A stretch of DNA of 64,000 nucleotides from Myxococcota bacterium (GTDB lineage Bacteria > Myxococcota_A > Polyangia > HGW-17): assembly GCA_036802685.1 (NCBI GenBank), contig DAIRVS010000006.1, forward strand, positions 1,073 through 65,072, in the 5' to 3' direction. Below the pieces are notes generated by a model, which had not been told where the DNA came from, ran no database searches, and was given only the letters and a program-made list of their open reading frames with translations. Shown piece after piece: positions 1 to 64,000 of the stretch. How positions within the stretch are numbered: position 1 is the first letter of the stretch; every line of letters begins with the position of its first letter. Made by a program: the position numbers and the translations under genes.

Positions 1-53
1 GACTGTTTCTTCTTCGAGGTCGTCATGACGGGCGGGATCCGGCGGGGGACGGG

Positions 54-1265
54 CTAGTAGATGCGGTCAACGCGGCCCTGCACTTCCTTGAAGGTGGGGC
101 GGGCGGGCTCGACGCTGCGGCCGAAGCAGATGCCCATGTTCTCGAAGAAGCGGCACTCCTCGAGGTCGACGAAGCGCTGCTTGATCAACTCGGTGGTCTT
201 CTGGAAGCGGACCTCGGTGCCCTTGACCTCGACCACGGAGACGCCGGAGTAGCCGGCCAGCAGCAGCTCCATCGCGGCCACGCCGATCTCGGCGCCGAAG
301 TTGACGTCGTAGGCGGAGGATCCGCCGGAGCGGACCAGATGCGACGGCTGGATCATGCGGATCTCGGGCATCTCGTAGAGCTTCTCGACGAACATGCCGG
401 TCTGGCGCATGTTGTTGCGGACGGCGGAGTCCTTCTCCATGCGCTTCTTCAGTTCCTGCACGACGTACTTGCCCGCGCCCGAGAGCTTCTTGTGGCCGAA
501 CGAGTCCACGCCGGCGGTGTCGTCGGTGAGCTCGGCGCCCGAGGAGTCGCGGATGCCCTCGGCCACCACGATGGAGTAGGTCCCCGCGTTGACGTCGCTC
601 TCGAGGATGCGGCGCCAGTAGACGGTCCGCAGGTGGTCGTACAGCACGTCGAAGTTCACCGGGATCTCCGGGATCAGGATGGCGTCGGCGCCGCCGGCGA
701 TGCCGCCGCGGAAGGCCGTGTGACCGGCGTAGCGGCCGAACACCTCGATGACCATGATGCGGTTGTGGGTGCGCCCGGTGGTCTTGAGGTCCTGGGTGAT
801 CTCGGAGATGCGGTTGATCGTGGAGTCGCCGCCCACCGAGTAGGAGTTCAGATCCAGGTCCATGGTCTTGGGCGCGTGGATGCAGCGGATGCCGTTGGAG
901 GCGAGGTCCACCAGGACCGAGCCGGTGTCGTCGCCGCCGGAGATGATCAGGCCGTCTATCTCATGCTTGGCCAGACCCTCCTTGATGCGGTTGTACTTGT
1001 TCTCGTCCTTGATCGACGAGATCTTGACGCGGGAGTGGCCCGCCTCGGAGCCGGCCACCGACACGTTGACGTTGTCCAGGCGGCGCGGGGTGAGCTCGGT
1101 GAGGTGATCGAACTCGATCAGGTTGTAGAGGCCGGCATAGCCGTTCGGGATGACCAGGGTCTTGATGCCGTGGGCCAGCGCGGTCAGGCTCACGCCCTTG
1201 ACCACCGCGTTCAGGCCGGCGCAGTCGCCGCCGGAGGTGATGATGCCGATGTTGCGCATTTCCAT
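54..1265 (-). CDS. pfk: 6-phosphofructokinase (about 404 aa). The GGDDT variant of the GGDGS motif suggests the PPi-dependent type
   Basis: The minus-frame translation MEMRNIGIITSGGDCAGLNAV...GGDDTG...PKTMDLDL is PFK family. The start was set at the Met (MEMRN) inside the longer ORF 54..1985, whose upstream part is GC-rich out-of-context read-through. Confidence 0.85.
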   Translation of the reverse strand: MEMRNIGIITSGGDCAGLNAVVKGVSLTALAHGIKTLVIPNGYAGLYNLIEFDHLTELTPRRLDNVNVSVAGSEAGHSRVKISSIKDENKYNRIKEGLAKHEIDGLIISGGDDTGSVLVDLASNGIRCIHAPKTMDLDLNSYSVGGDSTINRISEITQDLKTTGRTHNRIMVIEVFGRYAGHTAFRGGIAGGADAILIPEIPVNFDVLYDHLRTVYWRRILESDVNAGTYSIVVAEGIRDSSGAELTDDTAGVDSFGHKKLSGAGKYVVQELKKRMEKDSAVRNNMRQTGMFVEKLYEMPEIRMIQPSHLVRSGGSSAYDVNFGAEIGVAAMELLLAGYSGVSVVEVKGTEVRFQKTTELIKQRFVDLEECRFFENMGICFGRSVEPARPTFKEVQGRVDRIY

Positions 1266-1324
1266 GGTGAAGCACTCCTTTCGGGTTCGTTTCGGACAGG
1301 ATTTTCCCTGCGAAAGCGGGGGAT

Positions 1325-2653
1325 TTATAGCACTTCCGCAGGGGAAGAAGAAGGAAAAAGTCCGGCGGGTTCGATCCCCTCGAACTCGAGGTACAGGGCG
1401 GCCTTGAGCAGGGTGTTGGCGGTGTGGTGGGTGACGTCGGCGCGCAGCGTGCGGCTGTCCGGGGAGAGGGGCCAGGCGCCCTCGACCAGGATCGGGTCCA
1501 CGGCGCCCCGGGTGTCGCCCACGCGCAACTGGAGCTTCTGCAGCGCGTACACGGCGAACCGCACGCTCTCGCGGTAGCGGGCCAGGCGGTCCTGGTCCCC
1601 GGTCAGGCGGGCCAGGGCGACCGCGTCGGCCACGCCCTCGAGCCGCAGGGCGGTACGCCAGGTGGGGCCTTCTCCGGCCTCCTCGCAGATGTAATGGCCC
1701 AGCCGGTCCAGGTCGCCGGTGTTGTGGGGGAGATACTGCCGGGCGACGATGGCGTCGGTGATGCGGAACAGGTATTCCGGGATCCAGGCCAGCGGCCGGT
1801 GCGCGTACAGCCGGACCAGCGGATCCCCCACCCACAGGCTCATGAGATACCCCTCGTCGGTGGCCTCGTAGGAGCGCTCGGGGTGCTGGTAGAGCCAGTA
1901 TCCGGTGGCCTCCATGGCGTCGAGGTACCGCGCGTCCCCCGTATAATCGAAGAGACGCCCCAGGGCCTGCAGGCTCTGCCCCCACTGCAGCGACCCCCCG
2001 CGCGTGAAGACGCCACCCTCGGCGATGCTGTCGAGCAGGTACTGCCCCAGGCGGTCGATCAGTGCGTCCCGGGAGATGTCCCCCAGGTGCTTCGCGTGGG
2101 AGGTGAGCGAGAGCAGCACCAGCGCGGTGCCACCCAGATCGGTGAGCACGGCCGAGTCACCCAGTTCGGTCACCTGGGAGGTGAGCCAGCGCAGGGCCCA
2201 CTCGGTGGAGAGCGAGAACTCGGGACGACCGGTGAGCTCGGCGAGCATCGCCTGAGTGAACGCGCTGCCGCACTGACGGTGGATCTCGTCCTCGTCGGCC
2301 CAGAGCCCCGTCCGGTAGTCGTACTGGTAGCCGAAGCCGCCGTCCGGGCGCTGCACCTTGATCAGGTAATACCCGCCCAACGCGGCCGCGTACACGATGC
2401 CGTCCTCGCCGGTGTCCGAGCCCGCGAGCGCGAGCGGCGGCGTCAGGGCGTCGGCGGCCCTGGCCAAGGTGGCGTGCTGCGTCGGCCACTCGTAGCCCGG
2501 AACGCGGGAGGCGTCGTATACGCGCCAGGGCGGCTCCTCGAGCACGAAGTCGCCCAGGGTGTGCAGGTCCTCCGTGCAGGCGGGGAGCCCCAGCATCGGG
2601 AACAGCAGGAACGGCAGGAGGCGCCGGAACGTCTGGCGACGAATCATTTCCAC
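1325..2653 (-). CDS. putative lipoprotein of unknown function (signal peptide + LPAC lipobox)
   Basis: 442-aa ORF with N-terminus MIRRQTFRRLLPFLLFPMLGLPAC, high GC3 codon usage, and no recognisable catalytic motif. Confidence 0.6.
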   Translation of the reverse strand: MEMIRRQTFRRLLPFLLFPMLGLPACTEDLHTLGDFVLEEPPWRVYDASRVPGYEWPTQHATLARAADALTPPLALAGSDTGEDGIVYAAALGGYYLIKVQRPDGGFGYQYDYRTGLWADEDEIHRQCGSAFTQAMLAELTGRPEFSLSTEWALRWLTSQVTELGDSAVLTDLGGTALVLLSLTSHAKHLGDISRDALIDRLGQYLLDSIAEGGVFTRGGSLQWGQSLQALGRLFDYTGDARYLDAMEATGYWLYQHPERSYEATDEGYLMSLWVGDPLVRLYAHRPLAWIPEYLFRITDAIVARQYLPHNTGDLDRLGHYICEEAGEGPTWRTALRLEGVADAVALARLTGDQDRLARYRESVRFAVYALQKLQLRVGDTRGAVDPILVEGAWPLSPDSRTLRADVTHHTANTLLKAALYLEFEGIEPAGLFPSSSPAEVL

Positions 2654-2967
2654 GCGACACCCCCGAGGTAGCCGGTGACGCTGTCGGCGTTGCCGTTGCC
2701 GGCGTAACTGTCGGACTCGGCGACGATCTCCATGGTCTCATGCCCCAGGGCGCGCAGGGTGGCCATCATGACGGCGGTGGGGATCTCGCCGCACATGGTG
2801 ATGGACCCGTCCGTGATGTAGTCGTGCAGCCCCTCCACGTCCAGCCGGTGGACGTAGTCCGCCAGCGCCGCGTCCTGCTCCCGGGCCACGTCCAAAAGCT
2901 CCCGGTGGACCAGGTCCGTCGTGGTGAGCAGCAGCACGCCCTGACCCGGTACCCCGGGATCAGCCAC
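2644..2967 (-). pseudogene. Memo-family (AmmeMemoRadiSam system protein B-like) C-terminal fragment with high-GC3 codon bias; its N-terminal part is out of frame or missing
   Basis: Translation ...LLLTTTDLVHRELLDVAREQDAALADYVHRLDVEGLHDYITDGSITMCGEIPTAVMMATLRALGHE...SDSYAGNGNADSVTGYLGGVAW matches the Memo C-terminus (SSDLSHW-like, ICG..P and SSVSYAAGAL-like motifs). Upstream in-frame sequence is not Memo-like. A diverged Memo N-terminal remnant (MQFSGAIAAEVLARVEEPDVVNVLASDTDMLG) lies in a different frame at about 3000-3100. Confidence 0.55.
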
Positions 2968-2990
2968 GGGCCCTGCCCCCAGACCGCCAT
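2866..2990. repeat. left copy of an imperfect ~120-bp direct repeat of Memo-gene coding sequence (right copy 6206..6323)
   Basis: Aligning the two stretches by eye gives about 90% identity with no indels and a 43-bp perfect core ccctgacccggtaccccgggatcagccacgggccctgccccca. Nine of ten mismatches are synonymous in one minus-strand frame. Confidence 0.8.
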
Positions 2991-3371
2991 GGGGCCCCCA
3001 GCATGTCAGTGTCCGACGCCAGAACGTTCACGACATCGGGCTCCTCGACTCGCGCGAGCACCTCGGCTGCAATAGCGCCCGAGAACTGCATGCTCGCATT
3101 GGGTGGAGAAAAGTATTTTCCTCCTTGACATCCAGTCAGGGACGAGTATCTTTTTTATTGGTGACCCACAGTGAGCGAAAAAGCATTTTTTCCAGATTTA
3201 TTTGTATATGTTGATGTTCTAACTTTCAACAGCATCGAACAACTTATTTTCTCCAAGACCCGCATATCTTGCTCCCCATTAGTCCGACCCCACTTTTCTC
3301 TGCCATGTTTTGAGGCAATTATGCTTCAATTACATTTTTTGTTTTTTTCCTGAAGGATGACGGTGTAAAAA

Positions 3372-4766
3372 ATGTTGAAAAACACAGGTTTTCTTTTCGT
3401 TCTGCCGTTGCTTCTTTTTGCAAATAATGCTTATGCTGCTTACCATACGGTTTATGGCAAGGTAACTTATATGGAGAAAAGATACAATGGTGGTGGCGAA
3501 TACAACAAAAATTCTAATTATAATAACAACCAACCACTAGTTGGAATTAAAGTGAAGTTATGGGACATGGATGGTAATTGTGTAGATTTTCTGAATAGTT
3601 GTAATGAAACTGATGATGATCTTCTTTCCGAAACAACTACAAACAGTAGTGGTTTTTATTATTTCTACAATATTGGGAACCTTGAAGATATCTACATAAC
3701 AACAAATCTCGAGACCGCTTATTCTAACGTCATGATTAATTCAACAACTGAACTTGTTATTGCATCTCCGGTTAAAACAGATTTCGGAACCGGACAACCA
3801 ACCAATATAAGGTATGACTGGACAGTTAGTTGTTCAAATTATTGGTTATATCCCAATACTAGTTGCAATTCCACCGACGCACTTAACACTGTTTTAGATA
3901 GCTCTCAGACAGTTTCTAATTCGGAAGCTACAGCGTCTGCTAATGTCACAGCGACACAACTGCACGTCGAAGGAAAATTTAATAGTAGCATTTTTTCCTC
4001 TGATACAACCAATTTCTATATCCTCCCGAACAATCCTTCTTCTGCTGCTTGTATGTCCCATTGTTACGATGATGCAAACGGAGACGGTAACCCAGACGGC
4101 AACAATACCGCGTTGCCAAATGGTCAAGATATTTGTGTTTGCACGCCGTATACCAATCACCGTGTTGCACATGAGATCGGGCATTCAGTCATGATGAGAG
4201 CTCTAGGATATCCTGGTTCTTTGTCCACCTGTCTAAATGGTCACAGTTGGAGTCAAATAGACCAATATGAAAAATGCGCAGTTTCAGAGGGATGGGCAAA
4301 TTTTTTTGCTGCCGCGACCTTCTTCTCGGATACTGATACAAGTGCATACTATGTACTTGCTGTGAGAAACATGGAAGGTCTCATCGACTCTTATTATAAT
4401 AATGGCACCTTAAAGGTTTGCATGGATCGCGATACCAGCCCCATGGATGTTGAGGGGAATGTAAGTAGGTTTTTCTGGGATTTATATGACTCTACTTCAG
4501 TTGACGATACTTTCCCAGTTACAACTGGCGAAGGCGATAATCTAAATTTATCCATGGATCAATTGGTCGATATTTGGAGAGAATTTCCCTCTGGCACAGA
4601 TAATCTAGAAGCCAGTGAGTCTGGGTACGACGGAAGAAACATATGGGATTATTTCTACCACGCCAATGCTGGTTTTTCAATCAACGCCGGTGGCCCAATT
4701 TTATCAAATTGCCTTTGTTATCAGAATGGCAATTATGCAAATTGTGCCTATCTAAATGCATATTGA
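3372..4766 (+). CDS. secreted N/S/T-rich protein with an HExxH zinc-metalloprotease motif (HEIGHSVMM), in the low-GC island
   Basis: 464-aa ORF with signal peptide MLKNTGFLFVLPLLLFANNAYA, many Cys and N-x-S/T sites, and AT-rich codon usage unlike the host. Confidence 0.6.
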   Translation: MLKNTGFLFVLPLLLFANNAYAAYHTVYGKVTYMEKRYNGGGEYNKNSNYNNNQPLVGIKVKLWDMDGNCVDFLNSCNETDDDLLSETTTNSSGFYYFYNIGNLEDIYITTNLETAYSNVMINSTTELVIASPVKTDFGTGQPTNIRYDWTVSCSNYWLYPNTSCNSTDALNTVLDSSQTVSNSEATASANVTATQLHVEGKFNSSIFSSDTTNFYILPNNPSSAACMSHCYDDANGDGNPDGNNTALPNGQDICVCTPYTNHRVAHEIGHSVMMRALGYPGSLSTCLNGHSWSQIDQYEKCAVSEGWANFFAAATFFSDTDTSAYYVLAVRNMEGLIDSYYNNGTLKVCMDRDTSPMDVEGNVSRFFWDLYDSTSVDDTFPVTTGEGDNLNLSMDQLVDIWREFPSGTDNLEASESGYDGRNIWDYFYHANAGFSINAGGPILSNCLCYQNGNYANCAYLNAY

Positions 4767-4859
4767 ATTTTTCAATTGAAAAAGCAAGCCCATAGACTTC
4801 TCCGCACTGTGCCTATTATTCTATGTGTGGCCTCTCTTTTACTGCCCACCTTATGTTTC

Positions 4860-5447
4860 TCACTCCCCACACCCTCCCTCATCCAGGCTGTCATGATCTG
4901 GCGTGACCGCGACATCGTGATTGAATCCCGTACGACTTTGATAGAGAGCAAAAGAACGCAGCACGTCTGCAGCAAGAACAGGTGTCAACCGATCACCGCG
5001 TTGAATGTTCACCGTGAATCCTGTGCAGTTAGACGTGAGTTGGGCCTTGAATTCACTCGTGTTTGAACAGCACGGCGCAAGAACCTTTTCAGCATTTTCG
5101 CGCACATCCCTTGGTATTTGATGTTTATTATCTGAAAGTGCAGGGTGGACAAGTTTGTACCTTTTAACTTCGCTCTTGAATGTCCTCTCGAGCATCTCCG
5201 CGTGTTTCAACCATGCGGGGCTCAAAACCGAAGTGAGACGATTCATATTTTTAACAGGGAAATTCACCGTCCCGTCATCGGAGAGAACCGCAAGGTCCAA
5301 TATCGCCGCCCTGATCATGATAACTTCGGCAAAATGAACGTATGCGGATTTCCCGGTCTGGTGGTCCCACCACTTCAACTCATACGAGTGCCCTGGTTTC
5401 CGTGCAGGTTCTAGCTTCACCTCGCATATGGGCACGAGCCGGACCAA
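4860..5447 (-). CDS. hypothetical protein (island cargo)
   Basis: 195-aa ORF in the low-GC block. It is co-directional with, and 26 bp from, ORF 5474..6124, so the two may be one disrupted gene. Confidence 0.35.
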   Translation of the reverse strand: MVRLVPICEVKLEPARKPGHSYELKWWDHQTGKSAYVHFAEVIMIRAAILDLAVLSDDGTVNFPVKNMNRLTSVLSPAWLKHAEMLERTFKSEVKRYKLVHPALSDNKHQIPRDVRENAEKVLAPCCSNTSEFKAQLTSNCTGFTVNIQRGDRLTPVLAADVLRSFALYQSRTGFNHDVAVTPDHDSLDEGGCGE

Positions 5448-5473
5448 CTTTTTATCGCGCGACCGCTCTCCAT

Positions 5474-6124
5474 TTAACCGTACTGCAATATCACACGTTT
5501 GCGCCAGTAAAACGTAATACTTTTCCTTATCTGTACATTTAAATATTTAAATATGTCGCCCGCACTAAGCGGAAGGTGATGAAAACGAACGATCTCGGCA
5601 GGTAGGTACAACTCCGACCGCTGGTAGGAAAGCGCCTGCTTCCCAGCATCCTCGAGGCCATGTCGACCACCGCTGATCGGAACCATCGAAACCTTACGCG
5701 CTGCATCCACTAAGGAAATAAAATCCTCGTCGCCCCTAACTTTATCACGCATGGTACAAGTAGCGACGTGAGCCGCGATCCGAAGAAGCGTCTCACCCTC
5801 CCACACGCCTTCCTTCCGAGAGGACCCGAAAACTGTGCTATCGAAGTCGTAGACGTTCCATGCGGCCAGGGAATCGGCTGCTGCTTCGTGGGCCTGTTGT
5901 AAGTGTGCCCTCGCAGAATCTCGAACCTTCTTGATTGGAATTGAGAGGATGGCAAGTCGCAGAAGATGCAGGAATCCAGCGTAGTCAGGTGCCCTCGAGT
6001 TGAGACGAGCCTTGGCGATCACTATAAAGCCGTTCTGGTCGACGCCATGTTCTTGGGCCAATTCAGACCATCTGGTGAGTTCCGTTCCCTGGCTGACAGT
6101 TTGGGTCAGTAGCGCGCAGTACAC
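5474..6124 (-). CDS. hypothetical protein (island cargo)
   Basis: 216-aa ORF with intermediate GC and no recognisable motif. Confidence 0.35.
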   Translation of the reverse strand: MYCALLTQTVSQGTELTRWSELAQEHGVDQNGFIVIAKARLNSRAPDYAGFLHLLRLAILSIPIKKVRDSARAHLQQAHEAAADSLAAWNVYDFDSTVFGSSRKEGVWEGETLLRIAAHVATCTMRDKVRGDEDFISLVDAARKVSMVPISGGRHGLEDAGKQALSYQRSELYLPAEIVRFHHLPLSAGDIFKYLNVQIRKSITFYWRKRVILQYG

Positions 6125-6740
6125 TCCTTTCGACGGCGAGGGCCTCGTCCCTGGGGACGAACGCGAGCGGCTCGGTGGCGAAGTCCACTACGTAGGAAGT
6201 GGGCGAGCGCCGCGTCCTGTTCCCGGGCCACCTCGAGCAGCTCGCGGTGCACCAGGTCCGTCGTGGTGAGTAGCAGCACTCCCTGACCCGGTACCCCGGG
6301 ATCAGCCACGGGCCCTGCCCCCACACGGCGAACGGCTGGCCCTCGAGTTCGTGGTCCGAGGCCAGCACGACCACCACCTCGGGCACGGTGATCCGGGCGA
6401 ACACCTCGGCCTGCACCTCTCCGGAGTACCGCAGGCTGGCGTGGGGGGTGATCACGGCCGCGGCGTCCCGCCGCTCGCGCACCCCCGTGTCGCGCATGAG
6501 ACCCACGACGTTGCGGTACAGGTCCGCCGGATCCTCGGGGTAGAAGCTGCCCGCGTGCTGCCAGGGCCGCGCCCCCGGATCGTCCAGGCCGGGCTGGGGC
6601 CCCGAGAAGTCGGGGGTCTGGATGTCCTCCCAGCCCGTGGGGGCGGGATCCTCCTCGCACCCTGCGGTCAGGGCGGGCACACAGAGAAAGACGAAAACCA
6701 GGAAAGCACGAAAGACAAAGAATAACCGGGAGGACGGCAT
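6063..6740 (-). CDS. Memo-family (AmmeMemoRadiSam system protein B-like) lipoprotein. The N-terminal ~135 aa are intact; the 3' part changes frame inside the repeat, so this is a possible pseudogene or frameshifted gene
   Basis: MPSSRLFFVFRAFLVFVFLCVPALTAGC...WQHAGSFYPEDP...ITPHASLRYSG...VVVVLASDHE matches the Memo N-terminal half (HAGSWY and PHAGY.YSG motifs). The conserved downstream segment GVLLLTTTDLVHRELLEVAREQDAALA is in the -1 frame, and the central ~100 aa of canonical Memo are absent. Confidence 0.5.
   Translation of the reverse strand: MPSSRLFFVFRAFLVFVFLCVPALTAGCEEDPAPTGWEDIQTPDFSGPQPGLDDPGARPWQHAGSFYPEDPADLYRNVVGLMRDTGVRERRDAAAVITPHASLRYSGEVQAEVFARITVPEVVVVLASDHELEGQPFAVWGQGPWLIPGYRVRECCYSPRRTWCTASCSRWPGNRTRRSPTSYVVDFATEPLAFVPRDEALAVERSVLRATDPNCQPGNGTHQMV
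6206..6323. repeat. right copy of the imperfect direct repeat (partner 2866..2990)
   Basis: See the left copy at 2866..2990. Confidence 0.8.
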
Positions 6741-6834
6741 CGGGTGACCTCGCTCGGAAACAACCTTCCCTGAAACCCGTCTCATGTCAAGTCGCATGGC
6801 CCGGTTTCCCCTGAATGAGCCCCCCTCCATCTCC

Positions 6835-6864
6835 AAATCAAAATCGAAATCGAAATCGAAATTC
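6835..6864. repeat. hexanucleotide microsatellite (AAATCG)n, 5 units
   Basis: aaatca aaatcg aaatcg aaatcg aaattc, in the divergent promoter region between the Memo-like gene (minus strand) and the histidine kinase (plus strand). Confidence 0.9.
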
Positions 6865-6991
6865 CTCCCTCCCTTCCCAGATCCCTTCCACGAATCCCTT
6901 CCCCTTCCCGATCCAATGGATCGTCAAGATTCCTCATGACAAGCGCTCTGGAAAGGAGTATTTTCTTTTGGAAATCGGGAAATATTTTCTG

Positions 6992-8740
<1,749 letters not shown>

Positions 8741-8749
8741 ACTGCGTCC

Positions 8750-9679
8750 ATGATCCCCGAACGAACGCCCCCCCCCGCCACCTCCCCCGCGCCCGACGAG
8801 CGGGCCGCCCTGGCGACCCGCGCGACAGTGCTGGGCTCGGTCGTCAACTTCGCGCTCACGGGGTTCAAGTTGGCCGCCGGGCTCCTGGGCGGCTCCGCGG
8901 CCATGGTGGCCGACGCCATCCACAGCCTCTCGGACTTCGCCACCGACCTGGTGGTGCTCCTGACCATGCGCATCACGCGCCGGCCCACCGACGCCGACCA
9001 CGACTACGGCCACGGGAAGTTCGAGACCCTGGCGACCATGATCATCGGTGTGGCGCTGCTGCTGGTGGGCGCGGGCATCGGCTGGAGCGGGATCAAGACC
9101 ATCCACGGCGCCACCCACGGGGAACCCGTCCCGATGCCCCACCTGATCGCGCTGGTGGCCGCCGCGGTCTCCATCGTCGTCAAGGAGTGGCTCTATCGCT
9201 GGACGGTGGGCGTGGGCCGCCGGATCAACTCCTCCGCCGTCCTCGCCAACGCCTGGCACCATCGGTCCGACGCCCTCTCGTCCCTCGGGACCCTGGCCGG
9301 CATCGGCGGGGCCATCTTTCTCGGCCGGAGCTGGACCATCCTGGACCCCATCGCCTCGATCGTGGTCTCGTTCTTCATCCTGCGGGTGGCGCTGCAGATC
9401 TGCCACGGCAGCCTCAACGAAATGCTCGAGAGCGCGCTTCCCCCCGCGGACAAGGCGCGCATCCTCGAGCTGGCTCGCTCCGTCGAGGGCGTGGAGGATC
9501 CCCACAACCTGCGCACCCGGCGCCTGGGGAACAACATCGCCGCCGAGCTCCACGTCCGGGTGGACGCCGACCTGAGCGTGCGCGAGGGCCACCGCATCGC
9601 CTCGGAAGTGGAGCGGCGAATCCGCGCGGCCTTCGGGAACGACACGTTCGTGACCGTCCACGTCGAACCCCGGAAATAA
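8750..9679 (+). CDS. cation diffusion facilitator (CDF) family metal efflux transporter
   Basis: Translation with HSLSDFATD and HDYGHGKFE motifs, six predicted TM helices, and a C-terminal cytoplasmic domain. Confidence 0.8.
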   Translation: MIPERTPPPATSPAPDERAALATRATVLGSVVNFALTGFKLAAGLLGGSAAMVADAIHSLSDFATDLVVLLTMRITRRPTDADHDYGHGKFETLATMIIGVALLLVGAGIGWSGIKTIHGATHGEPVPMPHLIALVAAAVSIVVKEWLYRWTVGVGRRINSSAVLANAWHHRSDALSSLGTLAGIGGAIFLGRSWTILDPIASIVVSFFILRVALQICHGSLNEMLESALPPADKARILELARSVEGVEDPHNLRTRRLGNNIAAELHVRVDADLSVREGHRIASEVERRIRAAFGNDTFVTVHVEPRK

Positions 9680-9697
9680 CCCCCCCCTCCGGTATCC

Positions 9698-9733
9698 AGA
9701 TCGAAATCGAAATCGAAATCGAAATCGAAATCG
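9698..9733. repeat. hexanucleotide microsatellite (AAATCG)n, 6 units
   Basis: agatcg followed by (aaatcg)x5, in the convergent intergenic region between the CDF gene and mglA. Same unit and orientation as the repeat at 6835. Confidence 0.9.
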
Positions 9734-9783
9734 GGATTCTCCGCACTTCGCGGGATCATTCCGGCGACTTTGTCGCCTACAAC

Positions 9784-9807
9784 GGGACACCCTTTTGCGG
9801 GCGTCCC
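9784..9807. terminator. candidate bidirectional terminator hairpin between convergent genes
   Basis: gggacaccc-ttttgc-gggcgtccc is an inverted repeat (9-bp arms, one mismatch) followed by a T-containing tract; the CDF gene ends at 9679 and mglA at 9849. Confidence 0.35.
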
Positions 9808-9848
9808 TTGTTCCCATCGAAATCGTTTTTTCTTGACTTTTCGAGGGA

Positions 9849-10436
9849 CTACTTGCGCTTGCGCAGGTCCATCATGACGAGCTTGGCCACGGCCTTGAGG
9901 GTGCCGAAGACGCCGTCGCCGGTGGTGGCCACGGCGGAGAACTCGGGGACCTTGGTGGGGTTCAGGACCTTGCTCAACTCCTCCATGGGGGCGGCGTTGG
10001 GGAGGTCCTGCTTGTTGTACTGCACGACGTAGGGCAGCGCGTCGAGGTTGTAGCCCTGCTCCTCGAGGTTCTCGCGCAGGTTGTCCAGCGACTCCATGTT
10101 CGCCTCCATGCGCTCGACCTGGGAGTCAGCCACGAACACCACGCCGTCGACGCCCTTGAGGATCAACTTGCGGCTGGCGTCGTAGAACACCTGCCCGGGC
10201 ACGGTGTAGAGGTGGAAACGGGCCTTGAAGCCGTGGACGTCACCCATGCTCAACGGCAGGAAATCGAAGAACAGGGTGCGCTCGGTCTCGGTGGCCAGGC
10301 TCACCATCTTCCCGCGCGCGTCGGGGCTGGTCTTCTGATAGATGAACTGCAGGTTGGTGGTCTTGCCGCATAGGCCGGGGCCGTAGTAGACGATCTTGCA
10401 GTTGATTTCGCGGGAGGAATAATTAATGAATGACAT
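9849..10436 (-). CDS. mglA: mutual gliding-motility protein MglA (Ras-like GTPase)
   Basis: The 195-aa translation [30 protein letters not shown]...[29 protein letters not shown]...AVAKLV is near-identical in sequence and length to M. xanthus MglA. Confidence 0.95.
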
Positions 10437-10447
10437 GCGCCCGGCCC

Positions 10448-10921
10448 CTAGTCGTCATTGAAGAGGTTGTCGATGTCCTCATCGGTGATTTCCTCGAAGA
10501 TCGAGGGTCTGGCCTGCTGATGCTCCTTGGCCGACATCGCGTCGAGGATGTCCTGGATATCCTTGGACGCCTTCTTGACCCGCAGCCGGACGAGCCCCAG
10601 GGAGGTCCGCTGGTCGAACAGGACCAGCAGGATCACGCGCTGGGCGACGATGGAGATGTGCACGTTGGTGTGCTCGCCCTCGTGGAACTGGCCGGTGAAC
10701 TCCTTCTCGGCCAGCAGGCGTGCGATGCCGCCGGTGGCGGCCACGTTGCCCGCGGTCAGCGAGGAAAGCGAGGTCGTGTCGATGTTCTCGATTTCTCCGG
10801 AGGAGGCGATTTCCTGGCCGTTCTTGTCGATCAGCAGCACCGCCTTGGAGTTGGCATCCCGACACAAGCGCTCGACGATTTCCTGTATCTGCCGATATTC
10901 CTCCTCGTATAACACTTCCAT
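10448..10921 (-). CDS. mglB: MglB (roadblock/LC7-fold GTPase-activating protein for MglA)
   Basis: ...[66 protein letters not shown]...[15 protein letters not shown]...DIDNLF matches M. xanthus MglB. It lies immediately upstream of mglA, as in the mglBA operon. The start was chosen at MEVLYEEE; the ORF extends to 10954. Confidence 0.9.
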
Positions 10922-11197
10922 CGAAAATACTCCTTGGGCAAATAAAACAAGCAATCCACGTCAACGACTGGTGCCAAGGTGTATCAAAGAACCATCTTGG
11001 ACACAACCGAATTTTCACCCCGCTGGCGAAGAATCGGATTTCCCGGCAGCGGATCCGACCCGGGGGCCGCGCGCCCGGAAAAAACCTTGCCTTCCATTAG
11101 TAATGGATTGACTCCTCCCGCGAATTTGATATAGCGTAGCGCGTTCCCGAAAAGTGCAGCAACCTCACCGGGAACCCCGATTCATAGGAGTGAAGAC

Positions 11198-12022
11198 ATG
11201 CGAATCCTCTCTGTCCTTTCGGTCGTCCTGGTGCTCGCGCTCGGCGCCGCCCGGCCCGCCTCCGCGCAGAAGGCACCCACGAAAAACCTTCAGCAGGCGG
11301 ATCTGAATTATTTGCTGTTCGTGATTCAAGGTGACAACTCCGCCGACGCCCTCGCGGCCATCGCCGAGCTGGGCAAGCGCAAGACGCCTGAGTCCCTGGA
11401 AATGCTCCAGATGCAACTGCTCCTGGGTTACCCGCCCGCCATGAGCAAGGCCATGATCCAGGCGCTCGGCGCCCGCAAGGACGCCCGCTCCATGGACACG
11501 CTGACGTTCTACACGCGCCACCGCGCCCCCGAGCTGCGGGCTGAGGCCCTCGTCGCCCTGTGCGAGCTAGACTTCGGCAAGGACGCCGCCCCCGTCAAGA
11601 CCGTCAACGAGCTGCTGCTGCGCGCCCTGCGCGACTACGACGAGAGCGTGCGCCACAAGGCGGCCTGGCTGCTCGGGAAGCGCCGCGTCGCCGAGGCCGA
11701 GGAGCCGCTGCTCAAGTTGTTCGCCCGCGGATCGGCCCCCGCCATGCAGGCCCTGGGCTTCGTCGGCGGCATCCGGACCGCCCGCGCCCTGGCCCTCGCC
11801 ATGGAGAACACCAAGACCTCCAAGGAACCCCTGATCGCCACCATCGGGACGCTGCTGTCCCGGGACGACTTCGGCCCCGAACCAGTGCGCGTCCAATTGG
11901 TGCAGATCTTGGGCGACACCAACCTGCCCGGCGCACAGAACGTCCTGATGGTGTATCACGGCAGCGGCCCCGACGCGTTTCCGCGGTCCCGCAAACTCGC
12001 TTTCCAGATTCTCTCGAAATGA
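11198..12022 (+). CDS. secreted HEAT-repeat (PBS-lyase-like) protein
   Basis: Signal peptide MRILSVLSVVLVLALGAARPASA, then repeated ALxALGxxxDxRA-type HEAT-like units. Confidence 0.6.
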   Translation: MRILSVLSVVLVLALGAARPASAQKAPTKNLQQADLNYLLFVIQGDNSADALAAIAELGKRKTPESLEMLQMQLLLGYPPAMSKAMIQALGARKDARSMDTLTFYTRHRAPELRAEALVALCELDFGKDAAPVKTVNELLLRALRDYDESVRHKAAWLLGKRRVAEAEEPLLKLFARGSAPAMQALGFVGGIRTARALALAMENTKTSKEPLIATIGTLLSRDDFGPEPVRVQLVQILGDTNLPGAQNVLMVYHGSGPDAFPRSRKLAFQILSK

Positions 12023-12030
12023 GGCGCACC

Positions 12031-13878
12031 ATGAAAACTCTCGCCCGCAGCCTGTTCCTCTTCGTGCTCTTCGTCTCGGCCTGCAAGCCGCTGCCGCCGT
12101 TCCACCAGAACACCATGCCCAACGACTCGGGCAAGATCGCCAAGGCGGTCGACCGCGTCAACCTGCCACCGGCTGGTCCGATGAACGCGACCGGCGAACC
12201 CCTGGTCGTGTTCCAAGGCGCCAACCCCCGCACCGCCATCGCGGTGCAGGCCTCCTCCGGCAAGGTCCTTTGGAAGCAGCCCACCCCGGACGCCATTTCC
12301 CGCTACGTCATCGCCGGATCGCTGGTGGCCTACCTCGACCGCACCAAGGGGCTCACCGCCCTCGACGTGCGCACGGGCAGCCCGCTCTGGTCGGTCCCCA
12401 TGCGCGCCCAGCAGACGTTCATGGGCCTAGCCGGTGCCCCCAACGGCAAGATCGCTTACGTCACGAACTTCAAGCCCGCCGGCGATCCCCTCAACCAGGT
12501 GTCCACCATCACCATCCTCGGCTCGGACGGCAAGGAGATCTGGTCCCTCGAGGCCAACGGCCGCATGGGCCTGCCCCTGATGACCAACAACGTCGTGGTG
12601 GTGCCCTATCGCAACCAGCACCTGGTCCTGCTCGACACATCCAAGCCGCAGGAGCTCGCGCGCATCCTGATCCCCAAGGGCGAGGTCCGCTTCATGTCCG
12701 CCTCCTCCGAGGGCATCTTCTTCGGTGACCGCCGGGGCATGTACCGGCTCGCCGACGACATCGTCGAGGCCGTCGAGAAGGCCCCGACCACCATGACCAC
12801 CGACATCGCCAACGTCGAGTTCCGGTACTCCCTGGACCGTTACGATCCCGTCACGGTGGACTACTCCGCCTACGAGGTCCGGTCCCTGCTGGCCTCCTGG
12901 ACCCGCGGCAAGGGCGGCCGCGCCGCGCTCCAGGACGGTCGCTTCGTGATCCACATGTTCAAGTACTTCCTCGGCTTCTCCGTGGACGAGAAGTCCCAGG
13001 CCACCCTCCAGTGGGCGGTCATGCACCCCTACACCGATGAACTGATCGGCTCCACCGCCCAGAAAGAGTACGTCTTCTACGCCAAGGCCGACGGCTCCCT
13101 CGAGGCCCTGCGCCTCGCCACCGGCGAGCGCGTGTGGCGCACCGAGCCCCTGGGCATCCGCATGCGTGGCGCGACCTTCGACGTTGCCGGGCTCGTGCCG
13201 CCGACCGCGGCCGAGGTCGAGGCGCCGATCCCGCTCCTGGACGCCCTGACCGCCATCGCCAATGACCCCGACTCGCGGTACCCCCTCGCCAAGCGCCTGG
13301 CCATCGACGCGCTGGCCGTGGTCGGCGGCGCCGGCGTGGGCCGCCTCATCAAGATGCTCACCAACCCCCAGAGCTCCCCCGAGCTTCGGGAGAAGGCCTC
13401 CCGCGACCTCATCGCCCGCCCGGATCCCAACGGCGTGCCCCTCTACCTGAGCCTGCTCCAGCAGCCCTTCGACTTCATCAAGGGGACCCGCCCGCAGGCC
13501 GTCGAGGTCATGGCGACCGTGCTCGGTGCCCTGAAGACCAAGGAGGCGGTGCCCACCATGCTTCAACTCCTGGCCCACCCCGACACCACCCAGAAGGAGC
13601 TGGTCGCCCTCACCGAAGCCCTGCTGGCCATCGGTGACAAGGCCATCATCCGTCCGTTCCGCGAGTTCCTGCTGGCCTACCGCGCGGATCCGGCCTTCGC
13701 CCAGGACATCCACGCCCTGCAGAAGATGGCCGAGGCCCTATTCCAGATCGGTGGCCCGGCCGAGCGCCAGGTCCTCGTGTTCCTGACCGAGGACGCGCGC
13801 ACCCTGCCCCGCCTGCAGGAGTACATCACGCGCATGTTCGAGGAGAGCCGGAAGGCCCCGAAACCCGCCAAGCCGTAG
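12031..13878 (+). CDS. lipoprotein with a PQQ-like beta-propeller N-terminal region and C-terminal HEAT repeats
   Basis: MKTLARSLFLFVLFVSAC lipobox; repeated G..LW/VW motifs (GKVLWKQ, GSPLWSV, GKEIWSL, GERVWRT); C-terminal HEAT-like repeats. The start was set after the upstream stop; the long upstream ORF extension is out-of-context. Confidence 0.6.
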   Translation: MKTLARSLFLFVLFVSACKPLPPFHQNTMPNDSGKIAKAVDRVNLPPAGPMNATGEPLVVFQGANPRTAIAVQASSGKVLWKQPTPDAISRYVIAGSLVAYLDRTKGLTALDVRTGSPLWSVPMRAQQTFMGLAGAPNGKIAYVTNFKPAGDPLNQVSTITILGSDGKEIWSLEANGRMGLPLMTNNVVVVPYRNQHLVLLDTSKPQELARILIPKGEVRFMSASSEGIFFGDRRGMYRLADDIVEAVEKAPTTMTTDIANVEFRYSLDRYDPVTVDYSAYEVRSLLASWTRGKGGRAALQDGRFVIHMFKYFLGFSVDEKSQATLQWAVMHPYTDELIGSTAQKEYVFYAKADGSLEALRLATGERVWRTEPLGIRMRGATFDVAGLVPPTAAEVEAPIPLLDALTAIANDPDSRYPLAKRLAIDALAVVGGAGVGRLIKMLTNPQSSPELREKASRDLIARPDPNGVPLYLSLLQQPFDFIKGTRPQAVEVMATVLGALKTKEAVPTMLQLLAHPDTTQKELVALTEALLAIGDKAIIRPFREFLLAYRADPAFAQDIHALQKMAEALFQIGGPAERQVLVFLTEDARTLPRLQEYITRMFEESRKAPKPAKP

Positions 13879-13893
13879 CGTCACGGAGCCCCC

Positions 13894-15438
13894 ATGGCCC
13901 TCGATTTCTTCACCAAACGCAAGATCCGCAAGGAAGCCAAGCAACTGGAACAGACGCTGCAGACCGAGGACCGCCCGGACCTGCGCCTGCGCCTGGCCGG
14001 CCTCTACCGCAAGCTCGACCGCGACGACGAGGCCAAGTCGCAGTACCGCATCGTGACCCAGGCCTACCTCGACGCCGGCAAGCGCGGCCAGGCCGAGGCC
14101 GTGTGCCGCAGCGTGCTCGAGTTCTATCCGGGGATCGCCGAGTTCCAGCAGTTGTTCTCGACGATCACGGGCAAGAGCTTCGGCACCCCCGAGCCGCCCC
14201 CGCCCCCGCCCCCGGCCGGCGAGCCGTCGGCCGACGAGGACGTGGGCCAAATGATGAACCACTGGTCCGAACCCGAGGACCCGACGCCCATCGCCGACTA
14301 CAACCAGATCAAGATGGACACCTGGCAGGACGAGAGCGATCCCGGTGCGCGCCGCATCCCCAGCCCACCCGCGGGCGTGCCGCGCATCGCGGCGACCCTC
14401 TCGGAGACGATCACCCACCGCTTCCCCACCCGCGAGGACCGGCTGTCGTCCATCGCCAACGCCGGCGCCAACCGCAACGAGACCATCGACGTGTTCAAGG
14501 GCCAGGACGAGGACATGTTCTCCGCCGCCTGGGAGGACGATCCCACCAGCGACAAGACCCCGGACCGCTTCGAGGCGGCCGACGAGCTCGAGCCCGACGA
14601 CGACTTCTGGACCACCGCCCCGCTCTTGCGCGAGCTCGACGCCGCCACCCGCGAGGCCCTGCGCGCGCAGGTGGCCACCGCCGCCTACGACCCCGGCACC
14701 GTCATCGTGCGCGAGGGCGATCCGGGCAGCTCGCTGTTCCTGATCATCGACGGCGAGGTGCGCGTGACCAAGCTTCAGGCCTCCGGCGAGGAGCTCGAGA
14801 TCAACACGCTCAACGCGGGCGAGTTCTTCGGCGAGTTCGCGCTCCTGACCGACCAGAAGCGCCACGCCTCCATCACGGCCTCGACGCGCACCACCGTGCT
14901 CGAGATCTCCAAGAAGACCGTGCAGGAGATCAGCAAGAAGTTCCCCGCCATCCTCGAGGTCATCAAGCGGTTCTACCGCCAGCGGCTGCAGGATCTGATG
15001 ATCAAGAACCTGTCGTTCTTCAACCTCATCTCCGAGGAGAAGCGCGCCCAGTACCTGGCCGATCTGCACTTCCACCGCTTCGGCGCCGGCACCCCCATCA
15101 TCAAGCAGGGCTCCAAGGGCGGCGGCTTCTTCCTGATCCTGCTCGGCGAGGTCGAGGTGCTCGTCGAGGCCGACGACACGAACCCCGAGAAGATCCTGAG
15201 CGTGCTCGGCGAGGGCGAGTACTTCGGCGAGATGGCCCTCCTCAAGCGCAAGCCCGCCATGGCCACGGTGCGCTCGCGCACCTTCGTCGAGATCGTCCAG
15301 GTCCCGGCGAAGACCTTCTTCCAGATCCTCGCCGACCACCCGCCCATCTGGCGGCAGATGCAGGAAGAGGTCGAGAAGCGCCAGCTCCTCAACCACTACT
15401 TCATCTCCGGCCGCAGCAGCCAGTTGATTTCGTATTGA
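13894..15438 (+). CDS. protein with an N-terminal TPR-like region and two cyclic-nucleotide-binding (CAP/cNMP) domains
   Basis: Two cNMP signatures: GEFFGEFALL..RHASITA and GEYFGEMALL..PAMATVRS, each preceded by a beta-roll (IIDGEVRV / ILLGEVEV). Confidence 0.75.
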   Translation: MALDFFTKRKIRKEAKQLEQTLQTEDRPDLRLRLAGLYRKLDRDDEAKSQYRIVTQAYLDAGKRGQAEAVCRSVLEFYPGIAEFQQLFSTITGKSFGTPEPPPPPPPAGEPSADEDVGQMMNHWSEPEDPTPIADYNQIKMDTWQDESDPGARRIPSPPAGVPRIAATLSETITHRFPTREDRLSSIANAGANRNETIDVFKGQDEDMFSAAWEDDPTSDKTPDRFEAADELEPDDDFWTTAPLLRELDAATREALRAQVATAAYDPGTVIVREGDPGSSLFLIIDGEVRVTKLQASGEELEINTLNAGEFFGEFALLTDQKRHASITASTRTTVLEISKKTVQEISKKFPAILEVIKRFYRQRLQDLMIKNLSFFNLISEEKRAQYLADLHFHRFGAGTPIIKQGSKGGGFFLILLGEVEVLVEADDTNPEKILSVLGEGEYFGEMALLKRKPAMATVRSRTFVEIVQVPAKTFFQILADHPPIWRQMQEEVEKRQLLNHYFISGRSSQLISY

Positions 15439-15445
15439 TCCCTTT

Positions 15446-15470
15446 CCCCGGGTTGGTCCCCTACCCGGGG
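15446..15470. terminator. conserved post-gene hairpin ccccgggt-(loop)-acccgggg (family element)
   Basis: 8-bp perfect stem 8 nt after the stop at 15438. It shares GGTCCCCTACCCGGGG with the element at 47766 and CCCGGGTAG/CTACCCGGG with the one at 18423. Confidence 0.5.
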
Positions 15471-17089
15471 ATACGGGCGCGGGCGCTGCGTCCCGGCTGC
15501 ACGGCCGCGACGAACGTGAGGCCGGGGTTGGACTCCTCGGCGCGGCGCAGGTAGAACTCCGTCTCGAACAACAGCAGCGGGCGGCCCTCGACTTCCAGAA
15601 CGCACGAACTGATGCCCGGGCGTTCGAACTTCTCCGGGTCGAGCTCGCCCTCCACCCAGCGCGCGTGGCGGTACGGCAGGCGATCGAACCGGATCGAGGC
15701 GCCGTACTCGTCCTGCAGGCGGTACTGGGTGACCTCGAACTGCAGGACGCCCACGGCCCCCAGGATCGGATCGCGCTCCATGCGGTGACGGTCGTAGAAC
15801 AGTTGGACCGCCCCCTCCTCGGACAACTGCTCGAGCCCCTTCTTCATCTGCTTGCGCTTCATCGGATCGGTCATGACGACCCGCACGAAGTGCTCGGGAG
15901 AGAAGCGGGGGATGCCCTCGAACTCGCGGGGTTCGCCCTCGCACAGGCTGTCGCCGATGCGCAGCACGCCGGGATCCCAAAGTCCGATGACGTCCCCGGA
16001 CCAGGCCTCCTCGACCTGGACGCGATCCTGGGCGAAGAACTGGAACGACTTCGCCAGGGAGAGCTCCTTGCCGGTGCGGGCGTGGAGGACCGTCATCTCC
16101 CGGGTGAAGCGCCCGGAGCAGACGCGGGCGAAGGCGATGCGGTCCCGGTGGCGCGGATCCATGTTCGCCTGGATCTTGAAGACGAAGGCCGAGAACCCGG
16201 GCGCGTCCGGGGCCAACTCGCCCAGGCTCGTCTGCCGGGGTCGCGGTCCAGGCGCCAGCTCGACGAAGGCGTCGAGGAAGGGCTCCACGCCGAAGTTGGT
16301 CATCGCGCTGGCGAAGAACACCGGCGTGAGCCGGCCGGCCAGGAAGGCCTCCCGATCCCACGGGACGCTCGCGCCGTCGAGGAGCTCGAGCTCCTCGAGG
16401 AGCTGGTCGTGGGTCTTCGCGCCCACCTGGATCCGGAAACCCTGGTCCCGGACGTCGCCCACCTGCACGGGCGCCGGGAGGGCGCCGCCCGCGACGCGCT
16501 CGAACCGCAGCATCCGGTGGTGCAGGCGGTCGTAGACGCCCTGGAACGCCGAGCCGGCGCCCACCGGCCAAGTGTGAGCGTGGCAGGGGATGCCCAGCAC
16601 CTTCTCGATCTCGTCGAGCAGGTCGAACGGATCGCGGCCGACCCGATCCATCTTATTGATGAAGGTGACGATGGGGATGCCCCGCATGCGGCACACCTGG
16701 AACAACTTGATGGTCTGGGGCTCCACGCCCTTGACGCAGTCGATGAGCATCACCGCGCAGTCCGCGGCCGCCAGGGTCCGGTAGGTGTCCTCGGAGAAGT
16801 CGTTGTGGCCGGGCGTGTCCAGCAGGTTCATCCGCCGGCCGCGGTACTCGAACTGCAGCACGCTCGTGGAGATCGAGATGCCCCGCTGGCGCTCGAGCTC
16901 CATCCAGTCGCTGGTGGTCGCGCGGTCGTTGCGCCGCTGCTTGATGGAGCCGGCCAGATGGATCGCGCCACCGTACAGCAGCAGCTTCTCCGTGAGGGTG
17001 GTCTTGCCCGCGTCCGGGTGGGAGATGATCGCGAAGGTGCGGCGCCGGGCGATCTCTTCGGACAGGCGGCTCGTGTCGTTGGGGTTCAT
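15461..17089 (-). CDS. prfC: peptide chain release factor 3
   Basis: [37 protein letters not shown]...DTPGHNDF... translational GTPase with RF3-specific C-terminal domains; 543 aa. The ORF prefix upstream of MNPND is GC-rich read-through. Confidence 0.9.
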
Positions 17090-17333
17090 GGCGGCTCCCA
17101 TCCAGGGGTGGGAAAACCCCGTGGACGCGGCACCGCCTATACCCCAGGGCGGCGCCGCGGGCAAGGCCAATCGTCGGACCGACGACGACCCCGTCCCCGC
17201 GCCGCGGCCGTCACCGGCCGTTTTCCCGGACCTCACGCGATATCTGTTGATCTTTTCCCCGTTTCTTTCTAAACGGTGGGAATCCCGGCCCCCGAAGGCA
17301 GGCCGGCACCATTCACCCACGGAGGTACTTTCC

Positions 17334-18311
17334 ATGCCCATGAATCTACGCGGTCGCAACTTCCTCAAAGAGCTCGATTTCACCCCCGGAGAGATCGGCT
17401 ACCTGCTGGATCTGGCCCGCAAACTGAAAGACGACAAGAAGGTCGGCATCCGCCACCGCCTGCTCGAGGGCAAGAACATCGCGCTGATCTTCGAGAAGCC
17501 CTCCACCCGCACCCGCTGCGCGTTCGTGGTCGCCTGCGTGGACGAGGGCGCCCACCCCGAATACCTCGGCAAGAACGACCTGCAGTTCGGCAAGAAGGAG
17601 AGCGTAAAGGATACCGCCCGCGTGCTGGGCCGCATGTTCGACGCCATCGAGTTCCGCGGCTTCAGCCACGACACCGTCGAGCAGCTCGCTCAGTGGGCCG
17701 GCGTGCCCGTGTGGAACGGCCTCACCGACCTGTGGCACCCCACCCAGATGCTCGCCGACTTCCAGACCGTCATCGAGGAATTTGGCTCGCTCGCCGGCGT
17801 GGGCTTCGCCTACGTGGGTGACGGCCGCAACAACGTGGCGCGCTCGCTGCTGGTGGGCGGCGCCAAGATGGGCATGGACATGCGCATCGTGAGCCCGCGG
17901 GACCTGTTCCCCGAGAAGGAGCTCGTCGACACCGTGAAGAAGATCGCCGCCGAGACCGGCGGGAAGATCACGATCACCGACAAGATCGCCGCCGGCGTGA
18001 AGCACGCCAAGGTGCTCTACACGGACGTGTGGGTCTCCATGGGCGAAGAGGCCGTGTGGGCCGAGCGCCTGAAGAAACTGCGCCCGTTCCAGGTCAACCA
18101 GAAGATGCTGGACATGACCGACGAGAACGACGTCATCTTCCTGCACTGCTTGCCGGCGTTCCACAACCACGACACCGAGATGACCAAGACCGAGGGCGCC
18201 CTGGAGGTCTCCGAGGAGGTCTTCGAGGGTCCGCACTCCCGCGTCTTCGACGAGGCCGAGAACCGCGTCCACACCATCAAGGCCGTCATGGTCTCCACGC
18301 TCGGCGCGTAA
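17334..18311 (+). CDS. argF: ornithine carbamoyltransferase
   Basis: STRTR carbamoyl-phosphate motif, HCLP motif, and DxxxSMG ornithine-binding region; a GGAGG ribosome-binding site lies 8 nt upstream. Confidence 0.9.
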
Positions 18312-18334
18312 GACCGGTTTCGAGCCCACAACCC

Positions 18335-18395
18335 CCCGTAGCCTGCGAAGTTGCTCGACCGGGGACGGTCGGCGCAACCCGGCAGGCTACAGGGG
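18335..18395. terminator. nested hairpin downstream of argF
   Basis: ccccgtagcctgc ... gcaggctac(a)gggg (13-bp arms, one bulge) enclosing the inner repeat cgaccg/cggtcg. Confidence 0.45.
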
Positions 18396-18422
18396 GCTAG
18401 CATAAACTGGAAACATGCCTGC

Positions 18423-18463
18423 CCCGGGTAGCTCGCCGACCGAGAACGGTCGGGCTACCCGGG
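18423..18463. terminator. family hairpin cccgggtagc...gctacccggg followed by an A-run
   Basis: 10-bp perfect arms with an inner gccgaccg/cggtcggg repeat, then gggaaaaaca. Confidence 0.5.
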
Positions 18464-18487
18464 AAAAACATCAAAAGAAAAAACAGC

Positions 18488-18516
18488 TTGACGCCCGTGT
18501 TTTGGTGCGCTATGTA
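18488..18516 (+). promoter_or_regulatory. sigma70-like promoter for the YtrA-type ABC operon
   Basis: TTGACG, a 17-nt spacer, then TATGTA; the operator palindrome and a GGAGG ribosome-binding site follow before the ATG at 18559. Confidence 0.45.
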
Positions 18517-18522
18517 GCTAGT

Positions 18523-18548
18523 GTGCTAGTTCACTAGTACACTAGCAC
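18523..18548. promoter_or_regulatory. 26-bp palindromic operator, candidate binding site for the GntR/YtrA-family regulator
   Basis: gtgctagt-tcactagtac-actagcac, perfectly symmetric at the ends (gtgctagt / actagcac), lying between the -10 and the ribosome-binding site. Confidence 0.5.
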
Positions 18549-18558
18549 GGAGGCACTC

Positions 18559-19419
18559 ATGATCGAAATCCACGACATCCACTTCAAATATTTGAAAAAG
18601 CCCCTCTTCCAGGGCCTGGACCTGACCCTGCGGCCGGGGAACCTGTACGGCCTGCTGGGCAAGAACGGCGCCGGCAAGACCACGCTGCTGAAGTTGTGCT
18701 GCGGCCTGCTCTCCCCCCAGGGCGGAAGCCTGCGCGTCTTCGACCGCGTGCCCCACCTGCGCCAGCCGGCCTTCCTCTCGGATTTGTTCCTGGTCCCCGA
18801 GGAGTTCGTGCTGCCGCCGGTCTCCGGCGCCCTGTACCGGGACATGCTCGCCCCGCTCTACCCCGCCTTCTCCCGGGAGCGGCTCGAGGCGCACCTGACC
18901 GAGTTCGAGCTGCCCATGCCGGACCGCCTGGACCGCCTGTCCCACGGCCAGAAGAAGAAGTTCCTGCTGGCCTTCGGCCTGTCCACGGGGGCGCGCTTTC
19001 TGCTCCTGGACGAGCCCACCAACGGCCTGGACATCCCCTCCAAGGGCCAGTTCCGCAAGATCCTGGCCTCGGAGCTCGACGCCGAGCGGGTGATCCTGGT
19101 CTCCACCCACCAGGTCCGCGACATGGAGCACCTGATCGACCCCATCGTGATCCTGGACTCGGGGCGGATCCTCTTCTCCCAGTCCCTCGAGGACTTCTCC
19201 GCGCGCTACAGCCTGCTCCACGGCGAGGTGCCCCCCGGCGCCCGGGTGCTCTACGAGGAGCACGTGCTGGGCAAGAGCCTGTCGCTGGTCGAGGGCGCCC
19301 ACCCCGGCGCCCTGCCGCTGGACCTGGAGTTCCTCTTCAAGGCCGTCACCGCGGCCCCCGAACACTTCGTCTCCGCGGCCTCGCCCGCGACCGCCCACCC
19401 GGAGGTGGCCCATGCGTAA
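18559..19419 (+). CDS. ABC transporter ATP-binding protein (YtrB-like)
   Basis: Walker A GKNGAGKTT, signature LSHGQKKK, Walker B LLLDEPTNGLD. Confidence 0.85.
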   Translation: MIEIHDIHFKYLKKPLFQGLDLTLRPGNLYGLLGKNGAGKTTLLKLCCGLLSPQGGSLRVFDRVPHLRQPAFLSDLFLVPEEFVLPPVSGALYRDMLAPLYPAFSRERLEAHLTEFELPMPDRLDRLSHGQKKKFLLAFGLSTGARFLLLDEPTNGLDIPSKGQFRKILASELDAERVILVSTHQVRDMEHLIDPIVILDSGRILFSQSLEDFSARYSLLHGEVPPGARVLYEEHVLGKSLSLVEGAHPGALPLDLEFLFKAVTAAPEHFVSAASPATAHPEVAHA

Positions 19420-20203
19420 ACCCGAGCTCTCCTTCTCCCGCCTGCTGCGCCTCCTGTGGATGGACGCGCGCTTCTGGACCCGCCCCCTGGCCATCGGCGG
19501 CGGCGCCCTCGCCCTGGGCGTGATCGCCCTGTCGTTCCTCGCCGCCTTCCGGCGCGGCGGAGACGGCTTCCACGCGGGGATGTACGCCTGGATCATGGGC
19601 CTGGGCGGCCTGATCTTCACCAGCCGCGCCTTCCTCGAGCTGCGCCACCCCCTCTCCACCCAGCACTACCTGCTGATCCCGGCCTCGTTCGAGGAGAAGT
19701 TCCTCTCGCGCTACCTGCTCAGTTCCCTCGGCTACCTGGTCGCCTCGTACGTGGGCTACCTGGTCGTCCAACTGATCTCCGAGGGGCTGAACGAGTTGAT
19801 CCTGGGCCGCTCCAACCCGCTGTTCTTCTTCGGCAGCCTGCACCACCTGCAGGTGGTCGCCGTCTACCTGGCCTTCCAGAGCCTGTTCTTCGCCGGCGCC
19901 GTGTACTTCCGCAAGTACTCGCTGATCAAGACCTGCCTCTCGGTGATGGCCCTGTTCTTCCTGTTGATGATCCTCGGCTACGTGGCGTTCCGCCTGATGT
20001 TCCTCGGCTACTTCGACGGCATGCAACCCTCCGAGGCCGTCATGCTCACGTTCGCCCGCATGGGCGTCACCGGGGATCTGACGGTGGCCTACTACCCGCT
20101 CAAGGCATGGACCGAGTGGGCCGCCCGCATCTTCTTCTGGGGCGCCATGCCGCTTAGCGCCCTCGCGTTCGCCTACTTCCGGCTGCGCGAGACGGAGGTG
20201 TGA
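19412..20203 (+). CDS. ABC-2-type / YtrC-D-like integral membrane permease
   Basis: 263-aa polytopic membrane protein whose start overlaps the ATPase stop (ATGCGTAA). Confidence 0.6.
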   Translation: MRKPELSFSRLLRLLWMDARFWTRPLAIGGGALALGVIALSFLAAFRRGGDGFHAGMYAWIMGLGGLIFTSRAFLELRHPLSTQHYLLIPASFEEKFLSRYLLSSLGYLVASYVGYLVVQLISEGLNELILGRSNPLFFFGSLHHLQVVAVYLAFQSLFFAGAVYFRKYSLIKTCLSVMALFFLLMILGYVAFRLMFLGYFDGMQPSEAVMLTFARMGVTGDLTVAYYPLKAWTEWAARIFFWGAMPLSALAFAYFRLRETEV

Positions 20204-20204
20204 G

Positions 20205-20594
20205 ATGCAGTTCACCGATCCCAAGGCCATTTACCTGCAACTGGCCGACTCGGTGTGCGACCTGATCCTGCGGGGCGTCTACCCGCAGGGGGGCAAGATC
20301 CCCTCGGTCCGCGAGCTCGCCGCCGAGGCCGGCGTGAACCCCAACACCATCCTGAGGACCGTGTCGCACCTGACCGACCAGGGCATCCTCTTCAACCAGC
20401 GGGGCGTGGGCACCTTCGTGTCCGACGACGCCCGGGAGACCATCATGCAACAGCGCAAGAAGACCTTTCTAGACGAGGAGTTGACCCAGTTCTTCCAGAA
20501 AATCGAGCTGCTCGGCCTGGACTTCGCCGACCTGGCGCCCCTGTGGCAAGAGTGGGTGGCCGCCCGCCGGGAGGTGCGTCATGAAAACCAGTAG
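20205..20594 (+). CDS. GntR-family (YtrA subfamily) transcriptional regulator
   Basis: Winged-HTH KIPSVRELAAEAGVNPNTILRTVSHLTDQGIL with a short C-terminal domain typical of YtrA. Confidence 0.8.
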   Translation: MQFTDPKAIYLQLADSVCDLILRGVYPQGGKIPSVRELAAEAGVNPNTILRTVSHLTDQGILFNQRGVGTFVSDDARETIMQQRKKTFLDEELTQFFQKIELLGLDFADLAPLWQEWVAARREVRHENQ

Positions 20595-21300
20595 CAAAAT
20601 CTTCTTCGGGTTCTGGGGGGCCGCCCTCCTGCTCATCGTGGGCTTCATCGCCGCGCTCTCGTCGATCACGCGGGCCTGGGTGTCCCCCGACGGGCGCCAG
20701 CTGCGCGACGCCACCCACCTGACCGGCCCCTGGAAGGACCAGGCCATCGCCGAGCGCGACTTCACCTCCCTGCGCCTGACGGGGGCTTTCGACGTGACCT
20801 GGGAGCGCGCCGCGGACTTCTCGGTCACCGTGTCGGTCCCCGAACGGTTCTCCGACGCCTTCGTCGCCCGCCGCGAAGGATCTGCGCTGGTCCTCGCCAA
20901 CCGGCTGGACGGGCGCTTCTCGGAGCTCGCCCTGCGCGTGCGGATCCAGAGCCCGTCCCTCACGGCGATCACGGCCGGCCGGAGCCTGAAGTTGAAGCTC
21001 GCCGGGAACCCGGGGCCTACCTTCGACGTCTCGGGCCGCGGGGCCGTCTGGATCGAGGGCGCGTGTCCGGAGCCCGTGGAGCGGCTGTCCGTGCGCTCCG
21101 AGGGCCTGACGGTGCTGCAACTAAAGGACTGCCGCCTCAAGATCCTCGAGCTCGAAGCCCACGGCAAGGTGATGATCGACGCCGAGGTCACCGACGCCCT
21201 CGAGGGGAGCGTCCACGGCGACGGACGCATCCACCTGAAGGGCGCCCCTGCCCGCCAACGTCTCTTCAATCAGGGATCGGTCCGCGTCGTCACCGAATGA
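20581..21300 (+). CDS. membrane-anchored protein with a DUF2807/GIN-like beta-helical domain
   Basis: N-terminal TM helix, then repeated beta-strand units; this is a common partner of YtrA operons. Confidence 0.45.
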   Translation: MKTSSKIFFGFWGAALLLIVGFIAALSSITRAWVSPDGRQLRDATHLTGPWKDQAIAERDFTSLRLTGAFDVTWERAADFSVTVSVPERFSDAFVARREGSALVLANRLDGRFSELALRVRIQSPSLTAITAGRSLKLKLAGNPGPTFDVSGRGAVWIEGACPEPVERLSVRSEGLTVLQLKDCRLKILELEAHGKVMIDAEVTDALEGSVHGDGRIHLKGAPARQRLFNQGSVRVVTE

Positions 21301-21309
21301 TCGAAGTGT

Positions 21310-23556
21310 TCACGGATGGGAGAAGTGCGCGAAGTTGTCCTGGTTGGGGAAGATGTCGATCTTTTTGAGCTCGGAGAGCACGCCCGAGCCGAAGTCGGCT
21401 TGGACGGTGTAGGGCTCCTTGCGGGCGCGCAGCCGGAAGACCTTCTCGGCGCCCTTGTTCTTCCCGCCGATGGAGATCGTGCACGGGGCCGAACAGGTGA
21501 CCTTGAGGATGCCCACGCCGCCGGCAAGGTCCACCGGGCCGTCGTCCGTTGGCGGTGAGGCGCCCCCCGGATCCTGGCCGGGGCGCATCCCCGCGGAGCC
21601 CCCGTGGCCGCCGCCCGAACCGCCACCCGAACCGCCCCCCGAACCGCCGCCGCCCGAGCCGGGATCGTCACCGGGGACGGTCGTCACGGAGCCGCCGCCC
21701 TTCTCGAGCTTCACCTTGAGGGAGATCCGCTTGCCGCTGACGGGGTAGTCGACCTTCTGCTCGAAGGACAGGTCCCCCTTGACGACGCGGATCCCCAGCG
21801 GGACGTTGAAGCACATCTCGGTCTCCACGTTGTGAAGCGGGGTGTTCTGCGGGAGCTTCTCGCCGTCGAGGAAGACCTCGGCGTCCGAGGGCTCCGAAAC
21901 CAGGGTGATCTCGACGGACCCCCGCTTGCAGTCGCGGGCCGGGTCGGCGATGGTCGTCTTCTTGGGATCGGGCTTGTCCTGGGACTCCTCGGAGCGCGTG
22001 AAGTACAGGATGCCGGCGCCGATGGCGATGAGCAGGACCCCCAGAAAAATGTTGACGAGGGTGTTCACGAACGCCTTGCCCAGGCGGTCGATGAACGGCC
22101 ACAACACCGGGGGCCGTTGGGGCCGCGGAAAGCCGTCGGGCCGCACCCGCATGGTCTCGGTCTCCTTCTCGATGCGAACCTTCTCCTCTTTTTTCTGGGT
22201 CCGCTCCTGCTTGCGCCGCTCCCGCGCCTTCTCGGACGTGGCGCGGGTCAGGCCCACCGGATGGGCCTCGGGGAGGACAGCGCCCGCCGAGGACGGCGGG
22301 GCCGCCGGGGCCGCCGAAGCCGCCGGGGCCGCCGGGGACGGAGGGGGCGGGAGGGCGCCAGGGGACGGCGGGGCTCCGACTGGCGGGGACGAGAAGTCCA
22401 TCGTCGGGGGCGGCGCCAGATGGACCGGCAGCGGGGCCGGCCGCGAGGACAGGGGCCTTGGCGGGGCGGTGACCGCCGGCATGGGGCCGCTGCCAGCCGC
22501 AAAACCGGGACCCGAGGCGTAGCCGGGGCCGCGGGGCATCATCTGCACCTGCCCGGTCTCGGGCAGCGGGGACAGTTCGAGGATGTCGCCGGCGAGCTGC
22601 TCCACCTCGTCCACGCGGGAGCCGCGGGAGTGGATGTCCGGGAACATGTGGTTGAGGAACGAGGCCATGGCCTCGGGCGCGACCTCGAGCCCCTCGCGCT
22701 TGACGACGGTGTCCAGGGCGTTGCGGAACAGCCGGGCGCTGGGGAAGCGCTCGGAGGGGTCCCTCATGAGCGCCTTGCGCACGATCTCGGGCAGATCCCG
22801 CGGCAGGCCGGAGACCAGCCGCTCGATGGGCTCGAAGGCGCCGCTCTGGGCCTTGACGATGAGCTCGGCGTCGGTGGCGCCCTTGGAGTGGGTCTCTCCC
22901 AGCAGCAGCTCGTAGAGCACGACCCCCGCGGCGAAGATGTCCACGCGATGGTCGATGGCTTGACCCATGGCCTGCTCGGGCGCCATGTAGCGGAACTTGC
23001 CCTTGATCACGCCGTCCTGCGTGTGATGCAGCCCCTCGGCGGCCTTGGCGATGCCGAAATCGATGATCTTCACGGCCCCGGAGTACGAGACCAGGATGTT
23101 CTGCGGGCTGATGTCGCGGTGGATGATGTTCAGGGGCGCGTTGGTGGCCGCGTCCACCATGCGGTGGGCGTAGTCCAGGCCGGTGAGCGTCTGCCGGATG
23201 ATGTAGAGGGCAAACTCGAGCGGCAGCTTCTGGGCGGTCTTGCGCAGGGCGCGCATCATGGTCGAGACGTCCTTGCCGTGGATGTACTCCATGGTGATGC
23301 AGTAGGTCTCGCCGATCTGCTCGAAGTACAGCACCTGGCAGATGTTGGGGTGCAGCATGTTCGAGACCAGGCGCGCCTCGTCCTTGAGCGAGGCCACCAT
23401 GTCCTGATCCTCGGCGAGGTGGCTGTGCAGCATCTTCAGCGCGACGAGCTTCTCGAAGCCGGCGGCGCCCTTCATGCGGGCCTTGAAGACCTCGGCCATC
23501 CCGCCCCGGGCGATGCGCTCGATCAATTCGTAGTTGCCGTACTGCTGGACCGTCAT
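21310..23556 (-). CDS. eukaryotic-like Ser/Thr protein kinase with a Pro-rich linker, TM helix and extracytoplasmic Gly-rich domain
   Basis: Kinase subdomains GGMAEVFKA, HRDISPQNIL, DFGIAK and APE; a poly-Pro linker; a TM helix; a GGGSGGGSGGGSGGG tract. Confidence 0.85.
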   Translation of the reverse strand: MTVQQYGNYELIERIARGGMAEVFKARMKGAAGFEKLVALKMLHSHLAEDQDMVASLKDEARLVSNMLHPNICQVLYFEQIGETYCITMEYIHGKDVSTMMRALRKTAQKLPLEFALYIIRQTLTGLDYAHRMVDAATNAPLNIIHRDISPQNILVSYSGAVKIIDFGIAKAAEGLHHTQDGVIKGKFRYMAPEQAMGQAIDHRVDIFAAGVVLYELLLGETHSKGATDAELIVKAQSGAFEPIERLVSGLPRDLPEIVRKALMRDPSERFPSARLFRNALDTVVKREGLEVAPEAMASFLNHMFPDIHSRGSRVDEVEQLAGDILELSPLPETGQVQMMPRGPGYASGPGFAAGSGPMPAVTAPPRPLSSRPAPLPVHLAPPPTMDFSSPPVGAPPSPGALPPPPSPAAPAASAAPAAPPSSAGAVLPEAHPVGLTRATSEKARERRKQERTQKKEEKVRIEKETETMRVRPDGFPRPQRPPVLWPFIDRLGKAFVNTLVNIFLGVLLIAIGAGILYFTRSEESQDKPDPKKTTIADPARDCKRGSVEITLVSEPSDAEVFLDGEKLPQNTPLHNVETEMCFNVPLGIRVVKGDLSFEQKVDYPVSGKRISLKVKLEKGGGSVTTVPGDDPGSGGGGSGGGSGGGSGGGHGGSAGMRPGQDPGGASPPTDDGPVDLAGGVGILKVTCSAPCTISIGGKNKGAEKVFRLRARKEPYTVQADFGSGVLSELKKIDIFPNQDNFAHFSHP

Positions 23557-23581
23557 TCGTGTGGACCCATCCTAGGTAAGC

Positions 23582-24364
23582 CTATGCTTCCTCGTAGAAG
23601 CGCGGCGCGCTCGCGGACATGGGCAGGGTGTCCAGCTCCGCCCGCGAGAGGGCGCCGGTGCGCACCGAGCGTATCAAATGCAGGGGGGAAAAGGCAACAT
23701 CCTGCACGCGCACGGCCAGATCCGCGGGTTCCAGGCCGAACTCCCAGGCCCCGCGGTGGTGCTCGACGAGCCAGCAGCCCATAAGCGCGATCATCTCGTC
23801 GGTGGGCTCGGCTGGCGCGTCCTCGGGGAACACGCCGCGCTCGAGGAGCTTCTGCCAGTCGGCCTTCTTCCAGTCCGCGGGCCGCCCCCGGCGCCCCAGC
23901 ACGCGGGCCCCCGCCTCGGCCGCGAGCCCCTCGAGCTGCTGCCGGGCGCGCCCGGTGCGGACCTCGCCGATCAACCGCAACAGGGCGTCGATGACCTGGC
24001 GCTCCTCGTCCTCGGTGGCGTGTCGGCGGGCCAGCTCCAGCAGCTCGTGGGCCTCGCCCAGGCGGCGCAGCCGGGCCTTGGCCAGCCCCAGCGACAGGTA
24101 CAGCGCCGGCCGCCGGAACCCCAGGGCGAAGGCCGCGTGCAGGTGGCACTCGGCGGCCTCGAACTCGAGCAGCTCCAGGTGGAACCGGCCCCGCACGAAG
24201 TGGTACAACTGCAGGTCCTCGAGGAACTCGGTGGGGCGGCTCTCCTGGATCAGGGCGCCCGCATCGCGCAGCTCCCCGGCGCCGATGGCCTTGAGCGCCC
24301 GGGACATGTTCTCGATGCGGCGGACCTTCTTCCGGTAGAAGAGCCGGACCAGCCACCTAAACAT
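23582..24364 (-). CDS. hypothetical protein (TPR-like helical)
   Basis: 260-aa ORF upstream of and co-directional with the kinase. Confidence 0.4.
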   Translation of the reverse strand: MFRWLVRLFYRKKVRRIENMSRALKAIGAGELRDAGALIQESRPTEFLEDLQLYHFVRGRFHLELLEFEAAECHLHAAFALGFRRPALYLSLGLAKARLRRLGEAHELLELARRHATEDEERQVIDALLRLIGEVRTGRARQQLEGLAAEAGARVLGRRGRPADWKKADWQKLLERGVFPEDAPAEPTDEMIALMGCWLVEHHRGAWEFGLEPADLAVRVQDVAFSPLHLIRSVRTGALSRAELDTLPMSASAPRFYEEA

Positions 24365-24702
24365 CGGACATCACGGAAGGACTGAAAAATCCAAGCAAAT
24401 CAATCACTTCTCCTCCGTGAACGGTATACCTTCACGGGGCCTTCCCGTCAACCATTCTTTTCCGCGCGACGTTGTCATCCATTACAAATCTACGATACCG
24501 TATATGATGCAGGCACCCAAAGGTCCCTTCGCTCACTGAGTCCAAAATGGATGCAGGGACCGATAGAAATTGCAGCAATATTTGTATTTTCTCAGTGCCA
24601 CCGTCTCTTTCCTGAAATTTTTCCGATTGATTCCTGTTCTGGCTGGAACTACCATTTTCAAGTTCCATTCGTCCCGTCGCACCCCCTTCCTGGAGTCGTA
24701 CC

Positions 24703-26568
24703 ATGCGCATCCTCAGCACCCTGTTCGCGTTCTGGAGTCTCTTCGCCATCGTCGCCTGCGACGACGGCGGCACCAAGGCCTCCGACCCCGTCTGCGGTAA
24801 CGGTATCGTCGAGACTGGCGAGGCCTGCGACGGCGACGACTTCGCCGGGATGACCTGCGAGAGCTTCGGACAACCGGCAGGGACCCTCGCGTGCTCGGCC
24901 GGGTGCACCCTCGACTTGACCGGCTGCCGCGCGCTCAACGTCTGCGGCGATGGCATCCGCGATCCGGACGAGCCCTGTGATGGCGATGACTTCGGCACGA
25001 TGACCTGCGAGAGCTTCGGTATGGAGGCCGGCGACCTGGTCTGCACCGAGACCTGCACCATCGACGCGTCCGCCTGCCATGAGCTCGACGTCTGCGGCAA
25101 CGGGATCGCAGAGGCCGGCGAAGCTTGTGACGGCGAGGACTTCGGCACCTTTACCTGCGCCAGCTTCGGCTTTGACGGGGGCACTCTCACCTGCACCGAA
25201 GCATGTACGATCGACACCGCAACTTGCGGGTCAGTTCCTCCCGTATGCGGTGACGGGATCGCTCAGATGGAGAACGCGGAGGAATGTGACGGAAGCGATC
25301 TGGACGGAGAATCCTGTCAGTCCATCGGCTTTGCAGATGGGTCCCTGTCGTGTCTCCCCGACTGCACATTCGACACCTCAGCATGCACAGGTTTCTTCAC
25401 GGTTTCGGGCCGAGTATGGAGCCCCGGAGCGGACAATCCTCTCGTGCAGGAAACGAACTGGTTCCCCATCGCCAGAGCGACTGTCTCCGCCTACCTTACG
25501 GAGCCGCCGGCCCCGGCTCCATTGCCCGTCGGACTGTGTATGCCCTGTGAAGTACTTCCCGCCGGTACACCGTTCGCAGTTACCGAGCCGGATGGTTCTT
25601 TTGAGCTTCAACTTCAACCTAACACGACCTACTGGCTCCTGGTGCAAAAGGGGCATTTCCGACGTGTCAGCCAGATCACCACTGCCAATGCAGGCGCGGT
25701 TGATAATCTGGAACCCTCTCCAGGCCTCCCGCGCAATCCCATCACGACGCTGCCGAACCAGACCATTCCGGCTTCCAGACAATGGATTCCGAAGATCCTG
25801 ATCGTGGAGGGAAATTATGAGATGCTCGGTAAAATCTTCGAGACCCTTGGGTTCATGTACGGCACGGAGATCACAATCGTCAACGACGATGCCTCGTACA
25901 ATCTTTTCAATGACATCGACCAACTGAGAGAATACCAGGTCATCATCGCCACCAGCGGAGATGATGCGTCCTACCTCACGAATTCTGCAATACGATCCAA
26001 CCTTCAGCAGTATGTCTATGACGGCGGAATCCTGATCGCCGATGACTTTGCATATGATTTCACTGAACAGCCCTTCCCCGAGTTCGTGAGTTACTATGAA
26101 TCCGGGGGGGTCTGTGGAGATGGATTGAATGCCCCAGCGACCATTGGAGAATGCAACAATTGGTCATCGTATTCGCCTTCGGTCACCGCTGGAGATCCAA
26201 CCCTGAACCTGTGGATCAACCACGTGAACGGTGGAAGTGCATTCGCTTTCCAGGGGGTATGGAACATCATCCATGGACTGACAGCAGGGTTGCAGGGAAA
26301 TTGCAACGACCTCAATGACCCTTATTGCATTGACGGAAACTGGCTCGCACCGCCAAAGGTTTGGCTGAATGGGTCCTGGTCAACTTACTCAAATCATCCC
26401 CTGTCCGTCTCATGGAATTACTACTGCGGACGGGTGTTCTATTCAGCAGTCAAATCCTTTTCCAGCGGTCCCCAGACTGGATATGATTACTTGCTGCCTC
26501 TGCAGGAAAAGGTCTTGCTCTACTTGCTACTTGAGATGCAGGAATGTGCCGATCCTACATTGCTGTAG
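24703..26568 (+). CDS. lipoprotein with five Myxococcus cysteine-rich repeats (myxo_disulf_rpt type) and a C-terminal domain of unknown function
   Basis: Lipobox AIVAC, then five repeats of the form VCGNGIVETGEACDGDDFAGMTCESFG...GTLACSAGCTLDLTGC. Confidence 0.8.
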   Translation: MRILSTLFAFWSLFAIVACDDGGTKASDPVCGNGIVETGEACDGDDFAGMTCESFGQPAGTLACSAGCTLDLTGCRALNVCGDGIRDPDEPCDGDDFGTMTCESFGMEAGDLVCTETCTIDASACHELDVCGNGIAEAGEACDGEDFGTFTCASFGFDGGTLTCTEACTIDTATCGSVPPVCGDGIAQMENAEECDGSDLDGESCQSIGFADGSLSCLPDCTFDTSACTGFFTVSGRVWSPGADNPLVQETNWFPIARATVSAYLTEPPAPAPLPVGLCMPCEVLPAGTPFAVTEPDGSFELQLQPNTTYWLLVQKGHFRRVSQITTANAGAVDNLEPSPGLPRNPITTLPNQTIPASRQWIPKILIVEGNYEMLGKIFETLGFMYGTEITIVNDDASYNLFNDIDQLREYQVIIATSGDDASYLTNSAIRSNLQQYVYDGGILIADDFAYDFTEQPFPEFVSYYESGGVCGDGLNAPATIGECNNWSSYSPSVTAGDPTLNLWINHVNGGSAFAFQGVWNIIHGLTAGLQGNCNDLNDPYCIDGNWLAPPKVWLNGSWSTYSNHPLSVSWNYYCGRVFYSAVKSFSSGPQTGYDYLLPLQEKVLLYLLLEMQECADPTLL

Positions 26569-26596
26569 CAGGAGTTTTTTAACAAGGGTTATCACC

Positions 26597-27979
26597 ATGA
26601 CGAAATTGACATCAATTCTGTGTGGATTTCTTTTTCTTTTCACTGCCTGCGACGACGGCGGCACCAAGGTCGCCGACCCCGTCTGCGGTAACGGTATCGT
26701 CGAGACTGGCGAGGCCTGCGACGGCGACGACTTCGCCGGGATGACCTGCGAGAGCTTCGGACAACCGGCAGGGACCCTCGCGTGCTCGGCCGGGTGCACC
26801 CTCGACTTGACCGGCTGCCGCGCGCTCAACGTCTGCGGCGATGGCATCCGCGATCCGGACGAGCCCTGTGATGGCGATGACTTCGGCACGATGACCTGCG
26901 AGAGCTTCGGTATGGAGGCCGGCGACCTGGTCTGCACCGAGACCTGCACCATCGACGCGTCCGCCTGCCACGAGCCAGACGTCTGCGGCAACGGGATCGT
27001 GGAGGACGGTGAGGCCTGTGACGGAGAGGACTTCGGCTCCTTCACCTGCACCAGTTTCGGCTTCGACGAGGGCACCCTGACCTGCACCGAGGCCTGCACG
27101 CTCGATCTGTCCAACTGTGGGGGGTATGAACCACGCTGTGGCAACGGCGTGCTCGATACCGGGGAAGAGTGTGACGGCGATGACCTCGGGGACGTGACCT
27201 GTGATTCCATCGGCCACGATGGCGGTGTCGTGTCCTGCCTCTCCGTTTGTATCCTGGATTTCGACGGGTGCACTTGTGGCTCCAACCAGCGCTGCATTGG
27301 AAGCCTCGGATGCTGTAACGGGTCCTGTATCGACATTCAAACGGACACCAACAATTGCGGCGGATGTGGCAGTCAATGTTCCGCTTATACATCCAATGCA
27401 TGTGTCGACGGCACCTGCGCCTGCGGATCCGGTACCGAATGCCAAGGGGGACGTCGATGCTGCACGAACGGCTGCAAAGACACCAGCAGTGATGTCTACA
27501 ACTGCGGTTCTTGCGGCAACGCATGCGGTGTGGGTTTGACCTGCTCGGGAGGGCAATGTTTCTGTGGTTCCACGCCGTGCGTCTTTGGCGAGAGTTGCTG
27601 TGGTGATTACTGTGCCAACCTCACCACCGACCCCACCAACTGCGGCGAGTGCGGCAACGACTGCGGCAACGGCAACGGCTGCTCGAACGGCGACTGCACC
27701 TGCGGCACCTCGGGCCAGGTATGCCGCGGCGAGTTCGACTGTGGTTTCATGCCCGGCATGTCCACTTGCACCGAGGAGTGCTGCCCCACCGGCTGCGCCA
27801 TCACCGTTTCGGGTGACCTGATGGGCCTGACCGCCGTCGACCCGCACAACTGTGGCGAATGCGGCAACGACTGCGGCGCCAACATCTGCTGCTGCTCCTC
27901 CTTCCTCGGCAGCGGCTGCAGTTGCTGCTCCACCGGCCAGACCTGCGACCCCATGGCGGGCTGCATGAACGCAAAATAA
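26597..27979 (+). CDS. paralogous lipoprotein with five Myxococcus cysteine-rich repeats plus C-terminal NCGxCGxxC repeats
   Basis: Lipobox LFTAC. The first ~110 aa after the lipobox are nearly identical to the upstream paralog. The C-terminus carries repeated NCGGCGSQC / NCGSCGNAC / NCGECGNDCG modules. Confidence 0.8.
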   Translation: MTKLTSILCGFLFLFTACDDGGTKVADPVCGNGIVETGEACDGDDFAGMTCESFGQPAGTLACSAGCTLDLTGCRALNVCGDGIRDPDEPCDGDDFGTMTCESFGMEAGDLVCTETCTIDASACHEPDVCGNGIVEDGEACDGEDFGSFTCTSFGFDEGTLTCTEACTLDLSNCGGYEPRCGNGVLDTGEECDGDDLGDVTCDSIGHDGGVVSCLSVCILDFDGCTCGSNQRCIGSLGCCNGSCIDIQTDTNNCGGCGSQCSAYTSNACVDGTCACGSGTECQGGRRCCTNGCKDTSSDVYNCGSCGNACGVGLTCSGGQCFCGSTPCVFGESCCGDYCANLTTDPTNCGECGNDCGNGNGCSNGDCTCGTSGQVCRGEFDCGFMPGMSTCTEECCPTGCAITVSGDLMGLTAVDPHNCGECGNDCGANICCCSSFLGSGCSCCSTGQTCDPMAGCMNAK

Positions 27980-28302
27980 TTTCACAGGGCACATTCCCAA
28001 CTATACCACCCGCGTTGCAGGCGGTTGGCGGTGAGATCAAAGAGCAGCGGGGCCCCCCACGCACCTCCCCCACCGCCCGATCCGCGAACTTTCACGCGAA
28101 CCGGGACCGATCTGCCCGCCGCGTCTGGAAACCTTCACGCAAAACGTTCACGAGAAAGGGCCAAAATCGACGGTTTTTTGCGGGAATGAGCGGGAAGTGA
28201 AGACCCGCTGAGAGGGAACAAAAAGGCCTTGTGGATCAACGGGAATCGCCAAATTCCGAGCACTGAAAGGGCCTTGTTCCGACAGTCCTTGAAACCCCGA
28301 TC

Positions 28303-30873
<2,571 letters not shown>

Positions 30874-30902
30874 TCATATTAATGGAAAAAACACCATGCT
30901 TT

Positions 30903-32165
30903 TCAAGCCCCGGCGGGGGGGTCCGGCGGGGACTCGGCGGGGGGCTCCGACGGGGGCTCCGGGGCAGTCCCGGCGGGAGCCGGAGACGGACCACCGGCCG
31001 GCGCCGGCCGCTCCTCGCGCCGGTTCCGCAGGTGCCACAGGACGTACTCGGCGAAGAGCAGCAGGTAGACGCCCAGGGCGAACTCCGGAAACGGCGAGGT
31101 CTGCTGGAGGGTGAACGGGCGCAGCATCAGGGCGGCCGCGGGGGCCGCCGCGGCGATCAGCAGGAAGATGGCCGCGCGGCGGCGCACCACCTGGGGTCCG
31201 CTCCAGAACGGGAAGAAGGGAGCGAGCAGGGGACAGAACACCAGCAGGTTCAAGTTGAAGGCGCAGATGTCCAGGTACCGGTGAAAGAACAGCATCAGCG
31301 CGAACAGCCCGCCGAAGACCAGCGTCACGGTCCAGAAGGCCAACTGGAGCCAGACCGTGGAGCGGAAGAACACCAGGGGCATCAGCACGAGGGAGAGCAG
31401 CACGGCGATGATGGCGTACATCCACGGCGGCAGCAGGGACACGTGGTCGTGGGGGCGGCCCTCGGACAGCACCTCCGAGTGCGCGACCAGGGGCTCGTCC
31501 GGGTTACGGGGGTCGAGCCCCCGCGTGGAGAGCAGCGCCTGCTCGAGCTGGACCGGCAGGTAGGTCCCGTCCCAAGCCGAGCGCCCGAGGTCCATCTGCA
31601 CGGAGAGCAGCATGGAGAGCGTGTGTTTGAGGATGGCGTTGGCGCCCAGCACGTCGAAGAGCGAGGACCGCCAGGGCCGGCCGGGGCGCGCCTCGAGCAT
31701 CAGCCGGAAGCGCCCGTAGGAGACCTGGGAGATCAGGTCTCGCATGCGGGTGGCGCAGTTGTCGGCGAAGTGGTGGTAGCGGTACTCCCGCTCGGGGGAG
31801 GCCAGTTGGCGCGTCAGGAGCATCCGGACGGCGGCCACCTGCTCCGGGGCCAGCGCAAGCCGGTGGGCGCGCACCTCGCGCTCCTCGTGGGCGTACCCAT
31901 CCACAAAATCGTCCAGGTCCGAACGGTCGAGACTGTAGAAGGCGTTTCCATGCAGGAAATCCCACAGGAACTTCCGGTCGAACTCGAAGTGACCAAAGTC
32001 GTAGACCTCTTCGGGCTGACCCGGGGCGCGGAGCCAGAAGGCGCTGTGCCCGAAGCGGGTGAACAGCGAGGAGCCCGGATCCACCACGAGCACCCAGACC
32101 TCGGGACGCTCGGCGGGGGCCGGGGTCGTGAGCAGCATCAGGAGGGAGAGGAGGGCGGTGGTCAT
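30903..32165 (-). CDS. DUF4105-like membrane protein
   Basis: Signal-like MTTALLSLLMLLTTPAPA; an FGHSAFWL motif (DUF4105 core); multiple C-terminal TM helices and a Pro-rich tail. Its start overlaps the ctp stop (ATGA). Confidence 0.55.
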   Translation of the reverse strand: MTTALLSLLMLLTTPAPAERPEVWVLVVDPGSSLFTRFGHSAFWLRAPGQPEEVYDFGHFEFDRKFLWDFLHGNAFYSLDRSDLDDFVDGYAHEEREVRAHRLALAPEQVAAVRMLLTRQLASPEREYRYHHFADNCATRMRDLISQVSYGRFRLMLEARPGRPWRSSLFDVLGANAILKHTLSMLLSVQMDLGRSAWDGTYLPVQLEQALLSTRGLDPRNPDEPLVAHSEVLSEGRPHDHVSLLPPWMYAIIAVLLSLVLMPLVFFRSTVWLQLAFWTVTLVFGGLFALMLFFHRYLDICAFNLNLLVFCPLLAPFFPFWSGPQVVRRRAAIFLLIAAAAPAAALMLRPFTLQQTSPFPEFALGVYLLLFAEYVLWHLRNRREERPAPAGGPSPAPAGTAPEPPSEPPAESPPDPPAGA

Positions 32166-35107
32166 GGCGTATAATAAACAATCTGTTCCCAGCGCGTCTT
32201 GAGTTGGGGCGTGGATCTCAGGGTGATAGAGACCCGGTTGCGGCCGGGGACCAGCGGGATCCGGGGGTGGATTTCCAATTCGGTGCGGCCACGCCCGGGC
32301 ACCGCCAGCACCTTGACGTAATATCCCTGGCCGCCGGTGACCTCGACCGTGGCGTCGAGGATCTGACGGGGGTGGGAGAGCCGGGCCGAGAGCTCCACCT
32401 GGCTCGCGGCGTTGCGAAGCGGCAGATCCTGGGAGACCTCGATCCGCGGTCCCTGGATCTGCCACACGGGGATCCAGCGGGGCGAGAGCAGGGGCACGCT
32501 GTCCGAGGCCACCAGGTTCCCCGCGCTGCGCGGGGCGAAGGCGGTCCGATCGGGCGCGAGCTGGACCTTGACCCACTGGCCCTGGGAGCCGACCACGGGG
32601 AAGGTGGCGCCGGCGCCGGCCAGCCCGATGGTCTGGGACTCGGGCTCGGCGCCGCCGGAGAGCGGGGTGTTGCCGAGGAACTGGAAGATCCCGTCCACCT
32701 CGATGGGCCCCGGCGCCGAGGCCCGCACGCTCAGGGGGATCCGGGCCTCGAGCAGCCTGGAGAACCGGGGCTCCTCCAGGCGCAGGTGCAGGGCGGAGAC
32801 GGTGACCCGCGCGTCGGGCCGGGCGGTCACGACGAAGTCATGGCTGCGCGTCTCCTGCGGGAGCAGGCGGCTCATCTGGAACCGGCCCTCGACGACCTCC
32901 ACTCCTTCCGGAGTGAGGGCCTTGAGCCCGACGTGGACGGCGTCGGCCATGACCGTCCCGGCGTTCATGACGTACACGCGCAACCGGCCCTTCTCACCAG
33001 GCTGGAGCAGGCCGTCGCCGTTGCCCGCCAGGTCGTCCATGAAGTGATGGTGGACCAGAAATTCCGCCCGGGGAGCGGGCAGGATCTCGATCCAGCTCTC
33101 CAGGTCGGCGGGCAGGATCCGGGGTTCTCCTCCCGGGGCCGGGGCCGTGCTGAAGAAGCGGATCGAGAGCGGCCAGATCCCGTGGGGATGGTTGGCGTCC
33201 ACCGGGTAGGCGAAGGCCACCGTGCGCTGCTCGCCGGGATCCAGGTGACCGAACAGATACTCGCGCGCCTGGCTCTCAGGGGTGTTGCGGACAATGGCGC
33301 CGACCCGGTAGACGGGCGCCGTGCCCAGGTTGACCAGGGTGACGATGCCCGCCAGGGTCTCGCCGGCGCGGATCCGACCGTCGCCGTTGAGCCTCAGACG
33401 CGCCTCGAGGCGGGCCTTGCCCTGTCCGGCCGGACCCAGGGTCCAGTCCACGCCCTTCTTCCCCAGTTGCTCGATCAACTGGAGCATGGCCGCCTCGGAT
33501 TCCTTCTGGCTCCACTCGACCACGAGGCCGCGCTCCCACTCCTGGCGGGTCCGGGGCTGGCCCAGCAGCCGCCGCGCCGCGTCGACCAGCTCCGGCGGCG
33601 CCGAACTGTCGGAGTCCTGCACCCCCGCCCCAGCGACCGACTGCGCCACCACCTGCACGGTCGCCCAGGGCGGGGCGTCTGGCTGGCCCACCAGAGGGGT
33701 GGCCTCGGGAGCCTGCTCGCGGCCGCGCAGGAACAGTTCGTGCGGATTGTGGTCGAGATCGAAGGTCTCCACGGCCAGGTGAGGCTTCACGCCGAGGGAC
33801 TGGATCGCCAGCGTGCCCCCCGCGAGGTAATGGGCGATGGTCATCTTCAGCGCCGAGTCGTCGTCGAACTCGTTGATCATCTGGATGCTGCCCTTGCCAA
33901 ACGAGGTCTCCCCCATCACCAGGGCACGTCGATGCACCTTGAGGGCGCCGGCGAGGATCTCGGCGGCCGAGGCGCTGCCCTGGTTGCACAGGACGATCAT
34001 GGGGTAACTCCAGACCGTGCCCTGGGCGCCGGCCCGCCGCACCTCGCTGACGCGCCGCTGCTGTCCCACGGCGGAGTAGATGATGCCGTCGGGCAGGAAG
34101 AGGTCGGCCACCTTCTCCGCCTGTTTGAGCAGGCCCCCGGGGTTGTTGTACAGGTCGAGCACAAGCGCGCGCGCGCCGTCGGCCTGCAGACGGGCCAGGT
34201 GCTGTTCGAGCTCGGACGCCGTGTTCTGGGAGAACTGGCGGATCCGCACGTAGCCGACGTCCCCGGCCAGCCGCTGGGAGGTCACCGAACTGAGCCGGAT
34301 GACCGAGCGCTCCAGGACGAAGTGCCGCCACTGGGGTTCGGAGGGCCGCTCGATCCACACCGAGATCGAGGTCCCGGGCTTTCCACGCAGGAGATTGACC
34401 GCCTCGTTGAGGGTGGTGTTGGTCACCGACACGTCGCCGATGCGGACGATGCGGTCCCCCGGAAGGATGCCGGCCCTGGCCGCGGGCGTGCCGTCCATGG
34501 GCGCGATGACGGTCAGGTAGCCGTCCTTCACCGTGACGACGATGCCCACGCCGGAGAAAGACCCCTGGGTCCCGGTCTTCAACTCCCGGTAGACCTCGGG
34601 CGGCAGCAGGGCGGTGTGGGAGTCGAGGGTCCCGAGCATGGCGTTGATCGCCTCGACCTCGCGCTGGACCGGCTCGAAGTCGGGGGAGCCGGCGAGCATC
34701 TGGAAGACCCGCTGCATAGCGTTGAACAGGTCCAGCGGTGCCTGGAGCTCGCTCAGGCTGTGGGTCTCCTCCCGGTCGCGGGAGAACAGCCGGACCGTGT
34801 CGCCCTCGACGACCGAGCTCAACTCGGGGGTCGTGCGCTCGAGCATGTGCACGGCCGCCAGGAACATCCGCTGCGGATCCATGCGCCCGGGATCGATGTA
34901 GTCCTCCTTCACGCGCAAAAGGACCGTGCTGAGCACGGCCAGCCGCGTGCCCTTTCGGGCCGGGTGGGCGGCGCGGATCCGCTGGGCCTGCTCCCGGGGC
35001 GAGGGCCGGCCCACGACGGCCAGCATGCCCGCCAGAACCACGGACACGATGGGCGCCCAGAACAGCACCCTGAACCGCCACGCGAAGAAGGGATGGAGGT
35101 AGGACAC
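32162..35107 (-). CDS. ctp: C-terminal processing (S41, tail-specific) peptidase with a PDZ domain and a long C-terminal extension
   Basis: PDZ GVGIVV...GTPAARAGILPGDRIVRI; S41 core GGLL, LCNQGSASAAEILAGALK; about 981 aa from an apparent GTG start. Confidence 0.8.
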   Translation of the reverse strand: MSYLHPFFAWRFRVLFWAPIVSVVLAGMLAVVGRPSPREQAQRIRAAHPARKGTRLAVLSTVLLRVKEDYIDPGRMDPQRMFLAAVHMLERTTPELSSVVEGDTVRLFSRDREETHSLSELQAPLDLFNAMQRVFQMLAGSPDFEPVQREVEAINAMLGTLDSHTALLPPEVYRELKTGTQGSFSGVGIVVTVKDGYLTVIAPMDGTPAARAGILPGDRIVRIGDVSVTNTTLNEAVNLLRGKPGTSISVWIERPSEPQWRHFVLERSVIRLSSVTSQRLAGDVGYVRIRQFSQNTASELEQHLARLQADGARALVLDLYNNPGGLLKQAEKVADLFLPDGIIYSAVGQQRRVSEVRRAGAQGTVWSYPMIVLCNQGSASAAEILAGALKVHRRALVMGETSFGKGSIQMINEFDDDSALKMTIAHYLAGGTLAIQSLGVKPHLAVETFDLDHNPHELFLRGREQAPEATPLVGQPDAPPWATVQVVAQSVAGAGVQDSDSSAPPELVDAARRLLGQPRTRQEWERGLVVEWSQKESEAAMLQLIEQLGKKGVDWTLGPAGQGKARLEARLRLNGDGRIRAGETLAGIVTLVNLGTAPVYRVGAIVRNTPESQAREYLFGHLDPGEQRTVAFAYPVDANHPHGIWPLSIRFFSTAPAPGGEPRILPADLESWIEILPAPRAEFLVHHHFMDDLAGNGDGLLQPGEKGRLRVYVMNAGTVMADAVHVGLKALTPEGVEVVEGRFQMSRLLPQETRSHDFVVTARPDARVTVSALHLRLEEPRFSRLLEARIPLSVRASAPGPIEVDGIFQFLGNTPLSGGAEPESQTIGLAGAGATFPVVGSQGQWVKVQLAPDRTAFAPRSAGNLVASDSVPLLSPRWIPVWQIQGPRIEVSQDLPLRNAASQVELSARLSHPRQILDATVEVTGGQGYYVKVLAVPGRGRTELEIHPRIPLVPGRNRVSITLRSTPQLKTRWEQIVYYTP

Positions 35108-35117
35108 GGGAGACCGG

Positions 35118-39009
<3,892 letters not shown>

Positions 39010-39121
39010 CTTTTCGAGTTGCGTGCTGGACACAGTCACCTCCAGGCAGGATCGCGCCAGGATCTGCTGGGACGGGTTCCCAAGTAAACCAATGGGTATC
39101 ACAATCCCGATCGTGTGCCAA

Positions 39122-40588
39122 CTATTGATTGAATGGGGCGGGCGGTTTTACGGCGGCCCGGTCCCGGACCAGGTGCGGCAACAACTCGGCCAGGTCGCCC
39201 AGAGGGGGCGGCCCCGAGGAAAGAGGGGTCCGGGTCCAGCCCCGCAGCCAGGGCGCCGAGGGCCACTGCCCCCGCAGGTCGGGGGGCGCACAGGAGACCT
39301 CGCCGCGGCGGCACCGGCCCGTCCCCACCCCCGGTGGAAAGTCCAGGCGCAGGCCCCCGGGTACCCGGGACAGCCAGAAGCCGGCCCCCGGAGTCAGGCC
39401 CAGCCGCGCCAGCCCCCGCTCCAGCCGTCGGCGCGCCTCCGGCCCCGGCCGGTCGAACAGGAACAGCACGCTCGCCGGTCCGGCTACGACCTGGTCCGCC
39501 CCGGCGCGTTCCAGGAGCTCCGTCGGAATCAGGCGATCCACCGGCAGCACGGGTCCGAACCCCGCCAACGCCACCCGGTGACCCGCCGCCATCCGGCCCC
39601 GGACAAACTCCAGCGTCTCCGTGAGGAGCTCTCCGCGCAGCGTGTCCTCCCAGGAGCCCGGCGCCTGAGTCAGGGCCAGGGCCAGCTCCGCGAGGGGATG
39701 GACCATGACCAGCGTCCACGCGGCCGGCCTGCGGGCCACCGCGACGAACAGCGATCGCAGCGCGCCCCGGATGAAGCCCGCCTGCTGCACGACGTCGAGG
39801 TGGCCGTCACGCAGGGCGATGGCGTCCGCCGGCCCGAAGACGCCGTCCGGGACCGGCCCCTCCCGGTGCCAGACGACGCGTCCCGGCCTGGCCTCGAGCA
39901 ACGCCAGACCCACGGACCACAGCCGGCCGCCCTCCTCCCAGACCCACGTCTCCGCCCGGCCGTGCTGCAGGGTGGGATGGGGTTCAGGCACCACCCGCCC
40001 GTCGGACAGGGGGACGCCCACGGCCCCTTCGAAGGTCAGGCGCACGGCCCCGTCGCAGCTCACCCGCACGAGGACCGGACGGTGATGGCCGGAGCGGACC
40101 CACGAGATCTCCCCCGGACACGGGACGACCTCGAGCCGGGCCCGGGGCGCACGGGATGGTCGAAAGACCCACCGACCCGGCTCCGGATCCCGCAGCGGAC
40201 CCAGCCGCGGCGACCACACCTGGGTGTCCGGACCGGTGAACGGCAGGCGCACGCCGGGAGCGATGGAAGTGGCAGGCGCCACCTTGCCCAGCTCGACGAC
40301 CCGCTCCGCGAACAGCCGGTGCCGTCCCGTGGCGCCGGCCAGTCGCACGAAGGCCGCCACCGGCCCCGCCTCGGGCACGGAGAACGTCGTCGCCTCCCCC
40401 AGGCCGGGGAGCGCCGTCCCCTGCGGACCGACCCCCGGCAGCAGCAGCACGGTCACCGGACTCGAGCCCAGGGCCGGCGCGGAGCCGGCGACCGGGTGGT
40501 CCCCCCACGGGACTCCGGCGCCCGACGCCCTACCCGGCGTGATCAGCATCCACCACAGCATCAACCCCATCATGGTTCCCCTTCGCAT
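39122..40588 (-). CDS. hypothetical secreted protein
   Basis: 488-aa ORF with a signal-like N-terminus (MMGLMLWWMLITPGRASGA) and no recognisable domain. Confidence 0.4.
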   Translation of the reverse strand: MRRGTMMGLMLWWMLITPGRASGAGVPWGDHPVAGSAPALGSSPVTVLLLPGVGPQGTALPGLGEATTFSVPEAGPVAAFVRLAGATGRHRLFAERVVELGKVAPATSIAPGVRLPFTGPDTQVWSPRLGPLRDPEPGRWVFRPSRAPRARLEVVPCPGEISWVRSGHHRPVLVRVSCDGAVRLTFEGAVGVPLSDGRVVPEPHPTLQHGRAETWVWEEGGRLWSVGLALLEARPGRVVWHREGPVPDGVFGPADAIALRDGHLDVVQQAGFIRGALRSLFVAVARRPAAWTLVMVHPLAELALALTQAPGSWEDTLRGELLTETLEFVRGRMAAGHRVALAGFGPVLPVDRLIPTELLERAGADQVVAGPASVLFLFDRPGPEARRRLERGLARLGLTPGAGFWLSRVPGGLRLDFPPGVGTGRCRRGEVSCAPPDLRGQWPSAPWLRGWTRTPLSSGPPPLGDLAELLPHLVRDRAAVKPPAPFNQ

Positions 40589-42600
40589 TCTGGCTCCCTT
40601 TCCCCCTCCCCGAGGAGGGGCGTGAACGACAGCTCCAGGGGCGTTCGCAGCACGCGATGCACCACGCTACCGGCCCCCGCCAGCCGATCCAGCACCACCG
40701 ACGACGCTCCCTCCCCGCAGATCACCGCCCGTGCTGGCCGGATCCACGCCCACAGCGCGGCCGTGGAGGAGGTGATCCGCCCGTGGTGGGCTACCTTGAC
40801 CAGATCGACGGAGCCGGGCGCCGGCTCGTCCCGGATCAGGCGCTCCTCGGCGGCCGTCTCGGCGTCTCCCATGAACCAGAACCGCCGCCCCGCCACGGCC
40901 AGCTCGATCACGAGGGAGGCGTCGTTCTCCGACCACGAGGGCGGGGGCGCGGGTCCCCGGGCGTCGTGGGGCGAACGCAGGCGCAGGATCGCCGGTCCCA
41001 GGCGGGCGCACGGGGGCATGGGCGCGACCGTGATCCCACGGCGGCGCAGTCGCAGCCCCAACCCCTCGGGGAAGCGCGGGCCCACCCACACCACCCCCAC
41101 TTCCAGCTCCTCGGCGAGACGCCCCAGCTCCTGCAGATGATCGGCGTGGGAATGGGTGATGATCACCCGGTCCAGGCGGGTGACGCCTCGTCGCGCCAGG
41201 GCCGCGGGGAGCCCGGCGGCGCCCGCGTCCACGAGCAGGGTCCGCCCGCCGGGCAGGCGCACCAGGATCGACTCTCCGCGGGCATGGAAGAAGGTCAGGC
41301 GCACGGTCCGGTCGTCGACCCGTCCCCACGGCAGCAGCAGGAACGCCAGCACCACCGGGAGCGCCACCGCGGCCCGGCGGACGACGGCGCCCCGAACCAC
41401 CCAGACCGCAACGGCCCCGAGGGCCAGGGTCCATGCGGCCGCCCCCGCCGGCGTCCATTCGGGCCACAGGCGGTTCCACGCGCCCAGGGGACCGGCCAGG
41501 GCCAGCGCCAGCGCGTCCGCCCACCGCCACAGCAGCCCACCCGCCGCGGGCACGAGCCACGTCAGGGCGACCACGATGAAGGCGCCCGGGATGATCAGCA
41601 GGCTGAACAACGGGACGAACAGCAGATTGTTGATCAGGAACATCGGCGAGATCCGGCCGAACTGGAGCCAGACGACCGGCAGCGTGGCCAGGGACGCCCC
41701 CACACTCGCCGCGGTCGCCCCGGCCAGGGGCCGCCGGGGGACCCACCGCAGCGCGGCGGCGATCCCGGCGACGGCGGCGAAGGACAACTGGAAGCCGGGG
41801 TCCCGCCAGCAGGCCGGATCCCAGACCCAGAGGCCGGCGGCCGCCCACCCCAGGCTCGACCACAGGCCGCCGGCGCCCCAGAACCGCGATCCCACCAGCC
41901 ACAGCGTCATCATGATGGCCGCCCGGGTGGTCGAGATCGCGCCGCCGGTGAGCGCCCGGTACCACCACACGAAAGGGACGCAGACCCCCACCTCCAGCCA
42001 CCGCCGCTCGAGGCCCCAGCGCCCGGGCAGCCACCGGTGCAGCCGCCCCAGCCCGGCCAGCACGGCGAGGCTGACCAGCGCCAGGTGCAGACCCGAGATG
42101 GCCAGCACGTGGGACAGGCCGGCGAAGCGCAACTGGGCGCGCAGGGAGGGGGGCGCCGGGTGACCCAGGGTCAGCGATCCCACCAGCGAAGGCGCCGGCG
42201 GTTTCGGGAGCTGCCGCAGAGGGACCCCCTCGAGCGGGATCACGGGCAGACGTGCGGCGGCGGGCACCCACAGGCTCGACCCCGGCGCCCAGGGCTCCGC
42301 GAGGGCGAGCCGCCGGCCCCTACCGTGGGCGTCCCTGAGCACGTGCAGCGCCCTCTCCCCGGTCCATCGATGGCCGGTCACCGTCATCCGCGATCCTGCC
42401 TGCATCCGGGGAGGGATCCACGGTGTGCAGAGCCAGGCGGCCCCCGCGGCCAGAAGGCCGAGGATCGGCAACCAGGGCTCGCGCACCGGCTCCCGCCGCG
42501 CCCCCAGCCAGCGCCAGACCCAGATCGCCGGCGTCGCCCATGGCAGGCCGGAAAAGCCCATGAGCCAGCCGGACAGCAGATAGATCCAGGCGGGGTGCAT
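40570..42600 (-). CDS. comEC: DNA internalization-related competence protein ComEC/Rec2 with a C-terminal metallo-beta-lactamase domain
   Basis: Polytopic competence domain followed by an MBL domain carrying the HSHADH motif. Confidence 0.8.
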   Translation of the reverse strand: MHPAWIYLLSGWLMGFSGLPWATPAIWVWRWLGARREPVREPWLPILGLLAAGAAWLCTPWIPPRMQAGSRMTVTGHRWTGERALHVLRDAHGRGRRLALAEPWAPGSSLWVPAAARLPVIPLEGVPLRQLPKPPAPSLVGSLTLGHPAPPSLRAQLRFAGLSHVLAISGLHLALVSLAVLAGLGRLHRWLPGRWGLERRWLEVGVCVPFVWWYRALTGGAISTTRAAIMMTLWLVGSRFWGAGGLWSSLGWAAAGLWVWDPACWRDPGFQLSFAAVAGIAAALRWVPRRPLAGATAASVGASLATLPVVWLQFGRISPMFLINNLLFVPLFSLLIIPGAFIVVALTWLVPAAGGLLWRWADALALALAGPLGAWNRLWPEWTPAGAAAWTLALGAVAVWVVRGAVVRRAAVALPVVLAFLLLPWGRVDDRTVRLTFFHARGESILVRLPGGRTLLVDAGAAGLPAALARRGVTRLDRVIITHSHADHLQELGRLAEELEVGVVWVGPRFPEGLGLRLRRRGITVAPMPPCARLGPAILRLRSPHDARGPAPPPSWSENDASLVIELAVAGRRFWFMGDAETAAEERLIRDEPAPGSVDLVKVAHHGRITSSTAALWAWIRPARAVICGEGASSVVLDRLAGAGSVVHRVLRTPLELSFTPLLGEGEREPECEGEP

Positions 42601-42728
42601 GGTCCCATTGTCGGGGGCGACCGGATCTGCGTTGCAAAAAAAGATGAAAAAACTCCCAATTTCCCGTATTCTCGGTTCGACCGGAGGTTTGCCGGTTTTT
42701 CACGACTTCGATAAATAGGAGACCCCCC

Positions 42729-43067
42729 ATGAAGAAATCGATGTTCGTTGTAGTCCTGGCGTTGATGGGATCGATGGTCGCTTGCCAGAAGTCCGCCAAG
42801 GTCCGTGTGGAGTGCAAGATAGACGCCAAGGAGGGATACGTCTGCGAGGTGAACCACTTCGAGGGCAAGGCCAAGGCCAAGGCCTGCTGGGACGCCGTCA
42901 CCACCTGCCAGAACGGCGTCAAGGCCATCGGGTCGGGTTGCCACGAGGTGGAGCCCGGATCCAAAGCCCAGCACCTGATCCCGTTCGACGAGATCAAGAA
43001 CGCCAAGGACTGCGACAAGCCCGTCGGCTTCGACGTCACCAACATCAAGGTCGAGATCGTCAAGTAG
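42729..43067 (+). CDS. small Cys-containing lipoprotein
   Basis: MKKSMFVVVLALMGSMVAC lipobox; 112 aa. Confidence 0.5.
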   Translation: MKKSMFVVVLALMGSMVACQKSAKVRVECKIDAKEGYVCEVNHFEGKAKAKACWDAVTTCQNGVKAIGSGCHEVEPGSKAQHLIPFDEIKNAKDCDKPVGFDVTNIKVEIVK

Positions 43068-43075
43068 GAGGCGCC

Positions 43076-43402
43076 ATGCAAATCCACGATCCGGTCGAAC
43101 TTCACACACGCATCGGAGCCCTTCGTCCCCGCGCCGCCGGGCGCGTCCCGGCCTGGGTCGCCTCCGCCTGCCTCGCCTGCGGCCTGGCCACCTCCTGCAC
43201 CGGCGGCAAGCAGACCACGCCCGACACGGCCAGCCCCCGGCAACCGGTGCCCGACGAGCCCGCCGGCAAGCCCGGCGACGGGGACATGTACGCCGCGCCC
43301 AAGGACGACATGGCCTCGGACATGGACGTCTGTCACGAGTGCATGGAGTACGCCGCGCCCCCGGTGGCCGAGTACGGCGGACCACCGATGGAGGACGAGT
43401 AG
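43076..43402 (+). CDS. proline-rich membrane protein, paralog 1 of 3
   Basis: AGGAGG ribosome-binding site; N-terminal RIGALRPRAAGRVPAWVASACLAC (short cytoplasmic segment + TM + Cys), then a P-rich tail with YAAPP motifs. Confidence 0.5.
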   Translation: MQIHDPVELHTRIGALRPRAAGRVPAWVASACLACGLATSCTGGKQTTPDTASPRQPVPDEPAGKPGDGDMYAAPKDDMASDMDVCHECMEYAAPPVAEYGGPPMEDE

Positions 43403-43416
43403 TCCGGGAGGTGTTC

Positions 43417-43935
43417 ATGGACTGGGACCAGACCCTGGAGAAACTGCGCCGTGAGGTCTTCCGCCCCACGATCCCGCCGCCGGTGCGCCTGCCGACCTGG
43501 GCCGTCGCCACCCTGGTGGGCGCCGGGCTGACCCTCGCCGCGCCCGCCTGCGATCGAGGCACCGGGGCCGCGCCGAGCGCCTCGGACATGGGCCGCGTGA
43601 ACGTCGAGTACGGCGCCCCCATGCCGCCGGACATGGCCGACGCGCCACCTCCGATGGACGTCAAGCCTCTCTACGCCGGGCCGCCTCCCGACGTCGTGCG
43701 GCCGGTGGAGCCGCCGCCCCCGATCGAGGAGTACCGCGCCCCGATCATGCGCGAACCGGCGCCGACGCCGATGGATGAGGCGATGACGGCGACGCCCCCC
43801 GTCACGCCCCGACCCGTGGACGACATCGGGACCGCCAAGCCCATGTACGGCATCCCCCCGCGCCTGCGCCCGGAGAGCCAGCCCATGCCGCCGCCGGACC
43901 GGAAGCTCTACGCGGCCCCTCCCGCCGACGAATGA
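43417..43935 (+). CDS. proline-rich membrane protein, paralog 2 of 3
   Basis: N-terminal LRREVFRPTIPPPVRLPTWAVATLVGAGLTLAAPAC, then YGAP / YAGPPP / YRAP repeats. Confidence 0.5.
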   Translation: MDWDQTLEKLRREVFRPTIPPPVRLPTWAVATLVGAGLTLAAPACDRGTGAAPSASDMGRVNVEYGAPMPPDMADAPPPMDVKPLYAGPPPDVVRPVEPPPPIEEYRAPIMREPAPTPMDEAMTATPPVTPRPVDDIGTAKPMYGIPPRLRPESQPMPPPDRKLYAAPPADE

Positions 43936-43950
43936 TCCGCACCCCAGGAG

Positions 43951-44481
43951 GTGCCCATGTCCATCGACGATCACATCCGACGTCTGCAACACGATCTGGA
44001 GAGGGTCCGGCCCGCCCACCCGTCCCGGCTGCCGAGCTGGGTCGTGGCCGCCGCGGTGGCCGCCGGCCTGTCCCTGTCCGCCGGCTGCGCGAAGGAGTCC
44101 CCGTCCGTCGACCCGACGGTCCGCGAGGCCGAGCCGCCCCCGACGATCGCGCTCTACGCGGGACCGCCCCCCGAAGCCGAAGCGCCACCCCCGATGGAGG
44201 CCGGGCCCGTCACGACTCCCCCCATGGAGTCGGTCATGACTCCCCCGCCCCCGGTCCCCCCCTACGGCGTGGCCCAGCCGCCCCCGCCGGTCGCGGACCC
44301 CGTCGACATCTACGGCGGTCCTCCGATGACGGAGGAGCCGCCAGTCATGAAGGCGGTCAAGCGGCCGCCGCCACCCGTGCCGGCCTACGGCATGCCCATG
44401 ATGCAACCGACGCCGACCCCGCCACCGATGCGCCTCAAGACCGAGCCTGTGACGGACTACGGCGCGCCGTTTGACGGCTGA
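43951..44481 (+). CDS. proline-rich membrane protein, paralog 3 of 3
   Basis: N-terminal LERVRPAHPSRLPSWVVAAAVAAGLSLSAGC, then YAGPPP / YGGPP / YGMP repeats. Confidence 0.5.
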   Translation: MPMSIDDHIRRLQHDLERVRPAHPSRLPSWVVAAAVAAGLSLSAGCAKESPSVDPTVREAEPPPTIALYAGPPPEAEAPPPMEAGPVTTPPMESVMTPPPPVPPYGVAQPPPPVADPVDIYGGPPMTEEPPVMKAVKRPPPPVPAYGMPMMQPTPTPPPMRLKTEPVTDYGAPFDG

Positions 44482-44513
44482 CCATCTTCAATTTTTTTGT
44501 TTATCTTTGAAAA

Positions 44514-45455
44514 CTACTGCATCGGGGCAGGGGGTACGACGGGGGCGATCATCGCGCCGGGGACGGTCATGCGCGGGGCCATCATGATCGCGCCCGGAGG
44601 GGGCACGGTCAGCGTGGGGGGGGCCATGCCGCCCGGCGGGGGCGGGACCATGGCGTCGGCCGGGGCGTTGGGATCGGCGGCCGGGGCGTTGGGATCGGCG
44701 GCCGGGGCGGCCTTGATCTCGACGAGCTCGATGTCGAAGATCAGGACCTCGTTGGGACCGATCTTCTGGCCGCCGCCCATCTCGCCATAGGCCAGGTTGG
44801 CGGGGATGAACAGTTTCCATTTGGAGCCCTGGGGCATCAACTGCAGCGCCTCGGTCCACCCCTTGATCACGCCGGAGACGCCGAACTCGACGGGCTTGCC
44901 GGCCTTCTCGGAGGAGTCGAACTCGGTGCCGTCGATGAGCGTGCCTTTGTAGTGGCAGGCGACCGTGTCGTTGAGCCCCGGCTTCGGACCCGTGCCCTCC
45001 TGGACGATCTGGTACTGCAGGCCGCTGGGGAGCACGACCACGCCCGGCTGGGCCTTGTTCTTCTCGAGGAACTCCTGCCCGCGCTTGAGGGCCTCCTCGC
45101 CCTTGGCCTTGCGCTCGGCCATCATCTTCTGCATGCGCTGGGTCTGGAACTCGCCCATCACCTTGCGCATCTCCTGCTCGTCGATGAGCGACGGCTTCTT
45201 GGCCTGGGAGTCGCCCACGCCAGCCTCGAAGGCGCGGATGTTGACCTTGAAGTCCTTGCCCATGTTGAACCCGACGATGTACGACACCTTGTCCTCGACG
45301 GTGGCGAGGTCGGCCAGCGTGAGGGCGCCCTTGGGGGCCTCGCCCGTGGCGCCGGGGGCGCCGGGCTTAGCGGGATCCTTCTTGTCCGGGCAGGGCTGCG
45401 CCTTGCAACCGAAAAAGGCCGTTGCGAAAAGAACCATGATCAATGCGGTTTTCAT
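44514..45455 (-). CDS. FKBP-type peptidyl-prolyl cis-trans isomerase lipoprotein (FkpA-like) with a Pro/Ala-rich C-terminal tail
   Basis: Lipobox FFGC; dimerisation helix; FKBP core GVVVLPSGLQYQIVQEGTG...FDSS...GWTEAL...LAYGE. The start was set at MKTALIMV; the ORF extends to 45575. Confidence 0.8.
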   Translation of the reverse strand: MKTALIMVLFATAFFGCKAQPCPDKKDPAKPGAPGATGEAPKGALTLADLATVEDKVSYIVGFNMGKDFKVNIRAFEAGVGDSQAKKPSLIDEQEMRKVMGEFQTQRMQKMMAERKAKGEEALKRGQEFLEKNKAQPGVVVLPSGLQYQIVQEGTGPKPGLNDTVACHYKGTLIDGTEFDSSEKAGKPVEFGVSGVIKGWTEALQLMPQGSKWKLFIPANLAYGEMGGGQKIGPNEVLIFDIELVEIKAAPAADPNAPAADPNAPADAMVPPPPGGMAPPTLTVPPPGAIMMAPRMTVPGAMIAPVVPPAPMQ

Positions 45456-45718
45456 TTGAACCAACTCCTTGAATAAATGTTGCCCATGAGGCGACACGCC
45501 CCGGGGCACGGGGCCACAAGTTATCCAAAACCGGAAAAAAGTAGAGAAAAAAATGCGTACACCCGGAGGGGTCATATATTATTTTATATAAAATCGATAA
45601 AATTCCGCTCCGGTTGAAAAGGAACCATAATTCCCGTTGGCCGTTTTTTCCAAGCCGTGGTAGCAATATGTCGGGTCCCGCCCGCGCGATTCCGCCTGAG
45701 CGACCCGGAGGTCTCGCG

Positions 45719-47743
45719 ATGAACCGTCTGCCGCTTGCCCTGCTGCTGCTTTTCCCCATCCTCGCCTGCACCCAGACGCCCGAGGGCGTCGCCCCGGAAG
45801 AATACATCCTGTATGGCACCCCTGACACCACCGCCGCCCACCAGGCCGTGGTGTACATCACCATGGAGTCCGGCGGTTACGGCGGCGCCTGCTCCGGAAC
45901 GCTCATCGCGCAGAACGTGGTGCTCACGGCCGCCCACTGCGCGGCCGCCCCCGCGAACATGCGGGTCTACATCGGCAACAGCGTCAACACGTTCTCCACC
46001 GAGCTCAGAGTCTCCCAGGTCACCGTGCATCCGAACTGGGATCCCAACTTCCAGCAGACCAACAACCTGGCCAACGACATCGCGCTGTTGCGCCTGTCCT
46101 CCAACGCCCCCGGTTCGGTCGTGCCCATCCCGTACCTGCCCTCGTCCCTGGCGCTGACCTCGGCCGACGTGAACAACACGAACCTGCTTTTCATGGGCTT
46201 CGGCCTCACCGAGACGGGCTCCTCGGGCACGAAGCTCAAGATGACGCAGGTCCTGGCCAACATCTGCGAGGGCTCCTCGTGGTGCAACGTCAGCATCCCC
46301 AACCTCGGCACCACCCAGGTCCCGCCCAACACCATCGGCATCCGGATGAACGCCAACGGCGGCATCTGCAGCGGCGACTCCGGCGGACCCGCCTTCGTCA
46401 CCCGCGGCGGCGTCGAGTACGTGGCCGGCATCAACTCGTTCGTCATGCAGAACAGCTCGCAGCAGTGCGACTACTTCGGCGCGGCCACCAAGGTCGACCG
46501 CTTCACGTCCTTCATCGCGGACTTCCTCGGCGTCGACACCGAGGACTGCGACAACGGCACCGACGATGACGACGACGGCCGGATCGACTGCGACGACACC
46601 GATTGCGCCTCCGATCCCGCGTGCCAGGAGACCGCCTGCGAGCTCGCCACCACGGTGGCCTGCGGCGCCACCATCTCCGGCTCCACCCTGGGCGGCCCCC
46701 TGTCCTTCGTCAACTACGGCAACGACTGCACCGGCGGCTACCCGATGAACGGCTCCGAGAACGTGGTGCAGGTGATCGCCGGCGCCGGCACCATCGTCAC
46801 CGCCCGCCTGACGATCCAGTCCAGCTCCACCGACCTGGACCTGCTCCTGGTCAAGGGCGCCTGCGACCCCGCCAACTGCACCACCGGCAGCCTGAACGCC
46901 CCTGGCCAGACCGAGACCCTGACGTTCACCATGGACCAGAACCCGCACTTCCTGTTCATCGAGACCTACCAGAACGCGGGGCCCTACACCCTGCAGATCA
47001 CCTGCGAGAACCAGCAGCCCGTGCCCGAGGACTGCGACAACGGCCTCGACGACGACGGCGACGGCGATACCGACTGCGACGACGACGACTGCGACGGCGA
47101 GCCCGGCTGCGGCCCGGCTGCCGAGGACTGCGACGACGGGGGTGACAACGACGACGACGGCGCGATCGACTGCGAGGACGCCGACTGCTTCGGCGAGCTC
47201 GCCTGCGAGCAGGCCGTCGAGGACTGCGACAACGGCCTCGACGACGACTACGACGGCTTCACCGACTGCGCCGACATGGACTGCAAGCCCAAGGTCGCCT
47301 GTGGCGAGGAGCCCGCCGAGTCATGCGCCAACGGCGTGGACGACGACGGCGACGGCAGAACCGACTGCGACGACCCGCTGTGCCGTTCCTACGCCGACTG
47401 CCACCCCGGCCTCGAGATCTGCAACAACGGGCTGGACGACGACGGCGACCAGCGGATCGACTGCGCCGACGCGGACTGCCAGACCTTCTCCGGGTGCCCG
47501 GAGCAGGCCGAGGACTGCGACAACCGCGAGGACGACAACGGCGACCAGCGGGTCGACTGCGACGATCCCCGGTGTTCATCCTCCACGCCCTGCCTGCTCA
47601 ACGCCCCCTGGAACAAGACGTATGAGACCGACGGCTGCTCCTGCCGCGCGGCCGGCGGCGGCCGGCGCCCGAACGCCGGTCTGTGGCTGTCGGGCCTGCT
47701 GCTCGGGCTCCTCGCGCTGCGCCGCAGGATCCGAAGGATCTGA
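45719..47743 (+). CDS. secreted trypsin-like (S1) serine protease with Asp-rich CDxGxDDDGDGxxDCDD repeats and a MYXO-CTERM sorting tail
   Basis: Signal/lipobox MNRLPLALLLLFPILAC; catalytic triad context LTAAHC, DIALL, GDSGGP; about eight acidic Cys-bracketed repeats; C-terminus GCSCRAAGGGRRPNAGLWLSGLLLGLLALRRRIRRI. Confidence 0.8.
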   Translation: MNRLPLALLLLFPILACTQTPEGVAPEEYILYGTPDTTAAHQAVVYITMESGGYGGACSGTLIAQNVVLTAAHCAAAPANMRVYIGNSVNTFSTELRVSQVTVHPNWDPNFQQTNNLANDIALLRLSSNAPGSVVPIPYLPSSLALTSADVNNTNLLFMGFGLTETGSSGTKLKMTQVLANICEGSSWCNVSIPNLGTTQVPPNTIGIRMNANGGICSGDSGGPAFVTRGGVEYVAGINSFVMQNSSQQCDYFGAATKVDRFTSFIADFLGVDTEDCDNGTDDDDDGRIDCDDTDCASDPACQETACELATTVACGATISGSTLGGPLSFVNYGNDCTGGYPMNGSENVVQVIAGAGTIVTARLTIQSSSTDLDLLLVKGACDPANCTTGSLNAPGQTETLTFTMDQNPHFLFIETYQNAGPYTLQITCENQQPVPEDCDNGLDDDGDGDTDCDDDDCDGEPGCGPAAEDCDDGGDNDDDGAIDCEDADCFGELACEQAVEDCDNGLDDDYDGFTDCADMDCKPKVACGEEPAESCANGVDDDGDGRTDCDDPLCRSYADCHPGLEICNNGLDDDGDQRIDCADADCQTFSGCPEQAEDCDNREDDNGDQRVDCDDPRCSSSTPCLLNAPWNKTYETDGCSCRAAGGGRRPNAGLWLSGLLLGLLALRRRIRRI

Positions 47744-47765
47744 CCCCTAACAGCCCATCATAGAC

Positions 47766-47786
47766 GGGTAGGTCCCCTACCCGGGG
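47766..47786. terminator. family hairpin cgggtagg-tcc-cctacccg followed by an A-run
   Basis: 8-bp stem about 23 nt after the protease stop, then ggaaaaaa. Confidence 0.5.
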
Positions 47787-47807
47787 AAAAAATGACGCTC
47801 CCGTCCC

Positions 47808-48572
47808 TTACAACATCCCCTCCCGCATCAGCAACTCACGCAACGCGATCAACGCCACGCTCTCTTCGGGCATCTCGAGGGCCGAGAGCCCCCGTCTGTC
47901 CCGCTCGGCGACCACCGGGTCCGCCGGGATCGCGCCGAGCACCCGCAGCCCGCCGTCCTCGAGCTGGGCCACCAGCCCGGGATCCGGCGCCTCCACGCGG
48001 TTGAACACCACCCCGGTCAACTCCGGGTTCATGCCCGGGGAGCGGTCGATCTTCGTCTTCGCCAACAACGCGGTCCGCGCCCCCCGCAGGGAGTTGTCCG
48101 TCAGGATGAGCGCGTGGGTCACCGATCGGGTAACCTCGCGGTTGATCTGCTCCACGCCCGCCTCCGCGTCGATGATGACCGTCTCGAACTGCGCGGCGAG
48201 CTGGCCCAGGGTCTCGCGCAGCAGGTTGTTCACCGAACAGTAGCAGCCCACGGTGTCGGTGTGCCCCATCACCAGCAGGGCGTGCTCCGGAGCTTCCACG
48301 AGGGCCTCGAGGAGCAGGTAGTCGATGATCTCCGAGAGCCGTGAGGCCTCCTCGCCCTTGGCGATCCGCGCCTGGCGCAGGATCTCGGCGCGGGCCTCTC
48401 CGATGGTCTTGTAGTCCTGGACCCCGAGGGCGGTGGCGAGCCCCATGGCGGGGTCGGCGTCGATGAGCAGCGGCCGTTGACCGGCGTCGATGACAAGCCG
48501 GGCGGTCAGCGCGGACAGGATGGACTTGCCGCTGCCGCCCTTGCCCAGAAAGGCGATGGTCCTCGTGCTCAT
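47808..48572 (-). CDS. CooC-like MinD/ParA-superfamily metallocentre-assembly ATPase (CxC motif)
   Basis: Deviant Walker A GKGGSGKS, DADP motif (LIDADPAMGL), and CooC-type CxC (GCYCS). Confidence 0.7.
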   Translation of the reverse strand: MSTRTIAFLGKGGSGKSILSALTARLVIDAGQRPLLIDADPAMGLATALGVQDYKTIGEARAEILRQARIAKGEEASRLSEIIDYLLLEALVEAPEHALLVMGHTDTVGCYCSVNNLLRETLGQLAAQFETVIIDAEAGVEQINREVTRSVTHALILTDNSLRGARTALLAKTKIDRSPGMNPELTGVVFNRVEAPDPGLVAQLEDGGLRVLGAIPADPVVAERDRRGLSALEMPEESVALIALRELLMREGML

Positions 48573-48573
48573 G

Positions 48574-49329
48574 TCACTTCCTCCTGCGGAAGGTGATGAC
48601 CTCCCGGATGGTGTCGCACACCGGCTTCTCGTCGCAGGTACGGCAGTCCAGATCGCTGCAACTGATCCCGCCGTCCTCTTCCCAGCGCAGCCGCCTGTGC
48701 TCCCCGTCGACGACCGCGGCCGCGGCGGCCAGGGGCTCCAGCGCGCGCACCCGGGCGTCGTCCCCGACGACGAGCACCACGTCGACCCGCCCGATCCCGG
48801 GGAGCTCGGCGGCGTAGGCGGCCCGCACGGTCTGGGCCAGCGCCCGCGGGGTGAACGAGTCCGCCGCTCGACGGTGGACGCGGATCCACAACCGCCCCGA
48901 CAGGCTGCGGGTCATCACCAGCGGCAGCCGGTGGGTCAGGTGCAGCACGCCGGCTACCGGCCCCTCCAGCGGGTCCAGATCCTCGGGCAGCTCCACCAGC
49001 GCCAGCAGCGCCAGGGATTTCGACTTACCCCGGTTCCCGTCAGACGATGACCCGCCTTCCATCTCCTCCACACCACTACGGACGTACACGCGGTCGGTCA
49101 CCAGCCTGCGCTCCCGCGTCCACAGGGCACGACACACCGAGGGCGTCCCCGGCGCGCCCAGCTCCAGCGCCGTGTCCCCGGCGAGCACGACCGTCGCCTG
49201 CCGCTTGCGCTCCGGTTCGTAGCCCAGGGCGGCCACGGCGGCCACGTCCCCCGGCGCGAGGATCTCGAACCCGCCGAGCATCTGGTGGATCCGGCGGATC
49301 AGATCACCGTGATCGGATCCGGCGCTCAA
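48574..49329 (-). CDS. hypothetical protein with a C-terminal Cx4Cx2Cx5C motif
   Basis: 251-aa ORF ending ISCSDLDCRTCDEKPVCD; translationally coupled within the operon. Confidence 0.4.
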   Translation of the reverse strand: MSAGSDHGDLIRRIHQMLGGFEILAPGDVAAVAALGYEPERKRQATVVLAGDTALELGAPGTPSVCRALWTRERRLVTDRVYVRSGVEEMEGGSSSDGNRGKSKSLALLALVELPEDLDPLEGPVAGVLHLTHRLPLVMTRSLSGRLWIRVHRRAADSFTPRALAQTVRAAYAAELPGIGRVDVVLVVGDDARVRALEPLAAAAAVVDGEHRRLRWEEDGGISCSDLDCRTCDEKPVCDTIREVITFRRRK

Positions 49330-50147
49330 GGTCCCCTCCCCGCGCGCCCGGAAACCCGCTCCGCCGCGCCCTGACCGGCGAGGAGCGCCGCCCCGTAGGC
49401 AGCCGCGAGTTGGGGATCCATGGGGATGACGGACACCTGGTGCCCGAGCACCTCCCCGAGGGTCCGCGTGAACGCCGGGATGTGACCCAGTCCGCCCACG
49501 ACGACCACGGGCGGTCCGGTTTCACTGCGGTTGGCCAGCGTCAGCGCCTTCTCGGCGATGGCCACCAGGATCCCGGCGAGGAGCTCGGGTCCCGGGACGC
49601 CCTGGTTGACGCGGCTGACGACCTCGCTCTCGGCGAACACGGCGCAACTGTTGGACATGCGGTAGGGTCGTGCGGCGGCGGCGGCGACGTCCGAGACCTC
49701 CTCGAGCGGCACGCACAGGGAGCTGGCGATCATCTCGAGGAACCGGCCGCTGCCGGCCGCGCACTTCTCGGTGACGGCGCGGTCCAGCACGTGGCCCTCG
49801 GGGGACAACGCAGCGGAGCGGACGAACAGCGCGCCGCCGTCGATCACGGTGCGCGCCCCCGGGACGAGGGTCGCCACGGCCCGGGCCGCGCATGCGGCCT
49901 CGTCGAGGATGCGCCCCGACCGGGAGAGCGCCCGACCGGCGGCGGCGGCGCCAAAGCCGGTGACCGCCTTCTTGCGCACCTGGAAGCCGAAGAGCCCGGC
50001 CTGCTCCAGGGCGGCGCGCTCCGACGCCCGCACCACCGACCTGAACTCGCCGGCCAGCTCGCGCACGTCGGCGCCCAGGATGCGTCCGTCCTTCACGACG
50101 CAGACCTTCACGTACCGCGTGCCCAGATCGACGCCGGCGGTGATCAC
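49326..50147 (-). CDS. CoA-substrate-specific enzyme activase (BadF/BadG/BcrA/BcrD ATPase family), paralog 2
   Basis: ITAGVDLGTRYVKV..., DGGALF, EKCAAGSG. A GTG start overlaps the upstream stop (GTGA). Confidence 0.7.
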   Translation of the reverse strand: MITAGVDLGTRYVKVCVVKDGRILGADVRELAGEFRSVVRASERAALEQAGLFGFQVRKKAVTGFGAAAAGRALSRSGRILDEAACAARAVATLVPGARTVIDGGALFVRSAALSPEGHVLDRAVTEKCAAGSGRFLEMIASSLCVPLEEVSDVAAAAARPYRMSNSCAVFAESEVVSRVNQGVPGPELLAGILVAIAEKALTLANRSETGPPVVVVGGLGHIPAFTRTLGEVLGHQVSVIPMDPQLAAAYGAALLAGQGAAERVSGRAGRGP

Positions 50148-51034
50148 GGCGATCCCCCGGTGCAGCCCGGGCACGCCGGCGCCGCGTCGGCCGGGCCAGC
50201 GGCCATCGGTTCCGACGGGTCTCCGGCTTCTTGAACGCGCCGGTCTTCCTGCCGGGCGCGGCCGTGCTCCAGGCGGGCGAAGCAGGCGGCCCCCAGAGCG
50301 CCCATGACCTGGGGATCGTGGGAGAGCGGCACGAACCGCACGCCCAGGGCCGCCTCGAGCTCCCGGACCACGGCCGCATTCTTGGACACGCCCCCCGAGA
50401 TGCACACCCCCGGGCGCAGGGTCACCTTTCCGGCCAGCGCGGCCACCCTGCGGGCCACCGAGGCCGTGATCCCCCGGGCGATGTCCTCGACGCGCCGCCC
50501 CTGGTGCATCCACTGCATGACGTCGAGCTCCATGAAGATGCTGCACTTGTTCGAGACCGGCAGCGCCCGCCTCGAGCGCAGGGCGCGGGGCCCCAGCTCC
50601 CCGAGGGGGAGGCCCAGGGTGCGGGCCAGGAGCTCCAGCGTGCGGCCGGTGCCCGCCGCGCACTTGTCGTTCATGGCGAAGTCGTCCACCAGGCCCGCGG
50701 CGTCCAGGACCACCACCTTGCAGTCCTGCCCGCCGATGTCGATGACCGAGCGCACGGCGGGGTTGCTCGTGAACGTCCCCAGCCCGTGGCAGGAGATCTC
50801 GCTGCGCTCGAGGTCCGCGAAGGGGAGCTCGTGCCGACCGTAGCCGGTGGCGCAGACGCGGGCGAGGTCGGCGCGGCGGACCCGCGCCTTCGCGAGGGCC
50901 GCCTCGAGCACGCGGCCGGCGGACTGCGCGGGCGTGGCCTGAACCGGCTCCACGTGCCAGGCGATCACGCGTCCGTCACGCAGCAGCACGGCCTTGGCGG
51001 TCAGCGAGCCCACGTCGATGCCGGCGAAGATCAT
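50144..51034 (-). CDS. CoA-substrate-specific enzyme activase (HgdC/BcrA-D family), paralog 1
   Basis: GIDVGSLTAKAV, DIGGQDCK, NDKCAAGTG: an acetate/sugar-kinase-fold [4Fe-4S] archerase. Confidence 0.8.
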   Translation of the reverse strand: MIFAGIDVGSLTAKAVLLRDGRVIAWHVEPVQATPAQSAGRVLEAALAKARVRRADLARVCATGYGRHELPFADLERSEISCHGLGTFTSNPAVRSVIDIGGQDCKVVVLDAAGLVDDFAMNDKCAAGTGRTLELLARTLGLPLGELGPRALRSRRALPVSNKCSIFMELDVMQWMHQGRRVEDIARGITASVARRVAALAGKVTLRPGVCISGGVSKNAAVVRELEAALGVRFVPLSHDPQVMGALGAACFARLEHGRARQEDRRVQEAGDPSEPMAAGPADAAPACPGCTGGSP

Positions 51035-52164
51035 GACCGGTTCCCCAGCTTCTCGTAGAACGCCTGGAGCCGGGTCTTCAACTGCCCGACCTCGCCGCCG
51101 TACAACTCCCGGGTCAGCGCGAGCGCCGGGATCCCGGCCTTGGCCAGCTCATGGGTGGCGATGTAGTTCTCGCCGGACATCATGGAGCAGAACTCGAGCT
51201 TCTCCAGGATCACGGCGTCGGCCGCGTATGCGCGCACCGCCTCGAGGGTGTACGCCATGCGGCCCTTCACGTCGTCCATCATCCGTGGGCAGGACACCCG
51301 CCCCAGGTACCGGCGCGCCAGGGCGTCCAGGGGATCGCCGTCCGCGCCCACGTCCCGGTCGAAGGTCCGCGCCCCCAGGCAGATCGCGTCGGCCACCACC
51401 AGGGCGCCGTGGGACTCCACCAGCTCCAGGTGCGAGAGCTCCTCGAGGCAGCTCCCCGTGACGAAGATCCGCAGCCGCGGCGTCCCCACCGGCGCCCGCC
51501 CCGCGCGCGCCTCGCCGAGGGCGCGCTCGATCAGGTCCACCGCGTCCTCGGGGGGCACCGCGGTCACCGCCAGCATCAGCGCGAGGAACTCGGTCCCCGT
51601 CACCGGCGGTGCTGGCGCGCGGCGCAGCTCGGCGAGCTCCCGCAGGAGCCGGCGGCGCCGGTCGTACAATTCAATGGACGCCCGCAGCCGATCGTCGGTC
51701 ACCTCCACGCCCAGGCGCTCGCCGAGGAACCCGGCCAGCTTCACCAGCTCGAGCCGGAGCTGCGCGAGGCAGGCAGGCGAACCCGCGTGAGGCACGAACA
51801 GCAGGTACGAAAAGCCGGTGTCCGGCGCCGCGTGGCGCCAGTTGTCGTAGAGCCGGCGGTTGTGATCGCACCCGTTCATGAACACGATCCCGTCCAGGAA
51901 GTCCAGCTCCCCGCGCAGCCCCTGGTCCATCACGCGGCGCACGAAGGAGCAGTTGGCCGACGAGAAGTACGTGTCCCCCAGGGCGGTGCCGCAGCTCCCC
52001 ACCGCGCGCATGCGGTACGGCACGGCGCCGGCCGCGTGGAGGAGCTCCTCGGGGACGTAGGAACAGAAGTGGCCGATCACCGGACGCCCGGCGCGGGCGG
52101 CGGCGGCCAGCCTCTCGTTGCGGGGGACCTCGGCGAGCCTGCGCAGTTCGGAGAAGACGCTCAT
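51031..52164 (-). CDS. 2-hydroxyacyl-CoA dehydratase / benzoyl-CoA reductase-family subunit (HgdB/BcrB-like)
   Basis: HGD-D family fold with conserved Cys, including a C-terminal CSMMSGE-type motif. The start was set at MSVFSELRRL inside the longer ORF. Confidence 0.7.
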   Translation of the reverse strand: MSVFSELRRLAEVPRNERLAAAARAGRPVIGHFCSYVPEELLHAAGAVPYRMRAVGSCGTALGDTYFSSANCSFVRRVMDQGLRGELDFLDGIVFMNGCDHNRRLYDNWRHAAPDTGFSYLLFVPHAGSPACLAQLRLELVKLAGFLGERLGVEVTDDRLRASIELYDRRRRLLRELAELRRAPAPPVTGTEFLALMLAVTAVPPEDAVDLIERALGEARAGRAPVGTPRLRIFVTGSCLEELSHLELVESHGALVVADAICLGARTFDRDVGADGDPLDALARRYLGRVSCPRMMDDVKGRMAYTLEAVRAYAADAVILEKLEFCSMMSGENYIATHELAKAGIPALALTRELYGGEVGQLKTRLQAFYEKLGNRS

Positions 52165-53618
52165 GACGCGAATCCGTTCTCGACGAAGAAGGCGGTCAGT
52201 TGCCGCTTGACCTCGGCCTCGGACATCACCCGCTTGTCGAAGATGTCGGCCTCCATCACCAGAAGCGGCAGGCCGTGACGCCGGCACACGTCGCGGACGA
52301 TGCGCCCCAGCGCGCGGTTGTGCTTGCACCCCTGGTGCCCGTTCTGGATCACGCAGTCCGGCGAGAAGTGGGCGATCTGGCGCTCCAGGTCGTCCACGGT
52401 CTCCCGGGCCGCACCGTGGGCCTGCTTGATCATGCCCATGTACAGCCGGTCCCGGGCCACGCCCATCATCATGGTCTCCAGGCTCGTCATGTCGATGGGC
52501 GGGAAGATGGCGTCGCCGATGTAGTCGCCCACCACCACGCCGCCGAAGGTCCGCTCGATCCACATGTACATCTCCGAGAACACGATGGGCATGTCCGCCA
52601 CGATGATGCGGAACTTCTCCACCCGGCGCCGAAGCCGGGGGTGGCGCAGGCGAAACTGGCCGACCTTGTGCGTGATCCGCGCGCTCTCGAGGAGCTCGGG
52701 GTTCCCGGAGCCGGTGATCTTCGAGCCCCAGGCCGTCTGCAGGTTCAGCGCGAGCCCGGCCGACGGGATCGCCTGGTTCATGATCGTGATCTCGTCGAGG
52801 AGGCGGTTCTGCTCGTCCAGCACGCGGACCCCGCGGCGGAACTTCTCCCAGTTGTACTTGCGGTGCAGCGTGTCCTCGAGGAAGGCGATGGCCTCGAACA
52901 GGTTCTTCGAGTAGGCCATCACGTCGTCGTCCTCCTTGGTGTACGCCGTGTTGATCGTGTAGGCCGGCGCCCCGGAGATGTACTCCATCAGTTGCGAGGC
53001 CGTGCGCCCGGCGTCGCAGGGGTGGGCCACCGAGATGATGGCCGCGGGATCGGGGATCTGCTTCAGCAGGTACGCCCCCAGGCTCACGCGATCCATGGCG
53101 CAGATGTCGTCGGCGATGCCCTCGCGCTCCACGGCCTCGAGGCAGGCCACGTGGCCGTCGGTGCCCACCATGTTGGCGATGGCCATGAACGCCTCGGGCA
53201 CGAACGGCGCCACGTCGTCGAACCCCGAGGCCACCTCCACGGGCACCGGCCAGCCCAGCCACACCAGCGGCTCGCGGCCGTCCCGCGCGTCGAGCACCCG
53301 CTGGAAGAACGCCAGCGTGGCGATGCAGTCGTGCCGGTAGGCGGCCAGCTCCCCCGGCGTCCAGCGCCCGGAGCCCACCTTCTGGTAGCCGAACCGCGCC
53401 GCCCGGTTGAGCCGGTGCTCGCCGTGGAACAGGAACGGCTGCACGGCCTTGAGCATCGCCCAGGCAGCGGGCCCCTTGTCCAGCACCTGCGTGCCGAGCT
53501 TCGCGCCCGCGATCACGCTCTCGATGATTTCATAGGGCTTCAGTTCCATGGGCTCCCGGGATCCGTCCTCCGACGCCGGGTCGTCCCCGATCTGGCGGAA
53601 ACCGTCTTTTACCAGCAA
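52161..53618 (-). CDS. 2-hydroxyacyl-CoA dehydratase / benzoyl-CoA reductase-family subunit (HgdA/BcrC-like)
   Basis: 485-aa HGD-D family protein with conserved Cys (..CAMDR.., ..HPCDAGR.., ..HQGCKHN..). An alternative start at MELKPYE is possible. Confidence 0.7.
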   Translation of the reverse strand: MLVKDGFRQIGDDPASEDGSREPMELKPYEIIESVIAGAKLGTQVLDKGPAAWAMLKAVQPFLFHGEHRLNRAARFGYQKVGSGRWTPGELAAYRHDCIATLAFFQRVLDARDGREPLVWLGWPVPVEVASGFDDVAPFVPEAFMAIANMVGTDGHVACLEAVEREGIADDICAMDRVSLGAYLLKQIPDPAAIISVAHPCDAGRTASQLMEYISGAPAYTINTAYTKEDDDVMAYSKNLFEAIAFLEDTLHRKYNWEKFRRGVRVLDEQNRLLDEITIMNQAIPSAGLALNLQTAWGSKITGSGNPELLESARITHKVGQFRLRHPRLRRRVEKFRIIVADMPIVFSEMYMWIERTFGGVVVGDYIGDAIFPPIDMTSLETMMMGVARDRLYMGMIKQAHGAARETVDDLERQIAHFSPDCVIQNGHQGCKHNRALGRIVRDVCRRHGLPLLVMEADIFDKRVMSEAEVKRQLTAFFVENGFAS

Positions 53619-53687
53619 TCCCCACGATTGTCACGCCTCGGTCACGAAAACGTCACGGAATGTTGACAAACAGCCGGGAAGGACGCC

Positions 53688-55136
53688 CTAGATTTCCTGC
53701 ACCGCTTCGGGTTTCTCCGGCAGGCGCTCCATCGTGAGGCCGGTGAAACCGTAGAAGATCGACACCAGCGGGTTGAACCAGTTGAGGATGGCCCAGGGGA
53801 GGTACAAGAGCGGGGAGACGCCCAGGGTGGCGGCCATGAAGGCGCCGCAGGTGTTCCAGGGGACCAGCGGCGAGGTGAGGGTGGCGCTGTCCTCGAGGGC
53901 GCGGGAGAGGTTGTGGGGCGCGAGGCCCAGCCTCTCGTAGGTGGACTTGTACATGCGGCCGGGGAGCACGATGGCGATGTACTGGTCGCCGGCGACCACG
54001 TTCATGCCGACGGCGGTGCAGACGGTGACCAGCACCAGGCTGCCGGTGCCGTGCACCAGCCTCAGGATGGCCCGCGTGATGGCCTGCAGGAAGCCGGCGG
54101 CCTCCATGGCGCCGCCGAAGGAGACCGCGCACAGGATCAGGGCCACGGTGTCCATCATCTTGTCCAGGCCGCCGCGGGAGAGCAGGTCGTCGAGGGCCGC
54201 GCTCCCGGTGTCGATGGTGAAGCCGCCCTTGGCCGTGGCCAGCACCGACTTCCAGGAGGCGTCCTGGAACCACACCGCGAAGAGCATGCCCAGCAGCGCG
54301 CCGAACAGGATCGACGGGAGCGCCGGGCGCTTCGTGGCCACGAGGCCGATGACCACCAGCGGGGGCAGGAGCAGCCACGGGGTCACGAAGAAGTGCGCGC
54401 GGATGGGGGACACCACGTCGGTGGCGGGGCCGCCGCCGCCGCCCCAGTCGGCGAACAGCCCGATGACGAAATAGGCGGCCAGCGCGACGAGCAGGCTCGG
54501 ACCGGTGGTCCACACCATGTGGCGGATGTGGGTGAAGAGGTCGCTGCCGGCCACCGCGGGCGCGAGGTTGGTGGTGTCCGAGAGCGGCGACATCTTGTCG
54601 CCGAAGTAGGCGCCCGAGACCACGGCGCCGGCGGTCATGGGCGCGGGCACGCCCAGGGACGCCCCCAGGCCCATGAGCGCGAGGCCCACGGTGCCGGCGG
54701 TGGACCACGAGCTGCCGGTGGCCAGCGACACCACCGAGGAGATCAGCGCCGCGGTGAACAGGAAGTAGGTGGGGCTCACGAGGGAGAAGCCGTAGACGAT
54801 CAGCGACGGCACGATGCCGCTCTGGAGCCAGGAACCGATGAGCAGTCCCACGGCCATGAGCAGCAGGATCGCCGGCAGCGTGGACGCGATGGACGCGGTC
54901 ATGGCCTCGAGGGTGCGCTCCCAGGTCACCTTCCGCCAGCGGGCCAGGGCGGCGACCAGCGCCGACGTGAAGATCAGCGCCAGGTGGGGCTGCAACTTGA
55001 AGCGCAGGACGGTGAGGTACAGGGCGCCCAGCAGGAAGACCACCGGGACCAGCGCGAGGACCAGCGGAGGGAGGCCGGCGTCGGTCGCGGGACCGCCGGT
55101 CGGCGCCGGTGCCCGATCGTTAGTAGGGGAGCTCAT
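53688..55136 (-). CDS. Na+/H+ antiporter NhaC family
   Basis: 482-aa protein with about 12 TM helices and an NhaC-like sequence. Confidence 0.7.
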   Translation of the reverse strand: MSSPTNDRAPAPTGGPATDAGLPPLVLALVPVVFLLGALYLTVLRFKLQPHLALIFTSALVAALARWRKVTWERTLEAMTASIASTLPAILLLMAVGLLIGSWLQSGIVPSLIVYGFSLVSPTYFLFTAALISSVVSLATGSSWSTAGTVGLALMGLGASLGVPAPMTAGAVVSGAYFGDKMSPLSDTTNLAPAVAGSDLFTHIRHMVWTTGPSLLVALAAYFVIGLFADWGGGGGPATDVVSPIRAHFFVTPWLLLPPLVVIGLVATKRPALPSILFGALLGMLFAVWFQDASWKSVLATAKGGFTIDTGSAALDDLLSRGGLDKMMDTVALILCAVSFGGAMEAAGFLQAITRAILRLVHGTGSLVLVTVCTAVGMNVVAGDQYIAIVLPGRMYKSTYERLGLAPHNLSRALEDSATLTSPLVPWNTCGAFMAATLGVSPLLYLPWAILNWFNPLVSIFYGFTGLTMERLPEKPEAVQEI

Positions 55137-55833
55137 AGCGGACGAACAGGCCGGCGTACCAGGGCATCATCTCGAAGTTGAAATCCAGGTCCTCGGGCTC
55201 GTTGCACTCGCCGCCGTCGGCCTCGTAGAAGCAGGCGTCGCTCCAGTTCGGGTACCAGAAGCGGCCCATCAGGCCCAGGTGCAGGCGCTGGGCGACGCGC
55301 ACGCTCAGGCCGGCGACGGCCCCCACGGTGACGCCGGTGGCGCGGAAGATCAGGTGCTTGCCGTCCTCCTCGTCGAAGACGCCGTCGGCATAGACGGTCG
55401 CGTAGCCGAAGGCGGCCGAGGCGAACAGTTCGAGGCGGCTGCCCAGGGGCAGGATCCCGCGGGCCTCGAAGTTGAGCACGTAGTCGTACAGGGTGTCGAT
55501 CTGGTCCGGGGCCATGCGCCCGTAGTGCACGTTGAACCCCAGCGCGAAGTGGCGGTTCATGCGGTACAGCGCGGTGAGGTCGGCGCCCCAGGACGGGCCG
55601 CCCTCGGAGCAGAATTCGCCGGAACAGGCGTTGAGGCCGCCGCCGGCCTCGAACAGCAGCGAAGACACGGAAGGCCTCGACGCCGGGGGCTTCACTTCGG
55701 GCGCCGCGGCGGGCGCCGCGGCGGGCGTCGCGGCGGGCTTGTCGGCCGCGGCGGGCTCGGCCGCGCGCGCGGGCACAGCCAGAAAGACGGTCAGCAACAG
55801 GGAAATCACAAGGGCGGCATCAGGGCGTCGCAT
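55120..55833 (-). CDS. outer-membrane beta-barrel protein
   Basis: Signal peptide, Ala/Pro-rich linker, alternating amphipathic beta-strands, and a C-terminal aromatic residue (..RYELPY). Confidence 0.55.
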   Translation of the reverse strand: MRRPDAALVISLLLTVFLAVPARAAEPAAADKPAATPAAAPAAAPEVKPPASRPSVSSLLFEAGGGLNACSGEFCSEGGPSWGADLTALYRMNRHFALGFNVHYGRMAPDQIDTLYDYVLNFEARGILPLGSRLELFASAAFGYATVYADGVFDEEDGKHLIFRATGVTVGAVAGLSVRVAQRLHLGLMGRFWYPNWSDACFYEADGGECNEPEDLDFNFEMMPWYAGLFVRYELPY

Positions 55834-55992
55834 GCTTCACAGCCTCGGTTCAAGCGGGTGTCGGTCTCGCGTTCCGGTGCATTACAACGGCCGACAGCCT
55901 ACCACGAAAGCACCCCGTCCCGCAACAGGTTCGGCCACGTTCAGGGGCAGGAAAACGCCCGTCACACTGCAAAAATAAATCCCGGGTCTTCC

Positions 55993-57837
55993 TCAATCAG
56001 ACCGGTACTCCAGGTCTTCCACGCCCTTCAGACGACCATTACCCGACACCATCAGGAACGTGCAGACATCGAAGACGATCGACCCAAGTTCTTGCGCTGC
56101 TCGGTCCAGACTCGAACCTTTTGACCATCGATGTCTCTTCAAGCTCAGGCGAAACTTCGGCGGCAATTCGAGCGGCACATTGAAATTCACATGATGAGCA
56201 ACACCTTTGGGATCGAGCCCCGTGATGTACAGACCGTCGTCCCGCAGGAATGCGTGCATGATGGGCCTTCCCTCGAAGAGATCCCCCAGGGCGATGCCTT
56301 GCCAGAACAGCGCCAACGGCACTCGCAACTGAAATACGCCCATCTTGGCCGTCTCGAGAGGGTTTGGCTGCACGGGGAAATACCAGTTCAGCACGAGGTT
56401 CTCACGATCGAGCTCCGGGGTCGAAGTCAACATGGCCGTCTGGAGTTGTCGCTCCAGTTCGAGCAGAGAAACTGGCAGAGGACCAGCGGGTATCACCGGT
56501 GGCGAATAATCGTATCCGGTAAAAACCATGCACCAGTGCTTTTGCAGAGCCTCTTTTCCATAGCTTCTCCCCAACCTGAGCCGGAGACCGGATTCTCCTG
56601 GTCCACTTTCCCGCGCCGTGACCCAAGGATTGGCCCGCAGATCTTCACGGAGCTTGGCACTCAAGTCCTGCAGAAACCTCGGAGGCAACGGCTCGGGCCT
56701 TTCGTCTTCGTACCAATGGGATACCACGTTCGCCTCTGGCGCATCGATCCCTTCATCGGGAAGTGGAGCGACAGCCTCCGACCGCAGTTTCACCGAAGTC
56801 TTTCGCTCGAGACGCTCAGGAAATTCAGACTGATACATTAAGGCGCGAAACACAATCCGCTCCCCTCGCGAGAGCAAGCTGGCCGGGGATAAATACGCTG
56901 TGCGTGCGCGCGTTTCACGCTGGGCTTTCGAACTCGCGGGCACATCCGTCACCAGCGGTCGTCGCAACGACTGCCGTCGGAAAAACCGATGCAACACCAA
57001 CTGCCGTGTGGTGGGTCTGACTTTCCATTCCTTCTCCAGGAGTCTCAGATTCCAGTCCCTGTCCTTCGCCACCGCTAAAATGGCTTCTCCTCGCTGGCAG
57101 TTCGCGTAATACCCCCAGTTCTGGTGCAGGACCTCCGAACGCTTCCAACGCCGGACCAAGTCCAAGGGGTTGGTCGTCATCAGGAAAAGGCCCGTCCAAT
57201 TTCCATCGATGGAAACCAGGGTGGCCATCATATCGGGCGTGCCGTCCACGCGGTCCAGGGACTGCGCCAAGGTTCGTCCAGGCTCCTGGAAGCTGTCCAT
57301 TCCAAAAACCAGCGTGTGCAAAGAGAGACGGAACAGAGACGGCTGCGGCTCGTCTTCGACGTTGCGCCCCAAATGGATGAAGGCGACGGATGCCTGCGAC
57401 GGTTTCCCCGAAAAAATGGTCTTCCTTTGTTCCGCCTCTTTCGAGATGAATACGCCTGAATCCTCGAGATAGGAAGACATGACCAGCCGATGGAGACGGA
57501 ACCGTTCTTCTCCGGACACGGTGGACAAACTCCCACAGAGCAGAACGAACCCGCCCTCGATGACCGGCTCTTCCTGGTACAGTCTTTCGACCGACTCCAT
57601 GAAGAGTTCCTGGTTTTTTTTCAACACCCGGGAAACTGGCGACGACATTCTCTCGCTTGTGAACATGCCGCGGTCGTCCAGCCAACGTCGGTGTCCGGTT
57701 ACGCCCCACAATTCCAGAGTTTCCACGAATTCCCGATACTCCCGGCACTGCCGAGGATTTTGGTACGACCAAATCACCTCGTCGACAATCGTGGGAATTT
57801 GTTGCCAATCCGGTTCCTGAAACGCGATACGGGCCAT
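55993..57837 (-). CDS. hypothetical protein (614 aa) of intermediate GC, divergent from the giant orphan gene
   Basis: Long ORF with no recognisable motif; the start was set at MARIAFQEPDWQQ; codon usage is atypical for the host. Confidence 0.45.
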   Translation of the reverse strand: MARIAFQEPDWQQIPTIVDEVIWSYQNPRQCREYREFVETLELWGVTGHRRWLDDRGMFTSERMSSPVSRVLKKNQELFMESVERLYQEEPVIEGGFVLLCGSLSTVSGEERFRLHRLVMSSYLEDSGVFISKEAEQRKTIFSGKPSQASVAFIHLGRNVEDEPQPSLFRLSLHTLVFGMDSFQEPGRTLAQSLDRVDGTPDMMATLVSIDGNWTGLFLMTTNPLDLVRRWKRSEVLHQNWGYYANCQRGEAILAVAKDRDWNLRLLEKEWKVRPTTRQLVLHRFFRRQSLRRPLVTDVPASSKAQRETRARTAYLSPASLLSRGERIVFRALMYQSEFPERLERKTSVKLRSEAVAPLPDEGIDAPEANVVSHWYEDERPEPLPPRFLQDLSAKLREDLRANPWVTARESGPGESGLRLRLGRSYGKEALQKHWCMVFTGYDYSPPVIPAGPLPVSLLELERQLQTAMLTSTPELDRENLVLNWYFPVQPNPLETAKMGVFQLRVPLALFWQGIALGDLFEGRPIMHAFLRDDGLYITGLDPKGVAHHVNFNVPLELPPKFRLSLKRHRWSKGSSLDRAAQELGSIVFDVCTFLMVSGNGRLKGVEDLEYRSD

Positions 57838-57990
57838 TTTTCGTACTCCATGATTACCAGCCCAACTTGTCATTCGTCGACCGCAGACGTTTCCACGGAC
57901 GCGTAAACGAACAAAGACTGACAAAGAATTTTATGATTTTTTTCTTTTGAAATACAGTATGATGACGCGTCTTGTTTTGAGGAATCAACA

Positions 57991-60900
57991 ATGACCAACA
58001 AGACCAATAAATATAATTATAGCTTATTGTTTTTCCCGGATCAAAAAGTCGGGAAATCGAAAATGGCCTTTTTGCAGCACAAGTTGCTGGCCAGAGGTTT
58101 CGTCGATTTCCGGGACTCCGACCGAAGCCTTCTCCATCGTGATGATACCCTCCTCGTGCATGACTTCTTCAGCACAGCAGACAGGGATGATCAGCTATTT
58201 CTGGGTTTCTATTTGGATGGGTTTCCGGAAGATGACAAAACCTTGACGATACAGGATTTTGCCAAAGGCAAACATGACCAGAGTGGAAAACTGGAGGATC
58301 TGTTTTTTTTATCGGCATCCAGGAAAATTCTTTGTTGCATCGTTGTGCCGGACGAGATAAAAATCATCACGAAAAAGTTGCCCATGTTCCAACGCAGGTC
58401 GGACCAATCGATCGCCGTGGTGTTTATCCATTGTCATGCCGACTCTGGCCTAGGTAACCTCACCTCTGAGTTGTTCTCCATTTTGATGAAATTTATGACT
58501 TCCAACCACACGCACCTTGATAAAGCCTATTTGGATACATTTTATTATTATAGTGATGATTACTTTCCATTCTTGCAGAATTTCGGTGCGTTCGAAATTT
58601 CCGTTGGCTCATGTGAAATCCAATGTCTGGATGAATACAGACCTCCAATAAGAAAAAATCGGCAGGGCGTGGACGCCTTGAAATTGGAAAACCTCGAAAG
58701 GCACACATTGGAACGAAGCCGGATGGACTGGCAACTCGCGACTCCCGCCATGCCCCTACCTCCTGCAGAATTGAACTCCCCGAAACCGGAAATCCAGTTG
58801 TTGAAAACGACGAAGGAAAAGACTCTGCTCCATGAACTCGATAAGCTCGGCCGACAACTACAGGTTGTAATCAAACAGGTGCACCAGGGAAATGCGTCCG
58901 GAGCTCTCCAAAACCTGCTGGAAGTGATTGAAAATCTGAAAGAAATCCAGGACCCCGGAGAAGTCGTCCATCGTATGCTCTTTTTTGCCCTGCTCTGGTA
59001 CGGGAATCTCTGGTTGAACAGGAAAAACTATGACAGTGCCCTGCTAGCCTGGGAGGAGGCAATATCCGTCCAGGAGCGATACGCAGGCGGGCAATATTAT
59101 TCCCAAGAACAGTCATTGTTCATCTATGATGCACTGAGTTATATATATTTTAAAAAAGACAATTTCGATGCCATGGAATTTTTCATTGAAGAGAAATTCA
59201 AACTTCTGGAGAAACTGCCTGACCATGATGGACCGTTGAAGACCATTTACCTGAACACTCAATGTCAAATATTAATACTTTTGCTCAAAAATGCTGAAAT
59301 AGCAAAGGCATTGACGATGTCCAGTCAACTACTGCAGGCCTTTTTTTCCGGGGAGCATGAACTGCCATCACATTGGCAGGTCTTTCAATTGGTCTGGAGC
59401 CTATACACCGAAGCAGCGAGCAGATGCAGGAACATCGACGGATGGCTGGAGGCAAGCACCGCGAAAGCCGGATTATTGAACTCTCTCGCTCCCCTGACTG
59501 AATCGACCTGGCAAGAGGAGTTGTTCACCGACACCGAAATCGAACGCTCGATCGGATGGGTTTTCCATGAAATTCCCAATCGCTTCATGGATCCCGACAA
59601 CCAACAGCGCATCCAAACCATTCGAAGGAAATTCGTCGAATCGCCCTGCCCCCCAGCCCTCCAGCAAAAAATGCTCAACTGGGCTTTTCATGTTGGGTAT
59701 TTTTACTTGAGAAATCAACAACTTGAGCGGGCCCACGAGTTCTTTGAAATCGCAAGAAAACATCTGACGGAATTTCAACTGGACCCTCGCACGATGGAAC
59801 ATGTCTTCGTGCTCTTTTATGAATTCGCTGGTGCGGCGGCCCACACTTCAGGTGATGCATATGCCGCATTTTTCTGGAGCAAACGAGAGTATGACTATTT
59901 CTCCACTGACAATCAAGAACCGGGCAAACTGGCCTCCTGCTTGTATCGGTGGCTCTATAGTTCAATTCGTGTGCAAAACCAAAATGGAATCGAAACGGCA
60001 GTGAGTGCGGCATCTCCCTTGCTGGAATTGCCGGTTTACCCAGATGTGTACGAAGTGGATCCACTTTTACTTTGCAAACTGTACCTATTGTGCACCAAGC
60101 AATTGCAGGAAAAGGACCGCGATGTGAACACGCGGTTGATCCGCCTAAACAATGAACGAATCCTGCGAGTCACGGAAGATCCCAAATATTCGCTTCAAGA
60201 AGTCGCAAGTCTATATCTGCAATTCTATCAGAACTTCCTGACATCCACGCGTGGCGCGGCCTTTTTATCCCTGAAACGTCTATTGAACCGATACTGTACG
60301 AAAAAGGATCCCTCGGATCAACGCGAAGAATGTTTTCTAATCATGATGAAGACCGGCATTCTGATTCAATACATGATTGCACTAGTTCACCCTTCATATT
60401 ATGTTCTTTTTTCTAATATCGTCCATGTAATCCGAATGGTTGAATCTCCCCGCCAGGACCAGTTCCATCTGCTTGAATATTATTTCCTATCAATGTATTA
60501 CCTTGAAAAAAAGAACCAAGAGCAAGTATTACCTCAAGCCCTGCGAAAATACCTTAGCCTGGACAGCCAATTGTTACTGCAAAAATGCACCCTGAAAGAC
60601 CGAACCCTGGTTCGTCCAGAGCTCTTTGAGGCCATTCATAAGTTAATTGACTCTCATGTGGAAAGTCGTTCATTCAACAGACAGGAGGAACTGTATCGAG
60701 TCATTTTCAGCGCTTGTTTTTTGGCATCGATGAATCCAAGCGAAGATGACCTGCTCAGCCAATTGGCCATTGCCGTCGAGCGAATCCCCGAGCAGAACCT
60801 CAAATACGGCATCAACAAGCAAATTGCCAAACTGCTCCATGAATGGACGCCTATCAATCCAAAGAAGTTCATTCCGGAGTTTGTGCGATCCGTGAAAAAC

Positions 60901-62031
60901 CTAATGGAAGCCAGTCAATACGTTGCAGACCGTTCACCTTTTATGGAATTATTACTGTTTCATGAAAACCAGTTGTTTGACCCGAAACGCCCCATCAGTG
61001 ACAACACGATCATTTCCACTCAATGGCGATTGGTGGACCTTTATTTTCAGAACAACGACATAAATCGTGCAAACCGTATTTTTGACTTGAATGTGAAAAA
61101 TATCACCACTTGTTTCAACAAGCCCCAATTGGAAATACTCGAATTGGTTAATCAGATTGGTGAATGCAAATCCAGATTGGATAAGTTCAAGCCTCTTCAA
61201 AAAGAATCGAGAAGCAGTCTGCAGGTTCTGGCCAGGGTGTTCAGGGAAAAGGTATTCGTCGAGTCATCCCCGTCGCCCCCTTTGCACATATTGAACGAGG
61301 CCTACCGGATGATTCTGATGATTGAAATTCACCTGGACGAACCGAAAGACGTATGGGAACTACTGGAGAAAGACCTGGCCCGATGGTTTCACCTAGGCTA
61401 CAACTATTTCCATGTTTTTTCCTCGCTGGTGCTGGACATCTCTCAAAAGAGCTCCCAAATGGAAAGGAATCCGGAGAACGGCGATCCACACATTGATTTC
61501 ATCCTGAAGGCTTTTCCCATCATTTTAAAAAACACGCAGGATCCCCGCTGCGGCGAAGTATTCATAAAAGAAGCCTTTTTCCGGACTCACGATGACAAAT
61601 GCTTTAGTACTTATAGGGATATAAAGCTAGACGAATTACTTCAACAACACATAAATAACTCTATATGGAATGAAAATGTTATTCTAATTTTATCCTATCT
61701 CCACAAAAGAAATTACCGTCTGGTACATCCGGAAATAGTCGCCCGATACTCCCTGGAGTTGCTGAAAAAAGCCCTCGGGGCAGTTCGTGATCCCGAGACC
61801 GGTGAAGTGATGAATCGTTTCGAACAGTATCCAGATGGTGCACTGTATGAGCCAAATATTTTGGCATTGGCTGCCATATACAGCCAATACCACAGTTGGT
61901 GTTTCGATGGAAATATTCTTGGGTTTCTCAGCAAGTACCAGTACCGTTTCAAGGAAAAAACCAAAAACCTGAAACTGGACGATGGCGTGAAAAAGTATGT
62001 AATTTTCGCGCTCGATTTGCTCCCTATGTGA
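57991..62031 (+). CDS. giant (1346 aa) predicted all-alpha protein of unknown function in a low-GC island
   Basis: Uninterrupted 4-kb ORF with AT-rich codon usage, no Walker or catalytic motifs, and a composition suggesting repetitive helical (TPR/ARM-like) architecture. Confidence 0.6.
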   Translation: MTNKTNKYNYSLLFFPDQKVGKSKMAFLQHKLLARGFVDFRDSDRSLLHRDDTLLVHDFFSTADRDDQLFLGFYLDGFPEDDKTLTIQDFAKGKHDQSGKLEDLFFLSASRKILCCIVVPDEIKIITKKLPMFQRRSDQSIAVVFIHCHADSGLGNLTSELFSILMKFMTSNHTHLDKAYLDTFYYYSDDYFPFLQNFGAFEISVGSCEIQCLDEYRPPIRKNRQGVDALKLENLERHTLERSRMDWQLATPAMPLPPAELNSPKPEIQLLKTTKEKTLLHELDKLGRQLQVVIKQVHQGNASGALQNLLEVIENLKEIQDPGEVVHRMLFFALLWYGNLWLNRKNYDSALLAWEEAISVQERYAGGQYYSQEQSLFIYDALSYIYFKKDNFDAMEFFIEEKFKLLEKLPDHDGPLKTIYLNTQCQILILLLKNAEIAKALTMSSQLLQAFFSGEHELPSHWQVFQLVWSLYTEAASRCRNIDGWLEASTAKAGLLNSLAPLTESTWQEELFTDTEIERSIGWVFHEIPNRFMDPDNQQRIQTIRRKFVESPCPPALQQKMLNWAFHVGYFYLRNQQLERAHEFFEIARKHLTEFQLDPRTMEHVFVLFYEFAGAAAHTSGDAYAAFFWSKREYDYFSTDNQEPGKLASCLYRWLYSSIRVQNQNGIETAVSAASPLLELPVYPDVYEVDPLLLCKLYLLCTKQLQEKDRDVNTRLIRLNNERILRVTEDPKYSLQEVASLYLQFYQNFLTSTRGAAFLSLKRLLNRYCTKKDPSDQREECFLIMMKTGILIQYMIALVHPSYYVLFSNIVHVIRMVESPRQDQFHLLEYYFLSMYYLEKKNQEQVLPQALRKYLSLDSQLLLQKCTLKDRTLVRPELFEAIHKLIDSHVESRSFNRQEELYRVIFSACFLASMNPSEDDLLSQLAIAVERIPEQNLKYGINKQIAKLLHEWTPINPKKFIPEFVRSVKNLMEASQYVADRSPFMELLLFHENQLFDPKRPISDNTIISTQWRLVDLYFQNNDINRANRIFDLNVKNITTCFNKPQLEILELVNQIGECKSRLDKFKPLQKESRSSLQVLARVFREKVFVESSPSPPLHILNEAYRMILMIEIHLDEPKDVWELLEKDLARWFHLGYNYFHVFSSLVLDISQKSSQMERNPENGDPHIDFILKAFPIILKNTQDPRCGEVFIKEAFFRTHDDKCFSTYRDIKLDELLQQHINNSIWNENVILILSYLHKRNYRLVHPEIVARYSLELLKKALGAVRDPETGEVMNRFEQYPDGALYEPNILALAAIYSQYHSWCFDGNILGFLSKYQYRFKEKTKNLKLDDGVKKYVIFALDLLPM

Positions 62032-62051
62032 ATATTTATGGAGTATTATTA

Positions 62052-63188
62052 TTGATTCCCTCCATCCACGACGAGCGGCTTCGAATAGTGGCAATTTCGG
62101 GTCGCCCGATCGATTCCCTCGGTGGCGCCGAACGATCACTGGCTCGGTTATGTAAGGCCTTGTCGGCTCATCACGATTTGCAGTTGTTGGCGCCAACAAC
62201 AGATGGTGCCACGATAACAAATGATGGTAGGGAAGATTTCTATTTATACAATGATGTCATGAAAAAACTCGAGTCAGTTGGCGCAGTTGATATCATATAC
62301 CTTGGCAGCCACTTCATGCTGAAAACTCCGACTGCGTTTTCAAGAATGAAAACTCTATTTCCAACAGCCAAGCTTGTCCTGAAGGAGACCACAGCTGGCA
62401 AACTGATTCGTGTGCTCGCACGTCTGGAGAAGCAGGAAGCAAGCCAGATTTTGCGAGACCTGGACGCCATTGTCTGCACCTCGTATAGAATTTGGCATGA
62501 CTATCAATATCTTTCAGGATTCAATGGCCAATTGGAACTGATTCCCAATGGTGTCGACACCCGGCTTTTCGCGCCTGTGACGGAGGAAACGCAGACAAGG
62601 ATCCGCCGCCGTCTGGGTTTGGACACTTCTCGACCACTCGTCATCTTTTCCGGCCGATTCGCGGAAAAGAAAAATCTCGATGTGATTTATGGCGCCTGGC
62701 TGGACATGGAGAGACATTTTGGAGATTGGGCCCAATTGGTGCTGGTCGGCAAGATCCACAAACACTACGATGCGGGTATTGTGCGCCTGATGCGTGAAGA
62801 CCTGCGTAACGTGAAGTTTATTGGGCCGTTCTCGAGGGACGAAGACTTGGCATCCTGTTACCAGGCCGCCGACTTTTTTTTGGCGCCCACTTCCAGGGAA
62901 GGTCTTTCCAATGCATTTCTGGAAGCATCGGCTTGCGGTCTCTACCCAGTTGTCACGGCAATCTCTGGATATGAAGATGTCATCACGACACCGAAGTCGG
63001 GCATGTTGGTGGAAGAACGCAATACATCTGACGTCATCCGATGCTTGAAGATGCTGAACCTAAATCCCGACACATACCGCCGGTACGCTCGGGACTGCCT
63101 GAGGCCTCATATCGTCTCAAATCACGACATCCACCATGTCGCACAATTGTATCATAATTTATTTACCAGATTGCGCGAGGTCAGATGA
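62052..63188 (+). CDS. family 4 (GT-B) glycosyltransferase
   Basis: The C-terminal half carries the GT4 signature ..FAPTSREGLSNAFLEASACGLYPVVTAISG... The start is uncertain (TTG at 62052 or GTG at 62088). Its stop overlaps the next start (ATGA). Confidence 0.65.
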   Translation: MIPSIHDERLRIVAISGRPIDSLGGAERSLARLCKALSAHHDLQLLAPTTDGATITNDGREDFYLYNDVMKKLESVGAVDIIYLGSHFMLKTPTAFSRMKTLFPTAKLVLKETTAGKLIRVLARLEKQEASQILRDLDAIVCTSYRIWHDYQYLSGFNGQLELIPNGVDTRLFAPVTEETQTRIRRRLGLDTSRPLVIFSGRFAEKKNLDVIYGAWLDMERHFGDWAQLVLVGKIHKHYDAGIVRLMREDLRNVKFIGPFSRDEDLASCYQAADFFLAPTSREGLSNAFLEASACGLYPVVTAISGYEDVITTPKSGMLVEERNTSDVIRCLKMLNLNPDTYRRYARDCLRPHIVSNHDIHHVAQLYHNLFTRLREVR

Positions 63189-64000
63189 AGTTTGAGCGAA
63201 AGATGACACTCGATCAGGCGTGTGAAACAGCCCGGCGCGTGGCCGTCACGGCACTGGCGACACAGGTCGCCGGTCTGCCTCAGGGAGGACACCCCTGCGG
63301 GTTTTTACTGTGTGGGTCAGCGGCTGATTTCGGAAGTTTCACGGTCCATTCCGATCTTGACCTGCATGTTCTGGCACCCAATGTTGCCATCGGAGAAGAG
63401 CTCGCCGCTCAACTGAAACAGGCATGGGACCGGTTGCCTGTTCCTCATCCACCACTGAGCATCAGTTTGCAACTTCTTCCCGGTGCGATTGATGACCCGT
63501 ACTGGCGTGTCGCACTCTGGTTGGGTTCCGCGTCAAATCCTTTGCGGTTGCAGATCATCCAAACCTGCCTTGAATCGGATTGCCGTCGTTCCCATCTGCT
63601 GGAATCCTTTTTCGAGTATCTGGCATGCCGTCTTACCCCCACGCGACACAACCTGCGGACGCATCCTGGCGCACTGCGCGCCCTTTGGTTGATGAAGCAC
63701 ATCACACAAACCGGACTACCCAGTTTCAGCGAGGAACCGATCGATTGGCTGGGAAACCTGATGAACGAAGGTGGATTTCCCGGCGAGCGAATCACATTCA
63801 TCCTTCAATTCGTTCAACGGTTGCGATTCGCCCGTTGCGTTCCGACATCAGCCTCCCATGATGGTTGCTTTCCGGTGAATGAACCATGGGGGAAGTTGTG
63901 CCGGGATGAGGCGTGCCAATGGTTGATGCAACTTGAGCAATCGGTTCCCCCTCTCTCCCTGGCGCTGAAAGATCTCTATCATGTCCGGTTTCAGGAGTTG
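63185..64000 (+). CDS. nucleotidyltransferase-fold protein (minimal NTase motif GS-x11-DLD), 3'-truncated by the window edge
   Basis: Open frame from the ATG at 63185 to the window end; LCGSAADFGSFTVHSDLDLHVLAP matches the pol-beta NTase hG[GS]x9-13Dh[DE]h signature, and a helical region follows. Confidence 0.6.
   Translation, partial: MKFERKMTLDQACETARRVAVTALATQVAGLPQGGHPCGFLLCGSAADFGSFTVHSDLDLHVLAPNVAIGEELAAQLKQAWDRLPVPHPPLSISLQLLPGAIDDPYWRVALWLGSASNPLRLQIIQTCLESDCRRSHLLESFFEYLACRLTPTRHNLRTHPGALRALWLMKHITQTGLPSFSEEPIDWLGNLMNEGGFPGERITFILQFVQRLRFARCVPTSASHDGCFPVNEPWGKLCRDEACQWLMQLEQSVPPLSLALKDLYHVRFQEL

Follow-up and report, generated by a model that had tools for sequence, protein, structure and literature searches.

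A low-GC foreign block of 3,028 nt (positions 3108-6135) interrupts the gene for a Memo-family lipoprotein in the 64,000-nt stretch of Myxococcota DNA analysed here (the window), where the ordinary homologous recombination of the cell, rather than an integrase, apparently placed it. The DNA touching both block ends is, to judge from sequence comparisons, also foreign, consisting of a fragment of another gene (H) on one side and of a clade II-type Memo 5' fragment on the other. Two dead partial Memo copies are left; Memo is inactivated, and recently so on this lineage. The process is a known one, of which this locus is a well-documented example.

Composition and gene content of the block

The boundaries of the block, set by the points at which homology to relatives ends, fall slightly inside the interval of 3000-6200 given in a preliminary description of this DNA, which had reported a low-GC block inside a Memo gene, bracketed by imperfect direct repeats with a 43-bp core; base composition and the repeats bear this out. 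GC content is 0.68-0.71 in the flanks vs 0.38-0.55 in the block, with 0.38 in the AT-rich end 5' of ORF1 (3108-3371), 0.40 in ORF1 (3372-4766) and 0.49-0.55 at 4860-6135. The block occurs once within the window, and no counterpart was found at the locus of any relative compared. Four close relatives (L005/6/7, L008/9, L014/15 and L022) carry at the same locus one uninterrupted Memo gene of 332-336 aa, a single gene such as the preliminary description had proposed to look for, without the block and flanked by a histidine kinase gene and a 429-aa gene; the block is therefore an insertion at the Memo locus. The resident lineage, which belongs to clade I and is closest to L005, originally had the order kinase, Memo, 429-aa gene and PFK, and both window flanks are closest to this same relative (89-97%). 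The downstream gene (1325-2653, minus strand), intact and encoding 442 aa, belonged to the former Memo operon and provides a synteny anchor: its start overlaps the stop codon of the downstream Memo copy (copy b) in ATGA, its L001 homologue is 77% identical, and every relative has an orthologue of it, 420-446 aa long, after Memo. On the minus strand, the locus now reads Memo profile positions 1-95 joined to 174-198, the H 3' fragment, the 3.03-kb block, and Memo positions 45-95 joined to 174-270, each of the two joins marking a deletion of 253 nt.

ORF1 (3372-4766, plus strand) is intact and encodes a protein of 464 aa that is secreted (signal peptide) and has both a beta-sandwich and an HExxH...E domain. 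This putative zinc metalloprotease belongs to a rare family: only 11 homologues were found, all except itself at most 37% identical to it, and their invariant motifs are HExGH, E(K)CAxxEGWA(N/D)F, RFFWD and GRN..D. Its N-terminal domain resembles CnaB/transthyretin folds in a weak model (pLDDT 56). The exact protein is present in two other assemblies. One promoter-like site lies at 3125-3152 (plus strand; n = 1 in 3108-3371), in a region where the consensus scan was not above chance.

Pseudogene X (4860-6133, minus strand) is 5'-truncated at the block edge and carries one frameshift near 5547. It corresponds to residues ~186-589 of a family of uncharacterised proteins of about 600 aa matched by phmmer; in tblastn with P0056, residues 190-381 align to 6124-5549 (59%) and residues 380-589 to 5546-4911 (49%) in another frame. 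The family has no match in Pfam, NCBIfam or PADLOC. Of the secreted HExxH gene and two hypothetical ORFs previously described, the former is intact, whereas the two ORFs are pieces of this one truncated, frameshifted gene. The cell gains one intact gene for a secreted HExxH protein, the second cargo gene being dead. Both block ends are broken sequence, gene X being cut off at 6133-6135. Neither recombinase nor transposase genes were detected in the block, nor any tRNA or terminal inverted repeats, and a search for an integrase, also proposed in the preliminary description, found none encoded inside or adjoining it.

Mosaic structure of the two Memo copies

The upstream copy, copy a, retains the N-terminal part of Memo (6286-6740, minus strand), which is of the resident clade I type (89.5% identity to L005, dN/dS 0.12) and matches positions 1-95 of 270 in TIGR04336 and 3-90 in PF01875; the half at 6740-6294 has the lipobox LTAGC and matches TIGR04336 with E = 3e-17. 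Its C zone (profile ~174-198; 6207-6284, minus strand) is likewise of clade I type, with clade I bases at 7/7 diagnostic sites and 90.7-92% identity to L005, L008, L014 and L022, and represents a different allele from that of copy b (88% identity). Beyond profile position ~198 copy a ceases to be Memo, and it is annotated in public records as P0007, a chimeric ORF of 225 aa.

Copy b, which is without the first ~100 codons and carries a 1-nt deletion and stops, opens with a decayed clade II-type fragment, N' (profile ~45-90; 2982-3107, minus strand), which is interrupted by in-frame stops and, near 3011/3012, by a 1-nt gap. N' is 72-73% identical to L001 and L010, as against 62-66% to clade I and copy a, and has clade II bases at 11/13 diagnostic sites and clade I bases at 1/13, which argues that this remnant came from outside; a diverged N-terminal Memo remnant had indeed been described, and is real (~3103-2982, 62-64% identical to copy a). 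Because its dN/dS against clade II is 0.4-0.6, with an indel and stops, vs 0.12-0.17 for the N-terminal part of copy a and the C-terminal part of copy b against L005, N' has been dead for longer than the resident parts. The C-terminal part of copy b (profile 174-268; 2644-2942, minus strand) is of clade I type (17/18 diagnostic sites; 91.5% identity to L005, dN/dS 0.17), its TIGR04336 match running from 2967 to 2644 (E = 3e-16). From the core onward, copy b is clade I at 22/23 diagnostic sites, and clade II bases give way to clade I bases between 2988 and 2977, at the core edge.

The direct repeats (2856-2987 and 6198-6329) extend over 132 nt at 89% identity without gaps (blastn E = 8e-38) and include a perfect 43-nt core (2939-2981 and 6281-6323, minus strand) that coincides with the best-conserved Memo stretch (VWGQGPWLIPGY). 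Outside the core on one side, homology runs on at 88%: the 75 nt past it hold nine differences between the copies, eight at codon position 3 in the GVLLLTTTDLVH frame and the ninth at the first position of a Leu codon (TTG/CTC), the sole replacement being D/E. With dS = 0.42 and dN/dS = 0.09 between the copies in this segment, the purifying-selection signature previously ascribed to the repeats is real, and the view that they are not a fresh target-site duplication is upheld; they consist of homologous gene segments that have diverged and do not represent att sites.

Within the repeat, both copies have lost profile positions 96-173, a deletion of 253 nt relative to L005 (10448-10700) that changes the frame and has an identical junction, GTC|AGGG, between 6285 and 6284 in the right copy and between 2943 and 2942 in the left. 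The same pattern was searched for elsewhere and not found, and no deleted-but-empty allele is known. Since both copies share this frameshifting deletion inside the repeat, removal of the block would not restore Memo. The preliminary description was right that the lipobox-bearing N-terminal half and the C-terminal part belong to Memo, both matching TIGR04336, but once joined they are not intact-looking.

A 71-nt fragment of the 3' end of gene H (6136-6206, minus strand) lies between the block and the C zone of copy a, as seen by blastn against L001 2830-2900 (74.6% identity, E = 2e-7) and by tblastn (H residues 431-454, 71% identity). Gene H is lipoprotein-like (470-478 aa) and stands directly upstream of Memo only in clade II, the more distant of the two clades: L001 and L010 have it, whereas the locus lacks it in L005, L008 and L014. 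The H-Memo join falls within patchy microhomology (GGCxCTxGCxGAC...TACGT). We note that the internal Memo deletion, the H fragment, the single-gene nature of X and the non-intact state of the joined Memo halves were absent from the preliminary description.

Possible routes into the Memo gene

We think it fairly probable that the block first resided in the H-Memo region of a relative and was then moved by integrase-free, homology-driven recombination, through either a circle and a single crossover or homology-facilitated illegitimate recombination (HFIR). In a genome of clade II-like type, the block would first have replaced ~450 nt, from the 3' end of H across the spacer and through the 5' third of Memo; a search for genomes in which H and Memo have the block between them found none. 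A DNA segment with the block and those flanks may then have reached clade I cells and circularised by an illegitimate join of Memo position ~198 to the H fragment, in the patchy microhomology around TACGT, the circle integrating by a single RecA-type crossover within the core, the best-conserved Memo stretch. A one-sided homologous anchor combined with an illegitimate join (HFIR) would have an equivalent outcome. Such a crossover would duplicate the carried internal gene fragment, leaving the upstream copy truncated at the 3' end and the downstream copy at the 5' end, and this insertion-duplication architecture is the one observed (copy a 3'-truncated, copy b 5'-truncated). Since the distance between the two C-zone alleles is like that between different clade I species, with nearly all differences synonymous, and both share the deletion, at least one further step would be needed: the segment may have passed through a second clade I host, or the copies may have undergone allelic replacement or gene conversion.

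Several observations count against this capture model. One crossover into an intact gene cannot yield the 253-nt deletion in both copies, so that a pre-existing deleted allele or later gene conversion is needed. The C zones of the copies are 12% apart, at least one extra event has to be assumed, and the order of events is not recoverable. Recombination between clade I and clade II Memo is inefficient at ~78% identity and with an identical run of 14-17 nt. In principle, the donor need not have been another species, since a second H-Memo locus of the same genome, so far unsampled, could have served.

It is unlikely that the 3,342-bp unit formed by the block with its Memo and H remnants still moves among related Myxococcota as a non-autonomous circle, its Memo fragment serving as a portable homology handle through which host RecA integrates and excises it, with repeat segments swapped with each host. 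The repeats contain three Memo lineages, namely N' of clade II and two C-zone alleles of clade I, which is suggestive of such traffic, and the 132-nt direct repeats would permit excision. The unitig L003 has 30 nt of the core at its start and again at its end, as would a circle no less than an integrated copy, but any repeat gives rise to such a k-1 overlap at unitig ends in a de Bruijn graph. Neither an empty deleted site nor a circle junction (N'-core-C(a) closed on itself) was observed, L002, L021 and the window alike having integrated junctions; moreover, replication or transfer genes are absent from the unit, and the element was found in one lineage only among billions of proteins searched.

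An origin in situ, in which a Memo tandem duplication or an old paralog pair was split by illegitimate insertion and partly homogenised by gene conversion over the 132-nt tract, seems quite unlikely. The abrupt change in identity between the copies, from 63% to 100% and 88%, does resemble a conversion tract, and conversion would readily account for the shared deletion junction. The paralog pair entertained in the preliminary description nevertheless conflicts with the single Memo gene of the relatives, and the two Memo types, 77-78% identical, differ as much as the genes on either side in those genomes (77% for both the kinase and the 442-aa gene) and are therefore orthologues of the two clades. 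Random decay of a clade I copy cannot yield the 11/13 clade II bases of N'. The H fragment, from a gene absent at clade I loci, lies across the block from copy b, the opposite of what an H-Memo pair in situ would lead one to expect.

Genomic islands that encode an integrase and sit in a tRNA, tmRNA or protein gene restore the end of that target gene. The Memo locus resembles them in its low-GC insert, its direct repeats, perfect over 43 nt at both ends, the empty site in relatives and the partial target-gene copy at the edge, and the earlier reading of a genomic island stands in so far as foreign DNA was inserted into a protein-coding gene. The replacement gene end also proposed, as in tRNA-targeting islands, is not supported: there is no recombinase in or beside the block, and the island-side Memo pieces restore nothing, both carrying the frameshifting 253-nt deletion. 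A site-specific recombinase acting in trans on the 43-nt core as att, with island-borne Memo as replacement end, is very improbable, the core being simply the best-conserved coding stretch, with homology beyond it at 88% on one side, and the block ends being truncated genes, with an unrelated gene fragment joined on at microhomology.

Equally improbable is a chimeric metagenome contig joining Memo strain variants to an unrelated low-GC fragment, for although the source is metagenomic, sister assemblies have low coverage (cov 2.6-4.6), L002 carries Illumina adapters at each of its ends and the C zones differ as strain or species variants do, every junction is reproduced by another assembler or sample, and the joins lie at microhomology or homologous crossover points, not at read-length repeats. 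L002/L020 spans the left repeat with 3 mismatches in 4,245 nt, L002 being a SPAdes contig that runs from the 442-aa gene through C(b), core and N' into the island, with k-mers exceeding the 43-nt core if default settings were used; L021 (ERZ724099) covers N'-core-C(b), the Logan unitig L003 covers C(a)-H fragment-island-N', and P0007 covers N(a)-core-C(a)-H fragment, although all of these assemblies may stem from the samples of one study.

Relation to known recombination systems

Single-crossover (Campbell-type) integration of a non-replicating circle with an internal gene fragment is the insertion-duplication of laboratory mutagenesis. The Memo locus is similar in that the insert lies between direct duplications of an internal target-gene fragment, no integrase is needed, and the upstream copy without 3' end and downstream copy without 5' end are reciprocally chimeric around one crossover. 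In E. coli, linear DNA with one-sided homology was mostly recircularised and integrated by single crossover with duplications of 109-950 bp of the homologous segment, true HFIR being rarer (PMC3240628), and the Memo duplication (132 nt now; ~240 nt of carried Memo) is within this experimental range. Unlike in such experiments, the Memo event was natural and took place between diverged sequences (identity ~78% away from the core), and the fragment carried is mosaic, with parts from two clades; the shared 253-nt deletion and different C-zone alleles imply more than one event.

HFIR, as represented by de Vries & Wackernagel 2002, Prudhomme et al. 2002 and Meier & Wackernagel 2003 in the citations of PMC5361080 and PMC3240628, offers a comparable arrangement, the Memo core corresponding to the homologous anchor and the other end (Memo ~198 to H, around TACGT) to the microhomology join, with non-homologous foreign DNA trapped between the two. 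Classical HFIR, however, usually deletes recipient DNA between anchor and join, whereas the recipient segment is duplicated at the Memo locus.

T6SS, Rhs and CDI loci accumulate orphan 3' ends and immunity-gene arrays by successive displacement (PMC5361080), and share with the Memo locus the recombination of incoming modules via a conserved gene segment and truncated remnants as a historical record. Those loci are recurrent hotspots selected for toxin/immunity diversity, whereas the Memo locus represents a single event, probably neutral or accidental, in which the target was destroyed and not re-tipped.

The low-GC block and the two Memo copies that bracket it

GC content falls to 0.38-0.55 within 3108-6135, against 0.68-0.71 outside, and the block so delimited is enclosed by a 132-nt direct repeat (2856-2987 and 6198-6329; 89% identity, ungapped) with a perfect core of 43 nt (2939-2981 and 6281-6323). 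Past the core, the two repeats differ at nine sites in 75 nt, eight of which fall at codon position 3 in the GVLLLTTTDLVH frame (dS = 0.42, dN/dS = 0.09). The preliminary description had reported the GC dip, the repeats with their core, the two Memo halves and the synonymous pattern of the differences, and all of these observations were borne out. An inverted-repeat scan revealed no terminal inverted repeats at 3108/6135, and Rfam and tRNA scans of the region returned nothing relevant. An insertion sequence or transposon was considered and rejected, there being neither a transposase nor terminal inverted repeats, and the repeats consisting of 132 nt of diverged coding sequence.

Both repeats belong to pieces of a Memo gene on the minus strand, hereafter copy a (6207-6740, to the right of the block) and copy b (2644-3107, to its left). 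Of the 270 positions of the AmmeMemoRadiSam-B profile, 1-95 are encoded at 6740-6294, together with a lipoprotein signal, and 174-268 at 2967-2644; in full, copy a carries positions 1-95 and 174-198, and copy b a decayed 45-95 followed by 174-268. Positions 96-173 are absent from both copies and the reading frame shifts at the junction (GTC|AGGG), which falls within the repeat and is the same in copies a and b. Measured against the closest intact orthologue, that of the related contig L005 (its positions 10448-10700), the deletion is 253 nt long, of the form 3n+1 and frameshifting. Neither copy yields a full-length single-frame Memo match; the orthologues, of 332-345 aa, are full length. A search of JGI metagenome contigs with the exact pattern of the deletion junction gave no match, and with it no empty-but-deleted allele and no circle junction.

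The locus in related genomes

Relatives were found using the 442-aa gene downstream of Memo as a synteny anchor and by Memo protein search; a scan of genome contigs gave only one relative, L001, and nearer ones came from the Memo protein search combined with contig look-ups. The same locus was recovered in this way from nine other sources. A single uninterrupted Memo gene without the insert, which was sought among them, is present in L005/L006/L007, L008/L009, L014/L015 and L022 (clade I), where the gene is intact, encodes 332-336 aa and stands in the order cation-efflux gene, histidine kinase, Memo, a 420-429-aa gene, PFK and SmpB; the island occurs in none of these relatives. L005 is the nearest to the window on both sides of the locus (89-97% nucleotide identity), and sliding identity to it across the flanks showed no clear imported-tract boundary beside the locus. 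Clade II comprises L001, L010 and L012. L001 and L010 carry H, a lipoprotein-like gene encoding 470-478 aa, between the kinase and Memo; L012 shares the clade II type of Memo, but at its locus both H and the kinase gene are missing. Identity between the window and L001 is 77-78% in Memo, 77% in the kinase and 77% in the 442-aa gene; since Memo has diverged as much as the genes flanking it, the two Memo types are orthologues of two clades rather than ancient paralogues.

Set against L001, the minus strand of the window reads kinase, Memo 1-95 joined to 174-198 (copy a), H, the block, Memo ~45-95 joined to 174-270 (copy b) and the 442-aa gene, the 253-nt deletion lying at the join within each copy. 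Between the right repeat and the island lies high-GC DNA (6136-6206) that does not belong to Memo: on the minus strand (6206-6136) it corresponds to residues ~431-454 of H, at 74.6% nucleotide and 71% amino acid identity, and the remainder of H is not in the window. P0007, a 225-aa ORF with a Pfam Memo match that appears in public records at 6063-6740 (minus strand), is a chimera of Memo 1-95, a frameshifted read-through of the Memo 3' zone and the H fragment, the last being read by chance in H's own frame (SPTSYVVDFATEPLAFVPRDEALA). An exact-protein look-up of P0007 and of the 442-aa neighbour returned no record. For annotation purposes, the two public-record "Memo" ORFs, P0007 and one of 107 aa, are pseudogene pieces.

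The clade of origin of each piece was read from diagnostic sites, defined as alignment columns with one base in all clade I genes and another in all clade II genes. The 5' fragment of copy b (3108-2982) has the clade II base at 11 of 13 such sites, whereas from the core onward copy b has the clade I base at 22 of 23, the switch falling at 2988-2977, the left boundary of the perfect core. Copy a is of clade I type throughout (10 of the 13 sites upstream of the core), and past the core the two copies are different clade I alleles. Each edge of the block thus adjoins a scrap, one from the 3' end of H and the other from the 5' part of a clade II-type Memo, and the two scraps keep the order and orientation of the clade II chromosome, where they are spaced about 450 nt apart. 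The clade II Memo fragment is decayed (a 1-nt deletion, stops, and a dN/dS of 0.4-0.6 against clade II), whereas the resident Memo parts give 0.12-0.17 against L005, which argues that the fragment was dead earlier than the resident gene.

In the cation-efflux gene (8701-9700), identity to L005 drops to 73-83%, neighbouring windows giving 90-98%, and the sharp change falls at a hexamer repeat near 9700-9816; this gene may be a separate recombination import or may simply evolve fast. Tandem hexamers, (CGAAAT/GAAATC)n, occupy intergenic positions at 6820-6862 and 9683-9737, either side of the kinase and cation-efflux pair, and are also found in L005 and L008 at the second of these sites.

Probable entry of the block by homologous recombination

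When mapped against L001 and L005, the locus has the layout of an insertion-duplication: an internal Memo fragment is directly duplicated around the insert, the upstream copy is truncated at its 3' end and the downstream copy at its 5' end, and the two are reciprocally chimeric around a single crossover point. In these three respects it resembles a single-crossover (Campbell-type, RecA-dependent) integration. Memo, at ~198, is joined to H within patchy microhomology (GGCxCTxGCxGAC...TACGT), and the transition from H to X, the pseudogene at this end of the block, is abrupt. The simplest reading of the clade II-like flanks is that the block once replaced the ~450-nt stretch separating the two scraps in a clade II-like genome. 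It would then have moved on with a piece of each former neighbour, H and Memo. An illegitimate join may have circularised the molecule made of H fragment, block and Memo fragment, and a single homologous crossover within the most conserved stretch of Memo (VWGQGPWLIPGY) may have brought the circle into the chromosome. An event like homology-facilitated illegitimate recombination (HFIR) with the VWGQGPWLIPGY stretch as its anchor would also fit, the likeness being a homologous anchor at the core at one end and the microhomologous Memo-to-H join at the other; HFIR, however, usually removes the recipient DNA lying between the anchor and the illegitimate join, whereas at this locus the stretch running from the core to Memo ~198 is present twice. 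When linear DNA that is homologous to the chromosome on one side only enters E. coli, it mostly recircularises and integrates by a single crossover, with 109-950 bp duplicated; true HFIR accounts for the minority of outcomes (PMC3240628). HFIR has also been proposed as the origin of natural arrays of displaced genes (PMC5361080).

Extra steps are needed because the 253-nt deletion is present in both copies and because their zones past the core have diverged. The dS between these zones resembles that between different clade I species (0.42, compared to 0.30-0.43 among L005, L008 and L014), and each is 89-96% identical to other clade I genes, over a zone of only 75 nt. The unit may have passed through another clade I host; alternatively, copies a and b may have undergone gene conversion, or an allele may have been replaced along a tract that ended at the deletion heterology.

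With moderate confidence, we favour the view that the locus is a well-preserved natural case of integrase-free, homology-driven capture of foreign DNA together with its previous host's flanks. On this reading a chain of custody has been kept, in that the cargo bears scraps of the previous host (H 3' end, Memo 5' part) which identify the previous insertion site, and flanking homology would have carried the block across the clade boundary. The event is of a known kind and represents no new kind of system. Evidence for HFIR, and for recircularisation followed by a single crossover, comes mostly from laboratory constructs, and to our knowledge it is uncommon for a natural integrase-free capture to be traceable through each of its junctions. 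In genome scans, long coding direct repeats with mainly synonymous differences around an island would point to insertion by homologous recombination from a related donor rather than to att sites or target-site duplications.

It is conceivable, but in our estimation rather improbable, that the 3.3-kb unit is a minimal mobile element whose fragment of a conserved host gene serves as a handle by which the RecA of related hosts integrates and excises it. Such a unit is without integrase, replication genes or transfer genes. Were this reading true, the mosaic of three Memo lineages in the repeats would record the hosts visited in succession, and the deletion common to both copies would be an allele spread by exchange with the chromosome.

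Misassembly is unlikely, as independent contigs carry the junctions. L002 (ENA ERZ724101) matches window positions 1838-6082 with three mismatches and spans the left repeat; L021 (ERZ724099) spans 3101-2589 at 99.4%; the Logan unitig L003 (SRR6007444) is identical to 2952-6310; and the record of P0007 (NCBI and ENA, on a 68-kb contig) runs from the 5' zone of copy a through the core and its 3' zone into the H fragment. Together these back both integrated junctions beyond the window. The unitig has 30 nt of the core at each end, as any repeat would give in a k=31 graph, and is ambiguous as to a circle. We note that the ends of L002/L020 (ERZ724101 NODE_11965; positions 1-45 and 4291-4342) are Illumina adapter, so that ERZ724101 was assembled from untrimmed reads.

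The preliminary description had found the arrangement consistent with a genomic island in a protein-coding gene, with a replacement gene end as in tRNA-targeting islands. Its reading as an insertion stands, since relatives have the gene uninterrupted and the empty target site is preserved in L005/6/7, L008/9, L014/15 and L022, but the mechanism does not. A tyrosine or serine recombinase is absent, the island ORFs having no Pfam, NCBIfam or PHROG recombinase match; all of them are accounted for by ORF1 and X, and the neighbours are Memo, the histidine kinase and the 442-aa gene. Nor was the target gene rebuilt, both copies being incomplete and bearing the 253-nt frameshifting deletion. The description's other suggestion, an old pair of Memo paralogues, fails on the single Memo gene of the relatives, the clade II diagnostic bases in copy b and the position of the H fragment.

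Cargo of the block and other low-GC regions

ORF1 (3372-4766, plus strand) is intact and comprises a signal peptide, an N-terminal beta-sandwich with a weak transthyretin-like Pfam match, and an HExxH domain whose invariant motifs are HExGH, E(K)CAxxEGWA(N/D)F, RFFWD and GRN..D. It is by motifs alone that we regard it as a putative secreted zinc metalloprotease of an undescribed family, because its AlphaFold model is poor (pLDDT 56, low confidence) and fold matches are limited to the beta-sandwich, which resembles CnaB-type pilin domains. Eleven homologues were found among 5.8 billion clustered proteins, at no more than 37% identity apart from ORF1 itself, and their contigs have 45-59% GC. Scanning with ORF1 gave relatives at only 30-40% identity among metagenome contigs and no match among viral contigs, and the donor genome of the block was not found in these scans.

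The two hypothetical ORFs of the preliminary description turned out to be one dead gene, X (4860-6133, minus strand), which lacks its first ~186 codons, contains a frameshift and is cut exactly at the island edge. In an exhaustive phmmer search one of them, ORF2, aligned with the C-terminal third of proteins of ~600 aa; in tblastn with P0056, a member of that family, 6124-5549 matched residues 190-381, and 5546-4911, in a different frame, matched residues 380-589. The other, ORF3, had appeared to be an orphan in a word-index search, a status ruled out by the phmmer search with ORF2, which places both in the ~600-aa family. The X family (P0056-P0120) consists of uncharacterised proteins of ~560-620 aa with 66 cluster representatives and the conserved motifs GFLHLLRLAIL, VFGSSR.EG.WEGETL and LAQPCDLMVR. 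ORF1 and the X family gave no Pfam, NCBIfam, PADLOC or PHROG model match and no PDB sequence match; matches to plasmids were weak only, the X-family relatives among them lying on a Rhizobium etli plasmid and a Hymenobacter plasmid. Since GC is unequal along the block (0.49-0.55 in X, 0.40 in ORF1), the block may itself be composite.

A second low-GC region occupies 56000-64000 (GC 0.43-0.57, against about 0.70). It contains a 1,346-aa ORF without Pfam match (57991-62031, plus strand) and a GT4 glycosyltransferase gene (61896-63188), and may be a surface-polysaccharide island. A milder GC dip is seen at 25000-27000.

Follow-up and report, generated by a model that had tools for sequence, protein, structure and literature searches.

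The window, a 64,000-nt stretch of contig DAIRVS010000006.1 from a Myxococcota bacterium, contains six co-directional genes on its minus strand at 47808-53549 (Table 1). The ORFs, their Pfam domains and their junctions confirm that the six genes reported in an initial annotation are real. There is a 4-nt overlap at each of the junctions g1/g2, g2/g3, g3/g4 and g4/g5 (that of g3 and g4, GTGA at 50147-50144, was checked in the sequence), and the gap between g5 and g6 is 1 nt. The length of 485 aa originally given for g1 rests on TTG 53618. Because all g1 orthologs are 460-462 aa long and begin with MELKPYEI, sequence comparison places the true start most likely at ATG 53549. The block upstream of g1 recurs 5' of the alpha gene in loci L008, L009 and L010; it was not found at L001 or L003.

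Table 1. Features of the six-gene cassette and its upstream region (coordinates within the window).
Feature	Position	Strand	Remarks
g1, alpha (catalytic) HGD-D subunit	52161..53549	-	462 aa; ORF reaches TTG 53618
g2, beta HGD-D subunit, predicted [8Fe-9S] double-cubane carrier	51031..52164	-	377 aa
g3, ASKHA electron-transfer ATPase, canonical paralog	50144..51034	-	296 aa
g4, second ASKHA ATPase paralog	49326..50147	-	273 aa; GTG start; degenerate phosphate-2 motif
g5, truncated acetyl-CoA synthase-like protein (ACSL)	48574..49329	-	251 aa; ACS middle (A2) domain and C-terminal Cys4 motif
g6, CooC/AcsF-type MinD-family ATPase	47808..48572	-	254 aa
Upstream element, candidate operator or promoter	53627..53669	-	TTGTCAACA, then three GTGAC repeats 11 nt apart

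Both large subunits belong to the Pfam family HGD-D (g1, 1.2e-37; g2, 6.5e-86). The best solved relative of g2 is BzdN (8s02_B, 6.1e-43). The [8Fe-9S] ligands of BzdN are C36, C73, C100, C263, C293 and C327 (PMC11971306), which align with C34, C72, C99, C262, C292 and C326 of g2. All six are present not only in g2 but also in 48/48 relatives compared, of which 30 came from loci and 18 from the database. This supports the initial guess of a double-cubane; on the basis of these ligands, g2 is predicted to carry one. HadC (PCCACC) and MbdN (QCCFSC) do not have the full set, HadC lacking two of the six. MbdN is a component of a genuine reductase, so the double-cubane alone does not define reductases. 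Identity of g2 to BzdN, MbdN, HadC and DCCP is 24-30% (30% to BzdN), and in an NJ tree the g2 clade stands apart from all four. The top NCBIfam match of g2 is the double-cubane reductase model (182 bits; cutoff 350), and none of the six subunits reaches an NCBIfam equivalog cutoff. With equivalog scores far below cutoff and a separate g2 clade, the cassette matches no characterised enzyme, as had been proposed.

The alpha family profile matches BzdO at 4.5e-34 and HadB at 1.9e-32. C150, C178 and C408 of g1 align with BzdO C95, C128 and C380; all three ligand cysteines of the open-site catalytic [4Fe-4S] cluster of BzdO and HadB are therefore present. C150 and C178 are invariant in 30/30 alpha sequences and C408 in 29/30 (one gap). 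BzdO Glu65 aligns with g1 E119; the position of BzdO His131 is occupied by G181, so the histidine is not retained.

Two different ATPases follow, both matching BcrAD_BadFG in Pfam (g3, 1.5e-51; g4, 1.5e-32) and exceeding the TIGR00241 cutoff of 125 bits (224 and 147 bits, respectively). DVGS, DIGGQD and both cluster cysteines (NDKCAAG, SNKCSIF) are found in g3. Both cluster cysteines are also retained in g4, which has DGGALF in place of DIGGQD; a similar degenerate phosphate-2 motif is common to all g4-type orthologs. Orthologs of both types are conserved in the window clade, in its sister group (Deltaproteobacteria and Spirochaetota MAGs) and in Actinomycetota. Two distinct HGD-D subunits with two distinct ASKHA ATPase paralogs agree with the BCR-like layout recognised earlier.

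The initial annotation described g5 simply as a Cys-motif protein. The C-terminal motif is present (C224-x4-C229-x2-C232-x5-C238), but the identity of the protein had been missed: g5 is a truncated acetyl-CoA synthase homolog, in which the CoA-binding middle domain is followed by the beginning of the A-cluster cysteine motif. Pfam gives no match for it. The top 22 Foldseek matches of its AF2 model (pLDDT 68) are all ACS/CdhC, with E-values down to 8e-8, and the g5 family profile matches CdhC (9c0s_E, 3e-20) and ACS (8cjc_B, 3.7e-20), spanning ACS_Ch residues 332-510. Among 54 ACSL family members, G58, R150, C229, C232 and C238 are invariant and W148 is nearly so. In C. autoethanogenum ACS the CoA adenine stacks on Trp405 (10.1101/2024.08.05.606187), and the middle domain is contacted by CoA (PMC12289521). 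With a numbering offset of 21, Trp405 corresponds to ACS_Ch W426 and to g5 W148. [quoted passage not shown] The protein has just four cysteines in all, and further Ni ligands are not obvious. The cysteine tail, modelled at low confidence (pLDDT 44-60), is predicted to hold a [4Fe-4S] cluster.

The last gene, g6, encodes a CbiA/MinD-type ATPase (Pfam) with GKGGSGKS, DADP and GCYC motifs. Its family profile matches CooC1 (3kje) over the full length at 3.7e-20, followed by MinD at 4.8e-14, and GC[YF]C of the family aligns with QCYC of CooC1; its description as CooC-like is thus upheld. GKGGxGK, DADP, GCxC and DAEAG are invariant or nearly so (>=90%) in the 22 family sequences. CooC and AcsF are known partners of CODH and ACS. 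Given the ACS ancestry of g5, the most plausible client of g6 is g5, not the double-cubane. BzdNO acquires its double-cubane in E. coli when bzdNO alone is encoded on the construct (PMC11971306), so a maturation role at that cluster is not required. The characterised family members CooC and AcsF insert Ni, according to Gregg et al. 2016, cited in PMC10134865. The CooC-like maturase had been taken as a hint of a double-cubane; the ligands of that cluster are indeed conserved, but the maturase itself most plausibly acts elsewhere, on g5.

The cassette's neighbours in the window encode an NhaC antiporter, a convergent trypsin-like protease and a 237-aa protein for which there is no more than a faint sign of a beta-barrel. 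Orthologous cassettes lie among unrelated housekeeping genes; the flanks vary and the six-gene composition is constant. As first noted, genes for CODH, aromatic degradation or fermentation are absent from the window flanks and orthologous loci. Corrinoid protein and methyltransferase genes are likewise absent beside the cassette. It can be called an orphan locally, but it belongs to a multi-phylum family. ACSL adjoins HGD-D and BcrAD genes in 28/30 distinct loci examined, which come from Myxococcota, Thermodesulfobacteriota, Actinomycetota and Dehalococcoidia and show at least four gene orders across four phyla. A CooC-like gene is also present in 18/25 genome-survey loci. At the closely related alpha/beta/two-ATPase loci L034-L038, neither ACSL nor CooC-like genes were found within the DNA examined; these genomes may do without the pair or encode it at another site. 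Genes for AMP-ligase, thiolase, acyl-CoA dehydrogenase and GMC oxidoreductase occur at sister loci, an indication that the wider family acts on acyl-CoA substrates. The combination of a BCR/dehydratase-superfamily enzyme with a cut-down ACS and a CooC-type ATPase is unusual; it occurs in several anaerobic phyla and has apparently never been described before.

These comparisons suggest, with moderate confidence, that the product of the cassette is an uncharacterised member of the class I BCR/2-hydroxyacyl-CoA dehydratase/double-cubane superfamily, most likely a low-potential reductase driven by ATP, with an accessory pair derived from ACS and CooC. By analogy with BcrAD and BzdPQ, g3 and g4 would form a heterodimeric ASKHA ATPase with a bridging [4Fe-4S] cluster held by the cysteines found in both. 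ATP hydrolysis would push electrons into the putative [8Fe-9S] double-cubane of g2 and on to the [4Fe-4S] cluster of g1, in which three irons have cysteine ligands and one is open; radical chemistry at this cluster would reduce the substrate. An acyl-CoA thioester is the probable substrate, given the CoA ligase, thiolase and acyl-CoA dehydrogenase genes of sister loci and the descent of g5 from a CoA-binding protein. The g5-g6 pair may be a co-opted ACS-AcsF-like pair, g6 loading or repairing a metal centre on g5 or, via g5, on the reductase. The least certain step is the role of g5, which may belong to the complex as an Fe-S subunit that binds CoA or acyl-CoA. The loci of the window clade have no CoA ligase/transferase, ferredoxin or downstream pathway genes, which counts against this reading.

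An unlikely alternative is that the enzyme resembles DCCP and reduces a small non-CoA molecule, in a detoxification or housekeeping role; DCCP acts in vitro on acetylene, azide and hydrazine. The top NCBIfam match of g2 is consistent with this, although its score misses the cutoff, and so are the missing CoA-activating enzyme in the window clade and the self-contained cassettes among housekeeping genes (Myxococcota, Desulfatibacillum). However, DCCP is a homodimer served by one ATPase, and here the alpha subunit has no second cubane and resembles BzdO and HadB, both CoA-ester enzymes; genes for AMP-ligase, thiolase and acyl-CoA dehydrogenase are linked to relatives, and g5 retains a CoA-binding surface. 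It is quite unlikely that the cassette is a 2-hydroxyacyl-CoA dehydratase (HgdAB/HadBC/FldBC-like) in which the ATPases act as a catalytic activator injecting one recyclable electron. HadB and HadC are among the significant PDB matches of the HGD-D subunits, NCBI labels relatives "2-hydroxyacyl-CoA dehydratase family protein", and the three-cysteine cluster of g1 is common to HadB and BzdO. Against this stand the complete double-cubane ligands of g2, two ATPase paralogs instead of one homodimeric activator, HadB and HadC equivalog scores of 29 and 122 bits (cutoffs 750 and 700), and the lack of CoA-transferase and 2-hydroxyacid dehydrogenase genes in the window and orthologous loci examined.

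A genuine class I aromatic-ring (benzoyl-CoA-type) reductase is very improbable. BzdN is the closest solved beta subunit (6e-43), and the cluster inventory, the two ATPase paralogs and E119 of g1 all recall BzdNO. Nevertheless, the equivalog scores for BzdN (152 bits), BzdO (18), BzdQ (167), BcrC (138), BcrB (22), BcrA (145, g3) and BcrD (98, g3; 92, g4) fall short of cutoffs of 313-578 in this set. The g2 clade, with its low identity to BzdN, lies outside the reference group, glycine replaces His131, and the window and orthologous loci examined have no dienoyl-CoA hydratase, Had/Oah, benzoate-CoA ligase or ferredoxin genes. For g5 and g6 alone, a rather unlikely alternative is an electron-input or regulatory module instead of maturation factors: g5 would donate electrons from its [4Fe-4S] cluster in the manner of a ferredoxin, with binding of CoA or acyl-CoA as the gate, and g6 would be an ATP-dependent docking or switch protein. 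BCR-type enzymes require a low-potential donor, yet the cassette has no ferredoxin; ferredoxin and nitroreductase-like genes occur at the sister locus L034 (no adjacent ACSL) and also at L032 (ACSL nearby). C-x2-C-x5-C with an upstream cysteine, as in the g5 tail, is a known [4Fe-4S] motif of WhiB-like proteins. However, no CooC family member is known to be involved in electron transfer, the CxC motif of CooC1 is reportedly a metal-binding site (3kje structure paper), and CooC and AcsF insert Ni, as noted above.

Our preferred reading, an uncharacterised reductase with an ACS/CooC-derived pair, shares features with several known systems. Like BzdNOPQ (PDB 8s02), the cassette has an HGD-D heterodimer of a six-Cys [8Fe-9S] subunit and a three-Cys open-site [4Fe-4S] subunit, two different ASKHA ATPase subunits, and an aligned equivalent of BzdO Glu65. 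It differs in its identity of about 30%, in missing every equivalog cutoff, in not conserving His131, and in the absence from the window cassette of aromatic-pathway genes and ferredoxin; its ACS-like and CooC-like genes are extra, being absent from bzd clusters. HadBC/HadI and HgdAB/HgdC share its Pfam families, the three-Cys catalytic cluster of alpha and ATP-dependent electron injection, but not the full beta ligand set, the second ATPase paralog or the lack of a CoA-transferase context. DCCP/DCCP-R (PDB 6eno, 7yyl) has the six-cysteine pattern of g2, but as a homodimer with one ATPase, whereas the partner subunit here is without a second cubane. Unlike AcsB/CdhC, g5 has no N-terminal domain, little of the C-terminal domain, and neither Cys-Gly-Cys nor Arg/His; unlike ACS systems, the cassette has HGD-D and BcrAD proteins as partners in place of CODH, corrinoid protein and methyltransferase. 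Nonetheless, g5 shares homology with the middle domain of ACS and with the opening portion of its A-cluster cysteine motif, and retains the CoA-stacking Trp and the following Arg. The CxC-bearing g6 is nearest to CooC1, and the g5 and g6 genes are adjacent, just as acsF often adjoins acsB.

Six consecutive genes, g1 to g6, follow one another in the same direction on the minus strand, in a region with a local G+C content of about 70%. ORF, Pfam and NCBIfam analyses confirm the initial annotation of the set as two HGD-D subunits (g1, alpha; g2, beta), two activase ATPases (g3 and g4), a Cys-motif protein (g5) and a MinD-type ATPase (g6). Four of the five cassette junctions are 4-nt start/stop overlaps, and the GTGA overlap at 50147-50144 was checked directly; at the fifth, a single nucleotide separates g5 from g6. 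The 485 aa originally assigned to g1 correspond to an ORF that does run from a TTG at 53618; however, the likely start is the ATG at 53549, because all orthologs are 460-462 aa long and begin with MELKPYEI.

Positions of the cassette genes and of features in the surrounding DNA
Feature	Position	Strand	Assignment
g1	52161-53549	minus	HGD-D (Pfam, NCBIfam)
g2	51031-52164	minus	HGD-D (Pfam, NCBIfam)
g3	50144-51034	minus	BcrAD_BadFG, above TIGR00241 domain cutoff
g4	49326-50147	minus	BcrAD_BadFG, above TIGR00241 domain cutoff
g5	48574-49329	minus	no Pfam or NCBIfam family match
g6	47808-48572	minus	MinD/CbiA-type ATPase (Pfam/NCBIfam)
Repeat block	53627-53669	minus	candidate operator or promoter
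NhaC-family gene	53688-55136	minus	NhaC Na+/H+ antiporter
237-aa protein	55120-55833	minus	weak outer-membrane beta-barrel hint only
Neighbouring genes	40570-42600 and 44514-47743		ComEC-like competence protein with metallo-beta-lactamase domain, FKBP-type isomerase, 709-aa trypsin-like protease
Low-G+C block	56000-64000		possible surface-polysaccharide island
643-aa ORF	55993-57924	minus
1346-aa ORF	57991-62031	plus
GT4 glycosyltransferase	61896-63188

The repeat block is composed of TTGTCAACA followed by three GTGAC direct repeats at 11-nt spacing, and sits 85-107 nt 5' of the g1 ATG. It also occurs upstream of alpha in the related loci L008, L009 and L010 and is absent from L001 and L003. 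Consensus promoter and terminator scans gave nothing informative. The NhaC-family gene lies 70 bp upstream. A role as substrate importer was weighed and ruled out, as the gene scores above the cutoff of the NhaC Na+/H+ antiporter equivalog (456 vs 370 bits). Its linkage to the cassette is limited to the closest relatives, and in L008 the distance is 4 kb. The NhaC gene and the 237-aa protein just upstream lie outside the cassette and are kept only in the nearest relatives (L007, L008 and L010). The trypsin-like protease gene is convergent with g6. From 56000 onwards, G+C falls sharply to 43-58% vs about 70% elsewhere. Pfam, NCBIfam and PADLOC returned zero matches for the low-G+C ORFs at 56-62 kb; the glycosyltransferase follows these two ORFs. 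The block may have been horizontally acquired.

Among solved structures, g2 is closest to BzdN (6e-43); HadC, MbdN and DCCP come next. The [8Fe-9S] double-cubane cluster of BzdN is held by Cys36, 73, 100, 263, 293 and 327 (PMC11971306), which correspond in pairwise alignment to C34, C72, C99, C262, C292 and C326 of g2. None of the six varies in the 31 beta sequences taken from related loci or in the 18 database homologs sampled; at the same positions, g2 reads CCCCCC vs PCCACC in HadC and QCCFSC in MbdN. The alpha-family profile matches BzdO (4.5e-34) and HadB (1.9e-32). C150, C178 and C408 of g1 align with C95, C128 and C380 of BzdO, the ligands of the open-site catalytic [4Fe-4S] cluster. 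Across 30 alpha sequences, C150 and C178 never vary, and C408 is kept in 29, the remaining one having a gap there. E119 aligns with Glu65 of BzdO, the position of His131 is occupied by Gly181, and Trp46 is beyond the aligned region.

With two different HGD-D subunits and two ATPase paralogs, the benzoyl-CoA-reductase-like, two-ATPase layout described earlier holds. Identity of g2 to the four structural references (BzdN, MbdN, HadC and DCCP) is 24-30%, and the whole beta clade is placed apart from them in a neighbour-joining (NJ) tree. Because of this separation, and because g1-g4 reach no equivalog cutoff for BCR, Bzd, Had or DCCP, there is no tight clustering with a characterised enzyme. Both ATPases retain the two Cys which bridge the ATPase [4Fe-4S] cluster. 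In g4 and all of its orthologs compared (L001, L003, L007-L010, L032, L034 and L035), the phosphate-2 motif DIGGQD is replaced by a degenerate version, mostly D[AG]G[AS]LF. A degenerate motif alongside retained cluster Cys suggests that g3 and g4 form a heterodimer that is asymmetric, one of its ATP sites being weakened.

Neither Pfam nor a single-sequence PDB search gave a match for g5; a 35%-identical homolog matches Pfam CdhC weakly. The top 22 Foldseek matches of the g5 AF2 model (pLDDT 68) are all acetyl-CoA synthase (ACS) chains, with probability 1.0. An exhaustive profile search of the family yielded 382 cluster representatives, each roughly 240-300 aa long, and a 54-member profile matches both CdhC of archaea and ACS of bacteria at about 3e-20. 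The profile spans residues 332-510 of ACS_Ch, from the middle (A2) domain into the first two A-cluster Cys ("YYSCLLCQS"). G58, R150, C229, C232 and C238 are invariant in the family; W148 is nearly invariant and C224 is usually present. Some relatives are annotated automatically by JGI as "CO dehydrogenase/acetyl-CoA synthase beta subunit"; at NCBI they are hypothetical.

CoA is bound mainly by the middle domain of ACS (PMC12289521), and in the C. autoethanogenum enzyme its adenine stacks on Trp405 (10.1101/2024.08.05.606187). This Trp (Ca W405, ACS_Ch W426, Mt W427) is W148 in g5, and Mt Arg429 is R150. The Ca numbering was mapped onto ACS_Ch by a constant offset of 21, which also places Arg383 and His386 on the ACS_Ch sequence "RRIH". 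These two acetyl-transfer residues are not kept; g5 has A126 and L129, and the family consensus is E/Q. The tail motif of g5 is C-x4-C-x2-C-x5-C vs C-x2-C-x8-C-x9-C in the ACS A-cluster, and the first two Cys alone align. The Cys-Gly-Cys Ni site is absent because the protein ends 13 residues past the fourth Cys. Given the ACS homology, the kept Trp and Arg and the lost Arg/His pair and Ni site, g5 is an ACS remnant and is unable to be an acetyl-CoA synthase. Judging by the conserved residues, it plausibly still binds CoA and a cubane.

The top PDB match of the g6-family profile is CooC1 (3kje), at 3.7e-20 over the full length; MinD follows at 5e-14. The deviant Walker A motif of g6 (GKGGSGKS, of the form GKGGxGK(S/T)) aligns with GKGGVGKT of CooC1, and its GCYC aligns with QCYC, which contains Cys112 and Cys114; GC[YF]C is invariant in the family. 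The call of a CooC-like protein with a CxC motif was thus correct. Neither CODH (cooS) nor full ACS (acsB) is found in the window or in the relatives' loci; the genomic partner of g6 is g5. The initial annotation had taken the CooC-like gene as a hint of an unusual metallocluster, perhaps a double-cubane. The six ligand Cys of a double-cubane are indeed kept, but there is no need to link the CooC-like gene to it as a maturase, since the double-cubane of BzdNO is built in E. coli with no genes other than bzdNO on the construct (PMC11971306).

Orthologous six-gene cassettes are present in two other Myxococcota/Deltaproteobacteria metagenome-assembled genomes, flanked by entirely different housekeeping genes. 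A genome scan with the g5 family, using a narrow alignment of these ACS-like (ACSL) proteins, found 25 loci, including Haliangium-like Myxococcota, Thermodesulfobacteriota and Desulfatibacillum alkenivorans DSM 16219. The g5-like gene adjoins beta, alpha and an ATPase in 23 of them, and 18 also have the CooC-like gene. Gene orders include alpha-beta-ATP-ATP-ACSL-CooC, ACSL-CooC-beta-alpha-ATP and a doubled form that adds TetR, a further 200-aa protein and a GMC oxidoreductase. More distant ACSL members (only about 24% identity) occur in Actinomycetota, as beta-alpha-ATP-ATP-ACSL-CooC-AMP ligase, and in Dehalococcoidia, as ACAD-beta-alpha-ATP-x-ACSL. Claimed to be an orphan, the cassette has no CODH, aromatic-degradation or fermentation genes as neighbours in the window, but its family spans several phyla.

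Eight loci (L011, L015, L020, L022, L025, L028, L030 and L031) are doubled cassettes from Thermodesulfobacteriota and Myxococcota in which the ACSL and CooC-like genes flank a further conserved protein, about 200 aa long and outside any Pfam family; in most of them a TetR regulator, a GMC-type FAD oxidoreductase with a Cys-rich insert, or both are found too. The window has neither this extra protein nor the GMC oxidoreductase. In D. alkenivorans, a cultured sulfate reducer, ACSL-CooC-beta-alpha-ATPase is located among housekeeping genes (L024, 9614-14798).

There are also sister loci with alpha, beta and two ATPases, in which beta is 45-53% identical. A GMC oxidoreductase is present, and genes for AMP-ligase, thiolase, nitroreductase, ferredoxin and acyl-CoA dehydrogenase are often added. 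ACSL and CooC-like genes are near one sister locus and missing from three within the DNA examined. Alpha relatives were detected in sister loci by local phmmer at 1e-75 to 1e-87; a word-indexed g1 search gave 8 matches only and underestimates the alpha family. On these findings, the association of ACSL, CooC and reductase is old and functional, though not universal.

Two ATPase paralogs, together with the double-cubane and open-cubane inventory, speak for a BCR-type, ATP-stoichiometric reductase rather than a HAD-type dehydratase. The gene contexts of the relatives and the CoA-binding ancestry of g5 favour an acyl-CoA as its substrate. For g5 and g6 the best reading is a co-opted ACS/AcsF-like pair, which may insert a metal, carry a cluster, present CoA esters or deliver electrons. 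A more specific proposal is that a CoA-binding ACS middle domain with a cubane-binding loop and a CooC/AcsF-type insertase were co-opted as the dedicated accessory module of a multi-phylum, ATP-dependent BCR/DCCP-like clade. The pair would either build or carry a metal centre new to the superfamily, such as a Ni- or heterometal-bridged cubane shared by g5 and the reductase, or couple CoA-thioester handling directly to the reductase. We regard this proposal as tentative and rather unlikely to be right.

Some of the hardest reductions in biology are catalysed by the BCR/HAD/DCCP superfamily, whose double-cubane cluster has recently been recognised as related to nitrogenase cofactors. Not described before for this superfamily is an obligate-looking partnership with a truncated ACS and a CooC-type ATPase, which is conserved in Myxococcota, Actinomycetota and Dehalococcoidia alike. 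Should the pair mature the metal site or belong to it, this would point to a cluster-assembly route or a heterometal cofactor that is new, and Wood-Ljungdahl pieces would have been reused outside C1 metabolism. If it is a donor or scaffold only, the result still delimits a large clade of ATP-driven reductases, as yet uncharacterised, among anaerobes of the subsurface. The question is experimentally testable, as the family is present in cultured D. alkenivorans DSM 16219. A literature search combining HAD, BCR or double-cubane with CooC/CdhC or an organism name found no paper describing the association; coverage was incomplete, and this is weak evidence of novelty.

Compared with Bzd-type BCR, g2 has the six-Cys feature of the BzdN-like subunit; for g1 the picture is mixed, with aligned counterparts of the three BzdO Cys and of Glu65 and with Gly at the His131 position. 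All Bzd and Bcr NCBIfam equivalogs are missed (score/cutoff in bits: BzdN 152/454, BzdO 18/449, BzdQ 167/380, BcrC 138/421, BcrB 22/487, BcrA 145/578 for g3, BcrD 98/313 for g3 and 92/313 for g4). Genes for benzoate-CoA ligase, dienoyl-CoA hydratase, Had/Oah and ferredoxin are found neither in the window flanks nor in orthologous loci. In HAD-type dehydratases the ligand set of the beta subunit is reduced ([4Fe-5S]) and one homodimeric activator serves the enzyme, whereas the cassette has the full six Cys and two ATPase paralogs. The HadB and HadC equivalogs are missed (29/750 and 122/700 bits), and neither the window nor orthologous loci have CoA-transferase or 2-hydroxyacid dehydrogenase neighbours. 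DCCP is a homodimer of one six-Cys subunit; the cassette has two different subunits, and three of the six Cys are missing from g1. The DCCP model NF040772 gives 182 (g2) and 38 bits vs a cutoff of 350. With the CooC/AcsF Ni-insertion ATPases, g6 shares Walker A and CxC; its partner is a truncated ACS rather than CODH or full ACS. With ACS, g5 shares the A2 domain and the adenine-stacking Trp; it lacks the full A-cluster, the CGC site and Arg383/His386. The core is a new subfamily within a known superfamily, and the unusual part is the ACS-like/CooC-like accessory pair.

Follow-up and report, generated by a model that had tools for sequence, protein, structure and literature searches.

What do the genes on the low-GC DNA at the end of this window (the whole stretch of 64,000 nucleotides that we analysed, from a contig of a Myxococcota bacterium) do, and which of them belong together? 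The sequence-only reading had described a horizontally acquired block in which a giant orphan protein, a GT4 glycosyltransferase and a nucleotidyltransferase (NTase) form a functional trio, and it expected the system to run on beyond 64 kb. The system does run on: by looking up the exact protein, we extended the window with a longer ENA contig (L001; adding 47990 to an L001 coordinate gives the window coordinate), which carries more genes of the operon. The features of the region are as follows.

55120-55833, minus strand: host OMP-like gene (GC3 0.93)
55834..55992: left junction, intergenic; flanked by the host OMP-like gene and the 614-aa gene's stop codon
55993-57837, minus strand: 614-aa protein gene (gene call and ORF), divergent from the operon
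57838..57990: AT-rich divergent intergenic region (GC ~0.36)
57991-62031, plus strand: 1346-aa orphan protein gene (gene call and ORF)
62052..63188, plus strand: GT4-family glycosyltransferase, 378 aa (Pfam; GT-B fold, retaining-type)
63185..64402 (window-equivalent), plus strand: predicted GlnE/DrrA-like pol-beta-fold nucleotidyltransferase, "X", 405 aa (the window holds its first 272 codons, 63185..64000)
64399-65691 (L001 16409-17701), plus strand: radical SAM enzyme, PolH/AprD4-like, beyond the window end
65688-66506 (L001 17698-18516), plus strand: PHP phosphoesterase, TrpH/YciV-type, beyond the window end
66750-66896: possible 48-codon ORF after the PHP gene, beyond the window end

The low-GC genes form two transcription units, the 614-aa gene and a divergent operon of five genes. 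It is largely shown that they lie on an island about 11 kb long that came from a donor of ~45-55% GC and was inserted between two genes of a host of ~70% GC. (The length is about 11 kb because the longer contig copy regains host-like sequence about 3 kb beyond the window end, at ~66950 in window-equivalent coordinates; the final ~100 nt of L001 are GC-rich, and we read them as the 3' end of a GC3-rich gene on the minus strand.) Most of the window has a GC content of 0.65-0.74, as compared to 0.575 and 0.537 across 56-58 kb and 0.43-0.50 across 58-63 kb. At the left junction, GC drops from 0.71-0.78 to 0.53-0.60 (200-nt windows, L001 7700-8100). Codon usage is not uniform either: GC3 is 0.92-0.97 in the flanking host genes (n = 6) but 0.53-0.67 on the island (0.67 for the 614-aa gene, 0.53 for the giant gene, 0.56 for GT4, 0.58 for the NTase-like gene, and 0.57 for both the radical SAM and PHP genes). 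Both shifts bear out horizontal acquisition. A search of the left junction for a tRNA, an integrase or a flanking direct repeat found none. Elsewhere in the window there is a second low-GC insertion, which is flanked by a 132-nt direct repeat, so the host genome does take up low-GC DNA.

We are highly confident of the anatomy of the island and its operon as a whole. It is very improbable that the host-island junction is an assembly chimera, with the low-GC genes coming from another organism in the same metagenome. The coverage of the ENA contig is low (7.7, from the contig name), and an independent Logan contig (L002) spans only the low-GC part, from the giant gene to the PHP gene. But the window and the ENA contig both contain the left junction, and their overlap of 16,010 nt is identical; the same contig regains host-type composition at its far end; the composition shifts are in intergenic regions; and the second insertion shows that this genome acquires such DNA. 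Even if there were a chimera, the identity of the cassette that we describe below would not be affected.

The 614-aa gene is where the composition shift starts, and its position and intermediate composition (GC 0.57) are as first described. Its product had no match in Pfam, NCBIfam, PADLOC, PDB sequences, plasmids or phages, and had no detectable similarity to the giant protein. The AT-rich region between the two divergent genes presumably carries the promoters of both transcription units. A scan found no more promoter-like sites there than in shuffled sequences.

The giant ORF is also where it had been placed, and it is indeed an orphan with no recognisable catalytic domain. Its only match among 5.8 billion clusters was itself, and it had no plasmid or phage matches. 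Residues 1-1200 had one match among 1.84 billion representatives, to P0008, a C-terminal fragment of 284 aa that is 68-71% identical to the giant protein (dN/dS ~0.28 over 285 codons). The protein has an N-terminal region of ~230 aa, a proline-rich linker, and a long TPR-like body that is probably alpha-helical. The idea that it is a solenoid is weakly supported: helical hydrophobic periodicity is ~3 SD above shuffles, but the matches to TPR_2 (E = 5.7e-5, below the gathering score) and to a SPO22/ZIP4-like model are sub-threshold, and an AlphaFold model of residues 1-280 has a pLDDT of 30.

The glycosyltransferase was correctly assigned to GT4, as it matches Glycos_transf_1 from Pfam with 80.1 bits (cut-off 26.4; E = 1.8e-22) and Glyco_transf_4 with 34.5 bits (cut-off 28.5; E = 2.6e-8). 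The E-x7-E motif (EGLSNAFLE) is invariant in three homologs, which are 49-51% identical. The nearest relatives with solved structures are sucrose-phosphate synthase Tll1590, PimB', MshA, GlgA and GlgM. This gene had been described as translationally coupled to the giant gene. If translation began at the alternative GTG at 62028, the start would overlap the giant gene's stop codon (GTGA), but the TTG start at 62052 is better supported: it has GGAG 8 nt upstream and agrees with the N-termini of the homologs. The TTG is 20 nt past the giant gene's stop, so the two genes are operonic, with translational coupling only a possibility.

The overlap of the GT4 and NTase genes can be read directly (ATGA at 63185-63188). 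The NTase motif that had been noticed in X is present as G44-S45-x11-D57-L-D59 and is invariant in five homologs, as is D104. X matches no Pfam or NCBIfam model, even at E ≤ 1, and is a new family. With moderate confidence, we predict from a structure model that it has a GlnE/DrrA-like pol-beta fold; the model has a pLDDT of 65 and was built on an alignment of four sequences, and the specific match to GlnE/DrrA was not reproduced by Foldseek.

In the operon, the order is giant, GT4, X, radical SAM (rSAM) and PHP, and the last four genes are linked by three ATGA overlaps. This order recurs in five other metagenomic loci, with all four enzymes in two of them and a partial run in the other three:

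L003 and L004: GT4-X-rSAM-PHP, in the same order
L005: X-rSAM-PHP
P0006 locus: GT4-X-rSAM, with PHP missing
L006: rSAM-PHP

Most junctions in these loci also show 4-nt overlaps. Between loci, the radical SAM enzymes share 52-56% identity, the GT4 enzymes 49-51%, the PHP proteins 45-48%, and the X proteins 33-38%. None of the five has the giant gene, and the gene downstream of the giant's only homolog is a convergent gene, not GT4. The conserved unit is thus GT4, NTase, radical SAM and PHP instead of a scaffold with a glycosyltransferase and an NTase, and the giant protein is a lineage-specific local accessory outside of it. That GT4-X-rSAM-PHP is a conserved and horizontally mobile cassette is largely shown. 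The four-enzyme operon is very rare: the six loci have a patchy distribution and range in GC from 0.46 to ~0.70, and pattern-seeded (not exhaustive) scans of one genome from each of 185,579 species did not match it. No neighbours are conserved across the loci.

The radical SAM enzyme's best relative with a solved structure is AprD4 (E = 3e-12; the NCBIfam AprD4 match has E = 7.7e-12). Its best annotated relative in a search of plasmids, outside of which there may be closer relatives with other functions, is a Mesorhizobium plasmid radical SAM protein (28% identity over 376 aa; pairwise E = 2e-45). Nearby genes encode TruD-like, MurA/NikO-like, 2OG-oxygenase, aminotransferase, carbamoyltransferase and PTP-like phosphatase proteins, and from this gene set we infer a cluster of the polyoxin/nikkomycin type. 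The PHP protein aligns over its full length to Cv1693, a pAp phosphatase (2yb1), and to RNase AM (7ug9), and its metal ligands (HxH...D...H...E...H...H...DxH) are invariant. Its NCBIfam scores (61.6 and 39.9 bits) are far under the equivalog cut-offs (400 and 375), so it is a divergent subfamily, and this subfamily always adjoins the cassette's radical SAM gene.

We tentatively propose that the cassette functions as a compact operon that makes a glycosylated nucleoside or nucleotide by a radical SAM and phosphatase logic. It would be a minimal small-molecule pathway that draws on common pools of nucleotides and sugar nucleotides. GT4 would transfer a sugar from an NDP-sugar to a phosphorylated acceptor, of which nucleoside monophosphates and sugar phosphates are the most plausible; its nearest solved relatives (such as sucrose-phosphate synthase, MshA and GlgM) act on phosphorylated small acceptors, which suggests a small-molecule role. 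The radical SAM enzyme would then act on the glycosylated phospho-intermediate, much as PolH acts on a 3'-O-substituted UMP and AprD4 on an aminoglycoside sugar, and PHP would remove a phosphate or phosphoester, as PolJ does after PolH. The NTase might transfer an NMP to a hydroxyl group on the intermediate or on the product, for activation or decoration. The product might be a glycosyl-nucleoside or -nucleotide in modified form that acts as an antibiotic, an antiviral or a signal. The P0006 locus, which lacks PHP and has two ABC exporters after the cassette, fits with the idea that the product is exported and that the final phosphatase is dispensable.

Several observations count against this proposal. 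Four enzymes are very few for a natural-product pathway, and no NikO-like or other scaffold-forming enzyme is in the cassette. The link to PolH is through an uncharacterised protein of 28% identity, whose role is inferred from its neighbours. The cluster motif of the radical SAM enzyme on this island is Cx4Cx2C, which departs from the canonical Cx3Cx2C. And the neighbours at L003 and L004 would fit into a conflict system no less well than into a biosynthetic pathway.

An anti-phage or conflict system is possible but doubtful. The cassette would make or consume a modified nucleotide, such as a viperin-like chain terminator or depletion product, or an NTase-made signal that PHP degrades, and the giant protein would be a lineage-specific sensor. 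The foreign composition of the island and the extreme patchiness of the cassette are consistent with this, as are prokaryotic viperins, which are a precedent for radical SAM enzymes with nucleotide chemistry. At L004, the cassette adjoins genes for an AAA_24 ATPase of the phage type and for a MalT-like TPR protein; the latter has a double zinc ribbon and matches a PADLOC TPR model. GT4 also weakly matches the Pfam "GT4-conflict" model (E = 1e-3, below the cut-off). However, PADLOC has no match for the giant protein, the 614-aa protein or any of the four cassette proteins. Also, there is no recognisable effector (nuclease, pore, TIR or protease), searches of viral contigs and phage records did not find the cassette, and the surroundings of the P0006 locus look like an ordinary chromosome (phosphate ABC transport genes, a GH123-like protein and the ABC exporters).

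Similarly unlikely is a switch that modifies macromolecules. The NTase would nucleotidylylate protein Tyr/Ser/Thr or another polymer; PHP might be the eraser, by analogy to the HD domain in GlnD or to SidD for DrrA; and GT4 and the radical SAM enzyme might decorate the same target further. The variable large neighbours (the giant protein, the L004 TPR/zinc-ribbon protein, and a zinc-ribbon FGE-sulfatase protein at L003) might be targets, scaffolds or regulators, but no neighbour is common to all loci and the giant's homolog is found without the cassette. The radical SAM enzyme and GT4 are related to small-molecule enzymes, and the moderate confidence of the X model also counts against a switch.

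A module for a surface polysaccharide or glycolipid, as had been suggested from the sequence, is very unlikely. GT4 would build an envelope glycan for the other enzymes to tailor, and its best NCBIfam matches do include GlcNAc-phosphatidylglycerol synthase, stp2 and EpsE (all far below cut-offs), while the radical SAM enzyme weakly matches HpnJ and ladderane-lipid models; but these matches are generic and superfamily-level. Flanks are readable at three homolog loci (L003, L004 and the P0006 locus), and these have no Wzx/Wzy-type genes or other genes for polysaccharide export, so the locus here is not of the ordinary exopolysaccharide kind. The loci also lack Wza-c, a priming transferase, a polymerase, an acyltransferase and a second glycosyltransferase, and none of the four cassette proteins has a recognised membrane domain. 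Just as improbable is the maturation of a ribosomal peptide such as the 48-aa ORF product by the radical SAM enzyme, GT and NTase: the radical SAM enzyme weakly matches ApyD and CUAEP-tail, which are RiPP radical SAM models, L003 has an extra SPASM radical SAM gene upstream, and this ORF has a GGGAG ribosome-binding site and promoter-like and terminator-like sites, but the loci share no conserved small ORF, the counts of promoters and terminators are no higher than in shuffled sequences, and neither a protease nor an RRE or leader-recognition domain is present.

Among known systems, X is compared with GlnE and the AMPylation domain of DrrA/SidM from Legionella, although its structural alignments to these have only 8-12% identity. 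X is a single domain, whereas GlnE has a tandem arrangement, and unlike either it has its own strongly conserved C-terminal motif (MGLAFNR.TP ... RPL.RRRC..H). The PHP protein resembles Cv1693, a 3',5'-nucleoside bisphosphate phosphatase, over its full length (residues 2-246 versus 2-251 of 2yb1), and it shares the metal-binding histidines and aspartates of TrpH/YciV-type enzymes. AprD4, the radical SAM diol dehydratase for the C3'-deoxygenation of apramycin, is the top match to the radical SAM core, but only across residues 188-374 and with 44.8 bits versus a family cut-off of 500. The sugar that AprD4 acts on is installed at an earlier pathway step. The cassette has neither an AprD3-like reductase nor genes for an aminoglycoside scaffold.

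The formation of octosyl acid for polyoxin and nikkomycin (PolH/NikJ with PolJ/NikL) also pairs a radical SAM enzyme with a phosphatase, and both radical SAM enzymes have a non-canonical N-terminal domain of ~190-220 aa. PolH acts on a 3'-O-substituted nucleoside 5'-monophosphate and PolJ then removes the phosphate (PMC5365060). The likeness to PolH runs through the Mesorhizobium protein and its NikO-like, 2OG-oxygenase, aminotransferase and PTP-phosphatase set; the cassette has GT4 and an NTase instead of an enolpyruvyl transferase, dioxygenase and aminotransferase, and its PHP phosphatase is unrelated to the Cys-based PolJ type. The likeness to tunicamycin clusters is by enzyme class: TunB is a MoaA/SPASM-type radical SAM enzyme, while the cassette's is AprD4/PolH-like, and the cassette lacks the dehydratase, epimerase, deacetylase and acyltransferase. 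According to the annotation list (PMC7143919), tunicamycin clusters combine this radical SAM enzyme with a family-1 glycosyltransferase (TunD), phosphatases (TunG/TunH) and ABC export (TunI/J), much as ABC exporters adjoin the cassette in the P0006 locus, and these classes of enzymes link a nucleoside to a sugar and tailor the two, as we propose the cassette may do.

The low-GC block at the right-hand edge of the window is a horizontally acquired genomic island, as judged from both composition and codon usage. In 1-kb windows, GC is 0.65-0.74 over most of the window, drops to 0.575 and then 0.537 between 56 and 58 kb, and is 0.43-0.50 at 58-63 kb (0.43-0.57 for the island versus 0.68-0.74 for the host flanks). 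The sequence-only reading had reported this large break, and our gene calls agree with its placement of the ORFs. It had also asked if codon usage, computed properly, would turn out to be uniform. It is not: by codon-position analysis, GC3 is 0.92-0.97 in six flanking host genes versus 0.53-0.67 in the island (614-aa gene, 0.67; 1346-aa gene, 0.53; GT4, 0.56; NTase-like gene, 0.58; radical SAM, 0.57; PHP, 0.57). The island as such is an ordinary kind of object. Its genes are (window coordinates unless stated):

55993-57837 (-), 614-aa protein, divergent neighbour of the next gene
57991-62031 (+), 1346-aa "giant" protein
62052-63188 (+), glycosyltransferase of the GT4 type
63185 onward (+), 405-aa nucleotidyltransferase-like (NTase-like) protein
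L001 16409-17701, 430-aa radical SAM protein
after the radical SAM gene, 272-aa PHP protein

The system had been expected to run past 64 kb, and it does. An exact-sequence look-up of the 1346-aa protein led to a longer ENA contig (L001; window coordinate = L001 coordinate + 47,990), which matches the window without a difference over 16,010 nt, extends 3 kb beyond it, completes the NTase-like gene, and adds the radical SAM and PHP genes. The PHP gene is followed by about 430 nt of low-GC sequence, and then the last ~100 nt of L001 are GC-rich, as if from the 3' end of a minus-strand gene with high GC3. Since host-type sequence is back at the far end of L001, the island is about 11 kb, from ~55.85 kb to the window-equivalent of 66.95 kb, and sits between two host genes. 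An assembly chimera at the host-island junction is disfavoured, since this contig regains host-type composition at its far end; a chimera would leave the nature of the enzymes unchanged. Another assembly of the same sequence, made independently (Logan contig SRR6007444_4329), begins exactly at the giant protein's ATG and stops 80 nt past the PHP gene. It breaks at both AT-rich edges of the operon, which may reflect strain variation or a branch in the assembly graph there.

We did not find a tRNA anywhere in the window, an integrase or transposase domain in any island ORF (Pfam, NCBIfam), or a convincing direct repeat around the island, whose right-hand host flank is only about 100 nt. The window, L001 and the related loci (L003-L007) have no Rfam match to a riboswitch or other RNA, and scans for promoters and terminators gave site counts not above those in shuffled sequences. 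The OMP-like host gene next to the island has, towards its 5' end (55679-55768; L001 7689-7778), six or more tandem copies of a GC-rich 12-nt repeat (GCCGCGGCGGGC-like). Just past the PHP gene is a 48-codon ORF (MSDETDKDNPVLESDPNKVSGSDTSKGGNIGVSLKAGVPIQSQGASLC; L001 18760-18906, window-equivalent 66750-66896) with a GGGAG ribosome-binding site; a promoter-like TTGACA-17-GATAGT precedes it (L001 18581-18609), and its stop codon coincides with a terminator-like hairpin. Counts of these motifs are not above shuffles, and the ORF has no counterpart in L003 or L004.

The window also contains a second low-GC insertion (2856-6329; GC 0.39-0.51). This one is bracketed by a 132-nt direct repeat with 89% identity (2856-2987 and 6198-6329), which repeats a segment of a host coding sequence, so that the peptide PGVPGQGVLLLTTTDLVHRELL[D/E]VAREQDAALA is encoded twice. 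Its cargo is a 464-aa secreted protein that is rich in Asn, Ser and Thr and has a HEIGH zinc-protease-like motif (3372-4766, +), along with two further ORFs (4860-5447 and 5474-6124, -).

Relatives of the island's enzymes are found together at other loci, all metagenomic. Their gene orders are:

L003: SPASM radical SAM, then GT4, NTase-like, radical SAM, PHP, then a zinc-ribbon FGE-sulfatase protein
L004: phage-type AAA_24 ATPase and 166-aa ORF, then GT4, NTase-like, radical SAM, PHP, and a convergent TPR protein with a double zinc ribbon
L005: NTase-like, radical SAM, PHP
P0006 locus (113.7-kb contig): 345-aa protein, GT4, NTase-like, radical SAM, and two convergent ABC exporters; PHP is absent
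L006 (sixth, high-GC locus): radical SAM and PHP, joined through an ATGA overlap

The giant protein is absent from all five of these loci, and at the locus of its only homolog (L007) that homolog is followed directly by a convergent gene, with no GT4. These contexts indicate that the conserved unit is a four-gene cassette (GT4, NTase-like, radical SAM, and PHP). The trio of giant protein, glycosyltransferase and NTase that had been suggested is therefore not a unit: the giant protein accompanies none of the other cassettes, and the radical SAM and PHP genes belong. The giant protein is a separable, lineage-specific neighbour of the cassette, and the PHP gene is occasionally dispensable. Between loci, amino acid identity is 52-56% for the radical SAM protein, 49-51% for the GT4, 45-48% for PHP, and 33-38% for the NTase-like protein (which has only four other homolog clusters). 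By these identities, the NTase-like protein is the fastest-evolving part of the cassette.

In L004, the ATPase gene (3-596) is Sak4-like, and the convergent protein (6343-7083) is MalT-like and ends in the double zinc ribbon. Several short, out-of-frame ORFs lie upstream of the GT4 (about 1080-1700) and may be a decayed gene. We considered a TIR-like reading of the frameshifted fragments upstream of this cassette, but Pfam gave no confirmation.

The cassette is very rare. Scans that were seeded with short patterns, with alignments, found no relative of the NTase-like or radical SAM proteins in one genome for each of 185,579 species, and similar scans found none in IMG/VR viral contigs; absence here means not found by those patterns. 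A pattern-seeded scan of metagenome contigs gave one additional cassette locus. With tblastn, no relative of either protein was found in phage records and no relative of the NTase-like protein in plasmids. In total, we found six loci, in searches that covered billions of predicted proteins.

All four enzymes belong to known superfamilies. The assignment of the first to the GT4 type is borne out: both GT-B halves score above Pfam's gathering thresholds (Glycos_transf_1, 80.1 bits versus 26.4; Glyco_transf_4, 34.5 versus 28.5). The E-x7-E motif in the C-terminal domain, which defines the GT4 family, is present as E283-GLSNAFL-E291 and does not vary among three cassette GT4s. Among solved structures, the enzyme's closest relatives are sucrose-phosphate synthase, PimB', MshA, glycogen synthase, and GlgM. 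The gene probably starts at the TTG at 62052, since there is a GGAG 8 nt upstream and the resulting N-terminus agrees with the homologs. This start lies 20 nt past the giant protein's stop codon (an alternative GTG at 62028 would give a GTGA overlap). Translational coupling had been proposed along the whole trio; it stands for the junction of the GT4 and NTase-like genes, which has an ATGA stop-start overlap, but is doubtful for the giant protein and the GT4, given the probable TTG start. ATGA overlaps are also present at the NTase-like/radical SAM and radical SAM/PHP junctions.

In the NTase-like protein (405 codons), residues G44, S45, D57 and D59 of the hG[GS]-x9-13-[DE]h[DE]h motif are invariant in five sequences. 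So is D104, 45 residues downstream, which we infer to be the third metal ligand. The similarity of the predicted fold reaches past the minimal NTase core into a helical domain, which places the protein with the GlnE/DrrA-like branch of the pol-beta-fold NTases. However, no NTase model in Pfam or NCBIfam matches at E ≤ 1, there is no match among PDB sequences, and a fold search against BFVD returned generic NTases only. This putative NTase family is missed by every profile library that we searched, and it is new.

The radical SAM protein has the Radical_SAM domain (60.6 bits versus a Pfam cut-off of 29.5), and all three cluster cysteines are conserved. They are arranged as the canonical Cx3Cx2C in L003 and L004 and, at the same place, as Cx4Cx2C in the window's copy (C-SHRE-C-GY-C) and in L005 (gene at 1236-2528; C-PYRG-C-DY-C). 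Its best curated and solved relative is AprD4, at the superfamily level only. As for the cobalamin-binding domain of class B enzymes, Pfam gave no B12-binding match at E ≤ 1, and the NCBIfam models for B12-radical SAM proteins align partially and far below cut-off. The PHP protein (28.7 bits versus a Pfam cut-off of 26.4) has an invariant metal-binding set (H7, H9, D14, H35, E59, H70, H186, D243, H245) and along its whole length resembles the pAp phosphatase Cv1693 (2yb1), 9etk, and RNase AM (7ug9), in keeping with the TrpH/YciV clade.

The giant protein was described as an orphan, and larger searches agree. Among 5.8 billion clusters (word-indexed search), its only homolog is itself; in an exhaustive HMMER search of 1.84 billion representatives, residues 1-1200 had one match, a 284-aa C-terminal fragment with 68-71% identity. 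A dN/dS of about 0.28 against this fragment, over 285 codons, marks the giant protein's gene as real and under selection. For practical purposes it is a true orphan, under purifying selection. Searches of PDB sequences, Pfam (in four pieces), plasmids and phages gave nothing usable, and the matches to TPR_2 (23.4 bits versus a cut-off of 27, about residues 332-361) and SPO22 (16.6 versus 27.5) are below threshold. The protein is rich in Leu and poor in Gly, with a helical hydrophobic periodicity 3 SD above shuffles, and a helical repeat body is plausible. A single-sequence AlphaFold model of residues 1-280 had a pLDDT of 30 and was left out of the fold search. The most hydrophobic 19-residue stretch (window 60331-60390, about residues 781-800, mean Kyte-Doolittle 1.93; GILIQYMIALVHPSYYVLF...) may be either a repeat helix that is buried or a segment that inserts into a membrane. 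The divergent 614-aa protein has no relative or domain in Pfam, NCBIfam, PADLOC, PDB sequences, plasmids or phages, and direct comparison found no similarity between it and the giant protein.

What might the cassette do? A single informative annotated relative turned up, in a search of plasmids. The radical SAM protein is 28% identical over 376 amino acids, with the N-terminal domain included, to a radical SAM protein encoded by plasmids of Mesorhizobium huakuii and M. loti (E = 2e-45 in a pairwise comparison). The neighbours there are a TruD-like pseudouridine synthase, a MurA/NikO-like enolpyruvyl transferase, a 2OG-Fe(II) oxygenase, a class I/II aminotransferase, a carbamoyltransferase, and a Cys-type "tyrosine phosphatase". 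This gene content suggests a nucleoside pathway of the polyoxin, nikkomycin and malayamycin type. The M. huakuii cluster (NZ_CP050298.1, 274456-293556), which has a matching cluster on M. loti CP050294.1, looks like a C-nucleoside cluster, with the PolH-like gene annotated only as "radical SAM protein" and the MurA/NikO-like gene only as "hypothetical protein". The "tyrosine-protein phosphatase" belongs to Y_phosphatase3 and has no relation to PHP proteins. In the polyoxin pathway, PolH cyclises 3'-enolpyruvyl-UMP and then PolJ takes off the 5'-phosphate (PMC5365060). By their gene list, tunicamycin clusters combine a radical SAM protein, a family-1 glycosyltransferase, phosphatases, and ABC export (PMC7143919).

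The relatives of the PHP protein are nucleotide-specific, the closest solved relatives of the GT4 act on phosphorylated small acceptors, and a locus with ABC exporters has no PHP gene. Taken with the radical SAM lead, this makes a small-molecule pathway on nucleotides the best-supported reading. We tentatively propose, as a possibility somewhat short of even, that the cassette is a compact small-molecule operon with a radical SAM and phosphatase logic, every step of which is conjectural. The GT4 would glycosylate a phosphorylated acceptor, possibly an NMP; the radical SAM enzyme would rearrange or couple the product; the PHP protein would take off a phosphate ester; and the NTase would add an NMP. 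A bolder version, which we find doubtful, is that this mobile four-enzyme pathway, not described before, converts ordinary nucleotide and NDP-sugar pools to a new class of glycosylated, radically rearranged nucleotides or nucleosides, used as an antiviral or antibiotic effector. Its sensor or regulator would be giant repeat proteins that evolve fast and are confined to a lineage, of which the 1346-aa orphan is an example.

The cassette might instead modify a protein or another macromolecule. The NTase-like protein resembles GlnE, DrrA and MNT, and proteins with repeats or zinc ribbons flank the cassette in three loci; however, no neighbour is conserved across loci, and we consider this improbable. 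A role in anti-phage defence or another conflict would fit the foreign island, the patchy distribution and the neighbourhood in L004. We give it a similarly small chance: PADLOC (PADLOC-DB 2.0) was silent for the giant protein, the 614-aa protein, the GT4, three members of the NTase-like family, the radical SAM protein and PHP, and there is no recognisable effector. (A Pfam match to "GT4-conflict" was below threshold, and faint in L003, and we do not count it towards membership.) A RiPP system is unlikely, as no small ORF is conserved between loci. An ordinary exopolysaccharide or glycolipid locus, the sequence-only reading's surface-polysaccharide proposal, is effectively excluded: there is no Wzx/Wzy, ABC-type polysaccharide export, polymerase, priming transferase or set of several glycosyltransferases in L003, L004 or the P0006 locus, the three homolog loci whose flanks can be read, nor any Wzx/Wzy, such export, priming transferase or glycosyltransferase set in the window's island.

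If the cassette does make a modified nucleoside or nucleotide, then it would be among the smallest self-contained nucleoside-tailoring pathways known, and it would add a new NTase family and a PHP phosphoesterase in the role of the unrelated polyoxin phosphatases. If it modifies a protein instead, it would be a new multi-enzyme system for post-translational modification. Its rarity and its location on foreign DNA are as expected of conflict-related or niche-specific chemistry. With four genes in 4.5 kb, it is small enough to express and mine directly. The cassette is a specific candidate for new nucleotide chemistry that would be cheap to test, beside a true orphan giant that is itself a concrete test case for the function of giant lineage-specific proteins.

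The cassette is not a member of the polyoxin, apramycin or GlnE families or of any defence family, since the defining features that we tested are absent. The radical SAM protein scores 44.8 bits against AprD4, versus an equivalog cut-off of 500. The genes that accompany PolH (a NikO-like enolpyruvyl transferase, PolD/K, and PolI) are in none of the cassette loci, and the phosphatases of the polyoxin pathway are unrelated to the PHP phosphoesterase. The latter scores 61.6 bits versus 400 and 39.9 versus 375 with the models for pAp phosphatase and RNase AM, and the NTase-like protein does not belong to the GlnE or NTase profiles. A literature search found no description of this gene combination in the searchable literature, which is not proof that none exists. 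What is new is the invariant, translationally coupled combination of enzymes, an NTase family that profiles do not recognise, and the extreme rarity of the whole.
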